From an uncultured Nitrososphaerota archaeon (GTDB lineage: Archaea; Thermoproteota; EX4484-205; JAAOZO01), in contig CAYOYV010000005.1 in the NCBI GenBank assembly GCA_964408285.1, positions 32,001 to 96,000 on the forward strand: a stretch of 64,000 bases of DNA, in the 5' to 3' direction. Position numbers and translations under genes: made by a program. The notes beneath the pieces are model-generated. The model was given only the letters and a program-made list of their open reading frames with translations, was not told the origin of the DNA and made no database searches. The number at the start of each line of letters is the position of its first letter. Position 1 is the first letter of the stretch. This document shows positions 1 through 64,000 of this stretch, in pieces.

Positions 1-1411
1 ACGAACAGTGATTCCAGGCTTCATAGATGCTCACGCTCACCTTGATGGAATTGGTCAAGGGCTTGAGACGCTTGATCTTAGAGGAACAAGATCAATAGAC
101 GAATTGAAGGAGCGGCTCGGATCCCATTCCGAGAGGGAGAAGAATGCTCGATGGATTCTAGGAAGGAACTGGGATCAGGAGCTATTCGAGGAGAAAAGGT
201 GGCCGGCCTCCAAGGACCTGGATGAGGTGGTCCATGAACGGGCTGTGGCCTTGGTTAGAGTGTGCGGCCATGCTGCGGTTCTCAACTCAAAGGCATTGGT
301 GGAATGTGGAATTCAGACGAAAGATCCAGAATCATTAGGCATAGCGAGAGACGAGCAAGGAGTACCCACGGGCGTCCTGACTGGAGATGCCCTTCGGTAT
401 CTCAATCAGAAGCTTATCAGCTTGACCTCGGACGCGGATCGGGCTAGACAGCTTCGAAACGGCCTAAGATTGGCTGCAAGTCTTGGCGTGACGACTTTGG
501 ATTTCGTGAGTTGCGATGCGGATTCATTCAGAGTGTTGCAGGAATTGAGAAGAAAGGACGCACTCCTCGTCAGAATCAGGATTCATATTACGCCTGACAT
601 GCTCCAAACCATGGTGACAACAGGACTTGGGGTAGGTTTCGGCGACCGCTGGCTCAAGGTCTCTGGGGTGAAAACGTTTGCAGATGGTTCTCTCGGGGCA
701 AGGACGGCTTGGTTGTCTTTCCCCTATGAGGACGACCCTGATAATCAAGGGAATGCAAGTTCGAGCGAGGACGAGCTCCTCGCCTTGGCAAGCTTGGCTG
801 AGAAACAGGACCTTCAGCTCGCAGTACATGGGATAGGTGACAGAGCAGTCGATCTGATTCTGGGGATCTTTAGCAGGTTGGAGAAAATCAAGAGCTTGAG
901 GCATAGGATAGAGCATTGCTCAATCGTAAGAGGCGATCAGATTCGGAGGATAGAGGCGCTTGGGGTGCCGTTGGTCGTCCAGCCTCACTTCGCAATCACG
1001 GATTGGTGGGCGCTGAATAGGGTTGGATCTAGGAGAGCGGATTATGTCTACCCATTTGGGACAATGATCAAGGAGGGTATCAGAGTCGCATTCAGCACCG
1101 ACTCCCCAGTTGAACCACTTGATCCGTGGAAGACAGTATATGCAGCGGTAACCAGGGGAGTCTATGAGGAGGGATCTCTCTCCCTTCAAACATCGGGTGA
1201 AGGAATCAGCCTTGAGCAGGCCCTCGATTGCTATACCCGCGGTTCCGCATTTGCTCTCAATGAAGAAGCGAATCTGGGAACCTTGGAGCCTGGCCATTTC
1301 GCTGACTTTCTGATCCTTGAGCCAGACCCATTCGACGTAGACGCCAAGGAGCTAGGGAACATTAGGATCGATGAAGCCTATGTCGGGGGCAGGAGAGTTC
1401 ATCCCATGTGA
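1..1411 (+). CDS. Amidohydrolase 3 family protein (YtcJ-like), 5'-truncated by window edge
   Basis: PGFIDAHAH metal-binding motif at the very start, plus KxFADGSLG, VHGIGD, HRIEHCS, FSTDSP and GTLEPGHFADF. The frame is open to the window edge. Confidence 0.88.
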   Translation, partial: RTVIPGFIDAHAHLDGIGQGLETLDLRGTRSIDELKERLGSHSEREKNARWILGRNWDQELFEEKRWPASKDLDEVVHERAVALVRVCGHAAVLNSKALVECGIQTKDPESLGIARDEQGVPTGVLTGDALRYLNQKLISLTSDADRARQLRNGLRLAASLGVTTLDFVSCDADSFRVLQELRRKDALLVRIRIHITPDMLQTMVTTGLGVGFGDRWLKVSGVKTFADGSLGARTAWLSFPYEDDPDNQGNASSSEDELLALASLAEKQDLQLAVHGIGDRAVDLILGIFSRLEKIKSLRHRIEHCSIVRGDQIRRIEALGVPLVVQPHFAITDWWALNRVGSRRADYVYPFGTMIKEGIRVAFSTDSPVEPLDPWKTVYAAVTRGVYEEGSLSLQTSGEGISLEQALDCYTRGSAFALNEEANLGTLEPGHFADFLILEPDPFDVDAKELGNIRIDEAYVGGRRVHPM

Positions 1412-1527
1412 TTGCAATTCGGCCATATCGTACTCAAACAAAGCTCAAAGGCATTGGACGGACTAAGTGCAGCAGCCAGCCTCAGTGGGGGAAACCTTTT
1501 CATCGAAGCCGAAGTTGTTCTATCTCA

Positions 1528-2325
1528 ATGGTGCGAATCGAAATCAGAGAGGTCAGCAACGAAAACCTCGATGATCTATGCCAGCTCTGCGTGCCAGTAG
1601 AAAGACGCAGTTCCCCAATCTATGGCAGAGGCATGGAAGATAAGAAGAAGTGGGCTACCCATGTCTTGGAGAGATCCGGCGTCATAGGGAAGCTTGCCTA
1701 CTATAGATCCAAACCGGCCGGGTTGTTGCAGTATGAACTAGTCGAAGAAGAGAAACTGATACGGATTCAATGCATCTATGTGCCCGACAGCGAGCACTGG
1801 AGGAAAGGAGTAGCTACCCGGCTTTTTTCTACACTTCTGGACGAAGCCAAGGAATCCAGGAGATGGTTTGGTGTTGGGCCCCTAGATGGGATTGTCGTAA
1901 GGACATTCCCTGCAGAGCAACACGGGCAATACCCTGCGAGACTCTTCTTCAAGCGATCGGGCTTCGTGCAGGTGGGAAATGATCCAGATCAGCTTTTCTT
2001 TCCGCTGAGGAGAGGTGCATCATACAAGCCACTTCAGAGGATCCCTTCAGAGTATTTGCCGCAGGAGGAGGATAGGAATAGGGCGACAATCCTATACAAC
2101 CCCTCTTTCTGTCCTTTCTCCTATGTTTTCTCAAGAAAAGGTGAGGATCTGATAAGGGAGGTGATCCCTGAGATTCAGGTCCACTGGATAGATAAGTCAG
2201 AGCAACCGGGCGAATTCGAGAAGCGAGGAGGCTTCGAGGGATGCGTTGTGAATCTGAATCCAATCAAGTCCTTCGTTCTGAACGAGGAGCAGTTCAAAAA
2301 GGAAGTCAAGCTTGCGGTCCGATAA
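1528..2325 (+). CDS. GNAT family N-acetyltransferase (YoaP-like)
   Basis: IQCIYV...WRKGVATRL acetyl-CoA motif, FFKRSGF and a C-terminal FCPF thioredoxin-like segment. ATG at 1528 preferred over the ORF-track start at 1408. Confidence 0.75.
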   Translation: MVRIEIREVSNENLDDLCQLCVPVERRSSPIYGRGMEDKKKWATHVLERSGVIGKLAYYRSKPAGLLQYELVEEEKLIRIQCIYVPDSEHWRKGVATRLFSTLLDEAKESRRWFGVGPLDGIVVRTFPAEQHGQYPARLFFKRSGFVQVGNDPDQLFFPLRRGASYKPLQRIPSEYLPQEEDRNRATILYNPSFCPFSYVFSRKGEDLIREVIPEIQVHWIDKSEQPGEFEKRGGFEGCVVNLNPIKSFVLNEEQFKKEVKLAVR

Positions 2326-2440
2326 TCACGGAACAATTGCCCCTGCTCCCATCGTGAGATTGCCAAGGGCAGAACATGTCGCGTCCCTAGATGCTGGCCA
2401 AAGTTAATATCCGAAAGCTGAATTCACCGATGCTAGGTGA

Positions 2441-3133
2441 ATGGAAAACCAAATGAGGACGAAAAGATTGTTGATGCTCACGCATTCAGCAGCGTTCCGG
2501 CATGACTATCTCCCGGTTGCCTCCCAGTCAATAAAGGAACTTGGAGAAAACTCGGGCATGTATGAAGCCGTCGCTACGGAGGATTGTGAAATGATTACGG
2601 AAGCGAAGCTAAGGGATTTCTCCGCGATTCTATTCGCTACAACCGGCGAGCTTCCCCTGAACAATGAGCAGAAGACCGCCTTATTGGATTTTGTCAGGAA
2701 CGGGAACGCCTTCGTTGGTATACACAACGCAGCCGACACTTTCTACAAATTCCCCGAGTATGGGGAGATGCTTGGAGGCTACTTCAACGGGCATCCATGG
2801 ACTCAAGAGATCGCGGTCATAGTCGAAGATCCCTCGCACCCCTCCGCAAGGCATCTGCCAATGAAGTTTGTGACAAAGGAAGAGGTGTACACGTTCAGGA
2901 ATTGGCAAAGGGACAAGACCCACGTGCTGCTAAGCTTGGATAATTCTTCAGTTGACCTTGGCAAGGGAACGAGAGAAGATAATGACTATGCTCTTTGTTG
3001 GTGTCATAACTATGGCAAAGGAAGGGTGTTCTACACAGCTTTCGGTCACTTCAAGGAGATTTGGGGCCAAGAGTGGCTCAGAAAGCATCTGCTGGAAGGC
3101 ATAGTGTGGTCGATGGGTTCCCAAACCAAATAA
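2441..3133 (+). CDS. ThuA-like (class I glutamine amidotransferase-like fold) protein
   Basis: FRHD, GNAFVGIHNAADT, GGYFNGHP, EEVY and YGKGRVFYTAFGH motifs. Confidence 0.85.
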   Translation: MENQMRTKRLLMLTHSAAFRHDYLPVASQSIKELGENSGMYEAVATEDCEMITEAKLRDFSAILFATTGELPLNNEQKTALLDFVRNGNAFVGIHNAADTFYKFPEYGEMLGGYFNGHPWTQEIAVIVEDPSHPSARHLPMKFVTKEEVYTFRNWQRDKTHVLLSLDNSSVDLGKGTREDNDYALCWCHNYGKGRVFYTAFGHFKEIWGQEWLRKHLLEGIVWSMGSQTK

Positions 3134-3214
3134 CGCGCTTCTGGCGAAGTCCGGATGCCGGTCAACGTGAAATAACAGCCTGACTGGTAGAGCTCCTCTT
3201 CACACAACAATGAC

Positions 3215-4345
3215 CTAGCGGAATAATTCGTCCTGGAGCTGGTGCCAGATGGCAATCGCTTCACCCGCCCCTTCCCCTTCGCGTAGGATGGGTTGAAATA
3301 TCAGATTTCCCTTTCTCTCGAGTGGAGAAAGAACTCTCCTGAAGTAGGCTGAAAGGGTTTCGCCGTCATCTCTGCTCACTTGGCCATAGTATATCTTCTG
3401 GGCATCCAAAATGCCTTTCATGATCGCGGGCCAATGATACATCTCGGGATTGCCCAGATTGACGCCCTTAACCTCTTCAAGCTCAAGGTAGATCTTCATT
3501 ATGTGCAGACCATTTCCGCAGAAGTGAATCCAGCAGCTGAATGGTTTCACGGCTTCTTTAAGGTAGGGTACTGCAAGACCTGCAAGCTCAGGAGACAGCA
3601 GGGTCGTACTATCCTCGCAGCAACGAGCGCCGCAATTCGACATAACCAAGTTACAGCTGTGATATCCGCCATCCAATGGCTCGCCAATCAGCGACTTAAG
3701 CCAGGAGGTGGTTTCTCTGTAGATATAACCAGTCAACGAAAGGAGATGCAGAACCAACTCCGGCCTTCTGTGGAATTCGCTGAAGATAGAGTCTCCCATA
3801 GCAAGATGGGCAATATCGAAGGGCCCTTGAGTATCAGGGAGATAGACCTTAACCGGTTTTCTCGCGAGATGCTCACGATAGGTCTCTAGGTATTGTCTGA
3901 ATCTCGGAAGAAGACCCTTCTCGATAATAGGATCAAGACTTTCTCTGGCAATCGTTGATATCTCTTGCTTACGAAGATGCTCCTTCAGCCAAGGCATCTT
4001 ATCCGGGAATATCTGCTGAGTCAGGCCAAATATCGATGCTAGAAACCCGACTCCGAAATTTATCCTCACGGAAGGAATGGCATCAGACTTGGCCCTTATG
4101 GCTCCCAAGGCAGACCAGAGTTGCTCGTAAAGCATCTCCTCCGCATCTAGGAACTGCTCTCTCATATCATATGAGGGAAGGCCCTTCCTGTCGATGACCG
4201 ACTCGTTGATCAGGATAGGCAGATAGTCTGGTTCTTTGCCCTCCCACGTCTCTCGTTGTCTTGTTTCTCCCTGACGTAGAATCTCCATGTCTGCCTCGTT
4301 ATCAATGAGATCGATTAGTTCTGTGAGGGGAACCTCGCTTGCCAT
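3215..4345 (-). CDS. Uroporphyrinogen decarboxylase-like / MtaA-CmuA-like TIM-barrel protein
   Basis: PDTQGPFDIAHLAMGDSIF, CEDSTTLLSP and IHFCGNG motifs. ATG at 4345 is the likely start. Confidence 0.65.
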   Translation of the reverse strand: MASEVPLTELIDLIDNEADMEILRQGETRQRETWEGKEPDYLPILINESVIDRKGLPSYDMREQFLDAEEMLYEQLWSALGAIRAKSDAIPSVRINFGVGFLASIFGLTQQIFPDKMPWLKEHLRKQEISTIARESLDPIIEKGLLPRFRQYLETYREHLARKPVKVYLPDTQGPFDIAHLAMGDSIFSEFHRRPELVLHLLSLTGYIYRETTSWLKSLIGEPLDGGYHSCNLVMSNCGARCCEDSTTLLSPELAGLAVPYLKEAVKPFSCWIHFCGNGLHIMKIYLELEEVKGVNLGNPEMYHWPAIMKGILDAQKIYYGQVSRDDGETLSAYFRRVLSPLERKGNLIFQPILREGEGAGEAIAIWHQLQDELFR

Positions 4346-4474
4346 CAATCTGTATCGGAAGCTGGCATCTTTATGATTTATGGTGGCGGGATTGCTGACG
4401 GATGCCAGCCCCGTCTGATGGTTCAAATGCAGGTTCGGGGTGGATCTTCTACAAGAATTGATCTCAGCTTTGGT

Positions 4475-5629
4475 CTAGAGCGTCTTCTCCCACATCTGGC
4501 TGGCTAGCTTACCTTCTCTCATGTACAGCTTTGTCTTGTCTCTTGCGGCGTCCTTACGCTGCCTCTGCTTTTCCAAGAACTGATTGAGCTTTTCTATGAA
4601 GATCTCCTTCAACTCACCAGTCAGGAGCTCTCCTCTTCTGTATCTTTCGGCTATGCCCTCTATCTTTGAGTCGTCCTCCTCGAGGAACATATACAGCCAT
4701 TGAAATGGAACATCGACATCAGGATTTCCTCCCAGCTTCCTGTGGAGTTCGATCGTCGCTTGGCCTCCCGAAAAAGCGTACTTGTAGATCTTCTCAGCCA
4801 CGATCTTCGGTTCATCGTCTAGATATATCGCTGTTTCTGGTCTGGAGGTGCTCATCTTTCCTTGAAAGCCGATCAACGGTGGAATAAATTTGGAATGAAT
4901 TGCCGCTGTCTTGTAGTAGCCCATGCCTTCCGCTACGTCTCTCTGGACACGCCAATAGGGATCCTGGTCTATCGCGGCTGGAATGAGGCACCTTTTCCTC
5001 TCGAGCATTGTCGGCACTATCTGTACTGCAGGATAGAATAGCATGCCTATGTTGGTTTGGAGATTGAACCCGAAGACAGCCTTGACAGTGCTGTAATTGA
5101 TCCTCCTTGCAATCTTGATCGCCATGTTGTACATTCTTCCCATGAATTCCGTATCCCGAAATATGAACGTCCTATCTGGGTCGAATCCCACGGCTATTAT
5201 GTCCAGTATATTGTCCAATGACCATTTATGCGCGTCCTCAAGAGTGAGGTTTCTTCTTTCCTCGAGAAATTTCTCATCGTCCGTTATTTGGATATAGAGG
5301 TTGACCTTGAACCGGTCCTGCAGCCATTTGGTGAAGTAGAAAGCGACTATGTGTCCTATATGCATTCGGCCGCTAGGCCCTCTTCCCGTATAGAGGAAGA
5401 AGCCCTTTCCGCTCTCATAATCGTCCAACACCTGATTCAGGTCTCTATGGGAGAAGAAGACTCTTCTTCTGAGCATGTGATGGCTTCCTTTCGCGTCTCG
5501 CTCAAGTCTAGCGTATAGCTCGTCGCTTATTTGCTCCGTTCCGAATTCCTGAATGAGTTTGTCATAATCGACTATTCCGCTGACTTCCCATGGAGTCACA
5601 ACGAATTCCTTTTCCTCTTCTGCGGACAT
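4475..5629 (-). CDS. trpS: Tryptophan--tRNA ligase (archaeal/eukaryotic type)
   Basis: VTPWEV N-terminus, YTGRGPSGRMHIGH (HIGH), AIDQDPY, KMSTS (KMSKS-like) and AFSGG. Confidence 0.97.
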   Translation of the reverse strand: MSAEEEKEFVVTPWEVSGIVDYDKLIQEFGTEQISDELYARLERDAKGSHHMLRRRVFFSHRDLNQVLDDYESGKGFFLYTGRGPSGRMHIGHIVAFYFTKWLQDRFKVNLYIQITDDEKFLEERRNLTLEDAHKWSLDNILDIIAVGFDPDRTFIFRDTEFMGRMYNMAIKIARRINYSTVKAVFGFNLQTNIGMLFYPAVQIVPTMLERKRCLIPAAIDQDPYWRVQRDVAEGMGYYKTAAIHSKFIPPLIGFQGKMSTSRPETAIYLDDEPKIVAEKIYKYAFSGGQATIELHRKLGGNPDVDVPFQWLYMFLEEDDSKIEGIAERYRRGELLTGELKEIFIEKLNQFLEKQRQRKDAARDKTKLYMREGKLASQMWEKTL

Positions 5630-5759
5630 TCCCCCATTTCAGGTTCAACAGCTGACTGAAGTTAAACATTCCTTCGCGTACCGTATGAATCTGTGGTAAT
5701 CGTACTTCTCAACGTGGGTGCGCCGGTCGAATCAGAATCAGGGGCGCTCTCGGATTAGC

Positions 5760-5781
5760 CTGAACTCAGATGAGAGTTCAG
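5760..5781. promoter_or_regulatory. 8-6-8 inverted repeat (CTGAACTC-AGATGA-GAGTTCAG) between divergent trpS and etfB; possible operator
   Basis: Perfect 8-bp inverted repeat seen in the intergenic sequence. Confidence 0.3.
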
Positions 5782-5973
5782 ACAAAAAGATCCCTTACAG
5801 GATGAGTGATAAGTACAGAGCCCGTTCAAGAATATGGCCGAGCGTCCAGAATAATGAAACTTCCTCTCCGACAAAGCAATGGTTGAGAATCAGGAGCGCG
5901 CGGCAACAATCCTGGATCGCAGCGAGATAAACAAATGCTTTTCTAGTTTGCTCTCTCCTAGAGCGTTCCGATA

Positions 5974-6801
5974 TTGGCTGGTCCTAGGATAATCGTGCTG
6001 ATTAAGGCTGTGCCTGACATAGAGCGAGTTAAATTCGACCAGGAAACAGGAAGGATAGACAGGAGCTCCGCCCAGCTAGAGCCGAACCCGTTCGATCTTA
6101 ATGCACTCGAGGCTGCGCTGAGGATCAAGGAACGGTTGGGCGGGATCATAACAGCGCTAAGTATGGGCCCACCTCAGGCTGAGACCGTACTGAGAGATGC
6201 GATTGCCAGGGGTGCCGACAAGGCTATTCTCTTGACAGACGAAGCTTTTGCTGGATCTGACACTCTCGCTACTTCCAGAGCCCTAGTCGCTGGAATCAGA
6301 AAAACAGGGGAGTTTGACCTCGTGATCGCTGGGGAGAAGTCTGTCGACGGAGACACTGGACAGGTTGGCTCTGAGGTGGCTTCCCTCTTGGGGCTTCCAT
6401 CCGATTCATATGTGGATTCAATCGAAGATGTCACCGACAACCGAATCACGGTTACCTGTGACTATGGAACTCGCCGATATGTTAGGGAGTCGACGTTCCC
6501 GTGTGTTATTTCTGTCACCAAGAATGTGGCTAGTCCCAGGCTGCCGAAGCTCGCTGACGCCCTTAGGTCAAGAAAGGCGAAAATCGAGATCAATGGGGCG
6601 TCAGATTTGGGCGAGTTTGTGGATAGGAAGACATTGGGGACACTGGGTTCTCCAACACATGTAATGAAGATACGAATTGGCTCGGAATCCAGACGAGACA
6701 GCAGAAGGCTTGCTGGAAGTCCGACAGAGGTGGCCAAAGAGCTTGCAGATTTGATAGAGTATTGGCTGCATGGGGGGAAGGGGATTGAAAAGACAGTCTG
6801 A
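5974..6801 (+). CDS. etfB: Electron transfer flavoprotein beta subunit (EtfB/FixA)
   Basis: IKAVPD, NPFDLNALEAAL, SMGPP, FAGSDTLATS, GEKSVDGDTGQVG and GSPT motifs. Confidence 0.93.
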   Translation: MAGPRIIVLIKAVPDIERVKFDQETGRIDRSSAQLEPNPFDLNALEAALRIKERLGGIITALSMGPPQAETVLRDAIARGADKAILLTDEAFAGSDTLATSRALVAGIRKTGEFDLVIAGEKSVDGDTGQVGSEVASLLGLPSDSYVDSIEDVTDNRITVTCDYGTRRYVRESTFPCVISVTKNVASPRLPKLADALRSRKAKIEINGASDLGEFVDRKTLGTLGSPTHVMKIRIGSESRRDSRRLAGSPTEVAKELADLIEYWLHGGKGIEKTV

Positions 6802-7774
6802 TGGGATTTTGGTGTTCTCTGAATTCATTTCCGGTTCTCTGCACCCTGTAACACTGGAAATACTTGGGAAGGCACGTGACCTAGCAGATAAGGTGTCTTC
6901 AGACGTACTTGCTGTGATGGTCGGAAGCGGCCTATCCGAGGCAGCACGTGAGCTTGTCTTTCACGGAGCAGATGTTGTGTATTCCATCGATCATCCATCG
7001 CTGACGGATTTTGATCCTTTGCTATTCCAGCAGAATCTCGTGCCCTTGTTGCGCGAACTGAATCCCTTGACATTTCTGCTAGGGGCAACCCAAATCGGAA
7101 GGTGCCTCGGACCAAGAATAGCCGCTCAGCTCGGAACCGGCATAACCGCTGACTGCACCGATCTCGATATGACCCCTGAAGGGAATCTCGTTCAGGTGAG
7201 GCCAGCGTTCGCAGGAAACATCATTGCGACAATAATCACAAGGACAAGGCCGCAGATGGCCACGGTCAGGTACAGGGTAATGAAACCCGCCTCCAGGGAC
7301 CAAAGTCGCGAAGGAAGGATAATAGCCAGAGACGCTGCTTTCACGACCCCGAGCGCCAAGGTGATAACAAGCTCCAGATCCACTGGCATTGACATCTCGT
7401 CAGCGGACATCATAGTTTCAGTCGGTCGTGGCCTCCCGAGACGCGAAGATCTAAGACTAATCGAGGATCTAGCAGACGCATTAGGGGGAATCGTGGGCTC
7501 AAGCAGGCCTCTGGTTGACGACGGTTGGATTTCAAAGGAGCACCAAGTAGGATTCAGCGGGAATGTTGTCAAACCCAGGCTCTACATAGCTTGCGGCATT
7601 TCAGGGTCTCCTCAGCACTTGTTCGGTATGAAGGACTCCGAATATATAATCGCCATAAACAAGGATCCAAGCGCCGCGATCTTCAGGGTTGCCGATGTCG
7701 GCGTCACAATGGATCTCAACGAGGTATTGCCTTTGCTCGCACTCGAGATCAGAAAAAGAAATTTAAGCCATTGA
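6785..7774 (+). CDS. etfA: Electron transfer flavoprotein alpha subunit (EtfA/FixB)
   Basis: GITADCT, RPAFAGN, ATVR, SVGRG, GSSRPLVD, QVGFSG, ACGISGSPQH and AINKDP. Overlaps the end of etfB; start is TTG 6785 or 6770. Confidence 0.93.
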   Translation: MKRQSDGILVFSEFISGSLHPVTLEILGKARDLADKVSSDVLAVMVGSGLSEAARELVFHGADVVYSIDHPSLTDFDPLLFQQNLVPLLRELNPLTFLLGATQIGRCLGPRIAAQLGTGITADCTDLDMTPEGNLVQVRPAFAGNIIATIITRTRPQMATVRYRVMKPASRDQSREGRIIARDAAFTTPSAKVITSSRSTGIDISSADIIVSVGRGLPRREDLRLIEDLADALGGIVGSSRPLVDDGWISKEHQVGFSGNVVKPRLYIACGISGSPQHLFGMKDSEYIIAINKDPSAAIFRVADVGVTMDLNEVLPLLALEIRKRNLSH

Positions 7775-9186
7775 GCACGAAGTCGGCCACCACAATGGTA
7801 GATGCAGTGCCAGAGGATGTCATATCGCAGCTTAAGGCCATCTTGGGAGAGCAATATGTTCTGACAGATCCTGCCATCACAAAGCCCTATCTTCTAGACG
7901 AGACTGCACCTTGGGTCAGGCCGAATCCGAGCAAGGCTATAGTGGTCGTCAAACCCGGAAGGACAGACGAAGTTTCGAGCATAATGAAAGTTGCGCATCA
8001 GAACGCGATATCCGTGTTCCCCCGAGGAGGTGGTACCGGACTATGCGGGGGGGCAGTACCCACCATTCCCGGAATCGTGATCGCCATGGAAAGAATGAAT
8101 CATGTGGAAATAGACAAGGAGAATCTATTGGCCATATGCGAAGCTGGCGTGACACTGCGCGATCTTTCCGCTGCAGCAGAGGAGGCCGGTCTGTCATTTC
8201 CTCCTCATCCAGGGGACGATAGTGCCCAGGTGGGGGCGATGGTTGCCACAAACGCGGGTGGTTCTAGGGCAATAAGGCATGGGGTGATGAGGAATGCGGT
8301 AAGGGGCCTTGAGGTCGTATTGGCGGATGGTCAAACAATGAAAATGAGCTGGAAGTTGCAGAAAGACAACACTGGATACAATCTCATGAATCTCTTCATA
8401 GGAAGTGAGGGGACTCTCGGAGTCATAACAGGCGCCGCGATCAAGCTTTCCCCTCGTTCCCCTTTCACGATGACGATGCTCATTCCTTATGATGATATCT
8501 ACGATGCGATCGGGACAGTTCCAGACATGCTTGTCTCAGGAATGACTCCGTTGGCCGTAGAATACGTCCAACGAAGAGAGATCTCAATTGTGGAAAAACA
8601 CCTCAATCAGGAATGGCCAGCAAGGCAGGGATCTGTCTTCCTTCTGGTAATCCTGGACGGGATGGACCAAGATGAAGTCTTCCGTATGGCGGAGAGGCTA
8701 TCCGAGATATCCAAGAAACGCAAGGCTCTAGATCCCATCGTTGCGGAATCAACAAAGGAGCAGGAGAGAATATTAAATATGAGAAGCAACATCTACACGG
8801 CCCTCAAGTCGGACTCGTACGATATCCTAGATGTTTCGGTTCCACCACCCATGATGGCCGAACTTGTCCAGAAGATCAATAAGATATCAGAAAGATTCGG
8901 GATATACATAGCACTCTACGGACACGCCGGAGATGGAAACCTGCATCCTCAGCTCATCTTCAAGGAAGGCATCGAATTGTCAACATATGAGAGAGCTAAG
9001 GAGGAGATATATGCTGAAGCGACTTCAATGGGAGGCGCCATCACAGCAGAGCACGGCATAGGAAAGATAAGGTCGAAGTTCCTTCATCAATACCTATCGG
9101 ATCGCCAACTTCAGCTTATGTCCGGGATAAAGAGGATATTCGATCCAAAAGGCATTCTGAATCCGGAGATCTCATTCGCAAGCTAG
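7771..9186 (+). CDS. FAD-linked 2-hydroxyacid dehydrogenase (GlcD/LctD D-lactate dehydrogenase family)
   Basis: PRGGGTGLCGGAVP, ATNAGG, GSEGTLGVIT, GHAGDGNLH, AEHGIG and DPKGILNP. TTG at 7771 overlaps the etfA stop; alternative start is ATG 7795. Confidence 0.88.
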   Translation: MSTKSATTMVDAVPEDVISQLKAILGEQYVLTDPAITKPYLLDETAPWVRPNPSKAIVVVKPGRTDEVSSIMKVAHQNAISVFPRGGGTGLCGGAVPTIPGIVIAMERMNHVEIDKENLLAICEAGVTLRDLSAAAEEAGLSFPPHPGDDSAQVGAMVATNAGGSRAIRHGVMRNAVRGLEVVLADGQTMKMSWKLQKDNTGYNLMNLFIGSEGTLGVITGAAIKLSPRSPFTMTMLIPYDDIYDAIGTVPDMLVSGMTPLAVEYVQRREISIVEKHLNQEWPARQGSVFLLVILDGMDQDEVFRMAERLSEISKKRKALDPIVAESTKEQERILNMRSNIYTALKSDSYDILDVSVPPPMMAELVQKINKISERFGIYIALYGHAGDGNLHPQLIFKEGIELSTYERAKEEIYAEATSMGGAITAEHGIGKIRSKFLHQYLSDRQLQLMSGIKRIFDPKGILNPEISFAS

Positions 9187-9382
9187 CAATCACGCGTGAC
9201 TCTTGATCTGGATTGGCATATGGCTATTGATACAGTAGATGCTCAGTGCAGAATCGCATGGGTGCGAGTCGGAATCAGCCAATCTTGAAACGTTCCTGTC
9301 ATCCGAGGTTATGCTTCTCGAATCGGCTTCCCGTTCAAAGGGTCTCAATGATGTTTGCGATCATTTGCGCTACGCTTCATGC

Positions 9383-10282
9383 TCAAGTCTCTTCCCTCTT
9401 GGGCGGCTTCCTCTGGGCAAGCTTGGCGAGATATGAGACCTTGAAGTATCTCCGGATATCGGGTTGGGAACTGATGGTGTCATATCTCCTGCTTTCTATT
9501 TGTTGGATTCGGCTTTGTGTCAGATTTCTCTTGATCCATGTCAGATAGCTGCTTCTGGCCAGGATGCTCGCCGCAGCAACAGATGGCGCTCCCCCGGCGT
9601 GGGGCATCGCTTGGATCCGCTCTCCCTCTAGGAGGCCCTCAATCACCCTTGTCTTGGCCTTCTTCTTGCTCGAGTCGAACTCGTCAACAATGATCTTCCC
9701 GGGTTTCATTGGCAATCCTTGGATAACCGCCTGCAGAACGCGACCATGACCCCAAGCAAGTATGTCATTCAGATTCTTCCCGATGCTTTTCGACGCATCG
9801 AAGAGTTCATTGAACCTGAACGGCTCAATTGTGAGGACTTTGTGAGCAATGGATTCCAGCCTTATGGCATTGGCGAGTCCCCCCATCATTCCTTCTGGAA
9901 CGACCTTGCTGTCAGCAACGCCCATCGACTGCAAGTATGAGGCTTGTCTTGGATCAAGGGCAACGGCTGCTATCACCAGCGGTCCTGCCACCTCGCCTTT
10001 GCCTGCCTCATCAGAGCCAACGATCACTCCTTCTTGACTGTATTTGCCGTACAGGATCCTCTCTATCACATGTCTGGTTTCTTCTGATTGCTCATACACC
10101 ACCTTACCAGAGGAGTAGACTATCACAAGTCTGCCGTGCAGGCGACCTCTTAAGGACTCGTATCTGCTTGTAGGTTCATCCCTCAAAAAACCAACCGAGG
10201 AGGTCAAAGCCTGACGCAGAGGGCTGTTCAGATCGGCCGGGATGAACGCAGATAGTTGCGTTTTCTGATTCCAGTACTTCAT
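9383..10282 (-). CDS. Ribonuclease HII/HIII family protein with N-terminal TBP-like (RNase HIII-type) extension
   Basis: N-terminal VIVYSSGKVVY, then GSDEAGKGEVAGPLV, GVADSK, IVDEF and SVAAASILAR. Confidence 0.78.
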   Translation of the reverse strand: MKYWNQKTQLSAFIPADLNSPLRQALTSSVGFLRDEPTSRYESLRGRLHGRLVIVYSSGKVVYEQSEETRHVIERILYGKYSQEGVIVGSDEAGKGEVAGPLVIAAVALDPRQASYLQSMGVADSKVVPEGMMGGLANAIRLESIAHKVLTIEPFRFNELFDASKSIGKNLNDILAWGHGRVLQAVIQGLPMKPGKIIVDEFDSSKKKAKTRVIEGLLEGERIQAMPHAGGAPSVAAASILARSSYLTWIKRNLTQSRIQQIESRRYDTISSQPDIRRYFKVSYLAKLAQRKPPKREET

Positions 10283-10343
10283 TCTAGCTCGAATCTAGCT
10301 CGCTTTGGAAGATCACGCCAGAACCATAGATAAGAGTTTCGAG

Positions 10344-10826
10344 TCATTTGCCGGACTTCCTTCTCTGGATCGGCCGTTCCTCCCAAGGGAAGATGACGCA
10401 CCGAGCTTCGCTTTCCGAAAAGAAATCAGGAGGGAAACGAGGATGGGGCTTGGCAAAAACAGAAGCAGTGAGCACCCTCCTGGAACCCATTTGGAGAAGT
10501 CTCATCTTTGCTTCTTCTAGAGTCATACCGGTTGATATTATATCATCGACCAACACGAAGCTCCTCCCCTGGGTCTCGAAGTCCGGTCTTTCAACCACTG
10601 GATGCGAGAATAACTCGTTCGGAGGCTTCCCTTCCCCATAATGGATTACCCTAATGGAGTGAAGGTTCGGCGATCCGAGAGCTACGGCCAGCATGCCGGC
10701 GCATACCAGGCCCCCTCTTGCCACCCCCACAACTGCATCGAACTGGCCCTGGCTTGATATGAACTTGGCCACCTTCCTTATCAAAATCTCGAGTTCTTCC
10801 CACCCAATCTTTCTTGTTTCGATCAA
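10344..10826 (-). CDS. Type I phosphoribosyltransferase (purine salvage, Hpt/Gpt-like)
   Basis: VGVARGG, VLVDDIISTGMT PRPP-binding motif and C-terminal VIFPWE. Confidence 0.85.
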   Translation of the reverse strand: MIETRKIGWEELEILIRKVAKFISSQGQFDAVVGVARGGLVCAGMLAVALGSPNLHSIRVIHYGEGKPPNELFSHPVVERPDFETQGRSFVLVDDIISTGMTLEEAKMRLLQMGSRRVLTASVFAKPHPRFPPDFFSESEARCVIFPWEERPIQRRKSGK

Positions 10827-11108
10827 TCATAGCCAATCCTCCGATGTGTCTTATATCCATTGGGCGCGCCGAGTGGAATGGAAGACCGCTCGCCTTTCTC
10901 TAGCATGGCAGACATCTTGCAGGACCTACCCCCCCAAATCGAAATCTAGCGACTTCTCCTCAAGACATGCTGAAGCGCGTCTTTCTGGCCTGTTGAACCG
11001 AAATAAACGATATTCGCAGATTCGGGGCTGATTCTGCCGAAATTGGGAGGAATGAGGTCCAGAAAAGGCGCGATATGATTATAGTGAAAGTCCAGCCCCG
11101 GTCAATCA

Positions 11109-11732
11109 ATGAATGCGAGGGGCCTGTGGGCGGCGCTTGTGATTTCAATTCTGGTTGGAGGCTCGATCGTGAGATATTCGGTCGGCCAGGATGAATCAGG
11201 AGCTGAGGACGAAGAAACATTGCCGATTGGTCTTTTGATTCACGCTCAGATCAAGGAATTGATCGCTGAACGTTTGGTCCGTATCCATGAGCTGATAATG
11301 GACCACAAGTTGGAGAAGGCGGAACAGAACGAGGAGAAGCTTCAGTTGATACTCCAATTCCACGAAATGATAAGGGATAGGAACATGATGCTCAAGCAGG
11401 AACTCGAAGACCTCAGGCGCAGATTCGAAAATGGCGAGATAACACAAGAGGAATACAGGATGGAAATGGAGAGACTGAAGTCAGAATTCCGGGAACAGAA
11501 GGGCAGTTTCCTGCATCTGGGCCAGCAGCTCAAGGCACTGATGGACACGCTCAAGGATGGCGGAGGAAATCTCGGACAGCAGATCTCTGCAGTAAACAAG
11601 GAGATTCACGAGCAGATGGCCGCAATCAGAGATGAAATGAAGGAAGCAGAGAAGGCAGCGAAAGAACAGGAAGCAAAGGGCAAGGGCCATGACAACGACA
11701 ACAATAGCAACAACAACCGAGGAGGAAGGTAA
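11109..11732 (+). CDS. Exported coiled-coil hypothetical protein
   Basis: N-terminal hydrophobic signal, long E/K/Q-rich helical body with ENGEITQEEY, and an Asn-rich tail. Confidence 0.7.
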   Translation: MNARGLWAALVISILVGGSIVRYSVGQDESGAEDEETLPIGLLIHAQIKELIAERLVRIHELIMDHKLEKAEQNEEKLQLILQFHEMIRDRNMMLKQELEDLRRRFENGEITQEEYRMEMERLKSEFREQKGSFLHLGQQLKALMDTLKDGGGNLGQQISAVNKEIHEQMAAIRDEMKEAEKAAKEQEAKGKGHDNDNNSNNNRGGR

Positions 11733-11734
11733 AC

Positions 11735-11983
11735 ATGATGAGCCCTGATTTCTTCAAGAAGGCAGGAAGCCTACCGGACGGGGACTTTGCAAAGCTTGCG
11801 AAGTCTTGCATGAATGAATTGCTGGGCGAGTCGATCTCGCTTGCCATAGTATATCACTTGGGTGGTTCTGATGTTCTACACAACCCCAAGGTCTTCGAAA
11901 GCAAGCTCCAAAACACGTTTGGGCCGGGAGCAGACACAATCCTGAACTACATCTATAGAAATCTAGAGACGAAGCAGCCATAG
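11735..11983 (+). CDS. Small archaeal helical protein (DUF3227/NitrOD-like)
   Basis: LLGESISLAIVYHL...NPKVFESKLQNTFGPGADTIL pattern. Starts 2 bp after the upstream stop, with a GGAGGAAGG RBS-like sequence. Confidence 0.55.
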   Translation: MMSPDFFKKAGSLPDGDFAKLAKSCMNELLGESISLAIVYHLGGSDVLHNPKVFESKLQNTFGPGADTILNYIYRNLETKQP

Positions 11984-12159
11984 GAAGATCGGGGAGATCC
12001 CCGTCACTGCGAGTGATCGTCTGCGCCCCCGGAGGCTAATTCCTTTCGCCCAAGAGGGGGTGTGTGCAAAATTATTAGAAAATCGCACGCAATCGAATGA
12101 TTCTTTTGCCAATGCATATAAGGGGATGTTTGTAACAAAAACATCAGGCATCGGGCGCT

Positions 12160-13731
12160 ATGTCAATAGGCGGGAGAAACATCGGGCGCGGATTGGGCCT
12201 TTCCGAAGGCTTTCGTGCCTGCTTGATCTTACTGATATTGCTACAGTTATTGCCCGCCGCAACTGGGGAGTTCCAGGAGCTTGGAACAACCATAAAGATT
12301 CAACTGCACAGAGATGGAACAGCCAGATGGACATTCCTCAAGAAACTGAATCTCACAGATGAAGATCAAGTCGAGGCATTCGAGCGGTTTGCGGAGGAAC
12401 AGGAACTGAACAGGAGCAATCTAATATCTGAATTCTCTTCAAGATTCGATTCAATCGTTGGCAAGGCTGCCACTCTGACTAACCGCTCGATGAGGGCCTA
12501 CGATTACAATGTTTCCTTCTCGATTTCTCCGATAATCACCGGAGGAAGCATTGGGCTGATAGAGTATTCCTTCAGCTGGGAAGGATTTGCGGTGAAGACA
12601 GATAGCAGATTAGTAATAGGCGACGTCTTCGAAGGTGGTTTCTATCTCTACGACGGCGACAGATTGATCGTGAGTTATCCCTCCGATTATTCAGTGTCCA
12701 GCGTAGTCCCTTCGCCAGACCAAGCAACATCAACTGAAATCACATGGTTTGGAAGGAGGATCTTCGAGGCTGGAAGACCCTCGGTAGAGCTGAGAAGCAG
12801 AATCGTCAATGTGACCCTGTATCCGACCAACGAAGAAGTCAACGTCGGGCACCCGATGTCAGTCTTGGGGAGGATAACTCCTGCATATAGACTGAGTCTC
12901 TCGATCGTCTATCTCAGGCCGAATGGTACCAGCTTCGAGAGATTAGTAACTAGCTCACTCGATGGCACTTTCAATGACACGACACAGGCGGACCAAGAGG
13001 GAACCTACAAGATACTTGCTAGATGGATTGGAAGTGAACAACTCAACCCCGCTGAGAGCAACATCGTGACGGTCAAGACCGTTGCGGCGCACGCGCCCAC
13101 AATCACCAATGTGACGATCCTCCTGCACCTTTCAACAGACAGAGCGGAGGTCGGCCAATCTCTGACAATCACTGGTAAGGTGATTCCGGCCTTGGTGCTG
13201 AATCTCACCCTGACTTCTCTCAGGCCCGGAGGATCGATGTCTGAGGTCTATCTAAGAACACATGCGAACGGAACATTCGAGCACGAGATGAAGGTGGACC
13301 AGGAAGGAAATTATTCATTCATCGTTAATTGGAACGGAAACGAATCGGTTAATCCTGCTCAAAGCAATCCCGTGACCGCCGTAGCGTACCAGACGTTTTC
13401 CGGCATTATCATGTCTCATTGGATAGAGATAGCTTTGGTGAGCCTCATTGCAGTTCCTGGGGCGTATTTCGCATGGAGAAGCATAAATATGTCAAGGAAG
13501 ATCGAAGGCGAGATCCCCCCGGACGTAAGGGAACGGGATGAGGCAATTGTTCTGTCAATACTCAAGTCAAAAGGTGGGAGTCTTCCGCAATCAGAAATAA
13601 AGAGGCACACTCGCTTCTCCAAGGCAAAGACGTCCTTCATTCTCAAGTCCCTCCAAGACAAGGGTCATATTTGGAAGGAGAAATGGGGAAGGGAATTCAT
13701 TGTACATCTGAAGGCGGAGGCCGATCGCTAG
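12160..13731 (+). CDS. Membrane-spanning regulator: signal peptide, extracellular beta domain, two Ig-like repeats, TM helix, C-terminal winged HTH (COG2512-like)
   Basis: Signal peptide, DGTARWT and IGDVFEGGFYL domain, two ~90-aa repeats, TM WIEIALVSLIAVPGAYFAW, and HTH GGSLPQSEIKRHTRFSKAKTSFILKSLQDKGHIWKEKWGRE. Confidence 0.8.
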   Translation: MSIGGRNIGRGLGLSEGFRACLILLILLQLLPAATGEFQELGTTIKIQLHRDGTARWTFLKKLNLTDEDQVEAFERFAEEQELNRSNLISEFSSRFDSIVGKAATLTNRSMRAYDYNVSFSISPIITGGSIGLIEYSFSWEGFAVKTDSRLVIGDVFEGGFYLYDGDRLIVSYPSDYSVSSVVPSPDQATSTEITWFGRRIFEAGRPSVELRSRIVNVTLYPTNEEVNVGHPMSVLGRITPAYRLSLSIVYLRPNGTSFERLVTSSLDGTFNDTTQADQEGTYKILARWIGSEQLNPAESNIVTVKTVAAHAPTITNVTILLHLSTDRAEVGQSLTITGKVIPALVLNLTLTSLRPGGSMSEVYLRTHANGTFEHEMKVDQEGNYSFIVNWNGNESVNPAQSNPVTAVAYQTFSGIIMSHWIEIALVSLIAVPGAYFAWRSINMSRKIEGEIPPDVRERDEAIVLSILKSKGGSLPQSEIKRHTRFSKAKTSFILKSLQDKGHIWKEKWGREFIVHLKAEADR

Positions 13732-13744
13732 AACAAAGAATTGA

Positions 13745-14929
13745 TTGGGAGGCCATGGGGGTATTAGGGATAAGAGATATTTCGTCCTTCGTGTGTACGG
13801 ATCTCAGATATTAGTGGTGTCCTTCGGCCAGCTACTAGAGATTCTCAAAACGATCAGATCGAGAGATAGACGCCAAGAGCAGATAGAAGCCTTCTTCTCA
13901 GCGACTAGGAGGGAATTCCCCATAGTCGAGGGAGATTCGGTATATTTCGTATACAAAGGAGAGGTTCTGTTCGGTATTGGCGTGGCAGGGGACATGAACA
14001 ACTGGGACACAAGATCGCATCCAATGGAGTCAATCCCTATGACGGATCTGCACTATTTGAGGTGCCAATTCCCTTCCAATGCAAGAATAGAATACAAGTT
14101 CGTGAAGGATGGCGCTTGGATTGTCGACCCGCTCAATCTGAAAACATGCACCGGGGAGATAGGGCTCAATTCATTTCTGACCATGCCAGAATATTCTGAA
14201 CCGCCCCAATATGCTCTCCAGGGGACTCATCGGGGGAGATCATGCTCTCACTCATTCGAGAGCGACTTGTTGAGGACTCGTGTTGACCTCGGCGTACATT
14301 TTCCTGCCCCCGCAGTGGATGCAGAGACCTGCTCCCTGCTTTGTGTCCTAGATGGCGAGAAATTCAAAAGATACGCCCAAGTGGACTTGGTTTGTCATCT
14401 ACACAATGCTCAAGAGGAGACAGAAAAGGTAATTCTCGCATTGATTGACTTCGAACACAGCAGAGATCTCAAGGAATCTCGCCTAATATCAAGAATGATC
14501 ATAGAGGAGGTGTTGCCCTTCATAGGGTCGAGCTATCCGGTTGACAAGAAGCTCAGCGCAAGAGCACTATTGGGTGCTTCCTTCCTAGGAGTCATTCCCT
14601 TTCTCACTGTGCTGGAAAGTCCAGGGGCATTTGGGAAAGTGGGCTGTATGTCTGGCTATCTAGGCAGGTCCGGGGGCGCCATTATTCAAGATTTCTTGTC
14701 CAGGTCAAGACTCGAATTGAAGGTCTACATGAGTTGCGGAACGTTCGAGACCAACATAGGAGGCGCTGGAAGCTTCATCGACTCAGCTCGACTCATGCAC
14801 GAGGCCCTAATGTCACGTGGATATGATGTACTCTACGAGGAATCTCCCGAGGGACATAGCTGGTTCAGCCGAAGGGCCAGACTCATATCGCTTTTTCGCT
14901 TCTTTTTCAGTGGATCAAAGGCACTTTGA
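13745..14929 (+). CDS. Alpha/beta-hydrolase esterase (Fes-like) with N-terminal CBM48/E-set-like domain
   Basis: VAGDMNNW...EYKFVKDGAWIVDPLN domain, VLDGE, GASFLG nucleophile elbow and GHSW. The true start may be GTG 13814/13817. Confidence 0.75.
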   Translation: MGGHGGIRDKRYFVLRVYGSQILVVSFGQLLEILKTIRSRDRRQEQIEAFFSATRREFPIVEGDSVYFVYKGEVLFGIGVAGDMNNWDTRSHPMESIPMTDLHYLRCQFPSNARIEYKFVKDGAWIVDPLNLKTCTGEIGLNSFLTMPEYSEPPQYALQGTHRGRSCSHSFESDLLRTRVDLGVHFPAPAVDAETCSLLCVLDGEKFKRYAQVDLVCHLHNAQEETEKVILALIDFEHSRDLKESRLISRMIIEEVLPFIGSSYPVDKKLSARALLGASFLGVIPFLTVLESPGAFGKVGCMSGYLGRSGGAIIQDFLSRSRLELKVYMSCGTFETNIGGAGSFIDSARLMHEALMSRGYDVLYEESPEGHSWFSRRARLISLFRFFFSGSKAL

Positions 14930-15021
14930 GGCTCGATATACCAATGACCGCAACCCACCGATAGACCTAGGCCATGCAATAGAGATCATATTCCACATTT
15001 CGATGGTATACAACTGGATAG

Positions 15022-15228
15022 ATGGATGTGGGACATAGGATCGGCTTGAGAGCCAAAGCTAAGGCGCGGACGCGCGTGCTCTCTAGCCTCTATGGTTCGA
15101 GGGCAGGTACTGTTTTGGCAGTCTTCACAAGCAAACCTCAAGACACATTCGAGGTTATGGGAGAAGACGACGCGATAATGGTTGGCTTGGAAGCTGCCGC
15201 CGATCTCAGCGGCGCCATGGAGCGCTAG
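15022..15228 (+). pseudogene. Short ORF resembling the C-terminal end of a uridine/nucleoside phosphorylase (remnant)
   Basis: VLSSLYGSRAGTVLAVF...FEVMGEDDAIMVGLEAA resembles the PNP_UDP_1 C-terminus. The N-terminal catalytic part is absent. Confidence 0.4.
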
Positions 15229-15246
15229 AAGACTGAAAGCCAATCC

Positions 15247-15978
15247 TCATAGCGGAAGAAACTCACCTACCTGTCTCCTTGTTGCCCATTCGTTTGGAAT
15301 CATGAACACTTGAGCATATTTGCACCGAGCCTCGATGCCTCTTAGCCTCGCAAGGGCCCTATAGTACCCTATGTAGTCGAAGCCTGAGTACTTCCCATCC
15401 GTGAAATCATAGAGTGATATCGCATCGATGTAGGCCTCCAGTTGATCGCTCACATCGACATAGATATCGTGCTGAAAGCCTTGAGGGTCCTCCCAATTCT
15501 CGGGGAAGAAGAATCCCCTTACCCTTGGCGATGGCTTGCCCTTGGTGGACGCATTGTTCTTGGCTCGATTGATGCCCTCGTTAACGTTGAGAAAGGTCAA
15601 TATGTGATCCGGATGATAGCTTCCTTTCCAGTGTGTCAACACTATGTCAGGTTCAAAATCGGCGAGGACGCCGCAGACCTTGGATATCATGTCCTCGCTT
15701 TCAAAAGGTTCACCTTCCTTGTATCCCATGAATCTGATTTGAGTGCCCAGGAGCTTCCCGACCTGAAAGGCTTGGTCATATCTTTGCTGCGCATACTGCT
15801 CAACGGTGAGATTAGGGGGCTTGGCCCATTTCCCTGATGGTCTCAATGCATGTATTGTCATTGTACTGGCACCGTGATGGCTGTACTTCATCAGAAGCGC
15901 GCCTGCAGTTATCTCCATGTCGCCCGCATGTGCCCCAAACGCGGCTATTCTGATGTCGCGAAGCTTCCCACTTCTCAA
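15247..15978 (-). CDS. PIG-L/LmbE family N-acetylsugar deacetylase
   Basis: AHAGDME (variant of AHxDDE), PDIVLTHW, YHPDH, YVDVS and RLRG motifs. Confidence 0.82.
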   Translation of the reverse strand: MRSGKLRDIRIAAFGAHAGDMEITAGALLMKYSHHGASTMTIHALRPSGKWAKPPNLTVEQYAQQRYDQAFQVGKLLGTQIRFMGYKEGEPFESEDMISKVCGVLADFEPDIVLTHWKGSYHPDHILTFLNVNEGINRAKNNASTKGKPSPRVRGFFFPENWEDPQGFQHDIYVDVSDQLEAYIDAISLYDFTDGKYSGFDYIGYYRALARLRGIEARCKYAQVFMIPNEWATRRQVGEFLPL

Positions 15979-16036
15979 TGATTCTCCGGGTTGAGGTTGC
16001 GTACCGTTGGATATTAGGATATTCCGAGGAAGCCGT

Positions 16037-16957
16037 TTAGATTTCCTTCACCAAAATCGCGAATCTCCTACCTTCTATCATACCATGTCTTGAATAGAAC
16101 CTGTAGTTCCTTCCTCCTCCCCAAGCGAACCAGACGTTCTTTGCTCCCATTGACTGTATTGTCTTCAGGCACCTATGAAAAATGACAGCGCCTATACCCC
16201 TACCTCTGAGGTCAGAGGACACAGCAAATGGTCCGAAGTGTTCGATCAAACCATCAGTGGCGATTTGGCAATAGCCAACAACCTTCTGGTCCTTCAGTGC
16301 TATTGTAACCCAGTCGAGCTTGTCTGGATGGGAATCAAGGGTTTTCCTTAGATCCTCGTCCCAACCCGGCAATTCTCTCTTCAGGAAATGGATGAGGTCA
16401 ACAAGATGTTCATCATCAAGTTGCTGGAACGTAAATCCTTCCATGGAAAGTCGCCTTTCGAGTTCAAGAATCTGTTCTGGCACGTCATAGTCCATGAGGG
16501 TCCTATACATCGAGACTGAGTCCCTATTGGTCTCATTGAATCCGTTTTTGAGGAAGAAATCGATTGCAGTGGGATAGGCCTTTACATCTACACCAGGAAC
16601 GACATATCTCGGACCTCCAGACACCACGATTCTTCTGGCGCCTCTTTCCTTCTGTCTTTTCTCAATCTCGTGTAGCAGAGCAGTACCGATTCCTTTCCTT
16701 CGCCAGTCAGGCCTTACTGCTATGATATTGACATAACCAACGTCCTTCCGCATCGGCGCAAATATGAAACCTATTATATCTTCGTCCTGTTCTGCAACCA
16801 GGCAAAGACCCAAGTCAAAGCCCTCCTGCAGAATCACTTTCTGCCTGAAATTCACGGCACTGAGGCGATCCTGAGGAGTTGAAACATCCAATATCGAGAG
16901 GACTCTGCTCAGATCTCTTCCATTGAATTCTCTCATTCTCATAGTGGCAGATATCAC
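16037..16957 (-). CDS. Tandem-domain GNAT N-acetyltransferase
   Basis: Two acetyl-CoA motifs: AVRPDWRRKGIGTAL and GPFAVSSDLRGRGIGAVI. Confidence 0.85.
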   Translation of the reverse strand: MISATMRMREFNGRDLSRVLSILDVSTPQDRLSAVNFRQKVILQEGFDLGLCLVAEQDEDIIGFIFAPMRKDVGYVNIIAVRPDWRRKGIGTALLHEIEKRQKERGARRIVVSGGPRYVVPGVDVKAYPTAIDFFLKNGFNETNRDSVSMYRTLMDYDVPEQILELERRLSMEGFTFQQLDDEHLVDLIHFLKRELPGWDEDLRKTLDSHPDKLDWVTIALKDQKVVGYCQIATDGLIEHFGPFAVSSDLRGRGIGAVIFHRCLKTIQSMGAKNVWFAWGGGRNYRFYSRHGMIEGRRFAILVKEI

Positions 16958-17008
16958 AATCCGGACCTAAGAGATATTAGATAAAGTTTGGCGATAAGCC
17001 GCCGGCAA

Positions 17009-18094
17009 TTATAGTTTCGTAAAGGCCTCGACCGTATTCCAGTCGAGCCTCTCGACTATTCCGCTTGTCCATTTGATTGCGTTGGTCAAGTCTGATGTGC
17101 TCAGCATCGCAATGTGGGAGTGTATATGCCTCGTTGGAACGCAAATCACGATCGTCGGGCAGCCGGTCTTATGAAGGTGGATTCTGCCAGCATCGGTCCC
17201 ACCCCTAGTGGTCAAAGACAATTGGTATGGTATTTTCTCCTCCTCAGCAACCTGTATAGCGAGGTCCTTGAATGCTTGATTCGGTATCATTGTTGCCTCA
17301 TATGTCTGTATTGAAGGGCCCTTACCCATCTTCGTTGGCGCCTCCCTTGGCTTGATTCCGGGTACATCCCCGGCTATGTCCACTTCGAGCACTATGGCAG
17401 CATCTGGATCCACGACATGAGAGGAGGTGCTCGCTCCCCTCAATCCGACTTCTTCCATTACCGTTGCCGCGCCGTATAGCGTATTCGGATGCTCTGATCC
17501 CGACTCTGCGAAGCTCCTGATAGTTTCCATCGCAATCACGGCACCAAGCCTGTCATCGAATGCCTTTCCAATCGCAACCTTTCCGTCATTTACTAGGACA
17601 AAGGGAGAGAATGGAACGACTGGGTCTCCTATCCTGATGCCCATTCGATGGACATCTTCTTCACCCATTGCCCCCACATCTATGAACATGTTGTCCTTCT
17701 TCACGACCTGGTTCTGTTCGTCGGGAGTCAACAAATGAGGAGGCTTCGAGGCGATGACTCCCGTGTAGTCGCCTTTATTTGACCTCACGATCACCCTCTG
17801 TGCGAGAAGTACTTGATCGAACCAGCCCCCCAAAGTGGCAAAGCCAAGATATGCAGTCTCTTTCTCTATGCTTGTGACTATGAAGCCGACTTCGTCTACG
17901 TGTCCGGCCAGCATTACCTTCGGCCTGTCAGATTTTCCTCTTTTGGCGAATATTACGCTGCCCAGCTTATCGGTAGTGACCTGGTCCGAAAAGCGAGATA
18001 CATGCTCCTTTATCTTCCGTGAGACCTCCCTTTCGAATCCGGCGGGACCAAACGACTCTGAAAGCTCTTTAAGCAATTCGACCTCTGGGTTCAT
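17009..18094 (-). CDS. M42 family (TET) aminopeptidase
   Basis: GFEREV, AGHVDEVG, GKAFDDRLG, MEEVGLRGA, GGTDAG and PTRHIHS motifs. Confidence 0.93.
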   Translation of the reverse strand: MNPEVELLKELSESFGPAGFEREVSRKIKEHVSRFSDQVTTDKLGSVIFAKRGKSDRPKVMLAGHVDEVGFIVTSIEKETAYLGFATLGGWFDQVLLAQRVIVRSNKGDYTGVIASKPPHLLTPDEQNQVVKKDNMFIDVGAMGEEDVHRMGIRIGDPVVPFSPFVLVNDGKVAIGKAFDDRLGAVIAMETIRSFAESGSEHPNTLYGAATVMEEVGLRGASTSSHVVDPDAAIVLEVDIAGDVPGIKPREAPTKMGKGPSIQTYEATMIPNQAFKDLAIQVAEEEKIPYQLSLTTRGGTDAGRIHLHKTGCPTIVICVPTRHIHSHIAMLSTSDLTNAIKWTSGIVERLDWNTVEAFTKL

Positions 18095-18187
18095 GAGACG
18101 AGTGAAGGTCTGGTAGTCAGTTATAACTTTTTTGTGTGATAGTGCTCAGACTTAATTACCGAACTCAATCTTCATCCAATTGAGAGC

Positions 18188-18574
18188 ATGAGCGGAAAAA
18201 GGAATCCGGTCTACGTGGTGCAGAAACACGAGGCGTCTCATCTTCATTATGATCTGCGACTCGAAATGGAGGGGGTACTCAGGAGCTGGGCCGTACCGAA
18301 AGAACCCAGCAACGAACCCAATGTAAGGAGGCTAGCCATACAGGTAGAGGATCATCCTCTCGACTACGCCAAGTTCGAAGGAGTCATTCCTGAGGGGGAA
18401 TATGGGGCCGGGAGAGTTCAGATCTGGGATTCTGGCAACTATGAGATCATCGAACGAACTGGATCGCGCTTAAGCGTTGAAATCCACGGCAAGAAGTTGG
18501 AGGGAAAGTTCGCCTTAGTGAAATTTGGCAAGGCAGGGGAGAATAGCTGGCTTTTCTTCAAGCGAAAGGAATGA
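18188..18574 (+). CDS. Stand-alone DNA 3'-phosphoesterase (LigD PE domain)
   Basis: VVQKHEASHLHYDLRLE, SWAVPK, RRLAIQVEDHPLDY and GEYGAG-V-IWD motifs. Confidence 0.92.
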   Translation: MSGKRNPVYVVQKHEASHLHYDLRLEMEGVLRSWAVPKEPSNEPNVRRLAIQVEDHPLDYAKFEGVIPEGEYGAGRVQIWDSGNYEIIERTGSRLSVEIHGKKLEGKFALVKFGKAGENSWLFFKRKE

Positions 18575-18632
18575 TGTCCACGATTCATCGTCATGCGATC
18601 AGTCCAAGGCCGGTTCATGTAGATATATTTCC

Positions 18633-19802
18633 TCAAAAAAGCTTCTTGGGTTTGGGAAACCTGGAGGGTGTCAATTTCGCCTCAGGAGCTGGAGGCTGAA
18701 TTTCAGTAATCTCGTATTTCATTTTTCCCAATCCGTATTTCTCGCAGAACATAGGCAACAGATATGGATCCTTGTAGGGACCATGGACTTCCTGGAAGGG
18801 ATGGAGGCGGCCATCACGTACTATCTCCAAGCTTTGTGGAACATTCTCTTGGATGAGAGGCTTGTCGGCTAGAAGATCGAGAGTTGCCTTGTCAATGGCC
18901 ACAATATCCCTAGAACCAAGAACGCCAAGATCAGGTAGTATGTTCCCGGTCGTTATGCCCCAACAATCGCACACGACTGTTATGTTGATCCCGACGTTTA
19001 TGTAAAATCGTTCCTTTTCATCGAAGAATGACAGCGTCTCCTTGGTGCTCAATGCGTTGGCCTCAGGGAATGAGGCGAAATTGACCTGATTCACCTGAAG
19101 ACAGCCCTCTTGCTTCGTGGCCTCGACGCATCTCATGCATTGGTTGCACATGTCAAAGTCTATGGAAAGGCACATCTTCTTCTCATTGTATTTGAGCGCT
19201 CCAAACGGACAAAGCTTGGTATGCGACCTTGGATTTTCGCACTTCTCGGAGAACCAGTATCTGTCGAATTGCATGACATCATGCATCTTCGATCTGGATT
19301 CACTAACAAGCATCCCGATTGCAAGATTTTTTATCGCCGCGCCGAAGCCCTCTGTGTTATGTCCCTTTACATGAGATAGATCGACTAACACGTCAGCATC
19401 CTGCAGAGTCCCGCCCAACTTTATCTCACTGATGCTCTTGTAGTTGATCTCTCGAGTCAGAAAGTAGTTCTCTCTCGGCCCAGCAACGGGGAATATCGGG
19501 CAACCGATGACCTCAGGCGTGTATCCTCTCGCAGTCGCGGCATAGAATCCTTCAATAGTATCAACTGCGAAGGGTCTTCCTCCGGCCTTCTTTATCAATC
19601 TGGCGAGTTCTCCCACGAGGAAAGGATGGACAGTAGTGAATCCCAGATGAGAGCCCAGATGCAATTTGATCATGACATTCTTGTCCTTGACAGATTCTGG
19701 GATACCCAGCTTCTGTATTGTCTCCCTGTACTTCCCGACAAAGGAGTGGTCCGGGTTTAGGGAACGGGACCTCATTGATGCAAAAAGCACTTCTGTCGTC
19801 AT
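18633..19802 (-). CDS. DUF362 domain Fe-S protein
   Basis: IKLHLG, LSHVKGH, FGAAIKNL, CPFGAL / CNQCMRC ferredoxin-like cysteines, CDCW and SRDIVAID. Confidence 0.85.
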   Translation of the reverse strand: MTTEVLFASMRSRSLNPDHSFVGKYRETIQKLGIPESVKDKNVMIKLHLGSHLGFTTVHPFLVGELARLIKKAGGRPFAVDTIEGFYAATARGYTPEVIGCPIFPVAGPRENYFLTREINYKSISEIKLGGTLQDADVLVDLSHVKGHNTEGFGAAIKNLAIGMLVSESRSKMHDVMQFDRYWFSEKCENPRSHTKLCPFGALKYNEKKMCLSIDFDMCNQCMRCVEATKQEGCLQVNQVNFASFPEANALSTKETLSFFDEKERFYINVGINITVVCDCWGITTGNILPDLGVLGSRDIVAIDKATLDLLADKPLIQENVPQSLEIVRDGRLHPFQEVHGPYKDPYLLPMFCEKYGLGKMKYEITEIQPPAPEAKLTPSRFPKPKKLF

Positions 19803-19937
19803 GTGTAGAAGGGAATGTCGGCAAATAATAATAGTTTCCGCGGAAGGAATCCCACCATAGATCTGCCGTCCCGCCTTGGGCGCGAATCATGGATCGCCAA
19901 GAGGTGTGCTCAAGCCTGCAGACAGAATGTGAGGCGA

Positions 19938-21212
19938 TCAGCGTCCATTCCACTTATTTCTCCAGATCCTCGGTTCCTGAACGCTCGAAAGTAACATAGC
20001 GCCAATGGCACTGGCAATGCAAGACAACATGAAGACGGGGGGATATCCCATGGCATCCGCTATGATTCCTCCTAGTACTGGGCCCAAAGCTGCGAAGGGA
20101 GCCCTGATCATGCCGGTCACACCATAGTACGTGGGCCTGCGCTCACTCGGAGCGAAATCCATCAGTATCGAAAAAGCTGAGACCATATATGCACTTGACG
20201 ACGCTCCTGCCAAGAGAAACACGATCAGAAATCCGGCGACGTCAACGCTGAATATACAAACTAGACTCGCGAGGAGTGAAAGCAGCCCACTCAAAAGCAA
20301 GACTGCTTTATGGCCCTTTAGATCCCCCAGATACGCCCACAGGAGATTGCTCAGGATCTGCGCAGCAGCGAAAGCTGCGGTGAACAAACCTATTGCCTGC
20401 TCTCTCAAGCTTAATACATTAATCGCATGGACCATGAAGAATGATGACGCCATACCGCCTATTCCGCTGACAAGAGTAGCCACCAAGAATCTCCGGAAAT
20501 TCGCATCTTCTCTCACTATTTGCAGCGATAGCAATCCCTCAGTTTGCAGATCAGCCCTATTCTTTTTCCCTAGGGAGCCAATCTCTTCCACCTTGCTAAA
20601 GACATAGTAGCCCGCCATCATAATCACAAATGCGGAGAGAAAGCATGCTCCGTAGCCCAAGGGAAAGGCAATATTTTGGATTAGAAGACCAGCTGCAATT
20701 CCTCCCATAACGCTTAGGGCTGATGAGGCAAAATTCGAGATTCCAAAGAAGGCGCCTCGCCTCGTCTCCGGTATAGCCTCTGCAACGATCTCGAGCCAAG
20801 CCGGAGCACCCAAACCCCCTGAGATGCTAATCACAGCATAGAGTATAAAGAAGGATGATAGTAGTAGAGGCTCCATGCTGCTAGCCTGAGCAAAGGACAA
20901 GATAGCCAGCAGAAGCCAAGGGATTCTCTCTCCCAGCGTAATCTTCATCAGATATGGCTTCTTCTTGGGAAAGGCCTCCACTTTCCTCGAGACGAATATC
21001 TGAGGGAGGTTGAATCCGAGGATCATGATTGATGAGATCATACCCACGGCCACGCTGCTCGTCGTGAGACTTGAAACGAAGACTGGCAGGATGGTGACCA
21101 TAGAAACGAAACTCATGCCGAAGCCGAAAAGCGCGAAATCACAGACCAAGAGAAGGAAATTCCTCCTGTAGTTCTGAAGCAACTTGCCATCGCCAGTCAA
21201 GCTGTCGAGCAT
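19938..21212 (-). CDS. MFS transporter
   Basis: About 12 hydrophobic segments, with IPETRRG, LGDLKGHK and APSERRPTY loop motifs. Confidence 0.88.
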   Translation of the reverse strand: MLDSLTGDGKLLQNYRRNFLLLVCDFALFGFGMSFVSMVTILPVFVSSLTTSSVAVGMISSIMILGFNLPQIFVSRKVEAFPKKKPYLMKITLGERIPWLLLAILSFAQASSMEPLLLSSFFILYAVISISGGLGAPAWLEIVAEAIPETRRGAFFGISNFASSALSVMGGIAAGLLIQNIAFPLGYGACFLSAFVIMMAGYYVFSKVEEIGSLGKKNRADLQTEGLLSLQIVREDANFRRFLVATLVSGIGGMASSFFMVHAINVLSLREQAIGLFTAAFAAAQILSNLLWAYLGDLKGHKAVLLLSGLLSLLASLVCIFSVDVAGFLIVFLLAGASSSAYMVSAFSILMDFAPSERRPTYYGVTGMIRAPFAALGPVLGGIIADAMGYPPVFMLSCIASAIGAMLLSSVQEPRIWRNKWNGR

Positions 21213-21566
21213 TGTTCGATCCTTCCGATGCGGCTAGCCATTCATTCTCTTAGATAAGGATTTGGAAAGCTCACACCGATTTGCTGGGCCATCAAGAGCA
21301 TTTCCGGTACTCGCACCCACATTCTGGGGCACCAAAGGCCCACTGGGATTGCGCTCAGACAACGCGGAGAGTCTATTGACTATATGACTGAAGTCTAGAA
21401 TCAATCGCTTCGTCTATCAGATCCTCGCGCGCGTTGGCCTTCTCGCTGGCCCAGTTCTGGCGATTCGATGCAAGGTCTCCGGCGACCGGCCTAAAACGGA
21501 TACGAGTCTCAGTTCCGGAACAGAATTGTTTTAAAGCACCCGGGATACTGGCCTTCCAATCAGAAC

Positions 21567-22313
21567 TTGAAGCACGCAGAGGCTAGTATTGTCATCAGCA
21601 GTCTGACCAAGGATTTCGGCAAACTCAGAGCCGTAGACGGACTGAGCTTCGAGGTCAACCCCGGTGAGGTCATCGGCCTGTTGGGCCCAAACGGGGCAGG
21701 GAAGACCACAACGATTAGAATCCTGAGCACGATACTGCAACCTACCGGAGGCGAAGCATTCGTCATGGGCCATAACGTTGTCTCGGAGCCTGAAAAAGTG
21801 AGAGCATCTCTTGGAATTATCTTCGAGAACACTAGCCTATACGATAGATTGACAGCAATCGAGAACCTAGAGTATTTTGCTCGCCTCTACGGAATGGGTG
21901 GTGACATGCTACGTTCCAGAATAGAAGAGCTGATCAGGGTCGTTGGACTGGCAGATAGGGCAAATGATAGGGTACACCAATTCTCAAGGGGGATGAAGCA
22001 GAGACTTGCTATAGCGAGATGCCTAGTTCACGAAGCTCCTGTCCTGATAATGGACGAACCAACCGCTGCACTGGATGTTCCGACTGCGAGAGCAATAAGG
22101 GATCTCATCAAGACGACGACTAGTGCAGAGAAAAAGGCAACAATCATCTGCACGCACAACATGCTCGAAGCCCAATATCTCTCAAGCCGAGTGGTAATCA
22201 TGAATAAGGGACGAAAAGTCGCGGAAGGAACCCCAGAGGAGTTGGAGAGGATCTCGAATACACACGGGCTTGAAGACGTCTTCCTCCAACTGATAAGGAG
22301 CGAGACCCCCTGA
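21567..22313 (+). CDS. ABC transporter ATP-binding protein (NatA/DrrA-like)
   Basis: Walker A GPNGAGKTT, signature FSRGMKQR, Walker B LIMDEPT and switch CTHN. Confidence 0.92.
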   Translation: MKHAEASIVISSLTKDFGKLRAVDGLSFEVNPGEVIGLLGPNGAGKTTTIRILSTILQPTGGEAFVMGHNVVSEPEKVRASLGIIFENTSLYDRLTAIENLEYFARLYGMGGDMLRSRIEELIRVVGLADRANDRVHQFSRGMKQRLAIARCLVHEAPVLIMDEPTAALDVPTARAIRDLIKTTTSAEKKATIICTHNMLEAQYLSSRVVIMNKGRKVAEGTPEELERISNTHGLEDVFLQLIRSETP

Positions 22314-23515
22314 TGAACCTGAGCCGGATATCTTGGATTGCATTGAAGGAATTAGTCGAAACCCTCAGGGATAGACGCGCAATGCTCAGCATGCTCATAT
22401 TTCCTCTGGTCTTTGTCCCAATCGTGGGGCAGATCTCTTTGATTGGAATGTCTCCCTCCATAGCGAAATATGCCGTAGCCGTTGTGAATCTCGATGGTGG
22501 ACCACTAAGCAATCAGATCGGGGAACTGCTCAAGATGACAAACGGAACCCAAACCACGTTCTTTGCATCCGTTCCTGCTGACCTCGAACAAGCATTGAAG
22601 AGCTCCAAATTCGATGTTGCACTGATTATGCCACAAGGCTTTTCGTCAAACATAACTCAAGGTTTGCAGTCCCAGATCACAATCGTGACGTATCCTGGCA
22701 GCACAAGATCGCTCATGGCCATGTCCATTTTCACTCAAGTGATTGATTCATTTGAGCAAGTACTCATTGCCCAAAGGCTTACTTCGCTAGGACTAAGCCC
22801 TGACATCGTGAACCCGATAGGCTTGAATGTGACATCCTTCGCAAAAGAAGGAGAGCAGCAGTTCAGTCCGCTTGGTTTCATGCAACCTTTCTTCATAGTC
22901 ATCACAGCATTCACATCTATGCTGGGCATTGGCCTCGAAAAAAGCGTAGGAGAGAAGGATAAGGGAACCCTAGAGGCCTTGCTTTCTTCGCCTGCCTCGA
23001 GGATCGAGATTCTCATGGGCAAGCTGACCTCCATGCTGCCTTTTGGGCTGCTTTCTATACTTGCAACGATAGGTGGACTTGTCATCGGAGGAGTAATAGG
23101 ATCCTCACTGGTTGGAGAAATCGGAGGTGGTGTGAGACTGTTGAGCTTTGACCCAATCTATCTGCCAATAATAGTCGTATCTATACCGATTTTCTTGGTC
23201 CAAGGAGGGGGCTTGATTCTCCTCATAGGTTTCTTCGCGAAGACCCTAAAGGAGGCGCAGACATATGCCTCAGCACCTACCCTTTTCCTCTCGGTCGGCA
23301 CAATTGTCGCGTTCTTCCTTCCCTCCTACATGGGAAGGATATTATCCCTGGTACCTCTAATGGGCATAGCCATCCTGCAGAATCTGTACATTTCAGAAGG
23401 ATTCTCCTACTTTGTAATGTCCGTGTTGTCGATTCAGATCGCATATGCCGCCTTGTTCACGACCTTGGCTGCAAGAATCGTAAACGCAGAGAGACTCCTG
23501 GCCTCCTCTTCCTAG
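22313..23515 (+). CDS. ABC-2 type permease (NatB-like)
   Basis: KELVETLRDRR, GEKDKGTLEALLSSP...ILMGK and AKTLKEAQ. Overlaps the ATPase stop codon. Confidence 0.9.
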   Translation: MNLSRISWIALKELVETLRDRRAMLSMLIFPLVFVPIVGQISLIGMSPSIAKYAVAVVNLDGGPLSNQIGELLKMTNGTQTTFFASVPADLEQALKSSKFDVALIMPQGFSSNITQGLQSQITIVTYPGSTRSLMAMSIFTQVIDSFEQVLIAQRLTSLGLSPDIVNPIGLNVTSFAKEGEQQFSPLGFMQPFFIVITAFTSMLGIGLEKSVGEKDKGTLEALLSSPASRIEILMGKLTSMLPFGLLSILATIGGLVIGGVIGSSLVGEIGGGVRLLSFDPIYLPIIVVSIPIFLVQGGGLILLIGFFAKTLKEAQTYASAPTLFLSVGTIVAFFLPSYMGRILSLVPLMGIAILQNLYISEGFSYFVMSVLSIQIAYAALFTTLAARIVNAERLLASSS

Positions 23516-23674
23516 AATACGCTGAGGAATGCGTACTTGGCAGATCGAATCATTTCAGGTCCGCGGCTGGAGCATTTGGCCGATGTGTCGCTATTGGGTA
23601 GCTAGTTAGTGGCGCGATCAAGATTCCTGTCCTGCCAACGCTTATTAACTTGGCAACAAATCATCGATTTGCAG

Positions 23675-24058
23675 ATGTCGGTAACGAATCTTGGTCGTTT
23701 GATATACACGCCCGATTCCGCAAAAGGCGAGGCGATAAGCAAGGTAGAGTCTCATACCCCAAAGATAGATGCGCCAGATGCCGTGAAGGCAGATCAACCC
23801 TTTGAGATCAAGGCGACCGTGGGACCCCATCCCAATACCGTCGAACACTCTATAAGGAGGATCGAGATATATTTCTACGAGGAAGGCAGGCCATTCAATC
23901 CAGTGTTGTTGTTCTCCTCGAACTTGACTCCCGTCGTTTCCGAGCCAAATGTGAGCTTCAAAGCAAAGTTGAGCAAGAGCGGAACGATTTACGCCTTGGA
24001 ATACTGCAACCTCCATGGGCTTTGGGAAGGGCGCAGAGAAATCAAGGTTACAGAGTGA
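23675..24058 (+). CDS. Class II superoxide reductase-like (desulfoferrodoxin ferrous-iron domain) protein
   Basis: KVESHTPKI, HPNTVEHSI and YCNLHGLW iron-ligand motifs. ATG at 23675. Confidence 0.9.
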   Translation: MSVTNLGRLIYTPDSAKGEAISKVESHTPKIDAPDAVKADQPFEIKATVGPHPNTVEHSIRRIEIYFYEEGRPFNPVLLFSSNLTPVVSEPNVSFKAKLSKSGTIYALEYCNLHGLWEGRREIKVTE

Positions 24059-24104
24059 GAATCTCCTCCAATCCGCGGCAGCTGGGGTCATTGGGTCACG
24101 AATT

Positions 24105-24284
24105 CTATTCTTCTATGGGTTCGAAGAAGTCCTTTGTTACTCCGCACACTGGGCACACCCAGGATTCTGGCAGTTCCTCGAAGGAAGTGCCAGCTTGGAT
24201 GCCTCCCTCAGGATCGCCAATGGCTGGATCATAGATATATCCGCATGCAGTGCACCTGTATTTTGTTCTCGACTTTCCTGACAC
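24105..24284 (-). CDS. Rubredoxin (59 aa; missed by ORF track)
   Basis: Manual translation from GTG 24284: [59 protein letters not shown], with two CxxCG motifs. Confidence 0.95.
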
Positions 24285-24606
24285 ATTCGATCAGCCTGCG
24301 ATTGACCTCCTCGAGCGTATTTTAAAATTTGCCAGTACAATCCATCATCACCGCAGATCAGCGGCCGTTCTGTTTGGGGCAAACGATCAGCAGAGTGCAT
24401 AATCCATGTTGTGAAATCCATCGCAGCGGTCCCAAGTACCTCGGACCATTGGTCACTGATGTACGAAGGCTAATAGTCTCTTACAGAAGCAAGTTACACC
24501 TTCTCTACTATCGGCGCGTGCCATACATCCGGAATGAAAAAAGGATTTAACTGTCAATGGGATACTCACTTCGAAATCAGTAAACGGGAAGGTGAGATTG
24601 AGTAAT

Positions 24607-26274
24607 ATGAAAGTAGCTTTGGCTCAGATCAACACAACGGTTGGGGATCTGGAGGGCAACGTTCAAAGAATAGAGCAGAGTATGGATCGAGCCACAAGCC
24701 GCGGGGCTCATGTTGTTGTCTTTCCTGAGCTAGCTGTAACCGGATATCCTCCTCAGGATCTTCTTTTCGAGAAGGAATTCATCAGAATGAACATTCAGTC
24801 ATTGAAAGTGATGACTAGGAGGCGTAGGAAGACGGTGGCAGTAATTGGTTTTGTCGATCTGGAGTCCAATCGTTTATTCAATTCTGCGGCTGTCATTGCG
24901 TATGGAAGGAATCTTGGCGTAGTACACAAGACGCTGCTGCCAACGTATGACATATTTGACGAAGCTAGGTACTTCAGTCCAGGGACAAAGCGAGAGATCA
25001 GGCCGATATCTATCCAAGCGGAGGGGAAGGAGATCAATCTGGGCGTTGAGATCTGTGAGGACCTATGGGACAAGGCCTATGACGTGAAAGTCACCGACGT
25101 GTTGGCAGCAAGGGGAGCGGACATGATAGTGAATCTCTCTGCCTCACCCTTCTACGCCGGCAAATGGAGCGAGCGCCTGAGAATCCTCAAGCGAAAAGCA
25201 ATCAGGAACGGAGTACCGATGTTCTATGCCAACCTTGTGGGCGGACAAGACGAACTCGTCTTCGATGGAGGAAGTTTGGCAGTAGATTGCCGCGGGAACC
25301 TAATTGGCGCTTCCAAACGCTTCGAGGAGGACCTGACCATAGTCGAAATCGACCCAGCAAAGGGCAGGGGAACCAGAGTCAGTCCTCCTATCCAGAGTCA
25401 GGATCAGGAGATGTTCGATGCTCTGGTACTCGGGGTGCGTGACTATTTCAGGAAGACAGGTTTCCAGAGGGCTGTCGTGGCCATGAGTGGCGGGATAGAT
25501 TCCTCGGTCAGCGCGTGCATAGCAGTGGAGGCTCTTGGAAATGCGAATGTCATAGGGGTGTGGATGCCGTCCAGATTCTCCAGTCAACAGGGTCGAATAG
25601 ACGTGCAGACGCTGGCACATAACCTGGGAATCTTCCTCATCGAATTCTCAATCGAGGGAATCGTGGACGCCTATCACAGATCGCTAGAAGAACCGTTGGA
25701 ACAGATAAGATCTCACTATGGAGTAGGCAAAGAGAACGATGATCCTGTTGCCGATGAGAATATCCAACCGAGGGTGAGGGGAAATTGCCTCATGGACATC
25801 TCAAACAGACTCAAGCAGCTCGGAATCTTGATGCTTAATACCGGCAACAAGACTGAACTTGGATTGGGCTACTGCACCCTCTATGGTGACATGGCCGGTG
25901 GTATCGGGGCATTGGGGGATGTCAGCAAATTGGAGGTCTATAGGCTCGCACATTATGTAAACTGCAAATCTGGAAAGGATTTGATACCGAGAAATGTTAT
26001 GATGAAAAGGCCATCCCCTGAGCTCAGAGAGAACCACTACGATCCTTTTGACTTCAGCATCATTAGCCCCCTCGTCGATGACATAATCGAGAAAAGGATG
26101 GGTAAGGGTGCATTGATACGGAAAGGCTACCGCAAAGAGACGGTTGACGATACATACGATAGAATAAGGAGGGCTGAATACAAGAGGAGGCAGTCAGTTC
26201 CTTCCATAAAAGTGACTCGGACTGCATTTGGGATAGGATGGAGGATGCCGATAGTGAATAAATTCAAAGTCTAG
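24607..26274 (+). CDS. nadE: Glutamine-dependent NAD+ synthetase
   Basis: N-terminal nitrilase domain (FPEL, HKTLLP, EICEDLW triad) fused to the synthetase domain (SGGIDS, ENIQPRVRG, TGNKTE, GYCTLYGD, PSPEL, EYKRRQ). Confidence 0.95.
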   Translation: MKVALAQINTTVGDLEGNVQRIEQSMDRATSRGAHVVVFPELAVTGYPPQDLLFEKEFIRMNIQSLKVMTRRRRKTVAVIGFVDLESNRLFNSAAVIAYGRNLGVVHKTLLPTYDIFDEARYFSPGTKREIRPISIQAEGKEINLGVEICEDLWDKAYDVKVTDVLAARGADMIVNLSASPFYAGKWSERLRILKRKAIRNGVPMFYANLVGGQDELVFDGGSLAVDCRGNLIGASKRFEEDLTIVEIDPAKGRGTRVSPPIQSQDQEMFDALVLGVRDYFRKTGFQRAVVAMSGGIDSSVSACIAVEALGNANVIGVWMPSRFSSQQGRIDVQTLAHNLGIFLIEFSIEGIVDAYHRSLEEPLEQIRSHYGVGKENDDPVADENIQPRVRGNCLMDISNRLKQLGILMLNTGNKTELGLGYCTLYGDMAGGIGALGDVSKLEVYRLAHYVNCKSGKDLIPRNVMMKRPSPELRENHYDPFDFSIISPLVDDIIEKRMGKGALIRKGYRKETVDDTYDRIRRAEYKRRQSVPSIKVTRTAFGIGWRMPIVNKFKV

Positions 26275-26353
26275 GCTCATTCATCTTTGTCGTGTATGCT
26301 TGGCTGGAAGTGCTAGGCATTGCACTGGGATTGGTCAAGGCTAGAGATCTATT

Positions 26354-27316
26354 CTATGGGGGATAGCCCAGTGTGTAAATGTGCCTTCCTCCCTCGGCCA
26401 GCGGGCCCTTAACGACTGAATCGATCTCCTCATGTGGCCTCTGAGTTAGCTCATCGGCAGGCGGCAGCTTCCCTGGTGGGAATTTCGTCATGATCTCGTT
26501 ATGGAGCTCAACGACGTAGTCGAGCAGCGCTTCAAGACCGAATTGTGCTTTCTCAGCCTTCGCCAAGGTTGCCTTGCCTATGCAGCCTTGGGGGTATGCA
26601 ACGACTTCGATTGGCCCGCATCCGACCTGCCCATACCAACTTATGGGTCTCTGGTACACATTCCCTGCCTTGTCTATGTGCTTCGCGGCGATGTACGCGA
26701 TTGGCTTCGTGTCGACTGCTTTTCTCATATCAATGAATTCTGGGAAAAGAGCCAGAGAGAATGATGTCTCCACTTCGTCTGCATGGACGAACTGGGTTTC
26801 GAACGGCCCCCCATGCTCACGATCCTTGACGAACCCGGGGATTGCATGATACCAATTCAGATTCACGAAAACCCCAGGCACCTGGTATCTCTTGGCGAAC
26901 TGGTGCATTGCTGATGGAATCACGTATTCTTGGCCATGGCCGTTTAAGAGCACCTGCTTCCTGAATCCAGCATTCCAGAATCCTGCCATGATGCCTCTTA
27001 TAGATGCCTTGAAGATATCATCGTCAACGAAGACCGTTCCCGGCATCCCCATATGGTGAAAAGGATGAGACCCATACCAGACTGGCATCGCAACTGTGCA
27101 TCCGGTCTTTTCAGCTACAAGTTCAGCCATCCTTGTTACGAGGTATGTATCCTCACCCGTGCACGCGTGGGGTCCATGAGCTTCAGTGCTTCCGAGAGGT
27201 ATGATTATGAGGTCATTTCTCTTAAGCCTCTCCTGTATCTGAGCGCCGGTCATGTTCTGAAAGTATATTCCGGAGGGAGACTCCATCTGACCACTCTTGG
27301 GAAACTTCCATTCCAT
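26354..27316 (-). CDS. iolN: Creatininase-family 3-dehydro-scyllo-inosose hydrolase
   Basis: GIYFQNMT, PLGSTEAHGPH...GEDT, WYGSHPFHH, NGHGQE and HADEVETS, in an inositol gene context. Start is ATG 27316 or 27352. Confidence 0.85.
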   Translation of the reverse strand: MEWKFPKSGQMESPSGIYFQNMTGAQIQERLKRNDLIIIPLGSTEAHGPHACTGEDTYLVTRMAELVAEKTGCTVAMPVWYGSHPFHHMGMPGTVFVDDDIFKASIRGIMAGFWNAGFRKQVLLNGHGQEYVIPSAMHQFAKRYQVPGVFVNLNWYHAIPGFVKDREHGGPFETQFVHADEVETSFSLALFPEFIDMRKAVDTKPIAYIAAKHIDKAGNVYQRPISWYGQVGCGPIEVVAYPQGCIGKATLAKAEKAQFGLEALLDYVVELHNEIMTKFPPGKLPPADELTQRPHEEIDSVVKGPLAEGGRHIYTLGYPP

Positions 27317-27438
27317 GTTTCCTTGAGATAGATCGAACGATGATTTAAGCATGACTTGGCTCTCTAGCTTGACTTATTCGTGAGATTCGATGCCATTTTC
27401 CCCGAAGCGATTCTGATTGGCAAGAGATGTTTTTGGGC

Positions 27439-28248
27439 TTAGAGATATGTCTTATGCACCATGGACCTGAGGAATCGGATTGTCTCGGCAAGGACAACCT
27501 CAGAGCAAGGCGCTTGAAGGATCTCAGCGGAAAGGTACTGGTCATATCGGACCCTATTCAATGCCCTGAGTAACTGGAGGAACGGGATGTGTCCCTTGCC
27601 TGGGGCATTTCTATTGCTATCTGCTATGTGGACATGCTTGAGAAGATTGCCCGCCATAGCTATCGCCCCAGGCATCGATGGTTCCTCTATGTTCATATGA
27701 AACGAATCGAGTAGGATGCCCACATCTCTGAGCTCATTTTTCCTGATGAATGAAGCGGCTTCCGCTGCAGTGTTAAGGAACGGACTTTCATATCTGTTCA
27801 TCGGTTCCAGCACTGCCCTCAATCCCTTCAATTGCTGCAAGGATTTCCCCAGCGCCCTTTGGCTAGAAGCTTTGCCAGGCTGGCCCTTGATGGAACCTAC
27901 TATGACAGGACAATCGAAAGCTTCCGCCAATTTGGAGAAATTCAAAACACGAGCGACAGCTTTCTGCCTTATCGATTCAGATGGAGAACTCAACGAAAGG
28001 CCCTCCATAGCAGCTAGGCCGGTTCCTATTGCAGCTAGAGTCATTTCATATCTTGAGACTAAGCTTTCAAGAATCCTGGGATTGGCATCATCACTTCGCC
28101 TAAGCAGCAACTCGAATCCATTGTATCCCAATCTACTTAGCACCCGAACAGTAGTTTCCAGTGACCCGCAGAACGAGAATGGTACATGGGCGACGGGGCA
28201 TACAGACGCAGAAACCTTTGGGCCAGATGAAGGAGCGCGCTCTCTCAT
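27439..28248 (-). CDS. iolO: Sugar isomerase/epimerase TIM barrel, likely 5-keto-L-gluconate epimerase
   Basis: IGTG, LEPMNRYE, LLDSFHMNIEE, HVHIADSNRNAPGKGH and SAEIL. Lies between iolN and iolM. Confidence 0.72.
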   Translation of the reverse strand: MRERAPSSGPKVSASVCPVAHVPFSFCGSLETTVRVLSRLGYNGFELLLRRSDDANPRILESLVSRYEMTLAAIGTGLAAMEGLSLSSPSESIRQKAVARVLNFSKLAEAFDCPVIVGSIKGQPGKASSQRALGKSLQQLKGLRAVLEPMNRYESPFLNTAAEAASFIRKNELRDVGILLDSFHMNIEEPSMPGAIAMAGNLLKHVHIADSNRNAPGKGHIPFLQLLRALNRVRYDQYLSAEILQAPCSEVVLAETIRFLRSMVHKTYL

Positions 28249-28368
28249 TTGGTGACTTCCTCTGTCCGCGATATATATCTTCTACATCAGATTGGCTTCA
28301 GTCTTGGAGCTGGAGCATATCAAAGACTTATATGTGATATAGCTCGATCTGTCTATTGCAGTAGGAGA

Positions 28369-29553
28369 ATGACCTCAGATACCAAAATGCATGCTGCTCT
28401 TTTGGAGGCCAGATGGGAACCGAGGTCGAGCTACAAGCTCTCAGAAGACGAAATAGCCACTCATCGCACATATTTCGGGGCTCAGACCTGGAGAGATCCT
28501 AGGCTGGTTCTAAGGGATGTTCGGAAGCCAGAGATCCGGTCGAAGGATGTTCTGCTTAGGGTAAGAGCGACAGGTATCTGCGGGAGCGATGTCCATATGG
28601 TCGAAAAGGACGGCGATGGTTACATGCTATATCCCGGGCTGACCAAGCTCCCGGTGATACCAGGTCATGAGGTCTCAGGTGAGATTGTTGAGGTCGGAGC
28701 CGATGTCAGGACTCTCAAGATCGGAGATTCGGTGACGTGTGAGGAGATGTGGTGGTGTGGGGAATGTGATGCTTGCCGCACCGACAATCTGAATCAATGC
28801 CATAATCTTGAGGAAATGGGATTTACAGCCAACGGTGGCTTTGCCGAATTCCTGGCTGTCAACCACAAATACTGTTGGAAGGCTAACGACCTGGTGGAGG
28901 TCTATGGCTCGGATGATTTGTTCGAGGCCGCCGCCACCACGGAGCCCTCTGCTGTTGCCTACAACGCCATTTTCAATAGAGCAGGAGGTTTCAAGCCCGG
29001 CGCCTATGTGGTGATATGGGGTGCTGGGCCAATAGGGCTGGCATCTCTCGCTCTCTGCAAAGCTGCGGGGTCAGGGAGGTTGACTGTCTTCGAGACCAGC
29101 CCAAATAGAAGGTCAATGGCCATGGCGATGGGGGCAGATGACGTTTTCGATCCTATCGAGCTTTCGAAGCGAGGGGTAGAACCTTTCGAGAGGATCTTGG
29201 ATGTATCCGGTGGCTCGGGGGCTGACTTCATGGTCGAGGCAGCTGGAGCCCCAACTTCGACGTTGCCGCAGATGAACAAGGCTCTGGCAATCGGCGCTAA
29301 AATAGCTTGGATAGGCCGTGCAAACGTCGAATCTTCGATATTCGTCGAGCTATTCCAGACTCATGCCTCACAGCTATTTGGTTCCCAGGGACACTCCGGA
29401 TATGGGACGTTCAGAAATGTCTTGAGATTGATGGCTGCGGGCAGGATAGACATGAGGAAGATGATAACGTCGAGGATAACGATCGATGAGATTCCAGCAT
29501 ACATAGAGAGACTCATTAAGAAGGAAGAAGTGAAGGTCATGGTAAAACCATAG
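28369..29553 (+). CDS. iolM: Zn-dependent (MDR) scyllo-inosose 3-dehydrogenase
   Basis: GICGSDVHM, GYMLYPGLTKLPVIPGHE, EEMWWCGECDAC...C, GAGPIG and GSQGHSGYGTF. Confidence 0.85.
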   Translation: MTSDTKMHAALLEARWEPRSSYKLSEDEIATHRTYFGAQTWRDPRLVLRDVRKPEIRSKDVLLRVRATGICGSDVHMVEKDGDGYMLYPGLTKLPVIPGHEVSGEIVEVGADVRTLKIGDSVTCEEMWWCGECDACRTDNLNQCHNLEEMGFTANGGFAEFLAVNHKYCWKANDLVEVYGSDDLFEAAATTEPSAVAYNAIFNRAGGFKPGAYVVIWGAGPIGLASLALCKAAGSGRLTVFETSPNRRSMAMAMGADDVFDPIELSKRGVEPFERILDVSGGSGADFMVEAAGAPTSTLPQMNKALAIGAKIAWIGRANVESSIFVELFQTHASQLFGSQGHSGYGTFRNVLRLMAAGRIDMRKMITSRITIDEIPAYIERLIKKEEVKVMVKP

Positions 29554-29630
29554 CAGCAAGCCATGCATCGTGACGTCCTACGATCTGGCTCTTGGTGGCT
29601 CAAGCATTCTTCGATATCTTGCCTCTCGAG

Positions 29631-30644
29631 CTATTGAACGGCATCGACCGTGATCGGGACTCCCCTACTAGCCGACAATTTGCATGCCTCCGCGATCTCA
29701 ACGGCTCTAAGGCCATCGAGAACAGAGACCAAGGGCTGAGAGCGATTCAGAATGGACCTGATGAAGCTTCTGTCTTCCTCAACAAACGCGTTTCTGAATC
29801 TCCGCATGAACCATTGCCTGCCGCCATGCCTTATACCCTCTTGATCGGCGAAAGTAAGCATGGTGTCGCTCATGTCTCCGACCTGTATTGTGGCATCGCT
29901 TCCCACAATCTCGGTTCTCAAGTCATATCCATAGTTGCTTTTCCTGATTCCCTCGACGTAGCCATGCGCGGCGGAATCGAAGGTAAGAAGAACAGACGCT
30001 ACATCGTAGTCGCCCTTTTCCCCAATTTCCGTACTTAGGAGACTGGACCCCCTGGCATAGGCGCTTGTTACCTCGCTGTCTAGCATGTTTCTTGCCATGT
30101 CAAAATCATGAGATAGCATGTCGTAGAATATGCCGCCGCTCAAGCTTGGATCGGCAGCCCAACCCTGGGGAGGTGATGGGTCGTGAGCTATCGCTCTATA
30201 CAATATTGCCTTGCCCAAGTATGCCTGTTGGATTCTTTTCTTGGCCTCCAGGTAATATTCGTCGAATCTTCTCATATAGCCAACTTGAGCAATCAGTCCT
30301 GACTCTTCAGTTTTTCTCACAATCCCCTTGGCTTCCTCCAGTGATCTCGCTAAAGGTTTCTCGACTAGTACATTTTTCCCTGCATTGAGCGATGACAGAG
30401 CGACGACAGAATGGAGGTTAGTGGGAACGGAGACGACGACTGCTTGCACATCTCGCCTATCCAGAGCCTCCTCATAATCGATTGCCGAATCAACCTGCAA
30501 TTTCCTGCCTAGCTCCTTCGCTAGTTCTTCTCTTTCATCGATTACGCATCTCAATGTCGCTTCCTGGATTTCCGACCTGAAGATCTCAGCATGGAGTGAG
30601 CCTGCCCTGCCCATTCCTACCACGCAGACTCCGACAGAATCCAT
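29631..30644 (-). CDS. iolG: Gfo/Idh/MocA oxidoreductase, inositol 2-dehydrogenase-like
   Basis: GMGRAG, VEKPLA, VGYMRRFD, DPSPP, SGGIFYDMLSHDFDMAR and YGYDLRTEIVG. Confidence 0.8.
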   Translation of the reverse strand: MDSVGVCVVGMGRAGSLHAEIFRSEIQEATLRCVIDEREELAKELGRKLQVDSAIDYEEALDRRDVQAVVVSVPTNLHSVVALSSLNAGKNVLVEKPLARSLEEAKGIVRKTEESGLIAQVGYMRRFDEYYLEAKKRIQQAYLGKAILYRAIAHDPSPPQGWAADPSLSGGIFYDMLSHDFDMARNMLDSEVTSAYARGSSLLSTEIGEKGDYDVASVLLTFDSAAHGYVEGIRKSNYGYDLRTEIVGSDATIQVGDMSDTMLTFADQEGIRHGGRQWFMRRFRNAFVEEDRSFIRSILNRSQPLVSVLDGLRAVEIAEACKLSASRGVPITVDAVQ

Positions 30645-30762
30645 GACTCAACCTCGGAGCTTGACTAGATAATCATTCTGCTCGGTCGTCGGACCTCAAT
30701 CCGCCGACATTTATGAAATCCATTTTCGGAAAGCGCCTCAACGAGGAATTGGCTTCTCTCCG

Positions 30763-31722
30763 TCAACGCTTCTGGCCCATAAGCTTCGCAAAAGCTGTGT
30801 AGAGGACGCCCTTGGCTGCGTTAATGACTTCAAGGCCTTCTTGGTCACCCTCTGGCTTGACTTCGAAGGATAGAGCGCCTTTGTAACCAATTCCACGAAG
30901 GACTTGCAGCAATTGCATCACATCATCGATGGAATTGATGGCTCCCTTCCTATAGAAGCCGGGATGCCAATCCTTCATTGAGCCATCCACGATCTTAGCA
31001 CAACCTATGTGCACATGCGTGATCAACTCCTTGAAGTCCGTGAGCAGAGATGGTTTCTCGTTCAACAATGGTCCATGGCTTAGGTCCCACAATATGCCGA
31101 TATTCTGGCATTTCTTTCGGACCTGTTTCACAACCTCAGCTGCCTCACCAATGGGACCGATAAGTTGCTTCTTGTCATGATCCCTGTCAAACGTCTCAAG
31201 GTGCACGAAAACCTTGGCATCTCGGGCTTCGGATGTTATTTCCACTAGGCTCTTGACAAGCATTCCAATGGCCTCTTGCCTATCTGTAACAGAGGGGTCA
31301 GGGCCTGAGCACAAGACAACGGACTTGGCTCCCATCCGTGAGGCTCGCACAATGGCTTCTCTCAGAGCATTCACCGATTCCCTTCTATGCGCTTCATCTA
31401 GGGCGCTTGGATTTCTTCCATCAGATAGGATCATAGGTTGGAGGCCGACGAAAACGGATTTTGAGGACCGAGAGACGATCGGTTGTATCTCTCTCCACAC
31501 CTCTTCCTTAAAAGGTGGAACTTCGATAAGATCGAAAAAAGGGTCCTCTGCAATGTCTTGGACAACTTCTTTCCATTTCCGGGCATCATTCGCCTGAGGA
31601 AAAGCGGCGAAGCTGACCAGGCCTATCTCCCACGGGAGCTTACCTCCATGTTCGGAACCACGCGTCTCGTGGTAGCCCAAGATCAAAGTCATGGCCTCGA
31701 CAATCCAGTCAGCCTTTCGCAT
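30763..31722 (-). CDS. Sugar phosphate isomerase/epimerase (xylose isomerase-like TIM barrel), function unknown
   Basis: Metal-ligand motifs HLETFD, LWDLSHGPL, HVHIG, DWHP and SFEVKP. Confidence 0.8.
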   Translation of the reverse strand: MRKADWIVEAMTLILGYHETRGSEHGGKLPWEIGLVSFAAFPQANDARKWKEVVQDIAEDPFFDLIEVPPFKEEVWREIQPIVSRSSKSVFVGLQPMILSDGRNPSALDEAHRRESVNALREAIVRASRMGAKSVVLCSGPDPSVTDRQEAIGMLVKSLVEITSEARDAKVFVHLETFDRDHDKKQLIGPIGEAAEVVKQVRKKCQNIGILWDLSHGPLLNEKPSLLTDFKELITHVHIGCAKIVDGSMKDWHPGFYRKGAINSIDDVMQLLQVLRGIGYKGALSFEVKPEGDQEGLEVINAAKGVLYTAFAKLMGQKR

Positions 31723-31847
31723 TTAAGTGTTGAATCGGGATCCCGCTCCTCCATTGAGCCTCTCAGGAAAATGAAGAATAGGGACAGGATGCAGTGTCTT
31801 AGATTGATCGTTGATGAATGCGAGTCGACAAGAGCAGAGTGCTGCTA

Positions 31848-33410
31848 TCAGTGCTTCCTCTCGTCAATTCTCAAAGCCTTCAAGTGAAGTTCAAGATTCT
31901 TTGCTATAGTCTCGTAGTATTCCTCTTCGTTGTCAATCAAGACCTCCATGATTCTGTCCTTCAGTGATCTTTTGCCCTTTCCAGACTGGGCCTTTTGGAC
32001 TGAGCCAAAGGTGACATGCAACAGCTGTCTTCCGCTGTTCTGACTCAAGAATACCCTTTCCAGATCGGCATCGCTCACGGATTCGGGGTTTGGGATCATA
32101 TCAAGTCGTGTTCCTATTGCATAGTAGCTTCGGTCGGTCTCGAACGTGCCCATGCAATACTGCGCGATTTCCCTGAATAATTGCGGATCGTGTCTCGCGA
32201 CAACGCGCAGGGACTCGAGGTAGCTTGTACCAGCAGTCTTCAGATGAAAAAGCCCATCAGTTGCACTGGCAAGGATCGGATACACCGAAAACTTGTCGCT
32301 TCCCGAATGGATGCTCAGTAGGTAAGGACCGCATGACTTCGATATGGCCACATGTTCGGCAAGCGTTTCCCTGAACTCAGTTAAATCCCCTTGATAGTCG
32401 ATGCCCTTCTCGAAGATGCCCACGAAGTGAACAGCGATGCTGCGTGCCATCACGCCTAGTCTCCTCAGCTCTGACGCTATGAAGAGATGCTCGAGAGAGC
32501 TGGTTGGATGCCTTGTCTCATCGAAAGATACTTCAAGGTCGAAGGGTCTTCCGTTGAAGAGATCAGCCAGCCGGTTGCCTAGTTTCGCGGCATGGATTAT
32601 CGCATTTGAATATCTCACGGCAATTCTGGTCAGATCCAGCTGGGAGAACTGAAGCTCCACTGTTTCGTTGCAAGCATGAATATTGAATTTCCTATCCAGA
32701 TACATGCGCGTGAACTCGTCAGGACTGCACTTCATCCATTCCCACCGTATCTGCTCGAACTTCTTCGCGAGATCCCTATTGTCATATTCGTCAGCGCGGT
32801 CATCAACCAGATCTGAGGGATCAATGGTGTACATGGTAAAGCCCGCATTGAAGGTCTTCAACAAGTCCTCTTCACTCTTCAGATGGTCCGCGTCAGAACC
32901 GAATCCGCCGGTATATCCCTCCTGGAATACTGCCCAAGATACGTCATCCATGACCTGTTCTGGTGACCTACCCGTCTTCACCATCTCGCGAATAGATTGC
33001 TGGGCTAGAACAGGAAAGACTTTGAATCTCCTAAAGGCTCGGATATGTCCCGGTGTCGCAAGACCGATCCTATCCCCTGCCCCTACAGCCGTCTCATTGC
33101 CTATCGGCATTGGCCTTGTGAAGGAGAAAACACCGCGTATCGCGTCTGCGTTCAAGTGATTGCAGGGGCATAGGAGATAACGGAATTCCCTCCCATCTGC
33201 CTTGAATTCTCCACTTTCCTCCGGCGCGAAGCTACTGCTCGCTGAATCTGGTGTTGACCGATCACGAAGTATGACCAGCTTCCGCGTTGCTTTCTCTCTA
33301 ACCAAGAGGAAGATGAGACTATCGGCCTCGAAGACCGAGGAAGGATAGATCACCATCGTGCGATTCAGATTGCAGAGGCGGTTCTGAAACTCGCGAACAG
33401 CTTCTTTCAT
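31848..33410 (-). CDS. uxaE: Tagaturonate/fructuronate epimerase
   Basis: GAGDRIGLATPGH, AQQSIREM, GSDADHLK, TIDPS, EVSFDET, SIHSGSDKF, HLKTAGTSYLE and RQLLHVTFGS. ATG 33410 lies 4 bp after the upstream stop. Confidence 0.92.
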   Translation of the reverse strand: MKEAVREFQNRLCNLNRTMVIYPSSVFEADSLIFLLVREKATRKLVILRDRSTPDSASSSFAPEESGEFKADGREFRYLLCPCNHLNADAIRGVFSFTRPMPIGNETAVGAGDRIGLATPGHIRAFRRFKVFPVLAQQSIREMVKTGRSPEQVMDDVSWAVFQEGYTGGFGSDADHLKSEEDLLKTFNAGFTMYTIDPSDLVDDRADEYDNRDLAKKFEQIRWEWMKCSPDEFTRMYLDRKFNIHACNETVELQFSQLDLTRIAVRYSNAIIHAAKLGNRLADLFNGRPFDLEVSFDETRHPTSSLEHLFIASELRRLGVMARSIAVHFVGIFEKGIDYQGDLTEFRETLAEHVAISKSCGPYLLSIHSGSDKFSVYPILASATDGLFHLKTAGTSYLESLRVVARHDPQLFREIAQYCMGTFETDRSYYAIGTRLDMIPNPESVSDADLERVFLSQNSGRQLLHVTFGSVQKAQSGKGKRSLKDRIMEVLIDNEEEYYETIAKNLELHLKALRIDERKH

Positions 33411-33414
33411 GATA

Positions 33415-35571
33415 TCAGTCTCGTTTGCCGCCCCGAGCTGAGGTGGCTGTCTCCTTGACGATGGCCATGGCAACGTCCCTAAATGTGCTGTATGCCCTGT
33501 TGAACTCAGTCATTGTCTTCACTACCGCGCCAAATGCTCCCCATTCATTCTGTAGGAGGCCCTCAACATCAGGTTCACATTCAATGCCGATTGCATTCAG
33601 TCTCTTGCTCAAGTCAGGCGAAATCCCATAGGCAAGTCTGAAATCCGAAACATTCGAAAGACGCCTCAATACGCTAGGGTTGGCGGGGTGCGTCATACTG
33701 TTGTCATAGTGCATCAGATTGAAACCTTCTTGGCGCGATGCATTCGATAGGGCCAACTGCTGACTGGGGAATTCCGTATTAGTGACATTCTTCCTTCCTA
33801 GGGTAAGTAGCGTGTCTTCAGGTTTCCTCTTTGAAGCAGGAAGCAAGTCGATCTTGCTCAGTATATCCTCAGCTTGGTTTTTCGCCAGACCGTATTGGCT
33901 CCTGAGATGGTTGAGCCACTTGATTCTGTTCTCGGACGAGAAGAAGATCCAATACACCTTTCTCGAGATCAAAGTGCCAGAATGGCCGATTGCATTCTCC
34001 ATTTCTGTCAATGTCTCAACTATCTGCCGCCGCACCTTTTCATCAGATCCTTGGGGGGTCACAGCCTCAACGAAACTGGGATTGATGAGGCTTTTGAGGA
34101 ATTGAAAAGAGCATAGTATCCTTATTCTGTCATCGATCCCATGGAACTTCTCAAATTCCTTGAGGGCATGAAGTCGCTCAGCAAGCGTTGTCAGTATGGC
34201 TTCTTTATTACTCGAGCTCTTCAGGGTTTGCCGCAGAATCCTTTCAGCCTCGATCTCCCTTAGGTGACTCTCCAATCTACCACCCATATTTGTTTCGTAC
34301 GTTTGAGTTATGGATATTCCCATCTTCCTGGCTTTCGCCATACCCTTCATTGCTGCTATGATTAGCTCGGCCTCTTGCCCCACCGTGTATGTGACGGTGT
34401 TATTTGTTCCAATGCCCATCTCATTCAGGGCCGTTGTGATCTGAGCAGCTGCGGGACTTTGAGCCGCTATCTTGAACACGATGTTGGGCCTAGCTCTCTC
34501 CGGAACACGCGAATATCCCCACAGTAGATAGCTATCATACTCAGCCAAGAATCTAGAGGCGGAAGAGTAGATTCTAATTGCATCCTTCAAGCTCAGTTCG
34601 ACACTGTCTGCAACTCCTGGATTCAGCTGGTAGCTGACTAGCCCGTCATGCAATTTCGATAGGAGAGCGATCGGTCTGAAGATCGCTAGATTGGGCCAAA
34701 GGGCGGTCATGGTGGCCTCCATAGCGATCTCATCCGCGAATTGCTCCGGTTGATCATGCCATTCGGGGTGTAGCTTGATTGTCTTTGCAAACTCTCCCCA
34801 AAGATTCGAATCGTCCTCGTAAGCCCTCGCGGCCAGGACCGGATTCGTTGACACTTGTACGAAGCCCAGATGTCGCAGCCATCTTAATCCAATCGCGTAG
34901 TCATTACCGAACTTGCAGAGTCCCAGTTTTGCCATCCTGAAATACACGTTCCCTTCTATCGATCTCCTCGATGCCATGACGAGAGAGGAGGCCGGACTCG
35001 AACGATCAAGGCTGCTCTCTATTTCACTTGCCATGCTTGAAACAAGGCTCTCGCCTTTTGCCACCTTCTTGGCATCCTCTATGAACCTTTCTGAGACAGC
35101 ATTGGCTACGGTTGTCTTGAGTAGGCCCATTGTCGACACTTCATTGTTCTCCCATGTCTTCAGGGCATTCATGATCTCTCCGAATGTGAGTTCAGTTTCC
35201 TCACTCGAGAAGCCGACCCTATTGGCTTCAGTCCCTATGATATTGAGTGCCACCTCGACTAGCAGCTCATACGCCCGCTGGCGCGCTCTTATCTTCGTTT
35301 TCTGGATTTCCTGAGGTTCCTCGGGAGAGATCTCACTTCTGGCAAACTCCAGATTGAGTTGGCGAATCACATTGCCGACAGTTTCGCTTAGCGCCCCCAC
35401 CATCTCGGTGTGAAGTAAATGGTCAGCTGCCAATTGGGGATAGCCGTCCATTGCAATCCTGACAATATGGTTGGAATGATCCAGGCCTTCAAAAGCAGGA
35501 CGCAGTTTCTCAGGACTGGCCTCACATAGAACTGAGCGAACATCAACAATCGGCCGTGTCCCTCCCGCCAT
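33415..35571 (-). CDS. Large (718 aa) transaldolase-family protein
   Basis: GND, VSTNP, VSYQLNP, VFKIA (Schiff-base Lys), NNTVTYT, MGGRL, PASKR and VTNTEFP, with a long helical N-terminal extension and insertions. Confidence 0.8.
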   Translation of the reverse strand: MAGGTRPIVDVRSVLCEASPEKLRPAFEGLDHSNHIVRIAMDGYPQLAADHLLHTEMVGALSETVGNVIRQLNLEFARSEISPEEPQEIQKTKIRARQRAYELLVEVALNIIGTEANRVGFSSEETELTFGEIMNALKTWENNEVSTMGLLKTTVANAVSERFIEDAKKVAKGESLVSSMASEIESSLDRSSPASSLVMASRRSIEGNVYFRMAKLGLCKFGNDYAIGLRWLRHLGFVQVSTNPVLAARAYEDDSNLWGEFAKTIKLHPEWHDQPEQFADEIAMEATMTALWPNLAIFRPIALLSKLHDGLVSYQLNPGVADSVELSLKDAIRIYSSASRFLAEYDSYLLWGYSRVPERARPNIVFKIAAQSPAAAQITTALNEMGIGTNNTVTYTVGQEAELIIAAMKGMAKARKMGISITQTYETNMGGRLESHLREIEAERILRQTLKSSSNKEAILTTLAERLHALKEFEKFHGIDDRIRILCSFQFLKSLINPSFVEAVTPQGSDEKVRRQIVETLTEMENAIGHSGTLISRKVYWIFFSSENRIKWLNHLRSQYGLAKNQAEDILSKIDLLPASKRKPEDTLLTLGRKNVTNTEFPSQQLALSNASRQEGFNLMHYDNSMTHPANPSVLRRLSNVSDFRLAYGISPDLSKRLNAIGIECEPDVEGLLQNEWGAFGAVVKTMTEFNRAYSTFRDVAMAIVKETATSARGGKRD

Positions 35572-35865
35572 GACGAGATATGGGCTTCGTTTCTTATTTA
35601 ATTGTTGAGGCGGCTCTCTTTTTCGTCACGAGGATCTAGAACCAACTTTCTGTAACACACCCCACTTCGTCGCGCGCGCGCTTTGCGTTGTCATGTTATC
35701 GTGGCGAGCTTGAGAAACAGAAGGAGTGATGCTACGCGCGCCGATCGCTATTCCGTTGGATCTACGCATTTCGAGCGGCTCCTTCAGTTCGGCCACCAAA
35801 CAGCTGCAGTTCAGTGCCGAAATATTGAAATCGGGCAATCTGGGCATTCTGCAGCAAATATCCTC

Positions 35866-37608
35866 ATGGCCTTTCGCAACATAATTAGGCTTTTGGGCTA
35901 TCTGAAGAGATACTGGCCGTATGTGATAGCCTCGGTGATAGCGATATTGGCGCTTTCAGGGTTGGATAACTTGACACCGCTCGTGATAATGTCCGCCATA
36001 GACAACATGGTTTCAAATCAGGTTTTCTCAGATCTTCTCATGTACGGCGCGGTATTCGTTGGGGTTGCGTCGATTAGGGGAGTCATCAGATTCCTTACCC
36101 AGTATGGCAACCAGTATGTGAGCAATAGACTCGCTTTCGATCTTCGAAACGACCTGTTCAAGGCCCTTCAGTCCCAGTCATTCACCTTCTACGACAAGGC
36201 AAGGACCGGCCAGCTCATGGCCAGATTGACAAGCGATGTAGACGAAATTCGCTGGTCATTCGGGATGATGATCCCTGCTACATCCAATATGTTGGTGACA
36301 TTCGCCATGGCGATTGTGATAATGCTCTCATTGGATTTCACAGTCTCCATATATTCCATGGCAATCTTCCCGATTCTCATCATACTGGTCGTTAGGTTTG
36401 CCAACTTGACGGGGCCACTTTTCACAGAAATAAGGAAGGGAGTGGGAAATCTATCAGCTGTAGTGCAGGAGAATCTCTCAGGAGTTAAAATCGTAAGAGC
36501 CTTCTCCGCCGAGGAGCAAGAGACTGCCAAATTCGACTTGAATGCAGAGCGTCTGCTAGATCTTTCGCTCCAGGTCGATAGGGCAAGAGCGATATACATG
36601 CCGATGATTTCCCTTGTGGTCGGTGCCGGATCTGCATTCATAATCCTATTCGGTGGCTTGCAGGTCATCCAAGGGATGATTACACTTGGATCAATGGTAG
36701 CCCTTGTTTCTTATCTCAACATGGTCGCGGGGCCAATAAGGATGATGGGATTCTGGATTGAGGGAATTAGGAGAGCCCTAGCCGGAGCGAATCGAATATT
36801 TGAGATACTAGATGCACCTGTGGCAATCACAGAGAGGCAGGGCGCCTCGGACATCGGAGAAACAGATGGGAGAGTATCATTCCAGAATGTCACTTTTCAA
36901 TACGCTGATCATCCGACACTTATTGATGTCAGCTTTGACGCCAAGTCGGGAGAAAAGATTGCGGTCGTAGGAAGGACAGGATCCGGAAAAACGACGATTC
37001 TGAACCTTATTCCAAGATTCTACGATGTCAATTCAGGAAAGATCACTATCGATGGTGTCGATGTGAGAGACATCAAGATCGATTCACTGAGAAGGATAGT
37101 TGGAGTGGTCCCTCAGGAGCCCTTCATATTCCCGACCAGTATCAGGGACAATATAACGCTCGGGGACAAGTCCTTCACCCAAGATCAGGTTGAGGCGGCG
37201 GCCAAAGCTGCCCAGATTCATGATTTCATAGTCTCCCTGCCGGAGGGATATGATAGCCTCGTGGGAGAGAGGGGCGTAACCCTATCGGGGGGTCAAAGAC
37301 AAAGGCTTTCCATTGCAAGGGCTATTCTCAGATCACTCGGCATAGTACTCTTGGATGATTCAACCTCGCAGGTTGATGTGGCAACTGAGAAACAGATAGA
37401 CAAAGCTCTTGACTCATTGCTCAGGAACAGGACATCATTCATCATCACAAACAGGATCTCAACCGCGGCGAAATCGGATCGCGTCATCCTTTTGGACATG
37501 GGGAAGGTGATCGCCATAGATACACATGAGAACCTCCTGAAGAAAAATGAACTCTATAGGGAGATATTTCGCAGCCAGATTGCAGAAGTCCTAGGAGGAA
37601 CTGAGTGA
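35866..37608 (+). CDS. Heterodimeric ABC exporter subunit (TMD+NBD) with degenerate catalytic residues
   Basis: About 6 TM helices, GRTGSGKT, LSGGQRQR, Walker B LLDDSTS (Glu to Asp) and switch TNR (His to Asn). ATG 35866. Confidence 0.9.
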   Translation: MAFRNIIRLLGYLKRYWPYVIASVIAILALSGLDNLTPLVIMSAIDNMVSNQVFSDLLMYGAVFVGVASIRGVIRFLTQYGNQYVSNRLAFDLRNDLFKALQSQSFTFYDKARTGQLMARLTSDVDEIRWSFGMMIPATSNMLVTFAMAIVIMLSLDFTVSIYSMAIFPILIILVVRFANLTGPLFTEIRKGVGNLSAVVQENLSGVKIVRAFSAEEQETAKFDLNAERLLDLSLQVDRARAIYMPMISLVVGAGSAFIILFGGLQVIQGMITLGSMVALVSYLNMVAGPIRMMGFWIEGIRRALAGANRIFEILDAPVAITERQGASDIGETDGRVSFQNVTFQYADHPTLIDVSFDAKSGEKIAVVGRTGSGKTTILNLIPRFYDVNSGKITIDGVDVRDIKIDSLRRIVGVVPQEPFIFPTSIRDNITLGDKSFTQDQVEAAAKAAQIHDFIVSLPEGYDSLVGERGVTLSGGQRQRLSIARAILRSLGIVLLDDSTSQVDVATEKQIDKALDSLLRNRTSFIITNRISTAAKSDRVILLDMGKVIAIDTHENLLKKNELYREIFRSQIAEVLGGTE

Positions 37609-37612
37609 GATT

Positions 37613-39421
37613 ATGGGAGTCTGGATGGTCAGAGCAGGCGAAGAGGAAACCGAAAGGAAGACTCCTGATTCAGTTTTGGCAAGGAAGATGCTGAGGTTCC
37701 TCAAACCCTATTCTGCCAGAATCTATCTTTCCCTATTCCTAATATTGCTCGGCACGATCTTCGCCACCCTTGGTCCCTATATCCTGTCTTTGGTCGTGAA
37801 TTCAGCGATATATTCGAAGGATACTCAAGGCCTGATATTCCTTTCACTCGTATTCCTGGGCATCCAGTTACTCGATTGGATTGCGGGGTCTGTGAGGACA
37901 TACGTAATCGGTTCACTAGCTGACACAACATTAAAGGACATAAGGCACGAGGTCTTCCAGAAGCTCCAGACGCTTTCGCTGGACTACTATAGCAAGCGAC
38001 AGGTCGGATGGCTATTCTCAAGAGTAATATCTGATGTTAGCACTGTAAACAATTTGGTAGCTTCAGGTCTCTTGACGTCCTTGAGTGACCTACTGCTAGT
38101 GACTGGTATGACCATCGCTATGCTGATATTGAGTCCAATCATGACATTGGTCGCGCTTTCCATGGTTCCAGTCGTGGTCTTTTTCTCTCTGGCATTCGCA
38201 AAGCAAGCTAGAGATCGCTTCAGAGTCAGCAGGAGAAAGATTGCATCAGTTTCGTCTGAGGTACAACAATCTATAACGGGCATAAGAGTCATCAAGGCGT
38301 TCTCTCAGGAAGAGCAGTCGCAAAGGAACTTCGAAAGGGCGAATGTGCAGTATGTAGAGGCCGAGATGTCAGCAGCAGTTGTCATGGCCAGCTTTAGACC
38401 TGTAGCTGAGCTTATTGAGGCAGTTGACATGGGCCTCATCTTGCTCGTTGGGGGATATGAAGTCGTCTCAGGAGCCCTACTCGTTGGCACACTGCTGGCC
38501 TTCGTGACCTATGCCAGCAGATTTTTCTGGCCCGTCAGGGAGATAACATTTCTGTATAACAACCTGCAAGAGGCGATGGCTGCCTCGGAGAGGATTCTGG
38601 AAGTGCTTGAGACTCAGCCGACGATAACCGACGACCCCGAAGCGATTGACGCACCTCAGCACATAAGAAATGTCGAATTCGCCAATGTCTCATTCGAATA
38701 TCAGAGTGGGTTAGAGGTCCTGAAGGACATCACCCTTACGATTAGAGAGAAAGAGAAGGTCGCAGTTGTCGGCCCCACGGGGGCAGGCAAAACCACCCTC
38801 TCTTCTTTGCTCGTCAGATTCTATGATCCAACAAGAGGAGCGATTTCGATCAATGGAACTGACATCAGAAAGCTGAAAGTCAGAACGCTAAGGAGAAGAA
38901 TTGTCCTCGTGCCACAAGAACCATTTCTTTTCTCGGGAACGATTATGGACAATCTCAGGTATGGAAGACCCGATGCAAGCGATGAAGAGATACTACAGGC
39001 AACCAAAGAGCTCAAGTTGGATTCATTCATAGGATCGCTAGAAAATGGGTATGAAACGGAAGTCCTGGAAGGAGGTTTGGGGCTCTCTGTGGGTCAGAAA
39101 CAGCTGATCTCCATCGCGAGGGCATTCATCGCTGATCCTTCCATTGTGGTCTTTGACGAAGCAATGTCTTCAATTGACCCGAACACCGAGCAGACGATAA
39201 TCGGAGCCATGAGGAAATTGCTTGAGAACAGAACCGCCTTAATAATCGCCCATCGTATCTCAACGATTGTGGATGCAGATCGGATATTAGTCATGGATGT
39301 CGGGAAGATCGTTGAGGAGGGGAGTCACTCGGATCTTATGGCGCTAGGTGGCCTGTATTCGAAGCTTTACACTACCCTTCTGCTCGGCGAAGAACAGGCT
39401 GTGGCCACCCCTAGAGAATAA
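37613..39421 (+). CDS. Heterodimeric ABC exporter subunit (TMD+NBD)
   Basis: GPTGAGKT, degenerate signature LSVGQKQL, VFDEAMS and IAHR. Starts 4 bp after its partner. Confidence 0.9.
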   Translation: MGVWMVRAGEEETERKTPDSVLARKMLRFLKPYSARIYLSLFLILLGTIFATLGPYILSLVVNSAIYSKDTQGLIFLSLVFLGIQLLDWIAGSVRTYVIGSLADTTLKDIRHEVFQKLQTLSLDYYSKRQVGWLFSRVISDVSTVNNLVASGLLTSLSDLLLVTGMTIAMLILSPIMTLVALSMVPVVVFFSLAFAKQARDRFRVSRRKIASVSSEVQQSITGIRVIKAFSQEEQSQRNFERANVQYVEAEMSAAVVMASFRPVAELIEAVDMGLILLVGGYEVVSGALLVGTLLAFVTYASRFFWPVREITFLYNNLQEAMAASERILEVLETQPTITDDPEAIDAPQHIRNVEFANVSFEYQSGLEVLKDITLTIREKEKVAVVGPTGAGKTTLSSLLVRFYDPTRGAISINGTDIRKLKVRTLRRRIVLVPQEPFLFSGTIMDNLRYGRPDASDEEILQATKELKLDSFIGSLENGYETEVLEGGLGLSVGQKQLISIARAFIADPSIVVFDEAMSSIDPNTEQTIIGAMRKLLENRTALIIAHRISTIVDADRILVMDVGKIVEEGSHSDLMALGGLYSKLYTTLLLGEEQAVATPRE

Positions 39422-40154
39422 CGTCAAGCAACATCATAAGGACGAATCCAGCGATAAGGCCCAAGGTTACATCCTTTCCCCTCCCAGTGGAATGGCTTTC
39501 GGGTATCATTTCCGCCCCAATGACATAGATCATGGCACCCGCCGCAAAGGCCATCATCACAGGCAATAGAAAGTGAAAAAGCGTTACCAGAGCGGCACTT
39601 ATGATGCCCCCTATTGGTTCCACGAGCCCTGAGGCAAACCCATAGATTATCGACTTTTTCTTGTCGTATCCCAGTTTCAGCAGAGGAAACGAGACGGATA
39701 AGCCCTCAGGTATGTTCTGTAATCCAATTCCGATGGCAAGCGGAATTGCATACTGCAGATTTTCCCCTGCGAAGGCCACTCCTACGGACATGCCTTCAGG
39801 GAAATTATGTATTGTGATGGCTAGGATAATCAGCCAGAATCTTGTGATTCTGCTTGCATAACCCTCCTGTCCACCGACGAAATGCTCATGGGGAACGAAT
39901 CTATCTGCCACGAACATGAAGAGAGCTCCAGAGACGAATCCTGCACTGGCCCAATAGATGCTCCCTTTCTCTATCGATGGAAGCAGCAAGCTGAAGAAAG
40001 AGGCAGACATCATTATCCCGGCCGATACACCTAGCATTATGTCCAGCTCAAATTCGCTGAAATCTGATTTGACAAGTAGAATCATTGACCCTATTCCAGT
40101 CGCAGCTCCTGCGAGAAGGCTCCCGACAAAACCCATGAATATGGTGTCGAACAA
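39411..40154 (-). CDS. ZIP family metal (zinc) transporter, ZupT/GufA-like
   Basis: FVPHEH, ITIHNFPEG, QNIPEG, SGLVEP, AFAAGAM and EMIPE. Confidence 0.92.
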   Translation of the reverse strand: MFDTIFMGFVGSLLAGAATGIGSMILLVKSDFSEFELDIMLGVSAGIMMSASFFSLLLPSIEKGSIYWASAGFVSGALFMFVADRFVPHEHFVGGQEGYASRITRFWLIILAITIHNFPEGMSVGVAFAGENLQYAIPLAIGIGLQNIPEGLSVSFPLLKLGYDKKKSIIYGFASGLVEPIGGIISAALVTLFHFLLPVMMAFAAGAMIYVIGAEMIPESHSTGRGKDVTLGLIAGFVLMMLLDVIL

Positions 40155-40286
40155 TTGAGTTCCCGTTCATTTGCCTTGCCCTATTTAACCTCTACTTGAT
40201 CGGATTGCCGAATTCTTGCGCAAGAAGCACCACCAGAATATGACGGGCCAAGGCTTCGCGCTAGATTCTCACCCGACACCTTTGAT

Positions 40287-41546
40287 TCAGATCGCGCGCT
40301 GAAGCAGATTGGACCAAGCTTCGCCGAATAGATTCCTCAGATTCTCCCATCCATCAGACCTATCAACGCAAACGTCAGCAAACACCGTGACTCCTTGGAC
40401 CCCTCCGCGCATTGCCTCTTTGACTGATTCGGCCCACTCAGAACCTTGCATGTTGCCGGCAGTCGAGATGGACCGGCCAACGCAAGGCAATACAGAGGGC
40501 TTGCCATTCCATGCCTTGACCTGCTCGAAGATGTTACTCGATATATCCCTGATCCATCTAATGGGCATTCCACTGTCCCTGTGATACAACATCGGGCAGA
40601 TCTTATCCACAGGACCCCGCTGTACCCAATCTGCCCAATCTACGCCCATGGCTTGCTTGTTCCACTCCAGACTTGATGGAACATTAGCAGACAATATGAC
40701 CCTAGGATTTGCTTTCACAATCACATCTCTTACCTCAGACAAGAAGTCGGAGGTGGTTTTTGCCCTCCAGTTGATCCATTCATTGCGGAGAGAGCCACCC
40801 ACAAGTGTATCTCAAGGGCAATCACGTACGGACCTGTCTAGATAGACTTCCAAAGATCTCTTTGCGTTTTCGCTGAAGTCCGCCTCAATACCTGGACGAA
40901 AGCCTAAGTCATCCTCTAGGTTTATGCCATCGACATCATATTCATCAACCAATTCGACTATGTAGGATTCAATATAATTTCTGGCATCTTCGCTAGCAGG
41001 TGATAGGTGATACCATCCATATGATGAAAATGAACCCTTCGATTGGTCCTCGCCCTTCTCGTTGCAAATTCCCCAATCCTGGTGCTCCAGTGTGACTTAA
41101 CGATTTGTCCTGAACCCCACCACGCAAGCCCACACTCCTGGATTGTTCTTGTGCGCTTCCTCAACGAGAAGCTTGAGAGAATCCTCATCCGTCTTCATAA
41201 GTGATCTGAAATCGTTCAGGAATTCCTCGTCATTTCTGACTGTATTGCTCCTAATAGTCCGCCAATCCCCCTGCATGAATGACAAATGGCAACACGACAT
41301 TGAAACCGCTGTCCCTGATTTTCGCAATGAGAGAGGTTAGATTCTTCGAACGCGACCTATCCGGGAAGTCATACATATACATGAATATGCCCTTCGTCTG
41401 GGCTTCGGAGGTTCCTCCTCTGTTGTAACGATCCGGACAGATAGACATGAGAATCCCAGTCTTATCCGTGCTAGAAGCGCTATGATCAGCGTCCGTCTTC
41501 CCCGCAGTACATTGTTCTTTTCCGAGGCCAATAAGGCAGAAATCAC
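40287..41546 (-). pseudogene. Decayed GHL10 (glycosyl hydrolase-like 10) gene
   Basis: The fragments DSGFNVVLPFV, LKLLVEEAHK, LSPASEDARNYIESYIVELVDEYDVDGINLE and VDWADWVQRGPVDKICPMLY are collinear. They are broken by frameshifts (~41395, ~41253) and in-frame stops TAA (41097-41099) and TGA (40812-40814). Confidence 0.78.
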
Positions 41547-41587
41547 CTAATGAGGAGAACTCAACGCGCCCGAAAGGTCTTGACACA

Positions 41588-42784
41588 TCATTCCCAGAAT
41601 GAAGCCGGAATGGGCTCAGGCTCTCCTTCGAGTTCAATGGCCACCACGGTGTCCGTGGGATCTGGTGGGGAACGTGGAAGATCCTTGATGAATAGCCGGT
41701 CTCGCATCTGTGAAAAAGGAAGGCTCTTGCCGGTTGCCAGCATATACGCTCGGACTACTCTGTTTCCAATCCCCGTGACGCACATCTCTTTGCCAGGCCA
41801 GAACATGACATGTACATAGACTCTTCCTTCTTTTGCTGTCACGTGCCCCAAATGGGCCTGACCGAAAGCTGATAAACCCGTGCCATAGATAGCATCACCA
41901 TTCCGCTTCATCCATCTGCCGACTGCTCTCAATCGCGATGCTTGGGCCGGATGTATCGTGCCATCGGCCTTTGGCCCAACATTCAAGAGGAAGTTGCCAT
42001 TCCCAGCTACACACCGAACCAGATTACGAACAAGTTGCGTTGGCGATTTCAGGTTCGGATCCCCTGGATGATATCCCCACCAGAGATCATCTAAAGTCAT
42101 GCAGGTTTCCCAAGGTCTTTGAGATGCCTGAATGTGTTGTTCTGGAGTTTCGTAGTCTCCAGGAATCCCCGAACGATTGTTCATTATGATGTCAGGCTGC
42201 AGATTTCTAACCATTGCGTTCAGTTCATTCGACCGCCATGCATTTCCATCGTGAGGCCATCCGCCATCATACCAGAGAATGTCTATCTTGCCGTACTGGC
42301 TCATAAGCTCCCGAACCTGGGAATGCACATATTCGACGAACACTTTCCATGCTTCTGGATCCTTTGTCGGCCCATCCCAATACGCCTTGTAACGCCAGTC
42401 GAGCAACGAATAGTAGAATCCGACTCTCATCCCGACCTCACGACATGCATCGACATATTCGGCCACGAAGTCTCGCTTCGCAGCCGTCTTGGCAGACGTG
42501 AAATCAGAAGCTTTACTATCCCACAGAGAGAATCCGTCATGGTGCCGTGTCGTCAGTACCATATATCGCATTCCCGCCTCTTCCGCCAATGATACCCATC
42601 TTTCTGCCTTGAACTTGCTTGGTCGAAATCTGTCCGCCAGACGCGCATATTCTGCCTTTGGAATCCTCTCGCAATACATGACCCACTCTCCTCGGGCAAG
42701 CAGAGCGTATAGCCCCCAATGAATGAACATCCCGAATCTTGCGTCAGTCCACCATTTCAGTCTAGGCGGTAACTCCTGGATCAT
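41588..42784 (-). CDS. Alpha-L-fucosidase (GH29), no signal peptide
   Basis: ARFGMFIHWGLY, VLTTRHHDGFSLW, FYYSLLDW, ILWYDG, NNR, WETCMT and LLNVGPKADG. Confidence 0.93.
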   Translation of the reverse strand: MIQELPPRLKWWTDARFGMFIHWGLYALLARGEWVMYCERIPKAEYARLADRFRPSKFKAERWVSLAEEAGMRYMVLTTRHHDGFSLWDSKASDFTSAKTAAKRDFVAEYVDACREVGMRVGFYYSLLDWRYKAYWDGPTKDPEAWKVFVEYVHSQVRELMSQYGKIDILWYDGGWPHDGNAWRSNELNAMVRNLQPDIIMNNRSGIPGDYETPEQHIQASQRPWETCMTLDDLWWGYHPGDPNLKSPTQLVRNLVRCVAGNGNFLLNVGPKADGTIHPAQASRLRAVGRWMKRNGDAIYGTGLSAFGQAHLGHVTAKEGRVYVHVMFWPGKEMCVTGIGNRVVRAYMLATGKSLPFSQMRDRLFIKDLPRSPPDPTDTVVAIELEGEPEPIPASFWE

Positions 42785-42829
42785 CGGCGTCTACATCTCC
42801 GTGGCCTTGTCCTGAGTATCGGAAATTAA

Positions 42830-43580
42830 ACCTTCGGGCAAGCATTGGCTGAGTTCTATAGGAGCAAGGGAAGGGTCGTGAAGACGGTGGAGAGCCCAAG
42901 GGACATGCAATTGCCGCCTGATATAACGCAATACTCCAAGGCCGCCGCCACGCCGTCCGAGATACACGACGTACTATTGCTTAGCAGACCTGACTATACC
43001 ATCTTCGATGAACTAAGGGCTGATTCGGATTTCGACCTCTTTTTAGACATGAGGCTAGCGGGCATAGGAATGGTGGGGGTTGTTCACGCTACGTCCGCCA
43101 TAGATGCTGTGCAGAGATTCGTCCACAGAGTAGATCCGGGGCTCGTCCCTTCAATCGCCGACACAATAGTCTTCCTTCAAGGCGGCTAGGTCGTTTCAGT
43201 TCATGTTCTCGAGACAACCGTCAAAATGCCGACAGGGCTTACCAGGACCGATCTCGCCAGGCCAACCGTCATGATGAGGAACATAATCACTGGCAGGGCT
43301 GAGTTTGAATTGTACGGCTTTGGTGAGAAGACATTTGTCGTTCCCATTAGAAAAAGACAGGATGCGAGGGATGAAAGGATATCGGCAGCCATAGAAGAGG
43401 TAATGGGCGAAAAGGCTAAGGACTATGTGGTTGATATTAAAGAAGCGAAGATGAGAGGGAGAGTGCCCCCACAATACATTAGGGAATTCTCTCGGAGAAT
43501 TCAGAAGAATCTCATGAGGGTTGGAAGGTGATTCAGGATGGCACTCGAGATCGAGCCACTCCGACAGCGGAACGAGGAGT
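42830..43580 (+). pseudogene. N-terminally truncated remnant of the archaeal PIN-domain ATPase (PINA/MJ1533 family)
   Basis: Begins mid-Walker A (TFGQALAEFY), followed by KTVESPRD, LLSRPDYTIFDE and DMRLAGIGMVGVVHA. An in-frame TAG at 43187-43189 is followed by VKMPTGL...DLARP...YGFGE, with a further TGA at 43529-43531. Confidence 0.85.
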
Positions 43581-43649
43581 TCAAGTGATCCAGCCGCAGG
43601 TGTTCCAGGTGTTAGAATTAAGAAAGCCCACTGGATGACGTGATGACAA

Positions 43650-44099
43650 ATGATTCCACCAAAGCTATCTTGGCTTGATATGCCCCTTCTGTCGGCGGTC
43701 TTTGTAATCCTCGTCCTTGTAGGTCTGACATATGGCAAAGGCGATACGCTTAAGGTCACGGCTTCAATTCAGCCTCTTTCAATAAGGCCAGGAACTCAAG
43801 CCAAGATAACTGCAACATTGAGGAATCTGGGAAACAGCCCAATCGAGCTGGAATTCCCTTCATCTAAAACATTCGATTTTGCCGTATCGGGACAAAATGG
43901 ACATTATCGATGGTCGACGGACAGATTCTTCCTAACCGTCATAACCAAGATCGCGCTAGCTCCGGGACAGGAAATCGACGCAACCTTCATTTGGACAGTT
44001 GATCTTCCCCCCGGAGATTACCGACTCAGAATATTCTTGGAACCGATTTCGGGTTCGAGGATCGAATCGGAGGCCGTTGATCTAGTAATAAGGGCTTAG
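43650..44099 (+). CDS. Exported/membrane-anchored BsuPI (intracellular proteinase inhibitor-like) domain protein
   Basis: N-terminal hydrophobic helix and LEFPSSKTFDFAV...YRWSTDRFFLTVITKIALAPGQ pattern. Confidence 0.7.
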   Translation: MIPPKLSWLDMPLLSAVFVILVLVGLTYGKGDTLKVTASIQPLSIRPGTQAKITATLRNLGNSPIELEFPSSKTFDFAVSGQNGHYRWSTDRFFLTVITKIALAPGQEIDATFIWTVDLPPGDYRLRIFLEPISGSRIESEAVDLVIRA

Positions 44100-45193
44100 C
44101 ACGGCCGGACTCGAACTCGAGCCGGGACGTATACCGGGAAAATAACGGTTATGCCTTCGATCCTACTTTCCATCGAAGAAGACTTGGAGCCATCGCTCCA
44201 ACCACTAAGTGTCATCAGTCCGTGTTCTGTCTCCACCATACTCATGGCCTTTACAACATGCGTTGATCCCGATTCCCACTCGAAGTAGTGGATTCCGGGT
44301 CTCAGCGGTTCACCGTCTACGAGAAGTGAGTCTTCATACAGGGACACAACGCAGATAAGGAAGAAGAGTTGAACTCTAACGGAGACGAACGCCCCTGATG
44401 GAGCATGAGTCCCATTTCCCAGATTCAACACCTCAATGCTCCAGTCCCCAGTCTCATCGAACCTTAGAGACTTCTGAAAGTGTCCCTCCCCATCAGCAGT
44501 GAGATCTATTTGTGAGGTCCTTCCTGAAGGACTCTTCAGATTCATCTGCATCCTCGCAGTTCCTGAGGGTGATGCGAAACCCTCTACAAGGAATGGTTCG
44601 CTCATGTTGATCTCGTGAGGCAAGTCAAGCAAAGTCACCTTTGTCAGGATCTTAATCGGCTTAGAAGTCCCAGGCTCCGGAGGAGGCAGAGGAGGCGTGC
44701 CTGTATCGTCATATCCACCGAAGTCTGTTGTCCAATAATAGCCATATGTGGAAGAGACATTGAAAGCGAGGCCTATTCCGATCACAACGAACGCCTCGAA
44801 GAGCATGTTCTCATTGTGACCTGATGAAGCCTTCCAAGCCTCGAAAACAGACTCAGCGGTGGAGAAGCCCGCAGCTATGTTTTCGCCCAGATATGTCTGA
44901 TAGGTGTAGCCCGCGTCCCTTATCCTTTGGTCAAATGTCCTGCCGTCCAGACTTGTGTGGCTGAAATAGTTGTGCATCGCCATGTCAAGACTGTGTCCCT
45001 GAGCAGCCATAGTCAAAGGGGAAGACAGCTTTAGAGGATTCCGACCTTGACTGATTCTGTATTGGTTCAGCAGATACAAGAATGTCTCCTTCTCGTCTTC
45101 AGCCCTGAGCAGATGGGCGTGTCTGGGCAGGACTGACGAAAGTACCAATATTGCCATGAGAAAAACGAGCTTCTTGCTGTGGGATCGATACAA
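44096..45193 (-). CDS. Secreted CAP (SCP-like) domain protein with Pro-rich linker and Ig-like domains
   Basis: Signal peptide, LNQYR...AAQGHSLDMA..YFSHTSLDG, GENIAAG, WKASSGHNENML, YWTTDFG and a PPLPPPEP linker. Confidence 0.88.
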   Translation of the reverse strand: MYRSHSKKLVFLMAILVLSSVLPRHAHLLRAEDEKETFLYLLNQYRISQGRNPLKLSSPLTMAAQGHSLDMAMHNYFSHTSLDGRTFDQRIRDAGYTYQTYLGENIAAGFSTAESVFEAWKASSGHNENMLFEAFVVIGIGLAFNVSSTYGYYWTTDFGGYDDTGTPPLPPPEPGTSKPIKILTKVTLLDLPHEINMSEPFLVEGFASPSGTARMQMNLKSPSGRTSQIDLTADGEGHFQKSLRFDETGDWSIEVLNLGNGTHAPSGAFVSVRVQLFFLICVVSLYEDSLLVDGEPLRPGIHYFEWESGSTHVVKAMSMVETEHGLMTLSGWSDGSKSSSMESRIEGITVIFPVYVPARVRVRPC

Positions 45194-45324
45194 CGAATCG
45201 CCATTCGTCTCTCAAGTCTAAAGATCTTGCAAGTAAGGAACTCCACATACAAACGAATCGCGAATGGCAGAAACCTCATGTTTAAATCACTCCCCGGGTG
45301 AAGCCAATCAGCGGTGCCATTTGA

Positions 45325-45519
45325 TTGAGAGAAAGAGCATGGGGAGTCCTCCTTCTTTTCATATCAGTACTGGCGATTGTGTCCTATTTCGTCATGATTC
45401 TGACTGGCCTCACATCCTTGGCCATACTGGTTGTTTCGACTTTTCTGGTTCTTGCTTTTTTTGGATTCACGGCTTGGGTGGGCCTATCAATCCTGACAAC
45501 GAAATGGCCCGAGGAGTGA
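45325..45519 (+). CDS. Small two-TM membrane protein
   Basis: Two hydrophobic helices, TTTAAA upstream (~45281), and only 7 bp before the next gene. Confidence 0.6.
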   Translation: MRERAWGVLLLFISVLAIVSYFVMILTGLTSLAILVVSTFLVLAFFGFTAWVGLSILTTKWPEE

Positions 45520-45526
45520 CCTGTAA

Positions 45527-46240
45527 ATGAAATCGAACACGAAGCTGGTTATTCTGGCGGGAGGAATCGGCAGAAGGTTGAGGCCATTCACACTGTATGT
45601 GCCTAAGCCAATGCTGCCGCTAGGTGACAAGCCAATTCTGAGCCACATAATCGATTGGGCTTCGCATGAGGGTCTTAAGGAGATAATAATAGCCACAGCC
45701 TACCTCGGAAAGATAATAGAGGACTATTTCGGTGACGGAAGAGACTATGGCATAGACATAAAGTACGCCAGGTCCAATAGGCCTCTTTCTTCGGGAGGAC
45801 AGCTTAAGACGGTGGAAGAAATGATAGAACGAACCTTCATTCTAAGCTATTCAGACATTGTGACCGATCTACACATAAATCCTCTGCTAGAATTCCACTC
45901 GAACAACAGATCCAAGGCTACGATCGTTGCCAGAAGGCACGAGATACCATTTAGGTTCGGCGAACTCAAGCTTGGTGAGCTCGGAAGGCTACAGGAATGG
46001 GAGGAAAAGCCGATCATATCGAGGCTCGTTAATGCAGGAATATTCGTTATGGAACCGGACATCTTCACCTTCATCGGGAAGAATGAGGCCGTATCGATGG
46101 ACATTGTGATAAGGAGAATGATGGCGAAAGACCTCCCCGTGTTCGTTTATGACTCATCCGCCAAATTCATAGACGTTGGAGATCAGGAGAGCTATGAGAA
46201 GGCAAACGAACACTATGTGAAGCTTCTCGAAGAGATCTGA
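45527..46240 (+). CDS. Sugar-1-phosphate nucleotidyltransferase
   Basis: ILAGGIGRRLRPFT..VPKPML, EEKP, VNAGIFV and IDVG. Confidence 0.9.
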   Translation: MKSNTKLVILAGGIGRRLRPFTLYVPKPMLPLGDKPILSHIIDWASHEGLKEIIIATAYLGKIIEDYFGDGRDYGIDIKYARSNRPLSSGGQLKTVEEMIERTFILSYSDIVTDLHINPLLEFHSNNRSKATIVARRHEIPFRFGELKLGELGRLQEWEEKPIISRLVNAGIFVMEPDIFTFIGKNEAVSMDIVIRRMMAKDLPVFVYDSSAKFIDVGDQESYEKANEHYVKLLEEI

Positions 46241-46300
46241 TCTGCTGTATTCTCGTTGATTGATTCGGCGTATCCTGAAGTAGGTCTCTGGGACCACGAT

Positions 46301-47182
46301 TCACTTGAGAATTCCATCCAGAGCTTTTGAATTCTCCTCTGCCAGTCTCCTTGCATCTTCGAATGTTGGGTTCCTTAATCCCGGCGTAAAACTGGGTGGG
46401 CATTCTACTATGAGATATCCGTCGTAGCGCACTCGCCTGAGGGCAGACACTGCTTCCTTCCAATCGACGTTTCCTTTTCCTATGTGCCTAAATGCCGATA
46501 TGTTGCCCACTGAGGAATCGAAGTCCTTGGCGTGAACCATCACTATGCGCCCTCCAAGCTCCTCTATCCAATGCAGAGGATGACCAATCTCGACTATATT
46601 GGCGAGATCCAGATAGGCTCCAACCTTCTTGCTCCCGATCTCTTCAACGAATTCCTTAAACTCCAAGGGGGAATACAGGAATCTATTCCAGACGTTCTCG
46701 ATGCCAATGGTAACATCGAACTTCTCGGCAGTCTCAACCATTTGCAATACTGATTCTTTCGAAAAGTCATACGTTTTCCTGTATGAGGTTGAGGCTTCCG
46801 AGACGCCCGGCACAACAAGCAGTACTTTCGCGCCCACGATACTGGCGAGCCTTAGAGCGTATTTGCCCATCGCGATGCCCGCTTCTCTTAATTTCTTGTC
46901 CCCGCTTCCCAGATTGAACTTCCAAAAGATACCCGTCGCAACGCTGGGGAGTTCAACGCCAGCAGATGCTGCCTCTACTTTGAACTGCGCCACCTGTTTC
47001 TCAGTCTCTTTCTTCGGGTCAAGGTTTTCCTCATCGAATGTCAGTTCTATCCCTTGGTACCCAATGCTCTTTGCTATTCTTACGACATCGCGAAACGAAG
47101 GCTGGCCCTTCCTGGCAGACCAATTCAGCGACCAAAGATTAAGCCCCTTCTTCATCTGTCCCTTCGAAGATACTCTCAACAT
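46301..47182 (-). CDS. Sugar phosphate isomerase/epimerase (TIM barrel; hexulose/L-ribulose-5-P epimerase-like)
   Basis: YQGIEL, LVVPG, IENVWNRFL.SP, YLDLAN, VHAKDF, GNVDW and YDGYLIVE. ATG 47155 is an alternative start. Confidence 0.85.
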   Translation of the reverse strand: MLRVSSKGQMKKGLNLWSLNWSARKGQPSFRDVVRIAKSIGYQGIELTFDEENLDPKKETEKQVAQFKVEAASAGVELPSVATGIFWKFNLGSGDKKLREAGIAMGKYALRLASIVGAKVLLVVPGVSEASTSYRKTYDFSKESVLQMVETAEKFDVTIGIENVWNRFLYSPLEFKEFVEEIGSKKVGAYLDLANIVEIGHPLHWIEELGGRIVMVHAKDFDSSVGNISAFRHIGKGNVDWKEAVSALRRVRYDGYLIVECPPSFTPGLRNPTFEDARRLAEENSKALDGILK

Positions 47183-47353
47183 TGGAAGATAACTTTTTCA
47201 TTGCGGGCTGGCATCACGCAATCGACGATACTTATGAATGGAAATCATTGCGCTTTGAAGACCATAAGTGCAAGAGATGTATAGGTTCAAGGATATCGGC
47301 CTATCTGGAATCCAAGGAAACTGTTATCTTCGAGAAACGGGCCAATCGGGACT

Positions 47354-50146
47354 ATGGCAGAAGCATTTGGGATCGTAGTACCTCACACTCATTGGGACAG
47401 AGAATGGTATCTGACCTACCAAGAGTACAGGCTTAGGCTTGTCAGGGTATTGGACAGGCTTTTGGAGTTGTTTGAGGCAGGATGGAGCGTTCCGTGCTTC
47501 ATCATGGATGGTCAGACATCCGTCCTGGAGGACTATCTGGAATTGCGGCCTGAAAATGAGCGCAGATTAACCAGGCTGATTTCCAAGGGAAGGCTAAAGG
47601 TTGGGCCGTGGTATACGCAACCTGATGAATTCCTGTGCTCTCCGGAATCCATGATCAGGAACCTCTTGATCGCCAGAAAGATGGCAGAAAGGAAAGGTTG
47701 GGTCATCATGGAGATCGGATATGTCCCGGACACATTCGGGCATGTCTCTACCTTGCCAACCATCTTCAGCGGCTTCGGGCTGGACACATTTGTCTTCACA
47801 AGAGGACTTGGCGATGAAGCCAGGAAGCTGCCCCTTGAATTCATATGGGAAGCCCCGGATGGCAGCAAGCTGCTCGCCAGCTATCTATTTAGAGGATATT
47901 GCGCAATGATGGGTCTGGGATATTTGGGAGGCTCCTTTCAGTCAAGGTATGCGGAGACTCCTGAGGGATGGGGATCAGTCTACCTTGATGTGCACTATAG
48001 GGAGCCCTCAATCGACCTAGATGAGGCTCTCAAGAGAGTGCAAGGATTCACTGAGATGGCTCGGAAGAGGTCATCAACAGGGGTCCTCTTGTTTATGAAT
48101 GGCTGTGATCATCTCCCCCCTCAGTCCTCAATAGCGCAAATTGTTGGGCACATCAATGCATGTAGTGATTCTGTGAGACTGAAGATGGGTTCTTTTGAGG
48201 AGTATTTCAAAGAAGTGAAGAAGAGGCTCACAAATCCGGAAGTGCATAGGGGTGAAATGAGAGGTTGCCTCGAAATCCCTCTTCTGTGGGGTGTTACCTC
48301 GACAAGAACCTACCTCAAACAGGAGAATTACAGGGCAACATCCCTCCTTGAATCCTATGCGGAACCTCTGTTGGCAATCGCATGGTTCTTGGGAGCTGAC
48401 CTTCCCGATGCTTCGGTGGAACTTGCATGGAAGCTTGTGCTTCAGAATCAAGCACATGATAGCATATACGGGACCGGCGTTGACCCTCTTCACAGGGAAA
48501 ATGAATCCAGATTCCTGCAGGCAATAGGCATTGCCAGCAATCTTGCATACGATAGTCTCAGGTATATTGGAGAGAGAATGAAGAAGACTTCCGTCTCGCC
48601 ATATGATTCCGAGATCGTCGTATTCAATCCCCATCTGTGCGATCTGCCTGTCCCCGTCGTCTTCCAGGCGCAGATCCTTGACGGACCCATGGAGCTTGTT
48701 GACGACACTGGGGACAGCTTTCCTGTTCAGGCAATTGGAAGCAGCGGAGGCAGCAGCATCGTGACTGGTCTGTCCGATGTCTGCTCAGTCTTAGTCCTGC
48801 CTCAATTCGGCATTAAGAAATTCGGACTGAGGAAACATGCAGCGACACATTACGATCTGCCAAGAGGCCCCAGTTGGATCGAGAATGAGTATTTCAAAGT
48901 GGAGGCAGCCGCTGAGCTCGGAGGAATGCTTCGAGTCACAGACAAGGAACTTCAAAGGGTATTCGACGGATTCAATGTCTTCATTGATGAGGGAGATGCC
49001 GGGGATTCCTATGACTACTCTCCTCCCAAGGAGGATCGCGTCATCAGAAGCGACACTGTGAGCGCAGAAGTCACATCCTATTCGGGACCAGTTAGGGCCT
49101 CGCTGCGCCTGAGGACGACCATCATGGTTCCATCTGCTTCCGATGGAAACAGAAGATCGAGCATTCTAGTGCCCCTGCCGATAATATCTGAGGTCATCCT
49201 TTGGAAAAATGTGCCGAGGATCGATTTCAAGGTGGATGTCGACAATTCGGCCAAAGACCATAGATTTCGGGTCGAATTCCCCCTGGGCTTCGAGGTCAGA
49301 TCCTCAACTTCAGAGGGTCATTTCTCGGTCGTCAGCAGGTCGAAAACGCGACCTACGGGAGAGGGTTGGGTAGAGAAGCCACCCCAGACTCATCCTGCAC
49401 TGAGCTGGGTCGATGCCTCGAACGGAACCCTCGGTTTGATGATTGCAAACAAGGGCACCCCCGAGTACGAACTAACCGAAGACGGAAAGAGACTGCTTAT
49501 TACGCTCTTTAGGTCCATAGGTTGGCTGTCCAAGGAAGACCTTCCCATCCGCCCGGGTCATGCTGGCCCAGGTACAGAGACTCCTGACGCTCAGATGATT
49601 GGCAAATGGAGATTCGAGTACTCGGCGGTACTTCACAGGGGTGATTGGAAGGATTCATACATGATCGCAAGAGGCTTCTCGACACCGCCATTTGCGATCA
49701 CGGTCAGTTCGCTTTCCGAACGTGCCGAGACGAATCGCTCGCCCTGCCCATGCCAGGGGAAACAGCATCCCTCCTCGAGTAGGCTGAGTTCCACAGTCGA
49801 ATCCGTGCCGAAGTCTTCTTGGTCGATCTTGAGCAATGTCGGGGACGAAGTCTCCCTCACTGCCTTCAAGAAAGGAGCACCCAGGGGCTCCCTCCTCTTC
49901 AGGATAGCCGATCTGAGAGGGGAAGGCGCGAAGCCCGTTTTGATCGTCGGAACAGAAGCTCGCGCGATCAGGAATGCTGATTTCTCTGAGAAGCCAATCG
50001 GGCAGATTCCATCATCCAGAAATCAGCCCTTGCAGTTCAGCATGAAGCCAAATGAGGTCAAGACAATATTGTTCTATCCCCGGCGACCTAGAGGCCGTCC
50101 CTCGAACAGCAACGCCAGGTCCTCAAACAAAGCCAGCGCCTCCTGA
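47354..50146 (+). CDS. GH38 alpha-mannosidase (MngB-like)
   Basis: VPHTHWDREWY, MDGQ, VGPWY.QPDEF, PDTFGH, NGCDH, QAHDSIYG, DEGDAGDSY and TLFRSIGWLS. Confidence 0.92.
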   Translation: MAEAFGIVVPHTHWDREWYLTYQEYRLRLVRVLDRLLELFEAGWSVPCFIMDGQTSVLEDYLELRPENERRLTRLISKGRLKVGPWYTQPDEFLCSPESMIRNLLIARKMAERKGWVIMEIGYVPDTFGHVSTLPTIFSGFGLDTFVFTRGLGDEARKLPLEFIWEAPDGSKLLASYLFRGYCAMMGLGYLGGSFQSRYAETPEGWGSVYLDVHYREPSIDLDEALKRVQGFTEMARKRSSTGVLLFMNGCDHLPPQSSIAQIVGHINACSDSVRLKMGSFEEYFKEVKKRLTNPEVHRGEMRGCLEIPLLWGVTSTRTYLKQENYRATSLLESYAEPLLAIAWFLGADLPDASVELAWKLVLQNQAHDSIYGTGVDPLHRENESRFLQAIGIASNLAYDSLRYIGERMKKTSVSPYDSEIVVFNPHLCDLPVPVVFQAQILDGPMELVDDTGDSFPVQAIGSSGGSSIVTGLSDVCSVLVLPQFGIKKFGLRKHAATHYDLPRGPSWIENEYFKVEAAAELGGMLRVTDKELQRVFDGFNVFIDEGDAGDSYDYSPPKEDRVIRSDTVSAEVTSYSGPVRASLRLRTTIMVPSASDGNRRSSILVPLPIISEVILWKNVPRIDFKVDVDNSAKDHRFRVEFPLGFEVRSSTSEGHFSVVSRSKTRPTGEGWVEKPPQTHPALSWVDASNGTLGLMIANKGTPEYELTEDGKRLLITLFRSIGWLSKEDLPIRPGHAGPGTETPDAQMIGKWRFEYSAVLHRGDWKDSYMIARGFSTPPFAITVSSLSERAETNRSPCPCQGKQHPSSSRLSSTVESVPKSSWSILSNVGDEVSLTAFKKGAPRGSLLFRIADLRGEGAKPVLIVGTEARAIRNADFSEKPIGQIPSSRNQPLQFSMKPNEVKTILFYPRRPRGRPSNSNARSSNKASAS

Positions 50147-51144
50147 CATAGCCCCCTCAACCCCAAAACCCGCCCTACCCCATTCCACCCTCAACATCCC
50201 CCCGTTTCCAAAAATCGCACGAAATTCCCCCCTTCTACCCCGCCACAGATCTACGCGATCCACTAATGCAACATCCCCCAATCGCATTCCCCCATCTCCA
50301 GATGGGATTATATATAGATATATATGTCCTCCCCTGTGTCCTGGTCCGTTTCTATCCATCGAATGAATCATCACCTTTCCATATTTCGAACGACACTCGG
50401 GGCCACATGGCTATTCGTCCACATCAAGAATACTCAATCTTTCTGCGGTTGCATATCGCACCATGTCATTATCATTAAGCACTAATGGACCCCCTCTGTC
50501 GTCGCTAACCATGGTTCTTTACCCTCGCTTATGCCCAACGCGACCCTTCATATGATGAGCACTAATAGCAATATACCGATCAGATAGACTATTCTTGTCC
50601 GACAAACCTTGCCCCGTTTGCTCTTCGATTTCTAGTAAAGGTGTACTCCGGACGATTTTCGGAAAAGGCCATGGGGCAGGAACATCAATAGGAATTCCTG
50701 CATAAAATCTTTTATATTATCTATATTATCGCCTCGATGGCCAGCGATCGGTCCATCCGAAGGGAGGACGCGTCCATGGCCTTTAAGGCGCTGAGTGGAC
50801 GAGGCTTGGGGCGGAGCCAAGAGCAGATGTACAATCTTTCGATTTCTGGAAGGGCATCTTGTGCGTTGTGTTTGTAACCGCGATGGAAGGACAGAGGAGG
50901 AGATCAGGAAAATGGCGTTTTCTGACCTAGGGCGACGTAGGGCGAGAGGATGATAACGCAGCTCGTGGCATTCTGAAACGGAGGTTCGGAGCGGCCCAGG
51001 ACATTCTGGGCGTCAGCATCCCCTGGAGCCGGATCGCCCGATCCGTTCCTGGACATGGGTCACTACATCGTGCGCCCTAGTTTCCAATAATAAGGTCAAG
51101 TCGGTTGAGAGGACCTCAATGAGTGGCAAAAATGATAAATAGGA
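50147..51144. other. ~1 kb non-coding region; candidate replication origin or structural locus
   Basis: No credible ORF, C-rich left arm, G-rich right arm, and two AT-rich islands (50307-50327, 50702-50730). Confidence 0.35.
50152..50306. repeat. C-tract-rich low-complexity region (G-quadruplex-type motif on the minus strand) with a degenerate direct repeat
   Basis: Runs of 3-6 C at 50152, 50161, 50169, 50173, 50178, 50188, 50198, 50227, 50238, 50275 and 50289. CAACATCCCCC occurs at 50192 and 50269, each followed by AATCGC and ATTCCCCC. Confidence 0.7.
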
Positions 51145-51468
51145 TTGGTTGGGACGGGAATCCCGGTGGCAGACCACGGCATGATGAGCTACACATTCGG
51201 CATAATACTAGGGATCATACCTGCACTCCTATATGGGCGAATTGGTGGTGACGAATCGATTCTGGCGAAAAGACCTGGATTGATGCGTCTGTTGCATTAT
51301 GTCCACCATTGGATGTTGGGCTTGGCAATTGTCCTTATCGGCTGTCTCCTTTACTACTATGACCCATCATCGACTTTGGAGTTCGTCATAGGGGTGGGCA
51401 CAGGCATGACGATAGATGATCTTCTTTTTCACAGTTTCGAAAACTATTTCCAGCGCAAGGTCAAATGA
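51145..51468 (+). CDS. Small membrane protein, hypothetical
   Basis: Three hydrophobic segments with HYVHHW..G and GMTIDD motifs. The start may be ATG 51181. Confidence 0.65.
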   Translation: MVGTGIPVADHGMMSYTFGIILGIIPALLYGRIGGDESILAKRPGLMRLLHYVHHWMLGLAIVLIGCLLYYYDPSSTLEFVIGVGTGMTIDDLLFHSFENYFQRKVK

Positions 51469-51629
51469 CTATCAAGACAAGGTGATTCTCTTCCGCCTTT
51501 CCCCAATCAGCTAACCCGGTCGATGTCGTCTTCTTTCGCAGGAAGACCCACTGTGATTCTTATGGGCATGGTTGCCGAGAATCGAACAATATACCCGCAG
51601 CAATTCGATTGAGACTTATAAGCTGATTA

Positions 51630-52676
51630 GTGACGGAGTCCGCAAGGGAGCACAATCCCATGGACTTTCTCGGTATCGAGATACCTGACTACGGCATGGC
51701 CATAATCATAATGGGTGCTTTTCTCATCTTGGCACAAGTGTTTCTGTATCTCATGAAGGCCTACCTCGGCAAATACGCGCGAGCGACTGCAACCGCCTTG
51801 GACGATGATCTCGTGAATGCCCTGCGGATTCCAGGCTCGTTGACCCTGTTATTCATGGGCTTTGACCTCAGTTTCCCCTATCTTCAAGCCTACATCGACC
51901 CGACGCTCGCCGACCTAATACTGAAGGTGGACGATGCCATTCTGATTGGTTTGTTCGGATTCGTCTTCTACAGAGCCTTCAACGTCATCATCCAATGGTA
52001 TGGCACCTTTGTCGCCAAGAGAACTGCGACAAGAATAGATGACATAATAATCCCGATAATCAGAAGATTTGGAAAACTCCTCATAGCTGCCATTATTTTC
52101 ATCATAGTTCTCTATATGTTCAATGTGGACATCACGGCCCCAATAGCAGGTTTGGGTCTAGCTGGCCTCTCAGTTTCGCTTGCTGCCCAAGATACGATAG
52201 CGAACTTCATCGCAAGCGTCTTCCTTTTCACGGACAGGCCTTTCGGTGAGGGAGATACAATCCAGCTTCCTACCGGTGAAGTCTGTGAGGTGATTGAGAT
52301 AGGAGTGAGACGAACCAAGCTCTTCGATGTGAACAGCAACAACTACATTGTCGTGACCAATTCCGATCTGGCGAAATGGAAGATCACGAATCTGACTCTT
52401 CCCACCAGAAAGCTCAGAATGAGCATCCCGATCTCCGTGGAAGCCCACCAAGATCTCGAAAAAATAAAGGAGCTAGTATTAAAGGTGGCATCCGGAAGCC
52501 CTCATGTCGCAAAGGACCCTCAACCCCAGATTCTCTGTACGGGTTTGTCCGCATTGGCCATGAAACTGGAGCTGATCGTCTATATCGATGATTTCCACGA
52601 TCGATTGATCACCATGGACGAGATCTATTCCGAAGTGAAGAGAGTCTTCGCCAAGGAGAGCATCCGCTTGATCTGA
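51630..52676 (+). CDS. Small-conductance mechanosensitive channel (MscS family)
   Basis: AGLGLAGLSVSLAAQDTIANF, DRPFGEGD, EIGVRRTKL, VTNS and ITNLT. Confidence 0.92.
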   Translation: MTESAREHNPMDFLGIEIPDYGMAIIIMGAFLILAQVFLYLMKAYLGKYARATATALDDDLVNALRIPGSLTLLFMGFDLSFPYLQAYIDPTLADLILKVDDAILIGLFGFVFYRAFNVIIQWYGTFVAKRTATRIDDIIIPIIRRFGKLLIAAIIFIIVLYMFNVDITAPIAGLGLAGLSVSLAAQDTIANFIASVFLFTDRPFGEGDTIQLPTGEVCEVIEIGVRRTKLFDVNSNNYIVVTNSDLAKWKITNLTLPTRKLRMSIPISVEAHQDLEKIKELVLKVASGSPHVAKDPQPQILCTGLSALAMKLELIVYIDDFHDRLITMDEIYSEVKRVFAKESIRLI

Positions 52677-52762
52677 AGGAGCTGGGAACACCTCCTGTCA
52701 GATGGGGAAAAACAGATGGGATCAGGCTCCTAAAAGCTGATTCATGATGCTTCCGCCCCCAT

Positions 52763-54580
52763 TCACCTGACTCCTCCTCCGCCTCCACCGAATCCCCCGC
52801 CGCCTCCGAAACCTCCTCCACCGCCACCCATGCCTCCCCCTCCTCGAGAGCTCTTGGGAGCCACCCAGGTCACGATTGGATGGAAGGTTGTATACATCCT
52901 TGGTACGAATTCGGCCATTTCAACCGGAACATTGAGTACCTTCATGGCTTCTGCTACCTTATCACCAACGCCAAGGGCCGTCCCATATGCAAGCCACTCC
53001 CCCCACATTGCTAGATCCTGAGGTGCATATTGCCTGATTAGAGCGAGGTCAGAAAGGAAGCTCCTGAATGCGTCCCACTCCAATCTCTCCTTGTATGTAT
53101 CCTTCTTCCATTTTCCAAACAATGTTGATGGAAAGGCCATCGCGATAATTGTCTGAGCCAGCGGAATGAGCGACATGAAATGCGATTCTCCCCACGACAA
53201 ATATGGCAGGACAGGAATCATCTCTTCTGCTAGGAACCCCCCAATGAATAAAACGATCGGCAGGGGAAGGAATGCCAAAAGCTTCTTTCTCCCCTCCTCT
53301 ACGAACTCACTTCCGACTTCCGGATCCGCTTTATGGAATAAGTAGACATAGTCCCTTTGCATCTCCATCAGGAATCCGTAGCTTCTCTCTGATGATTGAG
53401 CACGAATCAGCTCCTTGAGCTTGTCAGATTCAACCACTCCATCTACGCTCATTTTCTGTAGGAAGCCGAGGGCTCTGAGTTCGTAGTGGTCTCCGTGGTT
53501 TGGATCGAGTACCTTGATCGACAAAGAGTCCCCGTGACTCGATATCTTGATCTTGCCCTTCATGTGGAGATCCAACAGAGTGGCATAGAATCCATTTTGA
53601 TCGAAGTCAAACGCATCATCGCTGAATACCAAATTGACGAGCCAAGGTTTTCTATCCTTGTTCGGCACGAAGCTAAGGTAAGAAGGAACCACGAACATCC
53701 GTTCTCTTCCGAACAGAAAATAGACTACAATGAATAATGCAGGATATACGAACATCAGGACTACCGGCGCCATGTTGACAAGAAGTGCAACATAATACTG
53801 GGCAGAGTATGCCAGATTCGCCTGGTCCGTCTGCCCCTTGACATCATTCATTGGTGTTGAGAATGACGCCAGGAGCTTCAGAACGTCCTTCTTAAGGAGC
53901 ATCTCAATTTCGATCATCTCATTTCTGGCGGCAGTTCCCGATATGATGACCCTATCCCCGTTCTTCGTCACCTTCAATAGAGGAGGATGTGGATATAGCT
54001 CTACAATGTATTCGGCATCCTCCAGAACTATCCTGACATCTCGATACGGGATATGCTCGTTTGCCAACTTCAAGTTGAGATGAACTAGGTTCTGATCATT
54101 CTGAGTCGGCGGGAATATCCTGAATCTGTACGTGACTGCGTAAATCCCGGCCGACAGCCTTTCTGGCTTATAGCAACCTACCTCATTTGACACTGCCAAT
54201 TGCGCTATCGCACTCACAATGGCGGGATTCCGGTCATACGGCGGATCGACCCAAACGGAACCTTCGTTGTCCTTCATGTATCTTACTAGGCCTTCGGGAG
54301 CAGATATGGACAGCAACCTTATGTACGGTTCGTTGAGCTTGTCCCTTGTAAGAGGGGCCTCCCATGTCCTATACAGCATCCTGTATCTCCCTGAGACTCC
54401 TATATTGTAGAGGTAGTCCTCAACAAGGGTCCCATTCGCAAAGAGGGTAGCGTGATATTCATCTGCAGCTACACGTTCCTCCTCAATTCCCCCGGCAACG
54501 AATCTTGTGAGGGAGAATCCGATAGCTCCTACTGCTACGGTGATGATGACGAGTGCCGAAATGAGCTTGGTCTCAGACAA
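52763..54580 (-). CDS. DUF2207 family membrane protein with Gly-rich tail
   Basis: Extracellular beta domain, TM helices, ATLLDL..KG, WDAFRSFLSD, WGEWLAYGTALGV and a GGGFGGGGGFGGGGGG tail. Lies downstream of lemA. Confidence 0.88.
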   Translation of the reverse strand: MSETKLISALVIITVAVGAIGFSLTRFVAGGIEEERVAADEYHATLFANGTLVEDYLYNIGVSGRYRMLYRTWEAPLTRDKLNEPYIRLLSISAPEGLVRYMKDNEGSVWVDPPYDRNPAIVSAIAQLAVSNEVGCYKPERLSAGIYAVTYRFRIFPPTQNDQNLVHLNLKLANEHIPYRDVRIVLEDAEYIVELYPHPPLLKVTKNGDRVIISGTAARNEMIEIEMLLKKDVLKLLASFSTPMNDVKGQTDQANLAYSAQYYVALLVNMAPVVLMFVYPALFIVVYFLFGRERMFVVPSYLSFVPNKDRKPWLVNLVFSDDAFDFDQNGFYATLLDLHMKGKIKISSHGDSLSIKVLDPNHGDHYELRALGFLQKMSVDGVVESDKLKELIRAQSSERSYGFLMEMQRDYVYLFHKADPEVGSEFVEEGRKKLLAFLPLPIVLFIGGFLAEEMIPVLPYLSWGESHFMSLIPLAQTIIAMAFPSTLFGKWKKDTYKERLEWDAFRSFLSDLALIRQYAPQDLAMWGEWLAYGTALGVGDKVAEAMKVLNVPVEMAEFVPRMYTTFHPIVTWVAPKSSRGGGGMGGGGGGFGGGGGFGGGGGGVR

Positions 54581-54591
54581 TCTCCCCTCAC

Positions 54592-55155
54592 TTAGAACTC
54601 TATCTTCGGCGGCTTCTCAATCTCTTCCTCGAACTTGAGATAATCCATTCTTCCTAGCCCCGTAAGACCGGCCACGAATTTAGATGGAACCGTGTCCATC
54701 ATTATGTTGAATTGCTGGATTATGTTGTTATAGGTGTATCTTTGCCTTGCTATTTCGTCCTCGACGCTCTTCACAGAATCCATAAGATTCGTGACCGTGC
54801 CTGATGTTTTTAGATCAGGATACGCCTCCGCGACTGCAACTATGTTGCCGAATATCCGCCTCGACTCGCGGTCTATCTCACCCAAATCGGTGGCCCCTGC
54901 TTTGGCTATCCCGCTCCTTAGGCTCGTTACCTTTTCCAGAACCTCTCTTTCGAATCTTGCATAGCTTTTGACCGAATCAAGCAACTGCTCGATCATGTCA
55001 AGTCTCTTCTTCATCGCGACCCTAATCTGACCAAGAGTGGCATCGGCTGAATTCTTCAGGCTGAAGAACCTGTTATAGATTCCTATGACGTAGAGAATCA
55101 CAAGAATGGCGATGAGCGCAACGAATCCTATTATGGCAAGTGATAACAAGTCCAT
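54592..55155 (-). CDS. lemA: LemA family protein
   Basis: N-terminal TM, YNRF, KKRLDMI..L, YARFERE, AEAYPDLK, EDEIARQRYTYN and VPSKFVA. Confidence 0.93.
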   Translation of the reverse strand: MDLLSLAIIGFVALIAILVILYVIGIYNRFFSLKNSADATLGQIRVAMKKRLDMIEQLLDSVKSYARFEREVLEKVTSLRSGIAKAGATDLGEIDRESRRIFGNIVAVAEAYPDLKTSGTVTNLMDSVKSVEDEIARQRYTYNNIIQQFNIMMDTVPSKFVAGLTGLGRMDYLKFEEEIEKPPKIEF

Positions 55156-55161
55156 TTCCCT

Positions 55162-56055
55162 TTACCTCGCGGTGCGAACGTGCCACATCCTCTTAAAGCT
55201 TGCTTCATCAGGATTGCCCCCGTGACTATTGTCAGGAAGGACGACAGTTGCCTGCAGACCTTGATTGCCTGATGACGGTTTGGACCTTATGCTCAGAACA
55301 AGTATGATGAATAGAATCAAACAGGAAAATACAGGTATAGTAACAGAAACAGGCAGACCGAGAATTGATGTGAGCAAGTCACTTTCCTGGGATTCAGACG
55401 CAGGATAGTCACCTAGTTCGCCTTCGGCGTAATATCTCACCAGCTCCATATAACGTGTCCAATTCCAGTTCCCACCGGGGTCATAGTGATGGCTTGCTCC
55501 CCCTCCCAGATTGACATTCTTCGGATCAGGAACTTGGTCATGACCTATGATTCCACTGCCTTTCGAAGGGTCTGCTGGGGCAAGACCGATAGGGTGATTC
55601 AAAGATATGTTATATTTTCTCACGAGGTATCCCACCATCTTGGCTGATCCACGGTATTCCTTGTCGGTGAACAGATCCTGATCCGCATAGCCAGCGTGCT
55701 CAATTCCTATCGAGTGTTCGTTGTAGGCCCAATTCCCCGCGTGCCAAGCTATGTCCTTGTCCCTGACCATCTGATAGATATTCCCCTCATAGTCCACCAC
55801 ATAGTGGGAACTGGCCTTCGCTCTGATATCCTTGAACCAATTCATTGCTGCCTGCGCAGTGCCTTCTATATCGTGTATCACTATCCATCTTATAATCAAT
55901 CCGTTGGATTCCCTATCGCTCTCCGTGAAATTCGAGCTCAGCGCGGGCTCCCACTCAGCGCCGGGATAATCCGTGCTTGATGATATGGCAAAACCTAGGA
56001 GCATCATCCCCAAGAGAAGAAGAGCGATTGATACGACTGCCCGAACCGATCCCAC
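55162..56055 (-). CDS. Zn-dependent N-acetylmuramoyl-L-alanine amidase (Amidase_2/AmpD/PGRP family), with signal peptide and C-terminal TM anchor
   Basis: IVIHDIEG, SSHYVV, QMVRDKDIAWHAG, SIGIEH, IIGHDQV and HYDPG, with hydrophobic N- and C-terminal helices. Confidence 0.92.
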   Translation of the reverse strand: MGSVRAVVSIALLLLGMMLLGFAISSSTDYPGAEWEPALSSNFTESDRESNGLIIRWIVIHDIEGTAQAAMNWFKDIRAKASSHYVVDYEGNIYQMVRDKDIAWHAGNWAYNEHSIGIEHAGYADQDLFTDKEYRGSAKMVGYLVRKYNISLNHPIGLAPADPSKGSGIIGHDQVPDPKNVNLGGGASHHYDPGGNWNWTRYMELVRYYAEGELGDYPASESQESDLLTSILGLPVSVTIPVFSCLILFIILVLSIRSKPSSGNQGLQATVVLPDNSHGGNPDEASFKRMWHVRTAR

Positions 56056-56113
56056 GATCGGATTGGTTGCTTTGCCTCTAATAAGAATTGCGATTCAGCG
56101 CTGCAATCTAACG

Positions 56114-56145
56114 TTAAAATAGTTGCCAGAGAAATCCCTCTGGCA
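56114..56145 (+). promoter_or_regulatory. TATA-like box (TTAAAA) followed by an 8-6-8 inverted repeat TGCCAGAG-AAATCC-CTCTGGCA in the amidase/GHL10 divergent intergenic region
   Basis: TTAAAA at 56114-56119 and a perfect 8-bp inverted repeat at 56124-56145, ending 3 bp before ATG 56149. Confidence 0.5.
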
Positions 56146-56148
56146 TCA

Positions 56149-57444
56149 ATGAGCCCATCATGCACCGAAATCGCCAGTTTCGAAGCGGGCTTGCTCTTGC
56201 TGCTTGTGCTTGTGGCTGTGGCTCGGACTTGCCATCCAGATGCGGGATCCTTCGTGGCAGAAGTCTGGTTGGGGATGTATAGCGATAACTGGTCAAGTGA
56301 CAAGCAAACTTGGTCGAAGCAAGTTGACGAGCGATTCAGTTCTCTGAGGGAGGCCGGGATCGATGCAATTTATTTCATGGTGAAGGACCCTTGGGGATAT
56401 GTATATTATGAATCGAAGTATGCTCCATTATCTTCGAAGTACAGCTGGGATCTCTTGAAGGAAGTCCTTGAGAAGGCGAAATCGTACAATCTGAAGATCT
56501 ATCCCTACGTAAACGCTCTCGCTGAGGGCGAATCCCAACCTGGTTTCTATCTAAATGCTCATCCAGAGATGGCAATCCTTTCTACCTCAGATGAAAGAGG
56601 ATGGGTGGATCCTTCGAGTACTGAGTACATTGACAGATTGGTCTCAATCGTGGAGGAGATAGCGACGAACTATGATATCGATGGTATTCAGTTGGATAGA
56701 ATCAGAATGCCGGGGAGGGTAATCAGAGCGAAGGCCAGTCAGGAACTCTACAAGCAATTGACAGGCCTGTCCCCTCAAGACGATGATACGAAATGGCAAG
56801 ACTTCATGAGAGAACGGGTTACGCAGGTGGTCGTACGAGTTAAGGAAAGACTGAAAGCCATAGACCGCGACCTCAGATTCTCAGTTGCCGTTTTTCCCTC
56901 TCCCTTGAGTGCTCGGACAAACCAACTCCAAGACTGGACTAGATGGGTCAAAGAAGGTTATGTGGACTATGTCTGCACAATGGCATATGCCCAAGGAATC
57001 ATGACCTTCAAGTCCTATGTAGATGAGGAAATGAAGGAGTCAACTCCCTCTAGGCTTCATGTGGGCATTGCTGCCTATCTTCTGGGAGCAGCCGATTTGA
57101 GCCTTCAGATGAAATATGTTGTTCTTGATTCTGGTTTGCCTGCAGTTGTCTTCTTCAATGGGGACGCCCTAACGTCGAACAAAGATCTCCTGAGCGCAAT
57201 AGCGAAAGGAAAGGAGGGTCAATTTGAAAAAGAATCTCCATATGGATTTCTCCTTACGGGGGCTGGTATTGCAGCCATTGCGGGAGTCCTTGCCGTCTTC
57301 CTGCTTGCTAGGAGGAGAAGGAAACCTGCCAACCTGATTGCTGCTGCACTTCCCTCACATGCTGCTTGGTTCATCTTGTCAGGGACGGGAACGGACCCGG
57401 TTTCATCACAGGTCCCCTACGCCAAGGCAGGACATAGTAACTAA
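56149..57444 (+). CDS. GHL10 (YddW/DigH-like) glycoside hydrolase with signal peptide and C-terminal TM anchor
   Basis: AGIDAIYFMV, WDLLKEVLEKA, WVDPS, YDIDGIQLD, FSVAVFP, QDWTRWVKEGYVDYVCTMAY and a TM helix followed by RRRRK. Confidence 0.88.
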   Translation: MSPSCTEIASFEAGLLLLLVLVAVARTCHPDAGSFVAEVWLGMYSDNWSSDKQTWSKQVDERFSSLREAGIDAIYFMVKDPWGYVYYESKYAPLSSKYSWDLLKEVLEKAKSYNLKIYPYVNALAEGESQPGFYLNAHPEMAILSTSDERGWVDPSSTEYIDRLVSIVEEIATNYDIDGIQLDRIRMPGRVIRAKASQELYKQLTGLSPQDDDTKWQDFMRERVTQVVVRVKERLKAIDRDLRFSVAVFPSPLSARTNQLQDWTRWVKEGYVDYVCTMAYAQGIMTFKSYVDEEMKESTPSRLHVGIAAYLLGAADLSLQMKYVVLDSGLPAVVFFNGDALTSNKDLLSAIAKGKEGQFEKESPYGFLLTGAGIAAIAGVLAVFLLARRRRKPANLIAAALPSHAAWFILSGTGTDPVSSQVPYAKAGHSN

Positions 57445-57481
57445 AGGAAGCATTAGGTCTGTAAGAGTTAAATCATCGAGT

Positions 57482-57913
57482 ATGAAGTCTGACCTAGATT
57501 TGAACATCAAGATCTTCTTGACAAGTATCTCGGGAGAGAGATTTTGGGATGTGGACGTGCCACCTCCGCCTCAATTGCAGATAGGAGTCAACATAAATGT
57601 CCTAGACATGAAACAGAAGTCAGAGAGTTCTGCTGAAGTGCCCTTCATTCTGACCGTTCAATACACCCCATCGATGGGGCAACTGACAGCAAAAGGCAGG
57701 GCGGGAATTGATGGAACGGCTGAGGAAATAGCACAGCTGAAGTCAGGCGTGCAGACGAATCAGCTTCCGACGATGGTGGTTCAGGCCGTCAGCAGCTTCG
57801 TCATGGGTGAACTTGTAATCCTCAGCAAATCGCTGGGCCTGCCGCCCCCACTGCCACCCATGGTGCCCCAGACTCAGCTGACGCAGGAAGGGCAACAACG
57901 CTTCACAATCTGA
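57482..57913 (+). CDS. Conserved archaeal hypothetical protein, possible SecB-like fold
   Basis: Four beta-strand-like segments, then helices ending ILSKSLGLPPPLP. ATG 57482 is preceded by TTAAA. Confidence 0.65.
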   Translation: MKSDLDLNIKIFLTSISGERFWDVDVPPPPQLQIGVNINVLDMKQKSESSAEVPFILTVQYTPSMGQLTAKGRAGIDGTAEEIAQLKSGVQTNQLPTMVVQAVSSFVMGELVILSKSLGLPPPLPPMVPQTQLTQEGQQRFTI

Positions 57914-57994
57914 TGATTCTGGCTTACTCCATCTTTTTCTTGCATAGGCAGAGATGCAACGTACCGGCGACTTGCATGAGAGGAAGCATCAGGC

Positions 57995-60106
57995 TTGGGA
58001 ACAGTTATCAACACGTATCGACGCACTGCCTCAATGGTCCGCGGGACATGTAATCCCATAGTGACGGAAAAAGGCCGGAAAATCACTTTCGAGATCCTCT
58101 GGAAGGACAAGCCCCCGATTGATGTGAGATTGGTGAAACCGTCGAACCCGGTTCTAGAGCTGGGAGTGAGGACGAAGAGGCATGGGATTCGGATAGCCTA
58201 CGACGATACTGACAGAGAAGGATTGTATCTATTCAATATCGTCAGTGGCCAAACCAAAAGGAAACGGTGTGTCTTGGTTGGCGATTTGATCGCAGATTGG
58301 TATACCGCGTCCATGGCCATAGAGCAAGGCAAAGAGGGAATTGTGAGACACCTCGACTCATTCTCGCAACATGGAAATCTGATTGTCCTACATCATCTGA
58401 CTGGTCCTGAAGGCGTCTTCTACGAGAGTCGGCAATTCCCAATCGCTGAGAACGCAGAACCTGCCCTAATAGATTTCTTTCTTTCGGAATCAGCACGAAG
58501 GGGATGCACTGTTCTCTTTTCCTATCACTGGGTTCCTGATGACTACATCAACATGTGGAGACATCCTTCCCCTAAGCAGATATTTCAGGCCAAGAGGGTC
58601 ATAGAGGAACTCCATCAACGATACTCTCGTTACGATTCTATGGCAGGATTCTATGCATACTGGGAGCCCGGAGATGTGCAGGATCTCCCATACTATCGAG
58701 AGACGATGGATTACGTCAAGCGACTTGACACTGGTCTATTCACCGCGTGTGCGCCCTATGTCTTCTCCACCGAAAGATACCAGGGAGGATCGCTTCCGTT
58801 GATATTCTCTGCGCTGTCTTCTGTCCGATCTCTTGATTGTTTTATACCCCAATCAAGTGTTGCGGTCTTTCCTTACCCATTGAGTAGAACAAAGGATCAT
58901 ATTCTGCTTGCAGCTGCTTCATCGAGTGGCCTAGGGAAAATAGTCCTCGGTCATGTTGAGACTTTTGGAAGATCGTTTGTCAAGGGAGAATCTGCACCTC
59001 CTTCTTCATTCATTGAGGCCCAGATACTCGGTGCTTCATTGACAAGTGGGGCTTCTGGAGATGCATTCTTCGTCTATGCCTATCTGCTTGGTAGGAGACC
59101 GAATGAGAATGGCTCCATTGAGAGGGCAATGAAATTCCTCAAGCTCACAGGTCCCCACAGAAGGAAGCCGATTCCAGTGGCCGTCTATTCCCCCCTTCAA
59201 GCGTCTCACTGGCCCAACGTTCTAAGTCCTTTTCTCCTGAGGACTCGAAAGCTGGGCTTGGACCTCGGTGTTGTACAGCCCCCTTTCTCGTGTGACAGGA
59301 AATGGAAGAGATGGATCAAGTCAAATGTCAAGGTGCTTATTCTGCCCGATCCTCCTGAACTCGTAGAATCGGAGGCCGGATTCCTGGCGGAATATATCAA
59401 AGACGGAGGGGAACTCGTAGTTATCGGCTATCCTCCTAGCGGGATCCGGAAACTGATGGGAATCGAAAGCAGGAACATAGGGAGATATGGTGGCCTCAAG
59501 CTGCTGAGAGCATTGGGCGAAAGGGTATCGATTGACACTGTGAGTAGATTCGGGTTCGAGCTAGTCTTTTGCGCTACATGTGTGGAGGCAGAGCCCCTAG
59601 CAGTCTATGAATCAATCCCCTCCGGATATCAACCCGGGGCCTATGCCATCGCGAGGATGCAGAGAGGCCGAGGTTCTGGATTCTTCATCGGACTTCCATC
59701 AGCTTTGCTGCTCGAGAAAATCCCGAATATCCTGCTTGACATTCTGGATGCCGCTCTGTCAAGGAATGACCTTCGGATTCCTTGGGAAGTCAGAGGTCTG
59801 ACCGATGAATGCGACTTGATGAGCAAGGAGGATTTCTTGGCAGCAGTGAACTATGCAGAAAAGGAGATCGAGGCGACCGCTATCTTTCGAGGCGCAGTGG
59901 GGAGAAGGTCTCTCCAATTGATCGGAGATGCGTATCCTGTGAGGCATTCTGGGGAAGCAATTGAGCTAAGACTCCTGCTTAGGCAATGTAAGCCAGCAGG
60001 GGCCGTTCTCGTGAGACAATCGGGAGTGGATTGCCCAAACGCGATGGAATGTGATGAACTCCCAGATTCAGTTAAGCCACAGGATCAATCGCTGGCAACC
60101 CAATGA
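57995..60106 (+). CDS. Putative glycoside hydrolase (DUF4434-like TIM barrel plus beta-galactosidase-trimerisation-like domain)
   Basis: ELHQRYSRYDSMAGFYAYWE, PQSSV and HVETF, with C-terminal VLILPD..EYIKDGGELVV and RGRGSGFFIG. The start may be ATG 58034. Confidence 0.55.
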   Translation: MGTVINTYRRTASMVRGTCNPIVTEKGRKITFEILWKDKPPIDVRLVKPSNPVLELGVRTKRHGIRIAYDDTDREGLYLFNIVSGQTKRKRCVLVGDLIADWYTASMAIEQGKEGIVRHLDSFSQHGNLIVLHHLTGPEGVFYESRQFPIAENAEPALIDFFLSESARRGCTVLFSYHWVPDDYINMWRHPSPKQIFQAKRVIEELHQRYSRYDSMAGFYAYWEPGDVQDLPYYRETMDYVKRLDTGLFTACAPYVFSTERYQGGSLPLIFSALSSVRSLDCFIPQSSVAVFPYPLSRTKDHILLAAASSSGLGKIVLGHVETFGRSFVKGESAPPSSFIEAQILGASLTSGASGDAFFVYAYLLGRRPNENGSIERAMKFLKLTGPHRRKPIPVAVYSPLQASHWPNVLSPFLLRTRKLGLDLGVVQPPFSCDRKWKRWIKSNVKVLILPDPPELVESEAGFLAEYIKDGGELVVIGYPPSGIRKLMGIESRNIGRYGGLKLLRALGERVSIDTVSRFGFELVFCATCVEAEPLAVYESIPSGYQPGAYAIARMQRGRGSGFFIGLPSALLLEKIPNILLDILDAALSRNDLRIPWEVRGLTDECDLMSKEDFLAAVNYAEKEIEATAIFRGAVGRRSLQLIGDAYPVRHSGEAIELRLLLRQCKPAGAVLVRQSGVDCPNAMECDELPDSVKPQDQSLATQ

Positions 60107-60753
60107 ACAGCATTCTTGATTATCAACTGCACATTCGGATCGCGGAATGTTGGAAACGTCTCGTGCCCCGCTCTGAAGTAGAAGATCTTGCCTTTGCCTG
60201 CGGTCCAAGTCAGACCTGAACGGAATACCGCGCCGTCAGTCTCGAAAACCGACACTAGGACCAGATCCTTGGGTCTTGGAATGTCGAAGGGTTCGCCGTA
60301 CATTTCCTCCTTGGGGAGGATGAAGTCAGACACCCCTTGCGATATCGGGTGAAATCGGTCGACGATGTGCACGCGCTCTGACTTTCCATCTTCGCGCCAA
60401 CTTCCGAGGCTGCATTTGGTGCCCATCAGCTTGATGAATGGTTTGGAGAAGTGCGAGGAATGCAGAGCGATGAAACCCATTCCTTCGTTCCTAACCCTTC
60501 CGACAACTCTCTCAACTGCTTCTTCGGGGACTTGTGCATGCTTCTGATGACCCCACCAAATCAGAACATCGGCTCTGGAAAGAATTTCCTCGTTAAGGCC
60601 GGAGTCCGGATCCGAAATCTGGGATGTGACTGCCCTTACGCCAGGCACTCTGTTCAGATAGTCTGCCAACTCACCATGTATGCCCTTCGGATAGACTCCT
60701 TTGGGCTCCGTGAATTCTGACCAAGCTAGAACGTTCAGTGTTACGGGGTTCAT
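60085..60753 (-). CDS. ThuA family (trehalose utilization) protein
   Basis: VYPKGIH, LIWWGH, GMGFIALHSSHFSK, EEMYGEPFDIP, VFRSG and YFRAGHETFP. Confidence 0.9.
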   Translation of the reverse strand: MNPVTLNVLAWSEFTEPKGVYPKGIHGELADYLNRVPGVRAVTSQISDPDSGLNEEILSRADVLIWWGHQKHAQVPEEAVERVVGRVRNEGMGFIALHSSHFSKPFIKLMGTKCSLGSWREDGKSERVHIVDRFHPISQGVSDFILPKEEMYGEPFDIPRPKDLVLVSVFETDGAVFRSGLTWTAGKGKIFYFRAGHETFPTFRDPNVQLIIKNAVHWVASD

Positions 60754-60932
60754 GCTTCCAATCTATCGCTCAGTCTTTTGGATACGGTTAAACGTTTCGG
60801 GCAACATCCGTCTTCCAAGAAATCGCCTCATAAAGGGTGAGACCAGAAGGCTCCAGCCGCATTGCAGAGACGACGAGACCGTAGGATGGTCTGGGCTTTA
60901 AATAGCTGGGAAGTCGCATTCACTGTTAAAGG

Positions 60933-61853
60933 ATGGTTGACATAGTCCCCTTTGAGCAGGAAATGCTGAAGCGGATAAACAGAGCCGCCAATCGAAATCT
61001 CAGCCACGACATTATCTCCCACGACACATTCAAAAGAATGACCATATTAGATCCTAATTTCGATAGACAATATTCTCTGGTTGCATTGGATCAGGGCATT
61101 GAGGTCGGATTCCTGCTCGGGGTGAGAAGAACGAGGGCTCCTGAAGCCATGGTCAGCAAACAGAAGGACATAGCCTGGGTGAAGCTCTTCTTCGTCGAAA
61201 AACATCTTAGGCGGTCTGGGATAGGCTCGCAGCTTTTCGCCCAATTCGAGGCGATGATGGAAAAGAATGGAATTAGCAAAATCAGGATATCCGATTACCC
61301 TGCTTGGAACCTGACATCAGGACTGGACGTAAGATATGAGGAGGCAATCGAATTCCTTTCTAGAAGGGGATATAGAAAGGTCGGGGAGACGGTTGACTAC
61401 GAGATAGATTTGCTTGACTTTTATGTCCCAAGAAGAATCATGGGCTTCGAGAACGGGGAGGTCACCACCAGAAGAGCGGAGCAATCTGAGAGGATGAGGG
61501 TGATAGAGTGGGTCGAGAAGCTCTTCTCGACATTCTGGAGAGTAGAGGCCGATCGGGCCTTCGACTACGAGAAGCCAAAGATCTGGATAGCAGAGCAGGG
61601 TGATCGCATCATTGGATTCTCCGTATACAGCGCTTTCGAACCCAGTTGGTTCGGTCCGATTGGTGTTGAACCAGAGGTCAGGACGAGGGGTATAGGATCT
61701 CTTCTGCTTTTCAATTCGCTCAGGGACATGAGGGAAGAAGGACAGAGGATAGCAGTAGTACCCTGGACCAGCCACCTCTTCTTCTACGCACAGGTTCCCG
61801 GAATAAGAAGGATACGGCATTATTGGATAATGGAGAAGACTCTGACGGCGTAA
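60933..61853 (+). CDS. Tandem-domain GNAT N-acetyltransferase
   Basis: VEKHLRRSGIGSQL and FGPIGVEPEVRTRGIGSLL motifs. Paralog of 16037..16957. Confidence 0.85.
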   Translation: MVDIVPFEQEMLKRINRAANRNLSHDIISHDTFKRMTILDPNFDRQYSLVALDQGIEVGFLLGVRRTRAPEAMVSKQKDIAWVKLFFVEKHLRRSGIGSQLFAQFEAMMEKNGISKIRISDYPAWNLTSGLDVRYEEAIEFLSRRGYRKVGETVDYEIDLLDFYVPRRIMGFENGEVTTRRAEQSERMRVIEWVEKLFSTFWRVEADRAFDYEKPKIWIAEQGDRIIGFSVYSAFEPSWFGPIGVEPEVRTRGIGSLLLFNSLRDMREEGQRIAVVPWTSHLFFYAQVPGIRRIRHYWIMEKTLTA

Positions 61854-61883
61854 ATGGGGCGCAGCATTTCGGAAAGATTCCGC

Positions 61884-62681
61884 TCAAAGTGATCTGTCTT
61901 CGATGAAAGGTATCACGAACGCAGCAATGAATCCCAGAGATATGGAACACAAGAGCAGCAACGCAGTATCAGTAATCGGACGTATGACGACGAAGTAGAG
62001 GACTCCGATGAGTGCAATACTTCCGACTGCGAAAATCCCCCTTTTGATTCGATTGCCGGGTTCTCTTAGATTTCTGCGCTCTGCCAGGAAGTATCCGCTC
62101 AGGACACCAATGAGAATTCCGTTCGTGATGGCATTTGCCTGAAGGCCCAGTCCGGACCAAAATGAAAGAAGAAAAAGGACTACAGGCACGGTCAGCCATA
62201 TGATTCTATTCCATCGTCCGAGACGGGAGGACAAATCGGATCTCTGTATGACTATGGAAAGCGACAATACCGCGAGGCCCGTGATCCACCCTCCTATGAT
62301 GTCCAGAGGATAATGGACGCTTAATGCGATTCTGGAATAGGAGACAAGCAGAACAGTCGCAATTGACATCAAGCCCAGAGGGAGGTTGCTGAAGTTATAT
62401 GAGAGATAGCCCCAAAGCACCACGCTTCCTTGGGCATGTCCACTAGGAAATCCGTACCCCTCTACCGCAACCTTCCACAACTCTGTGGGAGGTCTCGGCA
62501 TCTTGAAGAAATCCTTCGCGATGGCATTGATGCACATGTTCAGGAGAACCACTGTCGATACTCTGGCTCCTAGCCTTCTCTCATAAAAGAGATAGATAAG
62601 CGAAAGAATGACGATGTAGAATCTCTCCTCCCCCAATTGTGTCACTGCCAGCCAAATGAAATCCACAACTTCCATAGGCAA
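61884..62681 (-). CDS. PAP2 family membrane phosphatase
   Basis: KDFFKMPRP, GFPSGH and SRIALSVHYPLD motifs, with multiple TM helices. Confidence 0.92.
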   Translation of the reverse strand: MPMEVVDFIWLAVTQLGEERFYIVILSLIYLFYERRLGARVSTVVLLNMCINAIAKDFFKMPRPPTELWKVAVEGYGFPSGHAQGSVVLWGYLSYNFSNLPLGLMSIATVLLVSYSRIALSVHYPLDIIGGWITGLAVLSLSIVIQRSDLSSRLGRWNRIIWLTVPVVLFLLSFWSGLGLQANAITNGILIGVLSGYFLAERRNLREPGNRIKRGIFAVGSIALIGVLYFVVIRPITDTALLLLCSISLGFIAAFVIPFIEDRSL

Positions 62682-62747
62682 AGTCAGCGATCCCGTGGTT
62701 ATTAATTGGTGTCGTCAAGGCGAATATTCCGAGCTGTCCGTCCACAG

Positions 62748-62770
62748 AGGGAAGAAGAACGAAAAAAGGG
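62748..62770 (-). terminator. Pyrimidine/oligo-T tract downstream of the RAM-domain genes (archaeal-type terminator)
   Basis: The minus strand reads CCCTTTTTTCGTTCTTCTTCCCT about 15 nt after the stop at 62783. Confidence 0.4.
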
Positions 62771-62782
62771 ATTTGGGGACCT

Positions 62783-63004
62783 TCAGACTTCTACCAAAGT
62801 CTCGGTCCTCTTCACTCCACTGACTGCATGTATTGACTTGAGAATTCTGCCAAGGGAAGCTCTGTCGCCAGCCTTTACCAATATTACCCCGTCGAATCTG
62901 CCGAATGTTATGAACACATCCTCAACACCTTCAAGTCTTTTGATCGCGGCAATAGTCTTGCCAGGGGCCTTTCCGCGTAGCCTAATTAGAGTCAGGGCCT
63001 TCAT
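62783..63004 (-). CDS. Stand-alone Lrp/AsnC ligand-binding (RAM) domain protein
   Basis: LEGVEDVFITFGRFDGVILV...GVKRTETL, with no HTH. Confidence 0.85.
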   Translation of the reverse strand: MKALTLIRLRGKAPGKTIAAIKRLEGVEDVFITFGRFDGVILVKAGDRASLGRILKSIHAVSGVKRTETLVEV

Positions 63005-63011
63005 GCGTCAT

Positions 63012-63242
63012 TCACCTCTTTTGTACCTCCACTAGGGTCTCCGAGGCAGTGACTCCCTTTATTCCAAGGACGCTTAGGGCCAAATTCGAGAGTTCGTTGA
63101 GATCACCCACATCAGCCACCACAGCTATGTCCGCCCTTCCTGTGACGGGGAAGGCTTCGTTGACTCCCTTCAGCTTCTTCAGATGTGCAACGACGTCCTC
63201 ATACGCTCCTGCTTCAGTGAACACCAATATTGCTGCCTTCAT
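63012..63242 (-). CDS. Stand-alone Lrp/AsnC ligand-binding (RAM) domain protein
   Basis: LKGVNEAFPVTGRADIAVV...IKGVTASETL, with no HTH. ATG 63242. Confidence 0.85.
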   Translation of the reverse strand: MKAAILVFTEAGAYEDVVAHLKKLKGVNEAFPVTGRADIAVVADVGDLNELSNLALSVLGIKGVTASETLVEVQKR

Positions 63243-63360
63243 CTCACATTCGCACAATCAGAAGCTCAGGGAGGGAATATTAGATTTTCGAGCAAGGGCT
63301 TGAGAAGACGTAGACACGGCTCAAAAGCGATAAATTCGGCAAGAGATCCACCTCACCGAG

Positions 63361-64000
63361 TTGTCGCATGCGCGGACTGCTGGAAAACGGGTTGTCTCTA
63401 AGATACTCCCTAGGCTCAGCTCTTCTCTCGATATTGAGCCTTCTAGATTCGCTGCTCTTCATCTTGCGTCGAAGCATGCTGATACATTCCAATTGCTTCT
63501 CGGGACGGTGTTGTCGCAGAACACGAACGATAGGAACGCTCTTGCGGCTTTCGAACGCCTGTCAGGAATAGTGGGTACATCCCCCGAAGCAATCTCTGGG
63601 GCACCTTTCTCCAAGATTCGCAATGCCATAAGGCCAGCTGGCATGTTCAATATCAGGGCAAAGAGAATCAAGGAGTTGGCACGATGTATCCTTGAAAAAC
63701 ATGATGGCGACTTGAGTTGGATTCGCGCGCTCCCACTCGAGAACGCTAGGAGCATGATATTGGATCTGCCTCAGGTCGGACCGAAAACGGCAGATGTCCT
63801 GCTGTTGTTCGTCGGCCACAAAAGAACCTTCCCTATAGACACTCATATCAGTAGAGTCTCAAGAAGGCTTCACATCATTACAGATCAAGATAATTACGAA
63901 CAAGCCAGGAAGAAGCTAATGAAGGCATTTCCCCCCTCGAGATACCTTCAAGCCCATCTTCTTCTCATAGAACATGGTAGGCGAACTTGCAGGGCGAGGA
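63361..64000 (+). CDS. nth: Endonuclease III (HhH-GPD DNA glycosylase/AP lyase), 3'-truncated by window edge; absent from ORF track
   Basis: Manual translation from TTG 63361: FQLLLGTVLSQNTNDRN, IRPAGMFNIRAKRI, LPQVGPKTADV, FPIDTHISRV and HGRRTCRAR. Confidence 0.9.
   Translation, partial: MSHARTAGKRVVSKILPRLSSSLDIEPSRFAALHLASKHADTFQLLLGTVLSQNTNDRNALAAFERLSGIVGTSPEAISGAPFSKIRNAIRPAGMFNIRAKRIKELARCILEKHDGDLSWIRALPLENARSMILDLPQVGPKTADVLLLFVGHKRTFPIDTHISRVSRRLHIITDQDNYEQARKKLMKAFPPSRYLQAHLLLIEHGRRTCRAR

What the first reader, a model, noticed from the sequence alone, without database searches (positions are those of the whole stretch)
31848..35571. Giant atypical transaldolase coupled to uxaE: candidate new keto-uronate (fructuronate) cleavage route
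Seen: a 718-aa transaldolase-family gene ends 4 bp before uxaE, and no uxuB, uxuA, kdgK or eda is present in the window. The Schiff-base Lys (VFKIA), STNP and Asp (GND) are kept. The acid/base Glu position reads SYQL (Gln, as in F6P aldolase), and the Phe/Tyr position of SPFVGR reads TNMGGR, so by eye neither canonical catalyst is present. Established: UxaE converts tagaturonate to fructuronate, which has the fructose C3/C4 stereochemistry; sulfofructose transaldolase (sulfo-TAL pathway) acts on a non-phosphorylated, C6-anionic fructose analogue. Inference: this enzyme may transfer dihydroxyacetone from fructuronate to GAP, giving F6P plus tartronate semialdehyde and bypassing the mannonate/KDG route.
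Basis: partly seen in the sequence, partly recalled or inferred. Interest (0 to 1): 0.82.

Follow-up and report, generated by a model that had tools for sequence, protein, structure and literature searches.

The report
Giant transaldolase-like enzyme beside uxaE
An archaeal inositol-breakdown gene cluster carries an unusually large, uncharacterised transaldolase-like enzyme right next to tagaturonate epimerase, and the genomic evidence suggests it splits the sugar acid fructuronate in place of the usual downstream pathway, which this genome lacks.

Summary
A 718-aa TAL/FSA-family gene (33415..35571, minus strand) stops 4 bp before a full-length uxaE. Its Schiff-base Lys, Asn and Thr are kept. 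The catalytic Glu is Gln and the Phe/Tyr position is Met, and both are invariant in 32 aligned homologues.

- The 93.7%-complete genome gave no UxuA, UxuB, Eda or transketolase hit.
- In 401 genomes of the phylum, 31 of 33 with a UxaE-family gene also carry the giant TAL, and only 2 of the 33 have UxuA.
- Across 90 loci a UxaE-family gene is the commonest neighbour (21 loci; 13 of 33 dereplicated lineages).
- Other recurrent neighbours are a xylose-isomerase-like TIM protein, a glyoxylate/hydroxypyruvate reductase, IolB and glycerate kinases. These fit conversion of tartronate semialdehyde to glycerate.

Against it:
- 25 of 56 giant-TAL genomes have no UxaE-family hit.
- Only 3 of 56 also carry a canonical TAL.
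- Many carry transketolase, so a housekeeping role is not excluded.

Nothing is shown biochemically. I read it as a probable keto-uronate (fructuronate) transaldolase or aldolase (about 0.5), a new variant of a known enzyme kind.

The parts
33415..35571 (-). Giant TAL/FSA-family protein (718 aa, P0001). An N-terminal helical domain (about 1-215) is followed by a complete (beta/alpha)8 barrel. Strands lie at 220-223, 237-242, 311-315, 364-369, 388-394, 424-428, 574-578 and 596-600. A helical insert of about 140 aa sits between strands 6 and 7, and a C-terminal helical extension follows.
   Evidence: PF00923, 36.2 bits; invariant D224, S241-T242-N243-P244, Q315, K367, N390, T392, T427, M429, G430-G431-R432, H436, R438, L577-P578-A579-S580-K581-R582 then P584 (K583 nearly invariant), T597, T599-E600-F601-P602, K685-T686; AF2 pLDDT 91.9, pTM 0.91; Foldseek best hits are transaldolases 7bbx, 3clm and 3r5e, with TM about 0.7 on target length; hhalign to TalB.
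31848..33410 (-). uxaE, tagaturonate/fructuronate epimerase family (520 aa). Its ATG lies 4 bp after the TAL stop codon.
   Evidence: PF16257, 520.9 bits, profile 1-475/475; junction.
30763..31722 (-). 'TIM319', a xylose-isomerase-like TIM-barrel protein (319 aa). It is proposed here to be a hydroxypyruvate-isomerase-like enzyme acting on tartronate semialdehyde; it could instead be another keto-sugar epimerase.
   Evidence: PF01261, 80 bits; best NCBIfam hits IolO 51 bits and hydroxypyruvate isomerase 31 bits, both far below their cut-offs; closest solved relative is MJ1311, 3wqo, E 2.6e-6; within 6 genes of the giant TAL in 15 of 90 loci; directly beside a GyaR-type reductase in 8 of those 15.
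29631..30644 (-). GFO/IDH/MocA oxidoreductase, IolG-like (337 aa): probable inositol 2-dehydrogenase.
   Evidence: TIGR04380 289.5 bits, cut-off 355; the same cluster lies near the giant TAL in 17 of 90 loci.
28249..29553 (+). iolM, scyllo-inosose 3-dehydrogenase. The profile match starts at residue 47 of the longest ORF, so the real start is probably later.
   Evidence: NF041097 506.7 bits, cut-off 450.
27439..28248 (-). IolO-like ketose/keto-uronate epimerase (269 aa): probable 5-keto-L-gluconate to D-tagaturonate epimerase.
   Evidence: NF041099 212.3 bits, best hit but below the cut-off of 300; psicose 3-epimerase 114 bits. IolO function taken from passages of PMC12632266.
26354..27352 (-). 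iolN, 3-dehydro-scyllo-inosose hydrolase (gives 5-keto-L-gluconate).
   Evidence: NF041098 520.5 bits, cut-off 245.
35594..35601 (-). A/T-rich TTAAATAA element 23-30 nt upstream of the TAL ATG, in the 111-bp divergent intergenic region. It may be an archaeal TATA box, which would imply a very short leader or none.
   Evidence: Seen by eye; not tested (the promoter scanner covers sigma-70 promoters only).

Best explanation
The 718-aa protein is an active class I (Schiff-base) enzyme of the transaldolase/F6P-aldolase superfamily. It works directly after UxaE.

Proposed route in this archaeon:
- myo-inositol is oxidised (IolG-like, then IolM), ring-opened (IolN) to 5-keto-L-gluconate, and epimerised (IolO-like) to D-tagaturonate and (UxaE) to D-fructuronate.
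- D-fructuronate has fructose-type C3/C4 stereochemistry. K367 forms the imine at C2 and the C3-C4 bond is cut.
- The dihydroxyacetone unit stays on the enzyme and is passed to an aldehyde acceptor (GAP, giving F6P) or released as dihydroxyacetone.
- C4-C6 leaves as tartronate semialdehyde. The neighbouring TIM319 protein (Hyi-like), a GyaR-type hydroxypyruvate reductase and a glycerate kinase convert it to phosphoglycerate.

In other lineages the same enzyme, placed next to IolB, may take 2-deoxy-5-keto-D-gluconate in the same way, giving malonate semialdehyde.

Shown: gene order, family memberships, conserved residues, the fold, absence of hits for UxuA/UxuB/Eda, and the co-occurrence statistics.

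Inferred: the substrate, the products, the role of TIM319, and transfer versus release.
For: (1) Coupling. There are 4 bp between the TAL stop and the uxaE start. The junction is bridged by contigs in 3 runs.

(2) The cluster makes the substrate. IolM and IolN score above their curated cut-offs, and the IolO-like and IolG-like genes have those families as best hits. The IolO reaction was read in passages of PMC12632266.

(3) No usual sink was found in the genome.
- No match for UxuA, Mannitol_dh/UxuB or Eda.
- The single DHDPS-family gene scores best as DapA (160 bits; archaeal KDG-aldolase model 55 bits).
- The best enolase-superfamily gene scores as an Ala-Glu epimerase (248 bits; ManD 62 bits).

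(4) Genome-level association in 401 genomes of the phylum.
- Giant TAL in 56; UxaE family in 33; both in 31.
- UxaE family without giant TAL in 2 (G019, G197).
- UxuA over its cut-off in only 2 of the 33 (G100, G371), plus a marginal match in G002.

(5) Neighbourhoods in 90 loci (window, L002, 8 loci from the class, 80 metagenome loci).
- A UxaE-family gene lies within 6 genes in 21 loci and is directly adjacent in 19.
- After dereplication at 70% identity this is 13 of 33 TAL lineages, spread over at least 10 deep clades of a FastTree.
- Both true UxaE (39-56% identity to the window's) and a divergent UxaE-like subgroup (31% or less; PF16257 84-114 bits) are involved.

(6) Neighbours fit the predicted C3 product.
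- TIM319 in 15 of 90 loci.
- Glyoxylate/hydroxypyruvate reductase (NF009714, 600 bits, cut-off 455) in 13 of 90.
- MOFRL glycerate 2-kinase in 8 of 90.
- In the own genome a glycerate kinase (TIGR00045, 314 bits) lies beside the closest GyaR homologue (330 bits, below the 455-bit cut-off) on contig C3.

(7) IolB (TIGR04378, 210.6 bits, cut-off 205) lies within 6 genes in 8 of 90 loci. Its product is another 6-carboxy-2-ketohexose, normally cleaved after phosphorylation to DHAP plus malonic semialdehyde (passage of PMC3176187).

(8) The catalytic apparatus is intact but not canonical. The Lys, Asp, Asn and Thr and the Arg/Ser/Arg anion site are invariant, while Glu is replaced by Gln and Phe by Met in all 32 homologues.

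(9) No transketolase hit in this genome, so a pentose-phosphate role has no partner here.

(10) Precedent: sulfofructose transaldolase converts 6-sulfofructose plus GAP to sulfolactaldehyde plus F6P (passages of PMC11968277).
Against: - No biochemical data and no RNA data exist.
- 25 of 56 giant-TAL genomes in the phylum sample have no UxaE-family hit, including all 8 of genus g6. In the class, only this genome has a strong UxaE.
- 41 of 90 loci show none of the sugar-related neighbour clusters counted. Their neighbours include mevalonate genes, seryl-tRNA synthetase, TBP and topoisomerase IB.
- Giant and canonical TAL occur together in only 3 of 56 genomes (G004, G044, G114).
- 8 of the 13 giant-TAL genomes of the class have transketolase. 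This is what a housekeeping replacement would look like.
- The conserved Arg/Ser/Arg site is the phosphate site of ordinary transaldolases, so a sugar phosphate substrate is equally compatible.
- TIM319 matches hydroxypyruvate isomerase at only 31 bits.
- The window cluster itself has no GyaR or glycerate kinase; they lie on another contig.
- G100 and G371 have the giant TAL, UxaE and UxuA together.
- The hhalign statistics to TalB are weak.
Confidence: 0.5

Rival explanations
1. It is the housekeeping transaldolase of these archaea (F6P + E4P <-> S7P + GAP), an enlarged analogue of the short canonical enzyme. Its position next to uxaE reflects only that sugar genes cluster.
For: - A canonical TAL accompanies the giant one in only 3 of 56 genomes.
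- In genus g6, 8 genomes have only the giant form, 5 only the canonical form, and none has both.
- 7 of those 8 g6 genomes have transketolase.
- The TalB phosphate-binding Arg/Ser/Arg is conserved.
- Many loci have housekeeping neighbours.
- PRPP synthetase (5 loci) and a Fae-HPS fusion (4 loci within 6 genes) are sometimes nearby.
Against: - This genome and both f2 genomes (G001, G002) have the giant TAL but no transketolase hit.
- The catalytic Glu of transaldolases is Gln in all 32 homologues and the Phe is Met.
- From recalled literature on TalB and the Thermoplasma transaldolase (not read here), Glu-to-Gln cripples transaldolase turnover unless a Tyr is supplied.
- 31 of 33 UxaE-family genomes carry the giant TAL, and adjacency occurs in 13 of 33 lineages. 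Chance clustering does not explain this.
- Three genomes keep both forms.
Confidence: 0.2
2. It is a Schiff-base aldolase or transaldolase of the same sugar-acid/ketose metabolism but acts on a different substrate. Candidates are a phosphorylated keto-uronate, free fructose or tagatose made by UxaE-like 4-epimerases, 2-deoxy-5-keto-gluconate only, or 5-keto-L-gluconate/tagaturonate.
For: - The UxaE-like subgroup next to many giant TALs is only 31% or less identical to true UxaE, so its substrate is unknown.
- g6 loci pair the TAL with an IolO-like epimerase, GH42 beta-galactosidase, a class II ketose-bisphosphate aldolase and glycerate 2-kinase, without UxaE.
- Extra invariant or nearly invariant basic residues (K581, K583, H436, R438) lie around the anion site.
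- The genome has 7 PfkB and 5 FGGY kinases.
Against: - TAL/FSA enzymes are specific for the 3S,4R configuration (recalled). That excludes tagaturonate and 5-keto-L-gluconate as donors.
- In the window the enzyme is coupled to a full-length true UxaE inside an IolM/IolN cluster, whose known product line ends at fructuronate.
- No kinase gene lies in the cluster.
Confidence: 0.22
3. It is a non-catalytic or regulatory TAL-fold protein (pseudo-enzyme).
For: Loss of the canonical Glu and Phe/Tyr catalysts; large extra domains of no known family.
Against: The Schiff-base Lys, Asp, Asn, Thr and anion-binding residues are invariant across homologues of 42-56% identity. The barrel is complete and confidently modelled.
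Confidence: 0.03

Closest known systems
Sulfofructose transaldolase SftT (sulfo-TAL/sulfo-SFT pathway of Firmicutes)
   Same: A TAL-family enzyme that takes a non-phosphorylated fructose analogue with an anionic C6. It passes the C3 unit to GAP to give F6P and releases a C3 aldehyde-acid that a dedicated reductase handles. It is encoded next to the enzyme that makes the ketose (passages of PMC11968277).
   Different: The substrate there is a sulfonate, not a carboxylate, and the hosts are bacteria. P0001 has about 400 extra residues and carries Gln/Met at the two catalyst positions.
Canonical transaldolases (E. coli TalB; N. gonorrhoeae 3clm/7bbx; C. glutamicum 3r5e)
   Same: Same barrel fold (Foldseek E 1.6e-8, TM about 0.7 on target length). 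The Schiff-base Lys, Asn35, Asn154 and Thr156 equivalents align. The Asp17 and Arg181/Ser226/Arg228 equivalents match by motif.
   Different: Only 10-15% identity. E96 is Gln315 and F178 is Met429. There is an N-terminal domain of about 215 aa, a 140-aa insert between strands 6 and 7, and a C-terminal extension. A profile of the family finds only 279 proteins at E <= 0.001 among 1.84 billion representatives; the family composition of those hits was not examined.
Fructose-6-phosphate aldolase FsaA (E. coli)
   Same: Gln at the transaldolase Glu position (FsaA Q59).
   Different: The catalytic Tyr131 of FsaA corresponds to Met429. FsaA has 220 aa. hhalign similarity is negligible (probability 1%).
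Thermotoga maritima inositol pathway (IolG/IolM/IolN/IolO) feeding UxaE and the UxuB/UxuA/KdgK/KdgA route
   Same: Same upstream enzymes in one cluster. UxaE was found in T. maritima as the only one of 14 control genomes.
   Different: UxuB, UxuA and Eda were not found here. The giant TAL and TIM319 stand in the cluster instead. The T. maritima downstream route is recalled from Rodionova et al. 2012/2013, seen here only as a citation in PMC12632266.
IolC kinase plus IolJ aldolase of Bacillus subtilis
   Same: Cleaves a 6-carboxy-2-ketohexose (2-deoxy-5-keto-D-gluconate) between C3 and C4 of the ketose into a C3 ketone unit plus a C3 aldehyde-acid (PMC3176187 passage). IolB is a recurrent neighbour of the giant TAL.
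   Different: IolJ is a class II, metal-dependent aldolase and needs prior ATP-dependent phosphorylation. The proposal here needs neither.
E. coli gcl-hyi-glxR-glxK glyoxylate/tartronate semialdehyde route (recalled, not read here)
   Same: Tartronate semialdehyde is handled by an isomerase of the xylose-isomerase-like TIM family (Hyi), a reductase and glycerate kinase.
   Different: Here the reductase is a D-2-hydroxyacid dehydrogenase (GyaR type). TIM319 is only distantly like Hyi (31 bits).

Membership tests
Transaldolase/FSA superfamily (PF00923) | Pfam model match above the gathering score | tested here: met
   36.2 bits against a cut-off of 27, residues 232-406 only. It is the only PF00923 match in the genome.
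Transaldolase/FSA superfamily (PF00923) | (beta/alpha)8 barrel of transaldolase type | tested here: met
   AF2 model with pLDDT 91.9 and eight strands. The top 20 Foldseek PDB hits are all transaldolases or aldolases of this family.
Transaldolase/FSA superfamily (PF00923) | Schiff-base lysine on strand 4 | tested here: met
   K367 aligns with TalB K132 and with the Lys of 3r5e and 3clm. It is invariant.
Canonical transaldolase (EC 2.2.1.2) | Catalytic Glu (TalB E96) as acid/base with a bound water | tested here: not met
   Q315 aligns with E96. It is Gln in 32 of 32 homologues.
Canonical transaldolase (EC 2.2.1.2) | Phe at TalB position 178 (SPFVGR) | tested here: not met
   The motif reads TNMGGR, with M429 invariant. 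The correspondence is by motif and strand order, not a printed alignment.
Canonical transaldolase (EC 2.2.1.2) | Phosphate-binding Arg181/Ser226/Arg228 | tested here: inconclusive
   R432, S580 and R582 are invariant and sit at the matching strand ends. No coordinates were available to confirm the geometry.
Canonical transaldolase (EC 2.2.1.2) | Works with transketolase in the non-oxidative pentose phosphate pathway | tested here: not met
   No Transketolase_N match in this genome (93.7% complete). Transketolase is present in 8 of the 13 giant-TAL genomes of the class.
Canonical transaldolase (EC 2.2.1.2) | F6P/S7P/E4P turnover | not testable with these tools
   Needs an enzyme assay.
Fructose-6-phosphate aldolase (FSA) | Gln at the Glu position together with a catalytic Tyr (FsaA Q59 and Y131) | tested here: not met
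   Gln is present (Q315), but Met429 stands at the Tyr position.
Sulfofructose-transaldolase-like (functional analogue) | Sequence or structural kinship to SftT | not tested
   SftT was not fetched or compared. Only its reaction was read.
UxaE, tagaturonate epimerase (PF16257) - the neighbour | Full-length model match | tested here: met
   520.9 bits, profile 1-475/475.
Thermotoga-type inositol pathway | IolM and IolN equivalog models above their cut-offs | tested here: met
   IolM 506.7 bits (cut-off 450); IolN 520.5 bits (cut-off 245).
Thermotoga-type inositol pathway | IolO and IolG equivalog models above their cut-offs | tested here: inconclusive
   IolO-like 212.3 bits (cut-off 300); IolG-like 289.5 bits (cut-off 355). 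Each is the best hit for its protein.
Ashwell-type lower hexuronate pathway (UxuB, UxuA, KdgK, Eda) | Presence of UxuA, UxuB and Eda in the genome | tested here: not met
   No match for PF03786, PF01232 or PF01081. Seven unspecific PfkB kinases are present. The genome is 93.7% complete.

The most novel reading that the evidence does not exclude
A widespread archaeal 'uronate transaldolase shunt'. One giant TAL-fold enzyme takes 6-carboxy-2-ketohexoses: D-fructuronate from hexuronates or from the IolM/IolN inositol route, and 2-deoxy-5-keto-gluconate from the IolB route. It transfers their C1-C3 unit to GAP to make F6P without ATP. The C3 acid-aldehydes (tartronate or malonate semialdehyde) are released and go on to glycerate. 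This would replace both UxuB/UxuA/KdgK/Eda and IolC/IolJ in Bathyarchaeia-like sediment archaea, Thermofilaceae-like genomes and Ignisphaera.
Probability: 0.35. Interest if true: 0.8.

Novelty: new variant of a known kind. Interest (0 to 1): 0.68.

Why it matters
The family has more than 1,000 members in public data, nearly all unnamed or labelled 'transaldolase family protein'. It is present in 56 of 401 sampled genomes of the phylum, including complete single-contig genomes. One genome record with the gene is titled Ignisphaera sp..

If the reading is right, it would:
- define the missing lower half of inositol and hexuronate catabolism in abundant sediment and hot-spring archaea;
- correct the automatic reading of this gene as a pentose-phosphate transaldolase in metabolic reconstructions;
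- add a second natural example, after sulfofructose transaldolase, of a TAL that harvests half of a C6-anionic sugar as F6P;
- offer a thermostable C-C bond-forming catalyst for carboxylated ketoses;
- pose a mechanistic question, because the invariant Gln/Met pair leaves open what the acid/base catalyst is.

If the housekeeping rival is right, the finding is still a useful annotation: an enlarged, mechanistically odd transaldolase that replaces the canonical one.

Tried and rejected
Wider genome context came from the genome search and the metagenome scan instead.
- treekit tree building was killed at 240 s. MAFFT plus FastTree replaced it, midpoint-rooted, with no support values read.
- The Foldseek follow-up library pdb_via was not installed, and no model coordinates reach the script box. 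A 3-D active-site comparison with TalB, FsaA or SftT could therefore not be done.
- hhalign of A1 against FsaA was negligible (probability 1%). Against TalB it was weak (probability 8%, E 0.004). I use the TalB pairing because it agrees with the HMMER alignments to 3r5e and 3clm and with Foldseek.
- The ESM Atlas found nothing for the N-terminal 215 residues. For the whole protein it found only unnamed TAL_FSA clusters.
- Expression: no RNA holder was listed among 12 runs, so nothing can be said about expression.
- Literature searches gave the following. 'fructuronate' + 'transaldolase': 3 papers, none on such an enzyme (listing only). 'tagaturonate epimerase' + 'archaea': 3, irrelevant. 'tartronate semialdehyde'/'transaldolase'/'uronate': 25, with nothing relevant among the 15 listed. 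'Thermofilum' + 'transaldolase': 0. 'Bathyarchaeota' + 'inositol' + 'transaldolase': 1, irrelevant. These searches cover only the held open-access library.
- Assembly chimera: rejected.
- A DHDPS-type KDG aldolase or a ManD dehydratase as a hidden classical route: the only candidates score best as DapA and as Ala-Glu epimerase.
- Free-DHA versus transfer mode: no Dak1 hit, but 5 FGGY kinases are present, so this stays undecided.
- A MOFRL glycerate kinase is not found in this genome, but a class I glycerate kinase is present.
- Complex prediction was not used. TAL plus UxaE exceed its size limit, and binding is not claimed.

Full report
**What is in the sequence.** On the minus strand, ORF 33415..35571 encodes a 718-aa protein (P0001). 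It ends ...GKRD-TGA. Four bases later (TATC) comes the ATG of a 520-aa gene at 33410..31848. The second gene matches the tagaturonate epimerase family UxaE (PF16257) over the whole profile at 520.9 bits. The first matches TAL_FSA (PF00923) at only 36.2 bits, over residues 232-406. Contigs from three public runs of different coded studies bridge the junction at 95% identity or more (X1 30707-35115, X2 32981-34445, X4 33125-33450). The arrangement is therefore real, although X1 may be the source sample.

**The protein is a complete but very divergent transaldolase-fold enzyme.** An AlphaFold2 model built on 32 homologues has mean pLDDT 91.9 and pTM 0.91. It shows eight barrel strands, preceded by a helical domain of about 215 aa, interrupted between strands 6 and 7 by about 140 aa of helices, and followed by a helical tail. 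Foldseek against the PDB returns transaldolases as the best matches (7bbx, 3clm, 3r5e, TalB; E down to 1.6e-8; TM about 0.7 on target length; 10-15% identity).
- hhalign of the family alignment against E. coli TalB pairs N243/N35, Q315/E96, K367/K132, N390/N154 and T392/T156. The statistics are weak, but the pairing agrees with HMMER alignments to 3r5e and 3clm.
- Motif comparison with TalB and FsaA, fetched from E. coli K-12, places D224 at D17, T427-N-M429-G-G-R432 at S176-P-F178-V-G-R181, and A-S580-K-R582 at A-S226-F-R228.
- All of these residues are invariant in 32 homologues of 42-56% identity.
The Schiff-base machinery and the anion site are kept, the transaldolase Glu is Gln (as in FsaA), and the Phe/Tyr position is Met.

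The pair heads a seven-gene block (26354..35571). Downstream lie:
- a 319-aa xylose-isomerase-like TIM protein ('TIM319', 30763..31722);
- an IolG-like oxidoreductase (289.5 bits, cut-off 355);
- IolM (506.7 bits, cut-off 450), on the opposite strand;
- an IolO-like epimerase (212.3 bits, cut-off 300);
- IolN (520.5 bits, cut-off 245).

This is the Thermotoga-type inositol route, which yields 5-keto-L-gluconate and then D-tagaturonate. The IolO reaction was read in passages of PMC12632266. The original Rodionova 2013 paper was seen only as a citation. UxaE then gives D-fructuronate. The cluster explains where the substrate comes from, and it leaves the giant TAL and TIM319 as the only unassigned enzymes in it.

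**Is the usual sink present?** The genome (1.82 Mb, 46 contigs, 93.7% complete) gave no match for:
- UxuA;
- Mannitol_dh/UxuB;
- KDPG aldolase Eda;
- transketolase;
- Dak1;
- MOFRL glycerate kinase.

It does have 7 PfkB kinases, none on the window's contig, and 5 FGGY kinases. It has one DHDPS-family gene that scores best as DapA (160 bits; archaeal KDG-aldolase model 55 bits). It also has an enolase-superfamily gene that scores best as an Ala-Glu epimerase (248 bits; ManD 62 bits). The giant protein is the only TAL_FSA match. On contig C3, a class I glycerate kinase (TIGR00045, 314 bits) lies beside the closest homologue (44% identity; 330 bits to the glyoxylate reductase model, below the cut-off of 455) of the reductase that accompanies the giant TAL elsewhere.

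**Does the family go with UxaE?** The family is large. One search found 1,034 hits at E <= 0.001 among the 8,000 candidates scored, mostly about 700 aa. The few that carry names are named Bathyarchaeia, Thermoproteota, Thermofilum and one Aerophobetes.
- In the window's class, 13 of 26 genomes have the giant TAL, but only this genome has a strong UxaE.
- A 401-genome sample of the phylum changes the picture. Giant TAL is in 56 genomes, a UxaE-family match in 33, and both in 31. UxaE family without giant TAL is in 2 (G019, G197), and giant TAL without UxaE family is in 25.
- Six of the 33 are strong UxaE matches (E < 1e-100). The others are a divergent 'UxaE-like' group (70-110 bits, covering from about profile position 155 to between 336 and 470).
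- UxuA exceeds its cut-off in 18 of 401 genomes, but in only 2 of the 33 UxaE-family genomes (G100, G371), plus a marginal match in G002.
- These genomes are related, so the counts overstate independence.

**Neighbourhoods.** I called ORFs in 90 loci (the window, L002, 8 loci from the class and 80 metagenome loci) and clustered them by BLASTP.
- The commonest neighbour within 6 genes is the UxaE-family cluster, in 21 of 90 loci, and it is directly adjacent in 19. Ten of these loci carry true UxaE (39-56% identity to the window's) and 11 carry UxaE-like genes (31% or less; PF16257 is their only Pfam match, 84-114 bits).
- Next come the IolG-like oxidoreductase (17 loci), URO-D-like proteins (17), TIM319 (15), a reductase that is an above-cut-off match to glyoxylate reductase NF009714 (600 bits; 13 loci), IolO-like (9), IolB (TIGR04378, 210.6 bits, cut-off 205; 8), MOFRL glycerate 2-kinase (8), IolM (5) and IolN (5).
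- The order TAL-UxaE-TIM319-reductase recurs. TIM319 is directly beside the reductase in 8 of its 15 loci.
- After dereplicating the TALs at 70% identity (33 lineages), a UxaE-family neighbour is seen in 13, TIM319 in 9, the reductase in 9 and the IolG-like gene in 9. Of the 33 lineages, 21 have some sugar-acid-type neighbour.
- On a FastTree of 89 sequences these contexts are scattered over at least 10 deep clades.
- Results against: 41 of 90 loci show none of these neighbours. They sit instead next to mevalonate genes, seryl-tRNA synthetase, TBP/topoisomerase IB and the like. Many loci are also short contigs.

**Mechanistic reading.** D-fructuronate has the C3/C4 configuration that this superfamily requires (recalled). 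Cleavage through the K367 imine would leave a dihydroxyacetone unit on the enzyme and release tartronate semialdehyde.
- A TIM-barrel isomerase of the family that contains hydroxypyruvate isomerase, a glyoxylate/hydroxypyruvate reductase and a glycerate kinase are exactly what is needed to turn that product into phosphoglycerate. They are the recurrent neighbours.
- IolB's product, 2-deoxy-5-keto-D-gluconate, is the 5-deoxy analogue. It is normally phosphorylated and split into DHAP and malonic semialdehyde (PMC3176187 passage). A giant TAL next to IolB could do the same without the kinase.
- Sulfofructose transaldolase is a proven precedent for a TAL acting on a C6-anionic, non-phosphorylated fructose analogue with GAP as acceptor (PMC11968277 passages).
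- The conserved Arg/Ser/Arg site would be needed in a ping-pong transferase both for the carboxylate of the donor and for the phosphate of GAP/F6P. It therefore does not discriminate between the hypotheses.
- Transfer versus release of DHA cannot be decided. What serves as acid/base in place of Glu/Tyr is unknown.

**The main rival.** The giant TAL may simply be these archaea's transaldolase.
- For it: canonical and giant forms coexist in only 3 of 56 genomes (G004, G044, G114). In genus g6, 8 genomes have the giant form only, 5 the canonical form only, and none both. Transketolase is present in 8 of the 13 giant-TAL genomes of the class.
- Against it: this genome and both f2 genomes (G001, G002) have the giant TAL without a transketolase hit. 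The catalytic Glu is universally replaced. The association with the UxaE family is far stronger than shared 'sugar metabolism' would predict.
- I give it 0.2, and a further 0.22 to a related but different substrate.

**Novelty and verdict.** No paper in the searchable library links fructuronate, tartronate semialdehyde or uronates to a transaldolase, or describes this long family (listings only). A profile of the family finds 279 proteins at E <= 0.001 and 57 at E <= 1e-30 among 1.84 billion representatives. The ESM Atlas shows only unnamed TAL_FSA clusters.
It passed the genomic tests its author set and gained unforeseen support from the product-handling neighbours. It rests entirely on context, and a credible ordinary alternative remains.
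- I classify it as a new variant of a known kind, with confidence about 0.5 in the keto-uronate reading and interest 0.68.

Noticed in passing
window 33415..35571 (N-terminus): The database representative of this protein's own cluster (P0003) is 678 aa, so a gene caller started it 40 codons later. Residues 10-40 are conserved across the family (L23 invariant; D31, H32, H35 nearly invariant), which favours the 718-aa start.
   Followed up: partly
window 28249..29553: The longest iolM ORF starts with TTG back-to-back with the iolO-like start. The IolM profile match begins only at residue 47, so the true start is probably near 28387, leaving a divergent promoter region.
   Followed up: no
window 35683..39421: Two tandem ABC exporter-type half-transporters (MsbA-like; 641 and 602 aa) are transcribed divergently from the TAL gene. 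There is no evident link to the sugar cluster.
   Followed up: no
L024:12795-15371: A radical SAM protein of 858 aa contains an intein (Intein_splicing plus Radical_SAM). It is conserved near the giant TAL in the g6 genomes.
   Followed up: no
own genome, many contigs (tblastn): At least a dozen URO-D-like (PF01208) paralogues and many GFO/IDH/MocA oxidoreductases are present in a 1.8-Mb genome. URO-D-like genes also flank the giant TAL in 17 of 90 loci. Their role is unknown.
   Followed up: no
L097:6858-8084 and relatives: A Fae-HPS fusion (formaldehyde-activating enzyme plus hexulose-phosphate synthase) lies three genes from the giant TAL in one clade (within 6 genes in 4 loci; the cluster has 5 members). 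This is a possible link to F6P/pentose metabolism that would favour the housekeeping rival.
   Followed up: partly
L059:1624-3930 and 6 to 9 similar loci: TBP and a eukaryote-type topoisomerase IB sit immediately upstream of the giant TAL, with IolB downstream.
   Followed up: no
P0193, P0213, P0236, P0270: Very long proteins (2,032-4,369 aa) contain a stretch matching profile positions of about 120-344 of the giant-TAL family.
   Followed up: no
L128:14659-15918 (own genome, contig C12): A LarA-like nickel-pincer racemase (441 bits, just under the cut-off of 460) lies next to the DapA-like gene and an IolM-like dehydrogenase.
   Followed up: no
L120:1495-3733 (own genome, contig C3): A class I glycerate kinase and a GyaR-like 2-hydroxyacid dehydrogenase form a divergent gene pair. 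This is the likely end of the proposed route, but it is unlinked to the window.
   Followed up: partly

What the first reader, a model, noticed from the sequence alone, without database searches (positions are those of the whole stretch)
55162..57444. Divergent pair of surface-anchored putative peptidoglycan hydrolases (amidase plus DigH-like glycosidase) in an archaeon
Seen: two genes share a 93-bp divergent intergenic region. Both proteins have an N-terminal signal and a C-terminal TM anchor, which would place the catalytic domains outside the cell. One is an Amidase_2 Zn amidase and the other a GHL10 hydrolase. Established: archaea do not make murein; Amidase_2 enzymes remove stem peptides from MurNAc; E. 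coli DigH (YddW, GHL10) cleaves the 'denuded' glycan strands that amidases leave. Inference: this is a sequential two-enzyme module tethered to the archaeal surface that digests bacterial cell walls, either to scavenge necromass or for contact-dependent antagonism. The pair makes biochemical sense only on a foreign substrate.
Basis: partly seen in the sequence, partly recalled or inferred. Interest (0 to 1): 0.88.

Follow-up and report, generated by a model that had tools for sequence, protein, structure and literature searches.

The report
Archaeal surface enzymes digesting bacterial cell wall
A sediment archaeon that makes no bacterial-type cell wall carries two membrane-anchored outward-facing enzymes (a peptide-stripping amidase and a sugar-chain hydrolase) that in relatives are fused into one protein and always travel with the genes for eating the bacterial wall sugar MurNAc, so they most likely feed the cell on bacterial cell-wall debris.

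Summary
Amidase_2 (55162-56055, minus) and GHL10 (56149-57444, plus) diverge from a 93-bp spacer, and each has an N-terminal hydrophobic segment and a C-terminal membrane helix.

The functional link is real.
- The pair recurs in related archaeal MAGs.
- 22 protein clusters fuse the two domains, in three architectures using two unrelated Amidase_2 subtypes.
- All 10 sampled genomes with this amidase, and all 8 with this GHL10 subtype, also encode MurQ. Nine and eight of them respectively encode NamZ.
- The host genome has MurQ, NamZ, GH3 and sugar kinases but no Mur ligase.

Best reading: a tethered front end of a peptidoglycan-scavenging pathway.

- The GHL10 is not DigH-like in its active-site motif. 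It has Asp-Arg where DigH and Cwp19 have Asp-Asp, and is 24% identical to DigH.
- It is one of about 12 GHL10-like genes in the genome.
- Each gene also occurs without the other.
- Short tethers and the catabolic context favour feeding over killing.

Archaeal peptidoglycan hydrolases are already published. This domain-poor, tethered, fusion-prone module tied to MurNAc catabolism was not found in the papers searched. No biochemistry exists.

The parts
55162..56055 (-). Amidase_2 zinc amidase, 297 aa. Layout: N-terminal hydrophobic segment (6-24), catalytic domain (about 55-207), linker of about 25 residues, C-terminal membrane helix (238-256), tail of 41 residues.
   Evidence: ORF. PF01510 at E 6e-30. 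Residues H61, E119, H172 and D192 align with E. coli AmpD H34, E116, H154 and D164. Hydropathy.
56056..56148 (.). 93-bp divergent intergenic region with two A/T-rich TATA-like boxes. TAAGAATT (about 56081-56088) lies about 26-33 nt from the amidase start. TTAAAATA (about 56115-56122) lies about 27-34 nt before the GHL10 ATG.
   Evidence: Sequence. Near-identical boxes stand in the orthologous spacer of G039. Promoter function is inferred, not tested.
56149..57444 (+). GHL10-family TIM-barrel protein of the 'QLDRIR' subtype, 431 aa. Layout: N-terminal hydrophobic helix, barrel (about 36-355), C-terminal membrane helix (about 364-389) followed by RRRRK and a disordered tail.
   Evidence: PF02638 at E 1e-30. 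AlphaFold2 pLDDT 89.4. Best solved fold is Cwp19, 5oq3, E 2.3e-21. Motif.
57995..60106 (+). 703-aa ORF without a Pfam family and without an N-terminal hydrophobic segment. It lies directly downstream of the orthologous GHL10 in three relatives (G135 and G071 at full length, G006 cut by the contig end). Possible cytoplasmic glycoside hydrolase; membership of the system is uncertain.
   Evidence: No Pfam or NCBIfam hit. tblastn gives 54-56% identity next to GHL10 in L086 and L088. Only 4 proteins found in the 5.8-billion collection. The language-model lead to DUF4434/GH42 is a lead only. The fold failed at pLDDT 39.
40287..41510 (-). Decayed copy (3 in-frame stops) of a second GHL10 paralog ('GHL10b', with an Asp-Asp containing motif). 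In G039, G135, G006 and G071 the intact gene sits beside the GHL10/amidase locus.
   Evidence: tblastn gives 50.6% identity over 389 aa to G039 GHL10b. The translation shows three stops. The PF02638 match reports stops inside it.

Best explanation
The pair is the cell-surface front end of a peptidoglycan-scavenging pathway in a sediment archaeon of the phylum Thermoproteota. Its closest organism-named relative is a Brockarchaeota MAG.

Proposed mechanism:
1. Both proteins are exported and held on the outer face of the membrane by a C-terminal helix.
2. The Amidase_2 enzyme has an intact His-His-Asp zinc site and a catalytic Glu. It cuts stem peptides off MurNAc in fragments of bacterial cell wall.
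3. The GHL10 barrel works on the same glycan, most plausibly cleaving or holding the peptide-free strands.
4. The products are finished by NamZ (exo-muramidase), GH3/GH84 N-acetylglucosaminidases, BadF/BadG-type sugar kinases and the MurNAc-6-phosphate etherase MurQ. All of these are encoded elsewhere in the same genome, and they yield GlcNAc-6-P and D-lactate for growth.

Shown here: the genes, domains and conserved catalytic residues of the amidase, the fold of GHL10, adjacency, fusions and co-occurrence.

Inferred: export and topology, the order of action, the bond cut by GHL10, the uptake route and the nutritional purpose.
For: 1. Adjacency. Of 9 other genomes in a 401-genome phylum sample with a strong amidase hit, 3 have this GHL10 beside it: divergent in G039, divergent but with both genes disrupted in G031, and fused in one frame in G111.

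2. Fusions. A search with the G111 fusion listed 120 clusters, and 22 carry both PF01510 and PF02638. The domain orders are SP-Amidase_2-GHL10-TM, TM-GH18-Amidase_2-GHL10, and SP-(PGRP-type Amidase_2)-GHL10-TM. The 3 clusters that carry an organism name are all archaeal. A Desulfurococcales MAG holds the triple fusion.

3. Two unrelated amidase subtypes were recruited to the same GHL10 clade. P0145's amidase matches PGRP structures at E 1.6e-26, but matches the window amidase only at 27% over 99 residues. It lies on a very long branch in the tree.

4. In an exhaustive HMMER search, only 14 of 1.84 billion representatives reach E<=1e-30. Of the top 6, 4 are amidase fusions and 1 is the G039 neighbour.

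5. MurQ in the own genome scores above three curated cut-offs: 405 against 168, 395 against 255 and 374 against 302 bits. It sits next to a BadF/BadG kinase. NamZ scores 302 bits and also sits next to a second such kinase. There are two GH3 genes and a GH84-like NAGidase.

6. No Mur_ligase_M was found.

7. Co-occurrence in the 401-genome sample. MurQ is in 37 genomes and NamZ in 41. All 10 strong-amidase genomes have MurQ, against 27 of the other 391, and 9 of the 10 have NamZ. All 8 genomes with an ortholog of this GHL10 have both.

8. In G174 the GHL10 ortholog lies within 19.5 kb of an OPT peptide transporter, an Orn/DAP-type decarboxylase, GH3, a BadF/BadG kinase, MurQ and NamZ. In the Desulfurococcales MAG the triple fusion directly follows an Opp/Dpp-type ABC importer operon.

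9. The amidase zinc ligands and catalytic Glu are conserved.

10. The stretch is held by sediment metagenomes of several studies.
Against: - No enzyme of this clade has been assayed.
- The GHL10 lacks the second Asp of the Asp-Asp pair proposed as catalytic in Cwp19 (Arg184 instead). It may use another mechanism, act on another bond, or only bind glycan.
- One published GHL10 member is reported to act on starch (DogH, PMC9967864, search listing only). The genome holds about 12 GHL10-like genes. Family membership therefore says little about substrate.
- The two genes are separable. Five amidase genomes lack an intact copy of this GHL10 subtype. Three GHL10 genomes lack this amidase at the locus, which has no room for it. 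In G031 both genes look decayed.
- In 38 bacterial loci with the nearest bacterial amidases, no such GHL10 is adjacent.
- The co-occurring genomes fall in only 5 families, so the counts are not independent.
- All genomes are MAGs.
- No peptidoglycan-binding domain is present.
- No LD-carboxypeptidase (Peptidase_S66) was found, and no transporter is linked to the pair in this window.
Confidence: 0.68

Rival explanations
1. Antibacterial weapon. The tethered amidase and GHL10 lyse the walls of neighbouring live bacteria on contact. This would be competition or predation, with any nutrient gain secondary.
For: Archaeal peptidoglycan hydrolases that kill bacteria are documented (PMC12352652, abstract and sections 4, 6-8 and 14 read). 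That paper also links a patchy distribution to weapon-like turnover. The distribution here is patchy too: 12 of 401 genomes, with gain, loss and decay among close relatives. The triple-fusion forms carry a Thr/Pro-rich stalk of about 40 residues that could reach outward.
Against: The GHL10 barrel ends about 10 residues before its membrane helix, and the amidase about 25 residues before its helix. The enzymes therefore sit close to the producer's own membrane. That this places them beneath an S-layer is my inference from general knowledge of archaeal envelopes; it was not tested. There is no cell-wall-binding domain. No toxin, immunity or secretion-system gene stands beside the pair. The module occurs only in genomes with MurQ. 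It lies next to importers and catabolic genes in two lineages.
Confidence: 0.12
2. Only the amidase acts on peptidoglycan. This GHL10 subtype degrades a different polysaccharide, and the linkage reflects co-regulation of surface hydrolases in a general polymer-degrading organism.
For: The genome has about 12 GHL10-like genes. The window is rich in sugar-catabolic genes: GH38, UxaE and ThuA. The Asp-Arg motif departs from the two peptidoglycan-active GHL10 enzymes. DogH is reported on starch (listing). GHL10 persists without the amidase in 3 genomes.
Against: The GHL10 clade is covalently fused to amidases of two unrelated subtypes in 22 clusters. All 8 sampled genomes with this subtype have MurQ and NamZ. 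It lies within a MurNAc locus in G174. The other GHL10 paralogs of the genome have a different motif.
Confidence: 0.12
3. The enzymes remodel an endogenous archaeal envelope polymer or glycoprotein rather than foreign murein.
For: Both are anchored in the producer's own membrane. The triple fusions include a GH18 domain with a weaker GH85 match, and these families include endo-N-acetylglucosaminidases that act on N-glycans. That family role is recalled knowledge.
Against: No Mur ligase is present for murein or pseudomurein synthesis. The distribution is patchy and accessory, at 12 of 401 genomes, with pseudogenes among them. The module travels with catabolic genes specific for MurNAc. Amidase_2 enzymes are known only on MurNAc-L-Ala bonds (family description).
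Confidence: 0.04
4. Artefact. The contig, or this part of it, is bacterial contamination or a chimeric assembly in the MAG.
For: The genome is a 46-contig MAG with 2.64% estimated contamination and no SSU rRNA found. Both families are typical of bacteria.
Against: The same gene pair lies on a 280,820-bp contig of another archaeal MAG, and orthologs lie on further archaeal contigs. NadE of the same window is 60-62% identical to relatives of the same order, the same range as the pair. GC content is flat at 0.48-0.52 across the window. Archaeal-type DUF7345/DUF7343 genes are in the window. Contigs from four other runs cover 29-30 of 30 bins of 50000-62000, mostly at >=99% identity, and bridge the LemA/amidase and GHL10/downstream junctions. 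No listed piece bridges 56119-56134.
Confidence: 0.03

Closest known systems
Bacillus subtilis MurNAc recovery operon murQ-murR-murP-amiE-nagZ-namZ (PMC8054146; passages read)
   Same: Secreted exo-enzymes (an amidase, NagZ and NamZ) jointly digest peptidoglycan. MurQ converts MurNAc-6-P inside the cell. The archaeal genome has homologs of NamZ, GH3 and MurQ plus an extracellular MurNAc-L-Ala amidase.
   Different: The host makes no peptidoglycan, so the pathway can only be catabolic. The amidase is Amidase_2, not AmiE. No PTS MurP is expected; BadF/BadG-type kinases sit beside MurQ and NamZ. A GHL10 enzyme is added. The front-end enzymes are membrane-tethered or fused. That paper does not mention archaea (0 occurrences).
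E. coli septal amidases plus DigH (YddW), a GHL10 hydrolase specific for denuded glycans (PMC12288456; passages read)
   Same: An amidase and a GHL10-family enzyme act on the same wall polymer. Same Pfam family.
   Different: Only 24% identity. DigH has the motif QFDDYF where this clade has QLDRIR. DigH remodels the producer's own septum. Genetic linkage or fusion with the amidase is an archaeal feature here.
Clostridioides difficile Cwp19, a GHL10 lytic transglycosylase (PMC5765458 passages read; PMC6016235 search listing only)
   Same: It is the best solved structural match (E 2.3e-21, TM 0.76 on the target) and the best PDB sequence match (E 2.7e-4). Several conserved pocket residues are shared, for example equivalents of Tyr297, Gly328 and Phe367 (mapped by eye).
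   Different: Cwp19 Asp196, the proposed catalytic residue, is Arg184 here. Cwp19 is anchored by cell-wall-binding repeats, not by a membrane helix.
Archaeal modular peptidoglycan hydrolases such as Woldo and Danwoldo of Halogranum salarium (PMC12352652; abstract and sections 4, 6-8 and 14 read)
   Same: Archaea that make no murein encode exported peptidoglycan-cleaving enzymes acquired from bacteria, with a patchy distribution.
   Different: That survey counted only proteins with a catalytic domain plus a cell-wall-binding domain (section 14). The proteins here have no binding domain and would not qualify. They are tethered rather than released, they pair or fuse two or three catalytic domains, and they travel with MurNAc catabolism. 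The terms Amidase_2, GHL10, PF01510, PF02638, Brockarchae and transmembrane have 0 occurrences in the main text. Its supplementary tables could not be opened.
Staphylococcus aureus Atl, a bifunctional amidase/endo-N-acetylglucosaminidase (PMC6262408; abstract start seen in a search listing)
   Same: It is a precedent for an amidase and a glycan hydrolase joined in one polypeptide and acting on peptidoglycan.
   Different: Different glycosidase family. It is an autolysin of a murein-producing bacterium and is processed and wall-bound rather than membrane-anchored.

Membership tests
Amidase_2 (PF01510) N-acetylmuramoyl-L-alanine amidase | Match to the family model above the curated cut-off | tested here: met
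   104.7 bits against a cut-off of 26, E 6e-30, covering profile positions 5-130 of 131. It is the only such gene in the genome.
Amidase_2 (PF01510) N-acetylmuramoyl-L-alanine amidase | Zinc ligands His, His, Asp/Cys and a catalytic Glu. The roles of AmpD H34, H154, D164 and E116 are recalled from the literature, not from a call. | tested here: met
   H61, H172, D192 and E119 align with E. coli AmpD H34, H154, D164 and E116. They are invariant in 14 aligned sequences. AmpD K162 is His190 here.
Amidase_2 (PF01510) N-acetylmuramoyl-L-alanine amidase | Hydrolysis of the MurNAc-L-Ala amide bond | not testable with these tools
   This needs an enzyme assay.
GHL10 (PF02638) | Match to the family model above the cut-off, and a (beta/alpha)8 barrel like Cwp19 | tested here: met
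   107.5 bits against 27.9. Model pLDDT 89.4. Foldseek's top hits are Cwp19 5oq3/5oq2 (E 2e-21), followed by the PgaB C-terminal domain.
GHL10 (PF02638) | Asp-Asp pair after strand 4 (Cwp19 Asp195-Asp196, with Asp196 proposed as catalytic; PMC5765458) | tested here: not met
   The window protein has Asp183-Arg184. Among 147 of the 150 best representatives aligned across the site, the counts are 120 Asp-Tyr, 18 Asp-Arg, 6 Asp-Phe and 1 Asp-Asp.
DigH (YddW) orthologs: denuded-glycan hydrolase | Close sequence relationship to E. coli DigH | tested here: not met
   24% identity over 298 columns, E 5e-16, with a different active-site motif.
DigH (YddW) orthologs: denuded-glycan hydrolase | Activity restricted to peptide-free glycan strands | not testable with these tools
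   Suggested only by linkage to amidases.
Modular archaeal peptidoglycan hydrolases (sensu PMC12352652) | At least one catalytic domain plus at least one cell-wall-binding Pfam domain in the same protein | tested here: not met
   Pfam finds only the catalytic domain in each protein.
MurQ-type MurNAc catabolic pathway (context of the pair) | MurNAc-6-phosphate etherase above the equivalog cut-off in the same genome | tested here: met
   TIGR00274 scores 373.9 against 302 bits, NF003915 405 against 168, and NF009222 395 against 255.
MurQ-type MurNAc catabolic pathway (context of the pair) | Exo-beta-N-acetylmuramidase NamZ and a NagZ-type GH3 in the same genome | tested here: met
   NamZ_N 302.5 bits plus NamZ_C. 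Two GH3 matches. Which of the two GH3 genes is NagZ was not tested.
MurQ-type MurNAc catabolic pathway (context of the pair) | A MurNAc uptake or phosphorylation step (MurP, or MurK/AmgK) | tested here: inconclusive
   BadF/BadG-family kinases stand beside MurQ and beside NamZ. The one beside MurQ scores far below the NagK equivalog cut-off, at 64 against 370 bits. No transporter was assigned.

The most novel reading that the evidence does not exclude
The 'QLDRIR' GHL10 clade is a new catalytic type of peptidoglycan glycan-strand enzyme. In it an Arg replaces the usual second Asp and reads the free lactyl carboxylate exposed by the partner amidase, so the enzyme works only after peptide removal. 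Together with NamZ-MurQ, this would give a sizeable fraction of sediment and hot-spring Thermoproteota (about 9% of sampled genomes carry MurQ and NamZ) a complete, previously unrecognised route for consuming bacterial cell walls. Archaea would then be direct recyclers, and possibly contact lysers, of bacterial murein.
Probability: 0.2. Interest if true: 0.8.

Novelty: new variant of a known kind. Interest (0 to 1): 0.64.

Why it matters
Peptidoglycan is a large pool of carbon and nitrogen in sediments, and its breakdown is usually credited to bacteria.

This finding gives a concrete, testable gene set by which archaea that make no murein could consume it. The set comprises a tethered amidase, a distinct GHL10 subtype, NamZ, sugar kinases and MurQ.

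The set was found in several families of Thermoproteota. In a 401-genome sample, MurQ is in 37 genomes and NamZ in 41.

It assigns a likely substrate to a poorly characterised branch of the GHL10 family, through natural fusions with two unrelated amidase types.

It extends the recent discovery of archaeal peptidoglycan hydrolases to proteins that the published survey's definition excluded, because they carry no cell-wall-binding domain.

It also shifts the emphasis from warfare to feeding.

Tried and rejected
- **RNA genes.** Rfam and tRNA scans of the window found nothing. No archaeal SSU rRNA was found in the genome. Taxonomy therefore rests on protein evidence.
- **LemA and DUF2207.** These genes (54592-55155 and 52763-54580) follow the amidase on the same strand with a 6-bp gap. 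They were found beside the amidase in 0 of 11 related loci, so I do not count them as part of the system.
- **Bacterial origin of the pair.** None of the 38 bacterial loci holding the closest bacterial amidases has this GHL10 nearby at tblastn E<=1e-4. Several of those loci are only 1-6 kb long.
- **The 703-aa downstream ORF.** It has no Pfam or NCBIfam family. Only 4 relatives were found. The language-model search gives a DUF4434/GH42 lead. The AlphaFold2 model from a 4-row alignment had pLDDT 39 and was not used.
- **Expression.** No RNA holder was listed for the stretch.
- **Read laying.** Only short, low-depth contigs were available. No listed piece bridges 56119-56134, and 101 pieces were not shown.
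- **Peptidase_S66 (LD-carboxypeptidase).** Not found in the genome.
- **Complex prediction.** Not run. I do not claim that the two proteins bind each other, and the natural fusions already make the point.
- **Literature.** None returned a paper describing Amidase_2-GHL10 fusions or a MurQ/NamZ pathway in archaea. Subscription journals are not covered, and the supplementary tables of PMC12352652 (S2, S10) were closed. I therefore cannot say whether single-domain Amidase_2 proteins of Thermoproteota appear there.
- **Labels in the tree.** In the tree I labelled unnamed metagenome proteins 'arch_' from similarity alone. Only P0004, P0006, P0027, P0122 and P0126 carry archaeal names from a source.


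Full report
**What is there.** The window is G000:C5:32001-96000, from a 1.82-Mb, 46-contig MAG that is 93.7% complete with 2.64% contamination. Contig C5 is 113,234 bp. One search lists a 297-aa ORF on the minus strand (55162-56055) and a 431-aa ORF on the plus strand (56149-57444), separated by 93 bp.

Pfam assigns the first to Amidase_2 (E 6e-30) and the second to GHL10 (E 9.7e-31). Weaker hits of the second ORF go to the related DUF4015 and GHL6 models.

Hydropathy gives one N-terminal and one C-terminal hydrophobic segment in each protein: 6-24 and 238-256 in the amidase, 7-25 and 368-386 in GHL10. Basic residues lie on the far side of each C-terminal helix. The AlphaFold2 model of GHL10 (pLDDT 89.4) shows helices 6-27 and 364-389 around an eight-stranded barrel.

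The spacer holds two A/T-rich boxes about 26-34 nt from each start codon. These boxes recur almost unchanged in the orthologous spacer of a related genome. Their promoter role is inferred. The topology is a prediction from hydropathy only, because no signal-peptide predictor was available.

**The host is an archaeon and the contig is not an obvious chimera.**
- The genome encodes the archaeal/eukaryotic ribosomal protein L15e.
- The window holds DUF7345/DUF7343 genes.
- The best organism-named hits of the amidase are MAGs labelled Brockarchaeota, Thaumarchaeota and Thermoplasmatota. Named loci include Nitrososphaerota, Desulfurococcales, Thermoproteales and Halobacteriales MAGs.
- NadE of the same window is 60-62% identical to relatives of the same order. 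That is the same range as the amidase (55-66%) and GHL10 (60-61%).
- GC content is flat across the window.
- Contigs of four other sediment-metagenome runs cover 29-30 of 30 bins of 50000-62000, mostly at 99% identity or more. They bridge the LemA/amidase junction and the junction from the GHL10 end to the downstream gene. No listed piece bridges the spacer itself.

**The two genes are functionally linked.** In a 401-genome sample of the phylum, the amidase has a match in 12 genomes. Ten of these are strong and two are weak (E about 1e-7).

I fetched the surroundings of the 9 strong hits outside G000 and searched them with the window's proteins.
- G039 has the same divergent pair. Its GHL10 is 64% identical.
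- G031 has the pair, but both genes are interrupted by stops or frameshifts.
- In G111 the two domains are in one open frame of 531+ residues running off the contig end.
- The other six show no such GHL10 within the DNA available. Three of those contigs are under 7.4 kb.

A search of the 5.8-billion-protein collection with the G111 fusion listed 120 clusters. Of these, 22 carry both PF01510 and PF02638. Pfam scans and hydropathy give three architectures:
- signal-Amidase_2-GHL10-membrane helix, about 590 aa;
- N-terminal anchor-Thr/Pro stalk-GH18-Amidase_2-GHL10, about 860-925 aa, in 8 clusters;
- signal-Amidase_2-GHL10-membrane helix, about 520-585 aa, whose amidase begins with a PGRP-like motif.

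The three fused clusters that carry an organism name are archaeal. A Desulfurococcales MAG holds the triple fusion.

The amidase of the third architecture is a different subfamily. It matches PGRP structures at E 1.6e-26, whereas the window amidase matches only AmpD at E 6e-5. The two share 27% identity over 99 residues.

In a quick maximum-likelihood tree of 51 amidase domains, the window, the split forms and the first two fusion types sit in one 23-row group (SH-aLRT 89) next to bacterial sequences. The PGRP-type fusions lie on a very long branch. The same GHL10 clade has therefore been joined to an amidase at least twice.

The exhaustive HMMER search confirms that the clade is small and distinct. 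Only 14 of 1.84 billion representatives reach E<=1e-30. Of the six best, four are amidase fusions and one is the G039 neighbour.

**The context is MurNAc catabolism, not wall synthesis.** The genome has no Mur_ligase_M match. It does have the following:
- a MurNAc-6-phosphate etherase scoring above three curated cut-offs, preceded by a BadF/BadG-family sugar kinase and near a GH84-like N-acetylglucosaminidase;
- an exo-beta-N-acetylmuramidase NamZ (302 bits) followed by a second BadF/BadG kinase;
- two GH3 genes.

In the same 401-genome sample, MurQ occurs in 37 genomes and NamZ in 41.
- All 10 strong-amidase genomes have MurQ, against 27 of the remaining 391.
- 9 of the 10 have NamZ. The exception is 57% complete.
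- All 8 genomes with an ortholog of this GHL10 at E<=1e-40 have both.

These genomes fall in only five families, so the counts overstate independence.

In G174 the GHL10 ortholog lies within 19.5 kb of an OPT peptide transporter, an Orn/DAP-type decarboxylase, GH3, a BadF/BadG kinase, MurQ and NamZ. In the Desulfurococcales MAG the triple fusion follows a five-gene Opp/Dpp-type ABC importer. In G174 the amidase itself is next to an amino-acid permease and a GH18 enzyme.

This mirrors the B. subtilis murQ-murP-amiE-nagZ-namZ operon, in which an amidase, NagZ and NamZ together digest peptidoglycan (PMC8054146, passages read).

**What the enzymes look like.** The amidase keeps the AmpD zinc ligands and catalytic Glu: H61, H172, D192 and E119 align with H34, H154, D164 and E116. 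The roles of these AmpD residues are recalled, not taken from a call. The AmpD Lys162 position is His here.

The closest solved fold to GHL10 is Cwp19 of C. difficile (E 2.3e-21), followed by the PgaB C-terminal domain. The active-site motif differs, however. DigH has QFDDYF and Cwp19 has HFDDYF, with Asp196 proposed as catalytic (PMC5765458). This protein and all amidase-linked relatives have QLDRIR.

Among 147 of the 150 best representatives aligned across the site, the counts are 120 Asp-Tyr, 18 Asp-Arg (including the 12 best), 6 Asp-Phe and one Asp-Asp. Identity to DigH is 24%.

The genome's other GHL10-like genes (15 matches in about 12 genes) have other motifs. 'DigH-like' is thus true only at family level. 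The claim that the enzyme takes denuded strands rests on its linkage to amidases, not on homology.

**Limits of the linkage.**
- Three genomes of genus g4 (G135, G006, G071) keep GHL10 and a second paralog (GHL10b) back to back, with no room for the amidase. In G135 and G071 a full-length homolog of the 703-aa ORF follows; in G006 the contig ends there.
- Five amidase genomes lack an intact copy of this GHL10.
- The nearest bacterial amidases have no such neighbour in 38 loci.
- In this window the GHL10b ortholog (40287-41510) carries three stops.

The module is accessory and in flux.

**Mechanism and purpose.** I consider nutrient scavenging the best reading (0.68). Tethered enzymes strip and cut wall fragments at the cell surface, and the NamZ/GH3/kinase/MurQ route finishes the job.

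Killing of bacteria is possible but less likely (0.12). The GHL10 barrel ends about 10 residues, and the amidase about 25 residues, before the membrane helix. There is no wall-binding domain. The module is confined to MurNAc-catabolising genomes.

An unrelated GHL10 substrate (0.12), an endogenous substrate (0.04) and contamination (0.03) are the remaining rivals.

**Novelty.** Archaeal peptidoglycan hydrolases are published (PMC12352652; DPANN GH23 in PMC9723730, passages read). The 2025 survey required a cell-wall-binding domain, and its main text does not mention Amidase_2, GHL10 or transmembrane anchoring. Its supplements could not be opened.

Ten literature searches found no description of Amidase_2-GHL10 fusions or of a MurQ/NamZ pathway in archaea. 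I rate this a new variant of a known kind, of moderate to high interest, and entirely untested at the bench.

Noticed in passing
window 40287-41510 (-): A second GHL10 paralog carries three in-frame stops. It is orthologous (50.6% over 389 aa) to the intact gene that flanks the amidase in G039 and that carries an Asp-Asp containing motif. It is probably a pseudogene.
   Followed up: yes
whole genome G000 (C2, C3, C4, C5, C7, C8, C13, C19, C22, C34, C39): PF02638 gives 15 matches in about 12 genes, a marked expansion of GHL10-like barrels. Most have an 'LDYIRYP'-type motif whose substrates are unknown.
   Followed up: partly
window 52763-55155 (-): LemA (187 aa) and DUF2207 (605 aa, with a Gly-rich C-terminus) follow the amidase on the same strand with a 6-bp gap. 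This arrangement was not found in 11 related loci. Contigs from other runs show loose ends and a 327-bp skip inside LemA, probably from other organisms' LemA genes.
   Followed up: partly
window 57338-57913 (+): A 191-aa ORF with no family overlaps the 3' end of GHL10 and fills a 550-bp gap. In G135 and G071 the 703-aa ORF follows GHL10 directly, so this gap is absent there. Whether it is a real gene or an insertion remnant is unknown.
   Followed up: no
amidase residues about 225-236 and homologs P0003, P0009, P0010, P0011: A conserved 'LL(x)PLLSLP'-like motif sits just before the C-terminal membrane helix of the anchored amidases. It resembles a sorting-signal layout, but the cytoplasmic tails are long (30-45 aa). 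Its significance is unknown.
   Followed up: no
L028 (G080) and L027 (G205), beside the amidase: In family f27 the amidase neighbours a DUF2330 protein and a class IV aminotransferase, the family that includes D-amino-acid transaminases. In L028 it also neighbours a transglutaminase-like protein with TSP3 repeats. This may bear on the use of stem-peptide D-amino acids.
   Followed up: no
phylum sample: NamZ and MurQ lie within a few kb of each other in many Thermoproteota genomes, for example G080 C1, G297 C9, G039 C3 and G174 C1. About 9-10% of the sampled genomes carry them, far more than carry the amidase or this GHL10.
   Followed up: partly
window 47354-50146, 31848-33473, 60085-60753: A GH38 alpha-mannosidase, a tagaturonate epimerase (UxaE) and a ThuA-like protein show that the region is rich in sugar-catabolic genes.
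   Followed up: no
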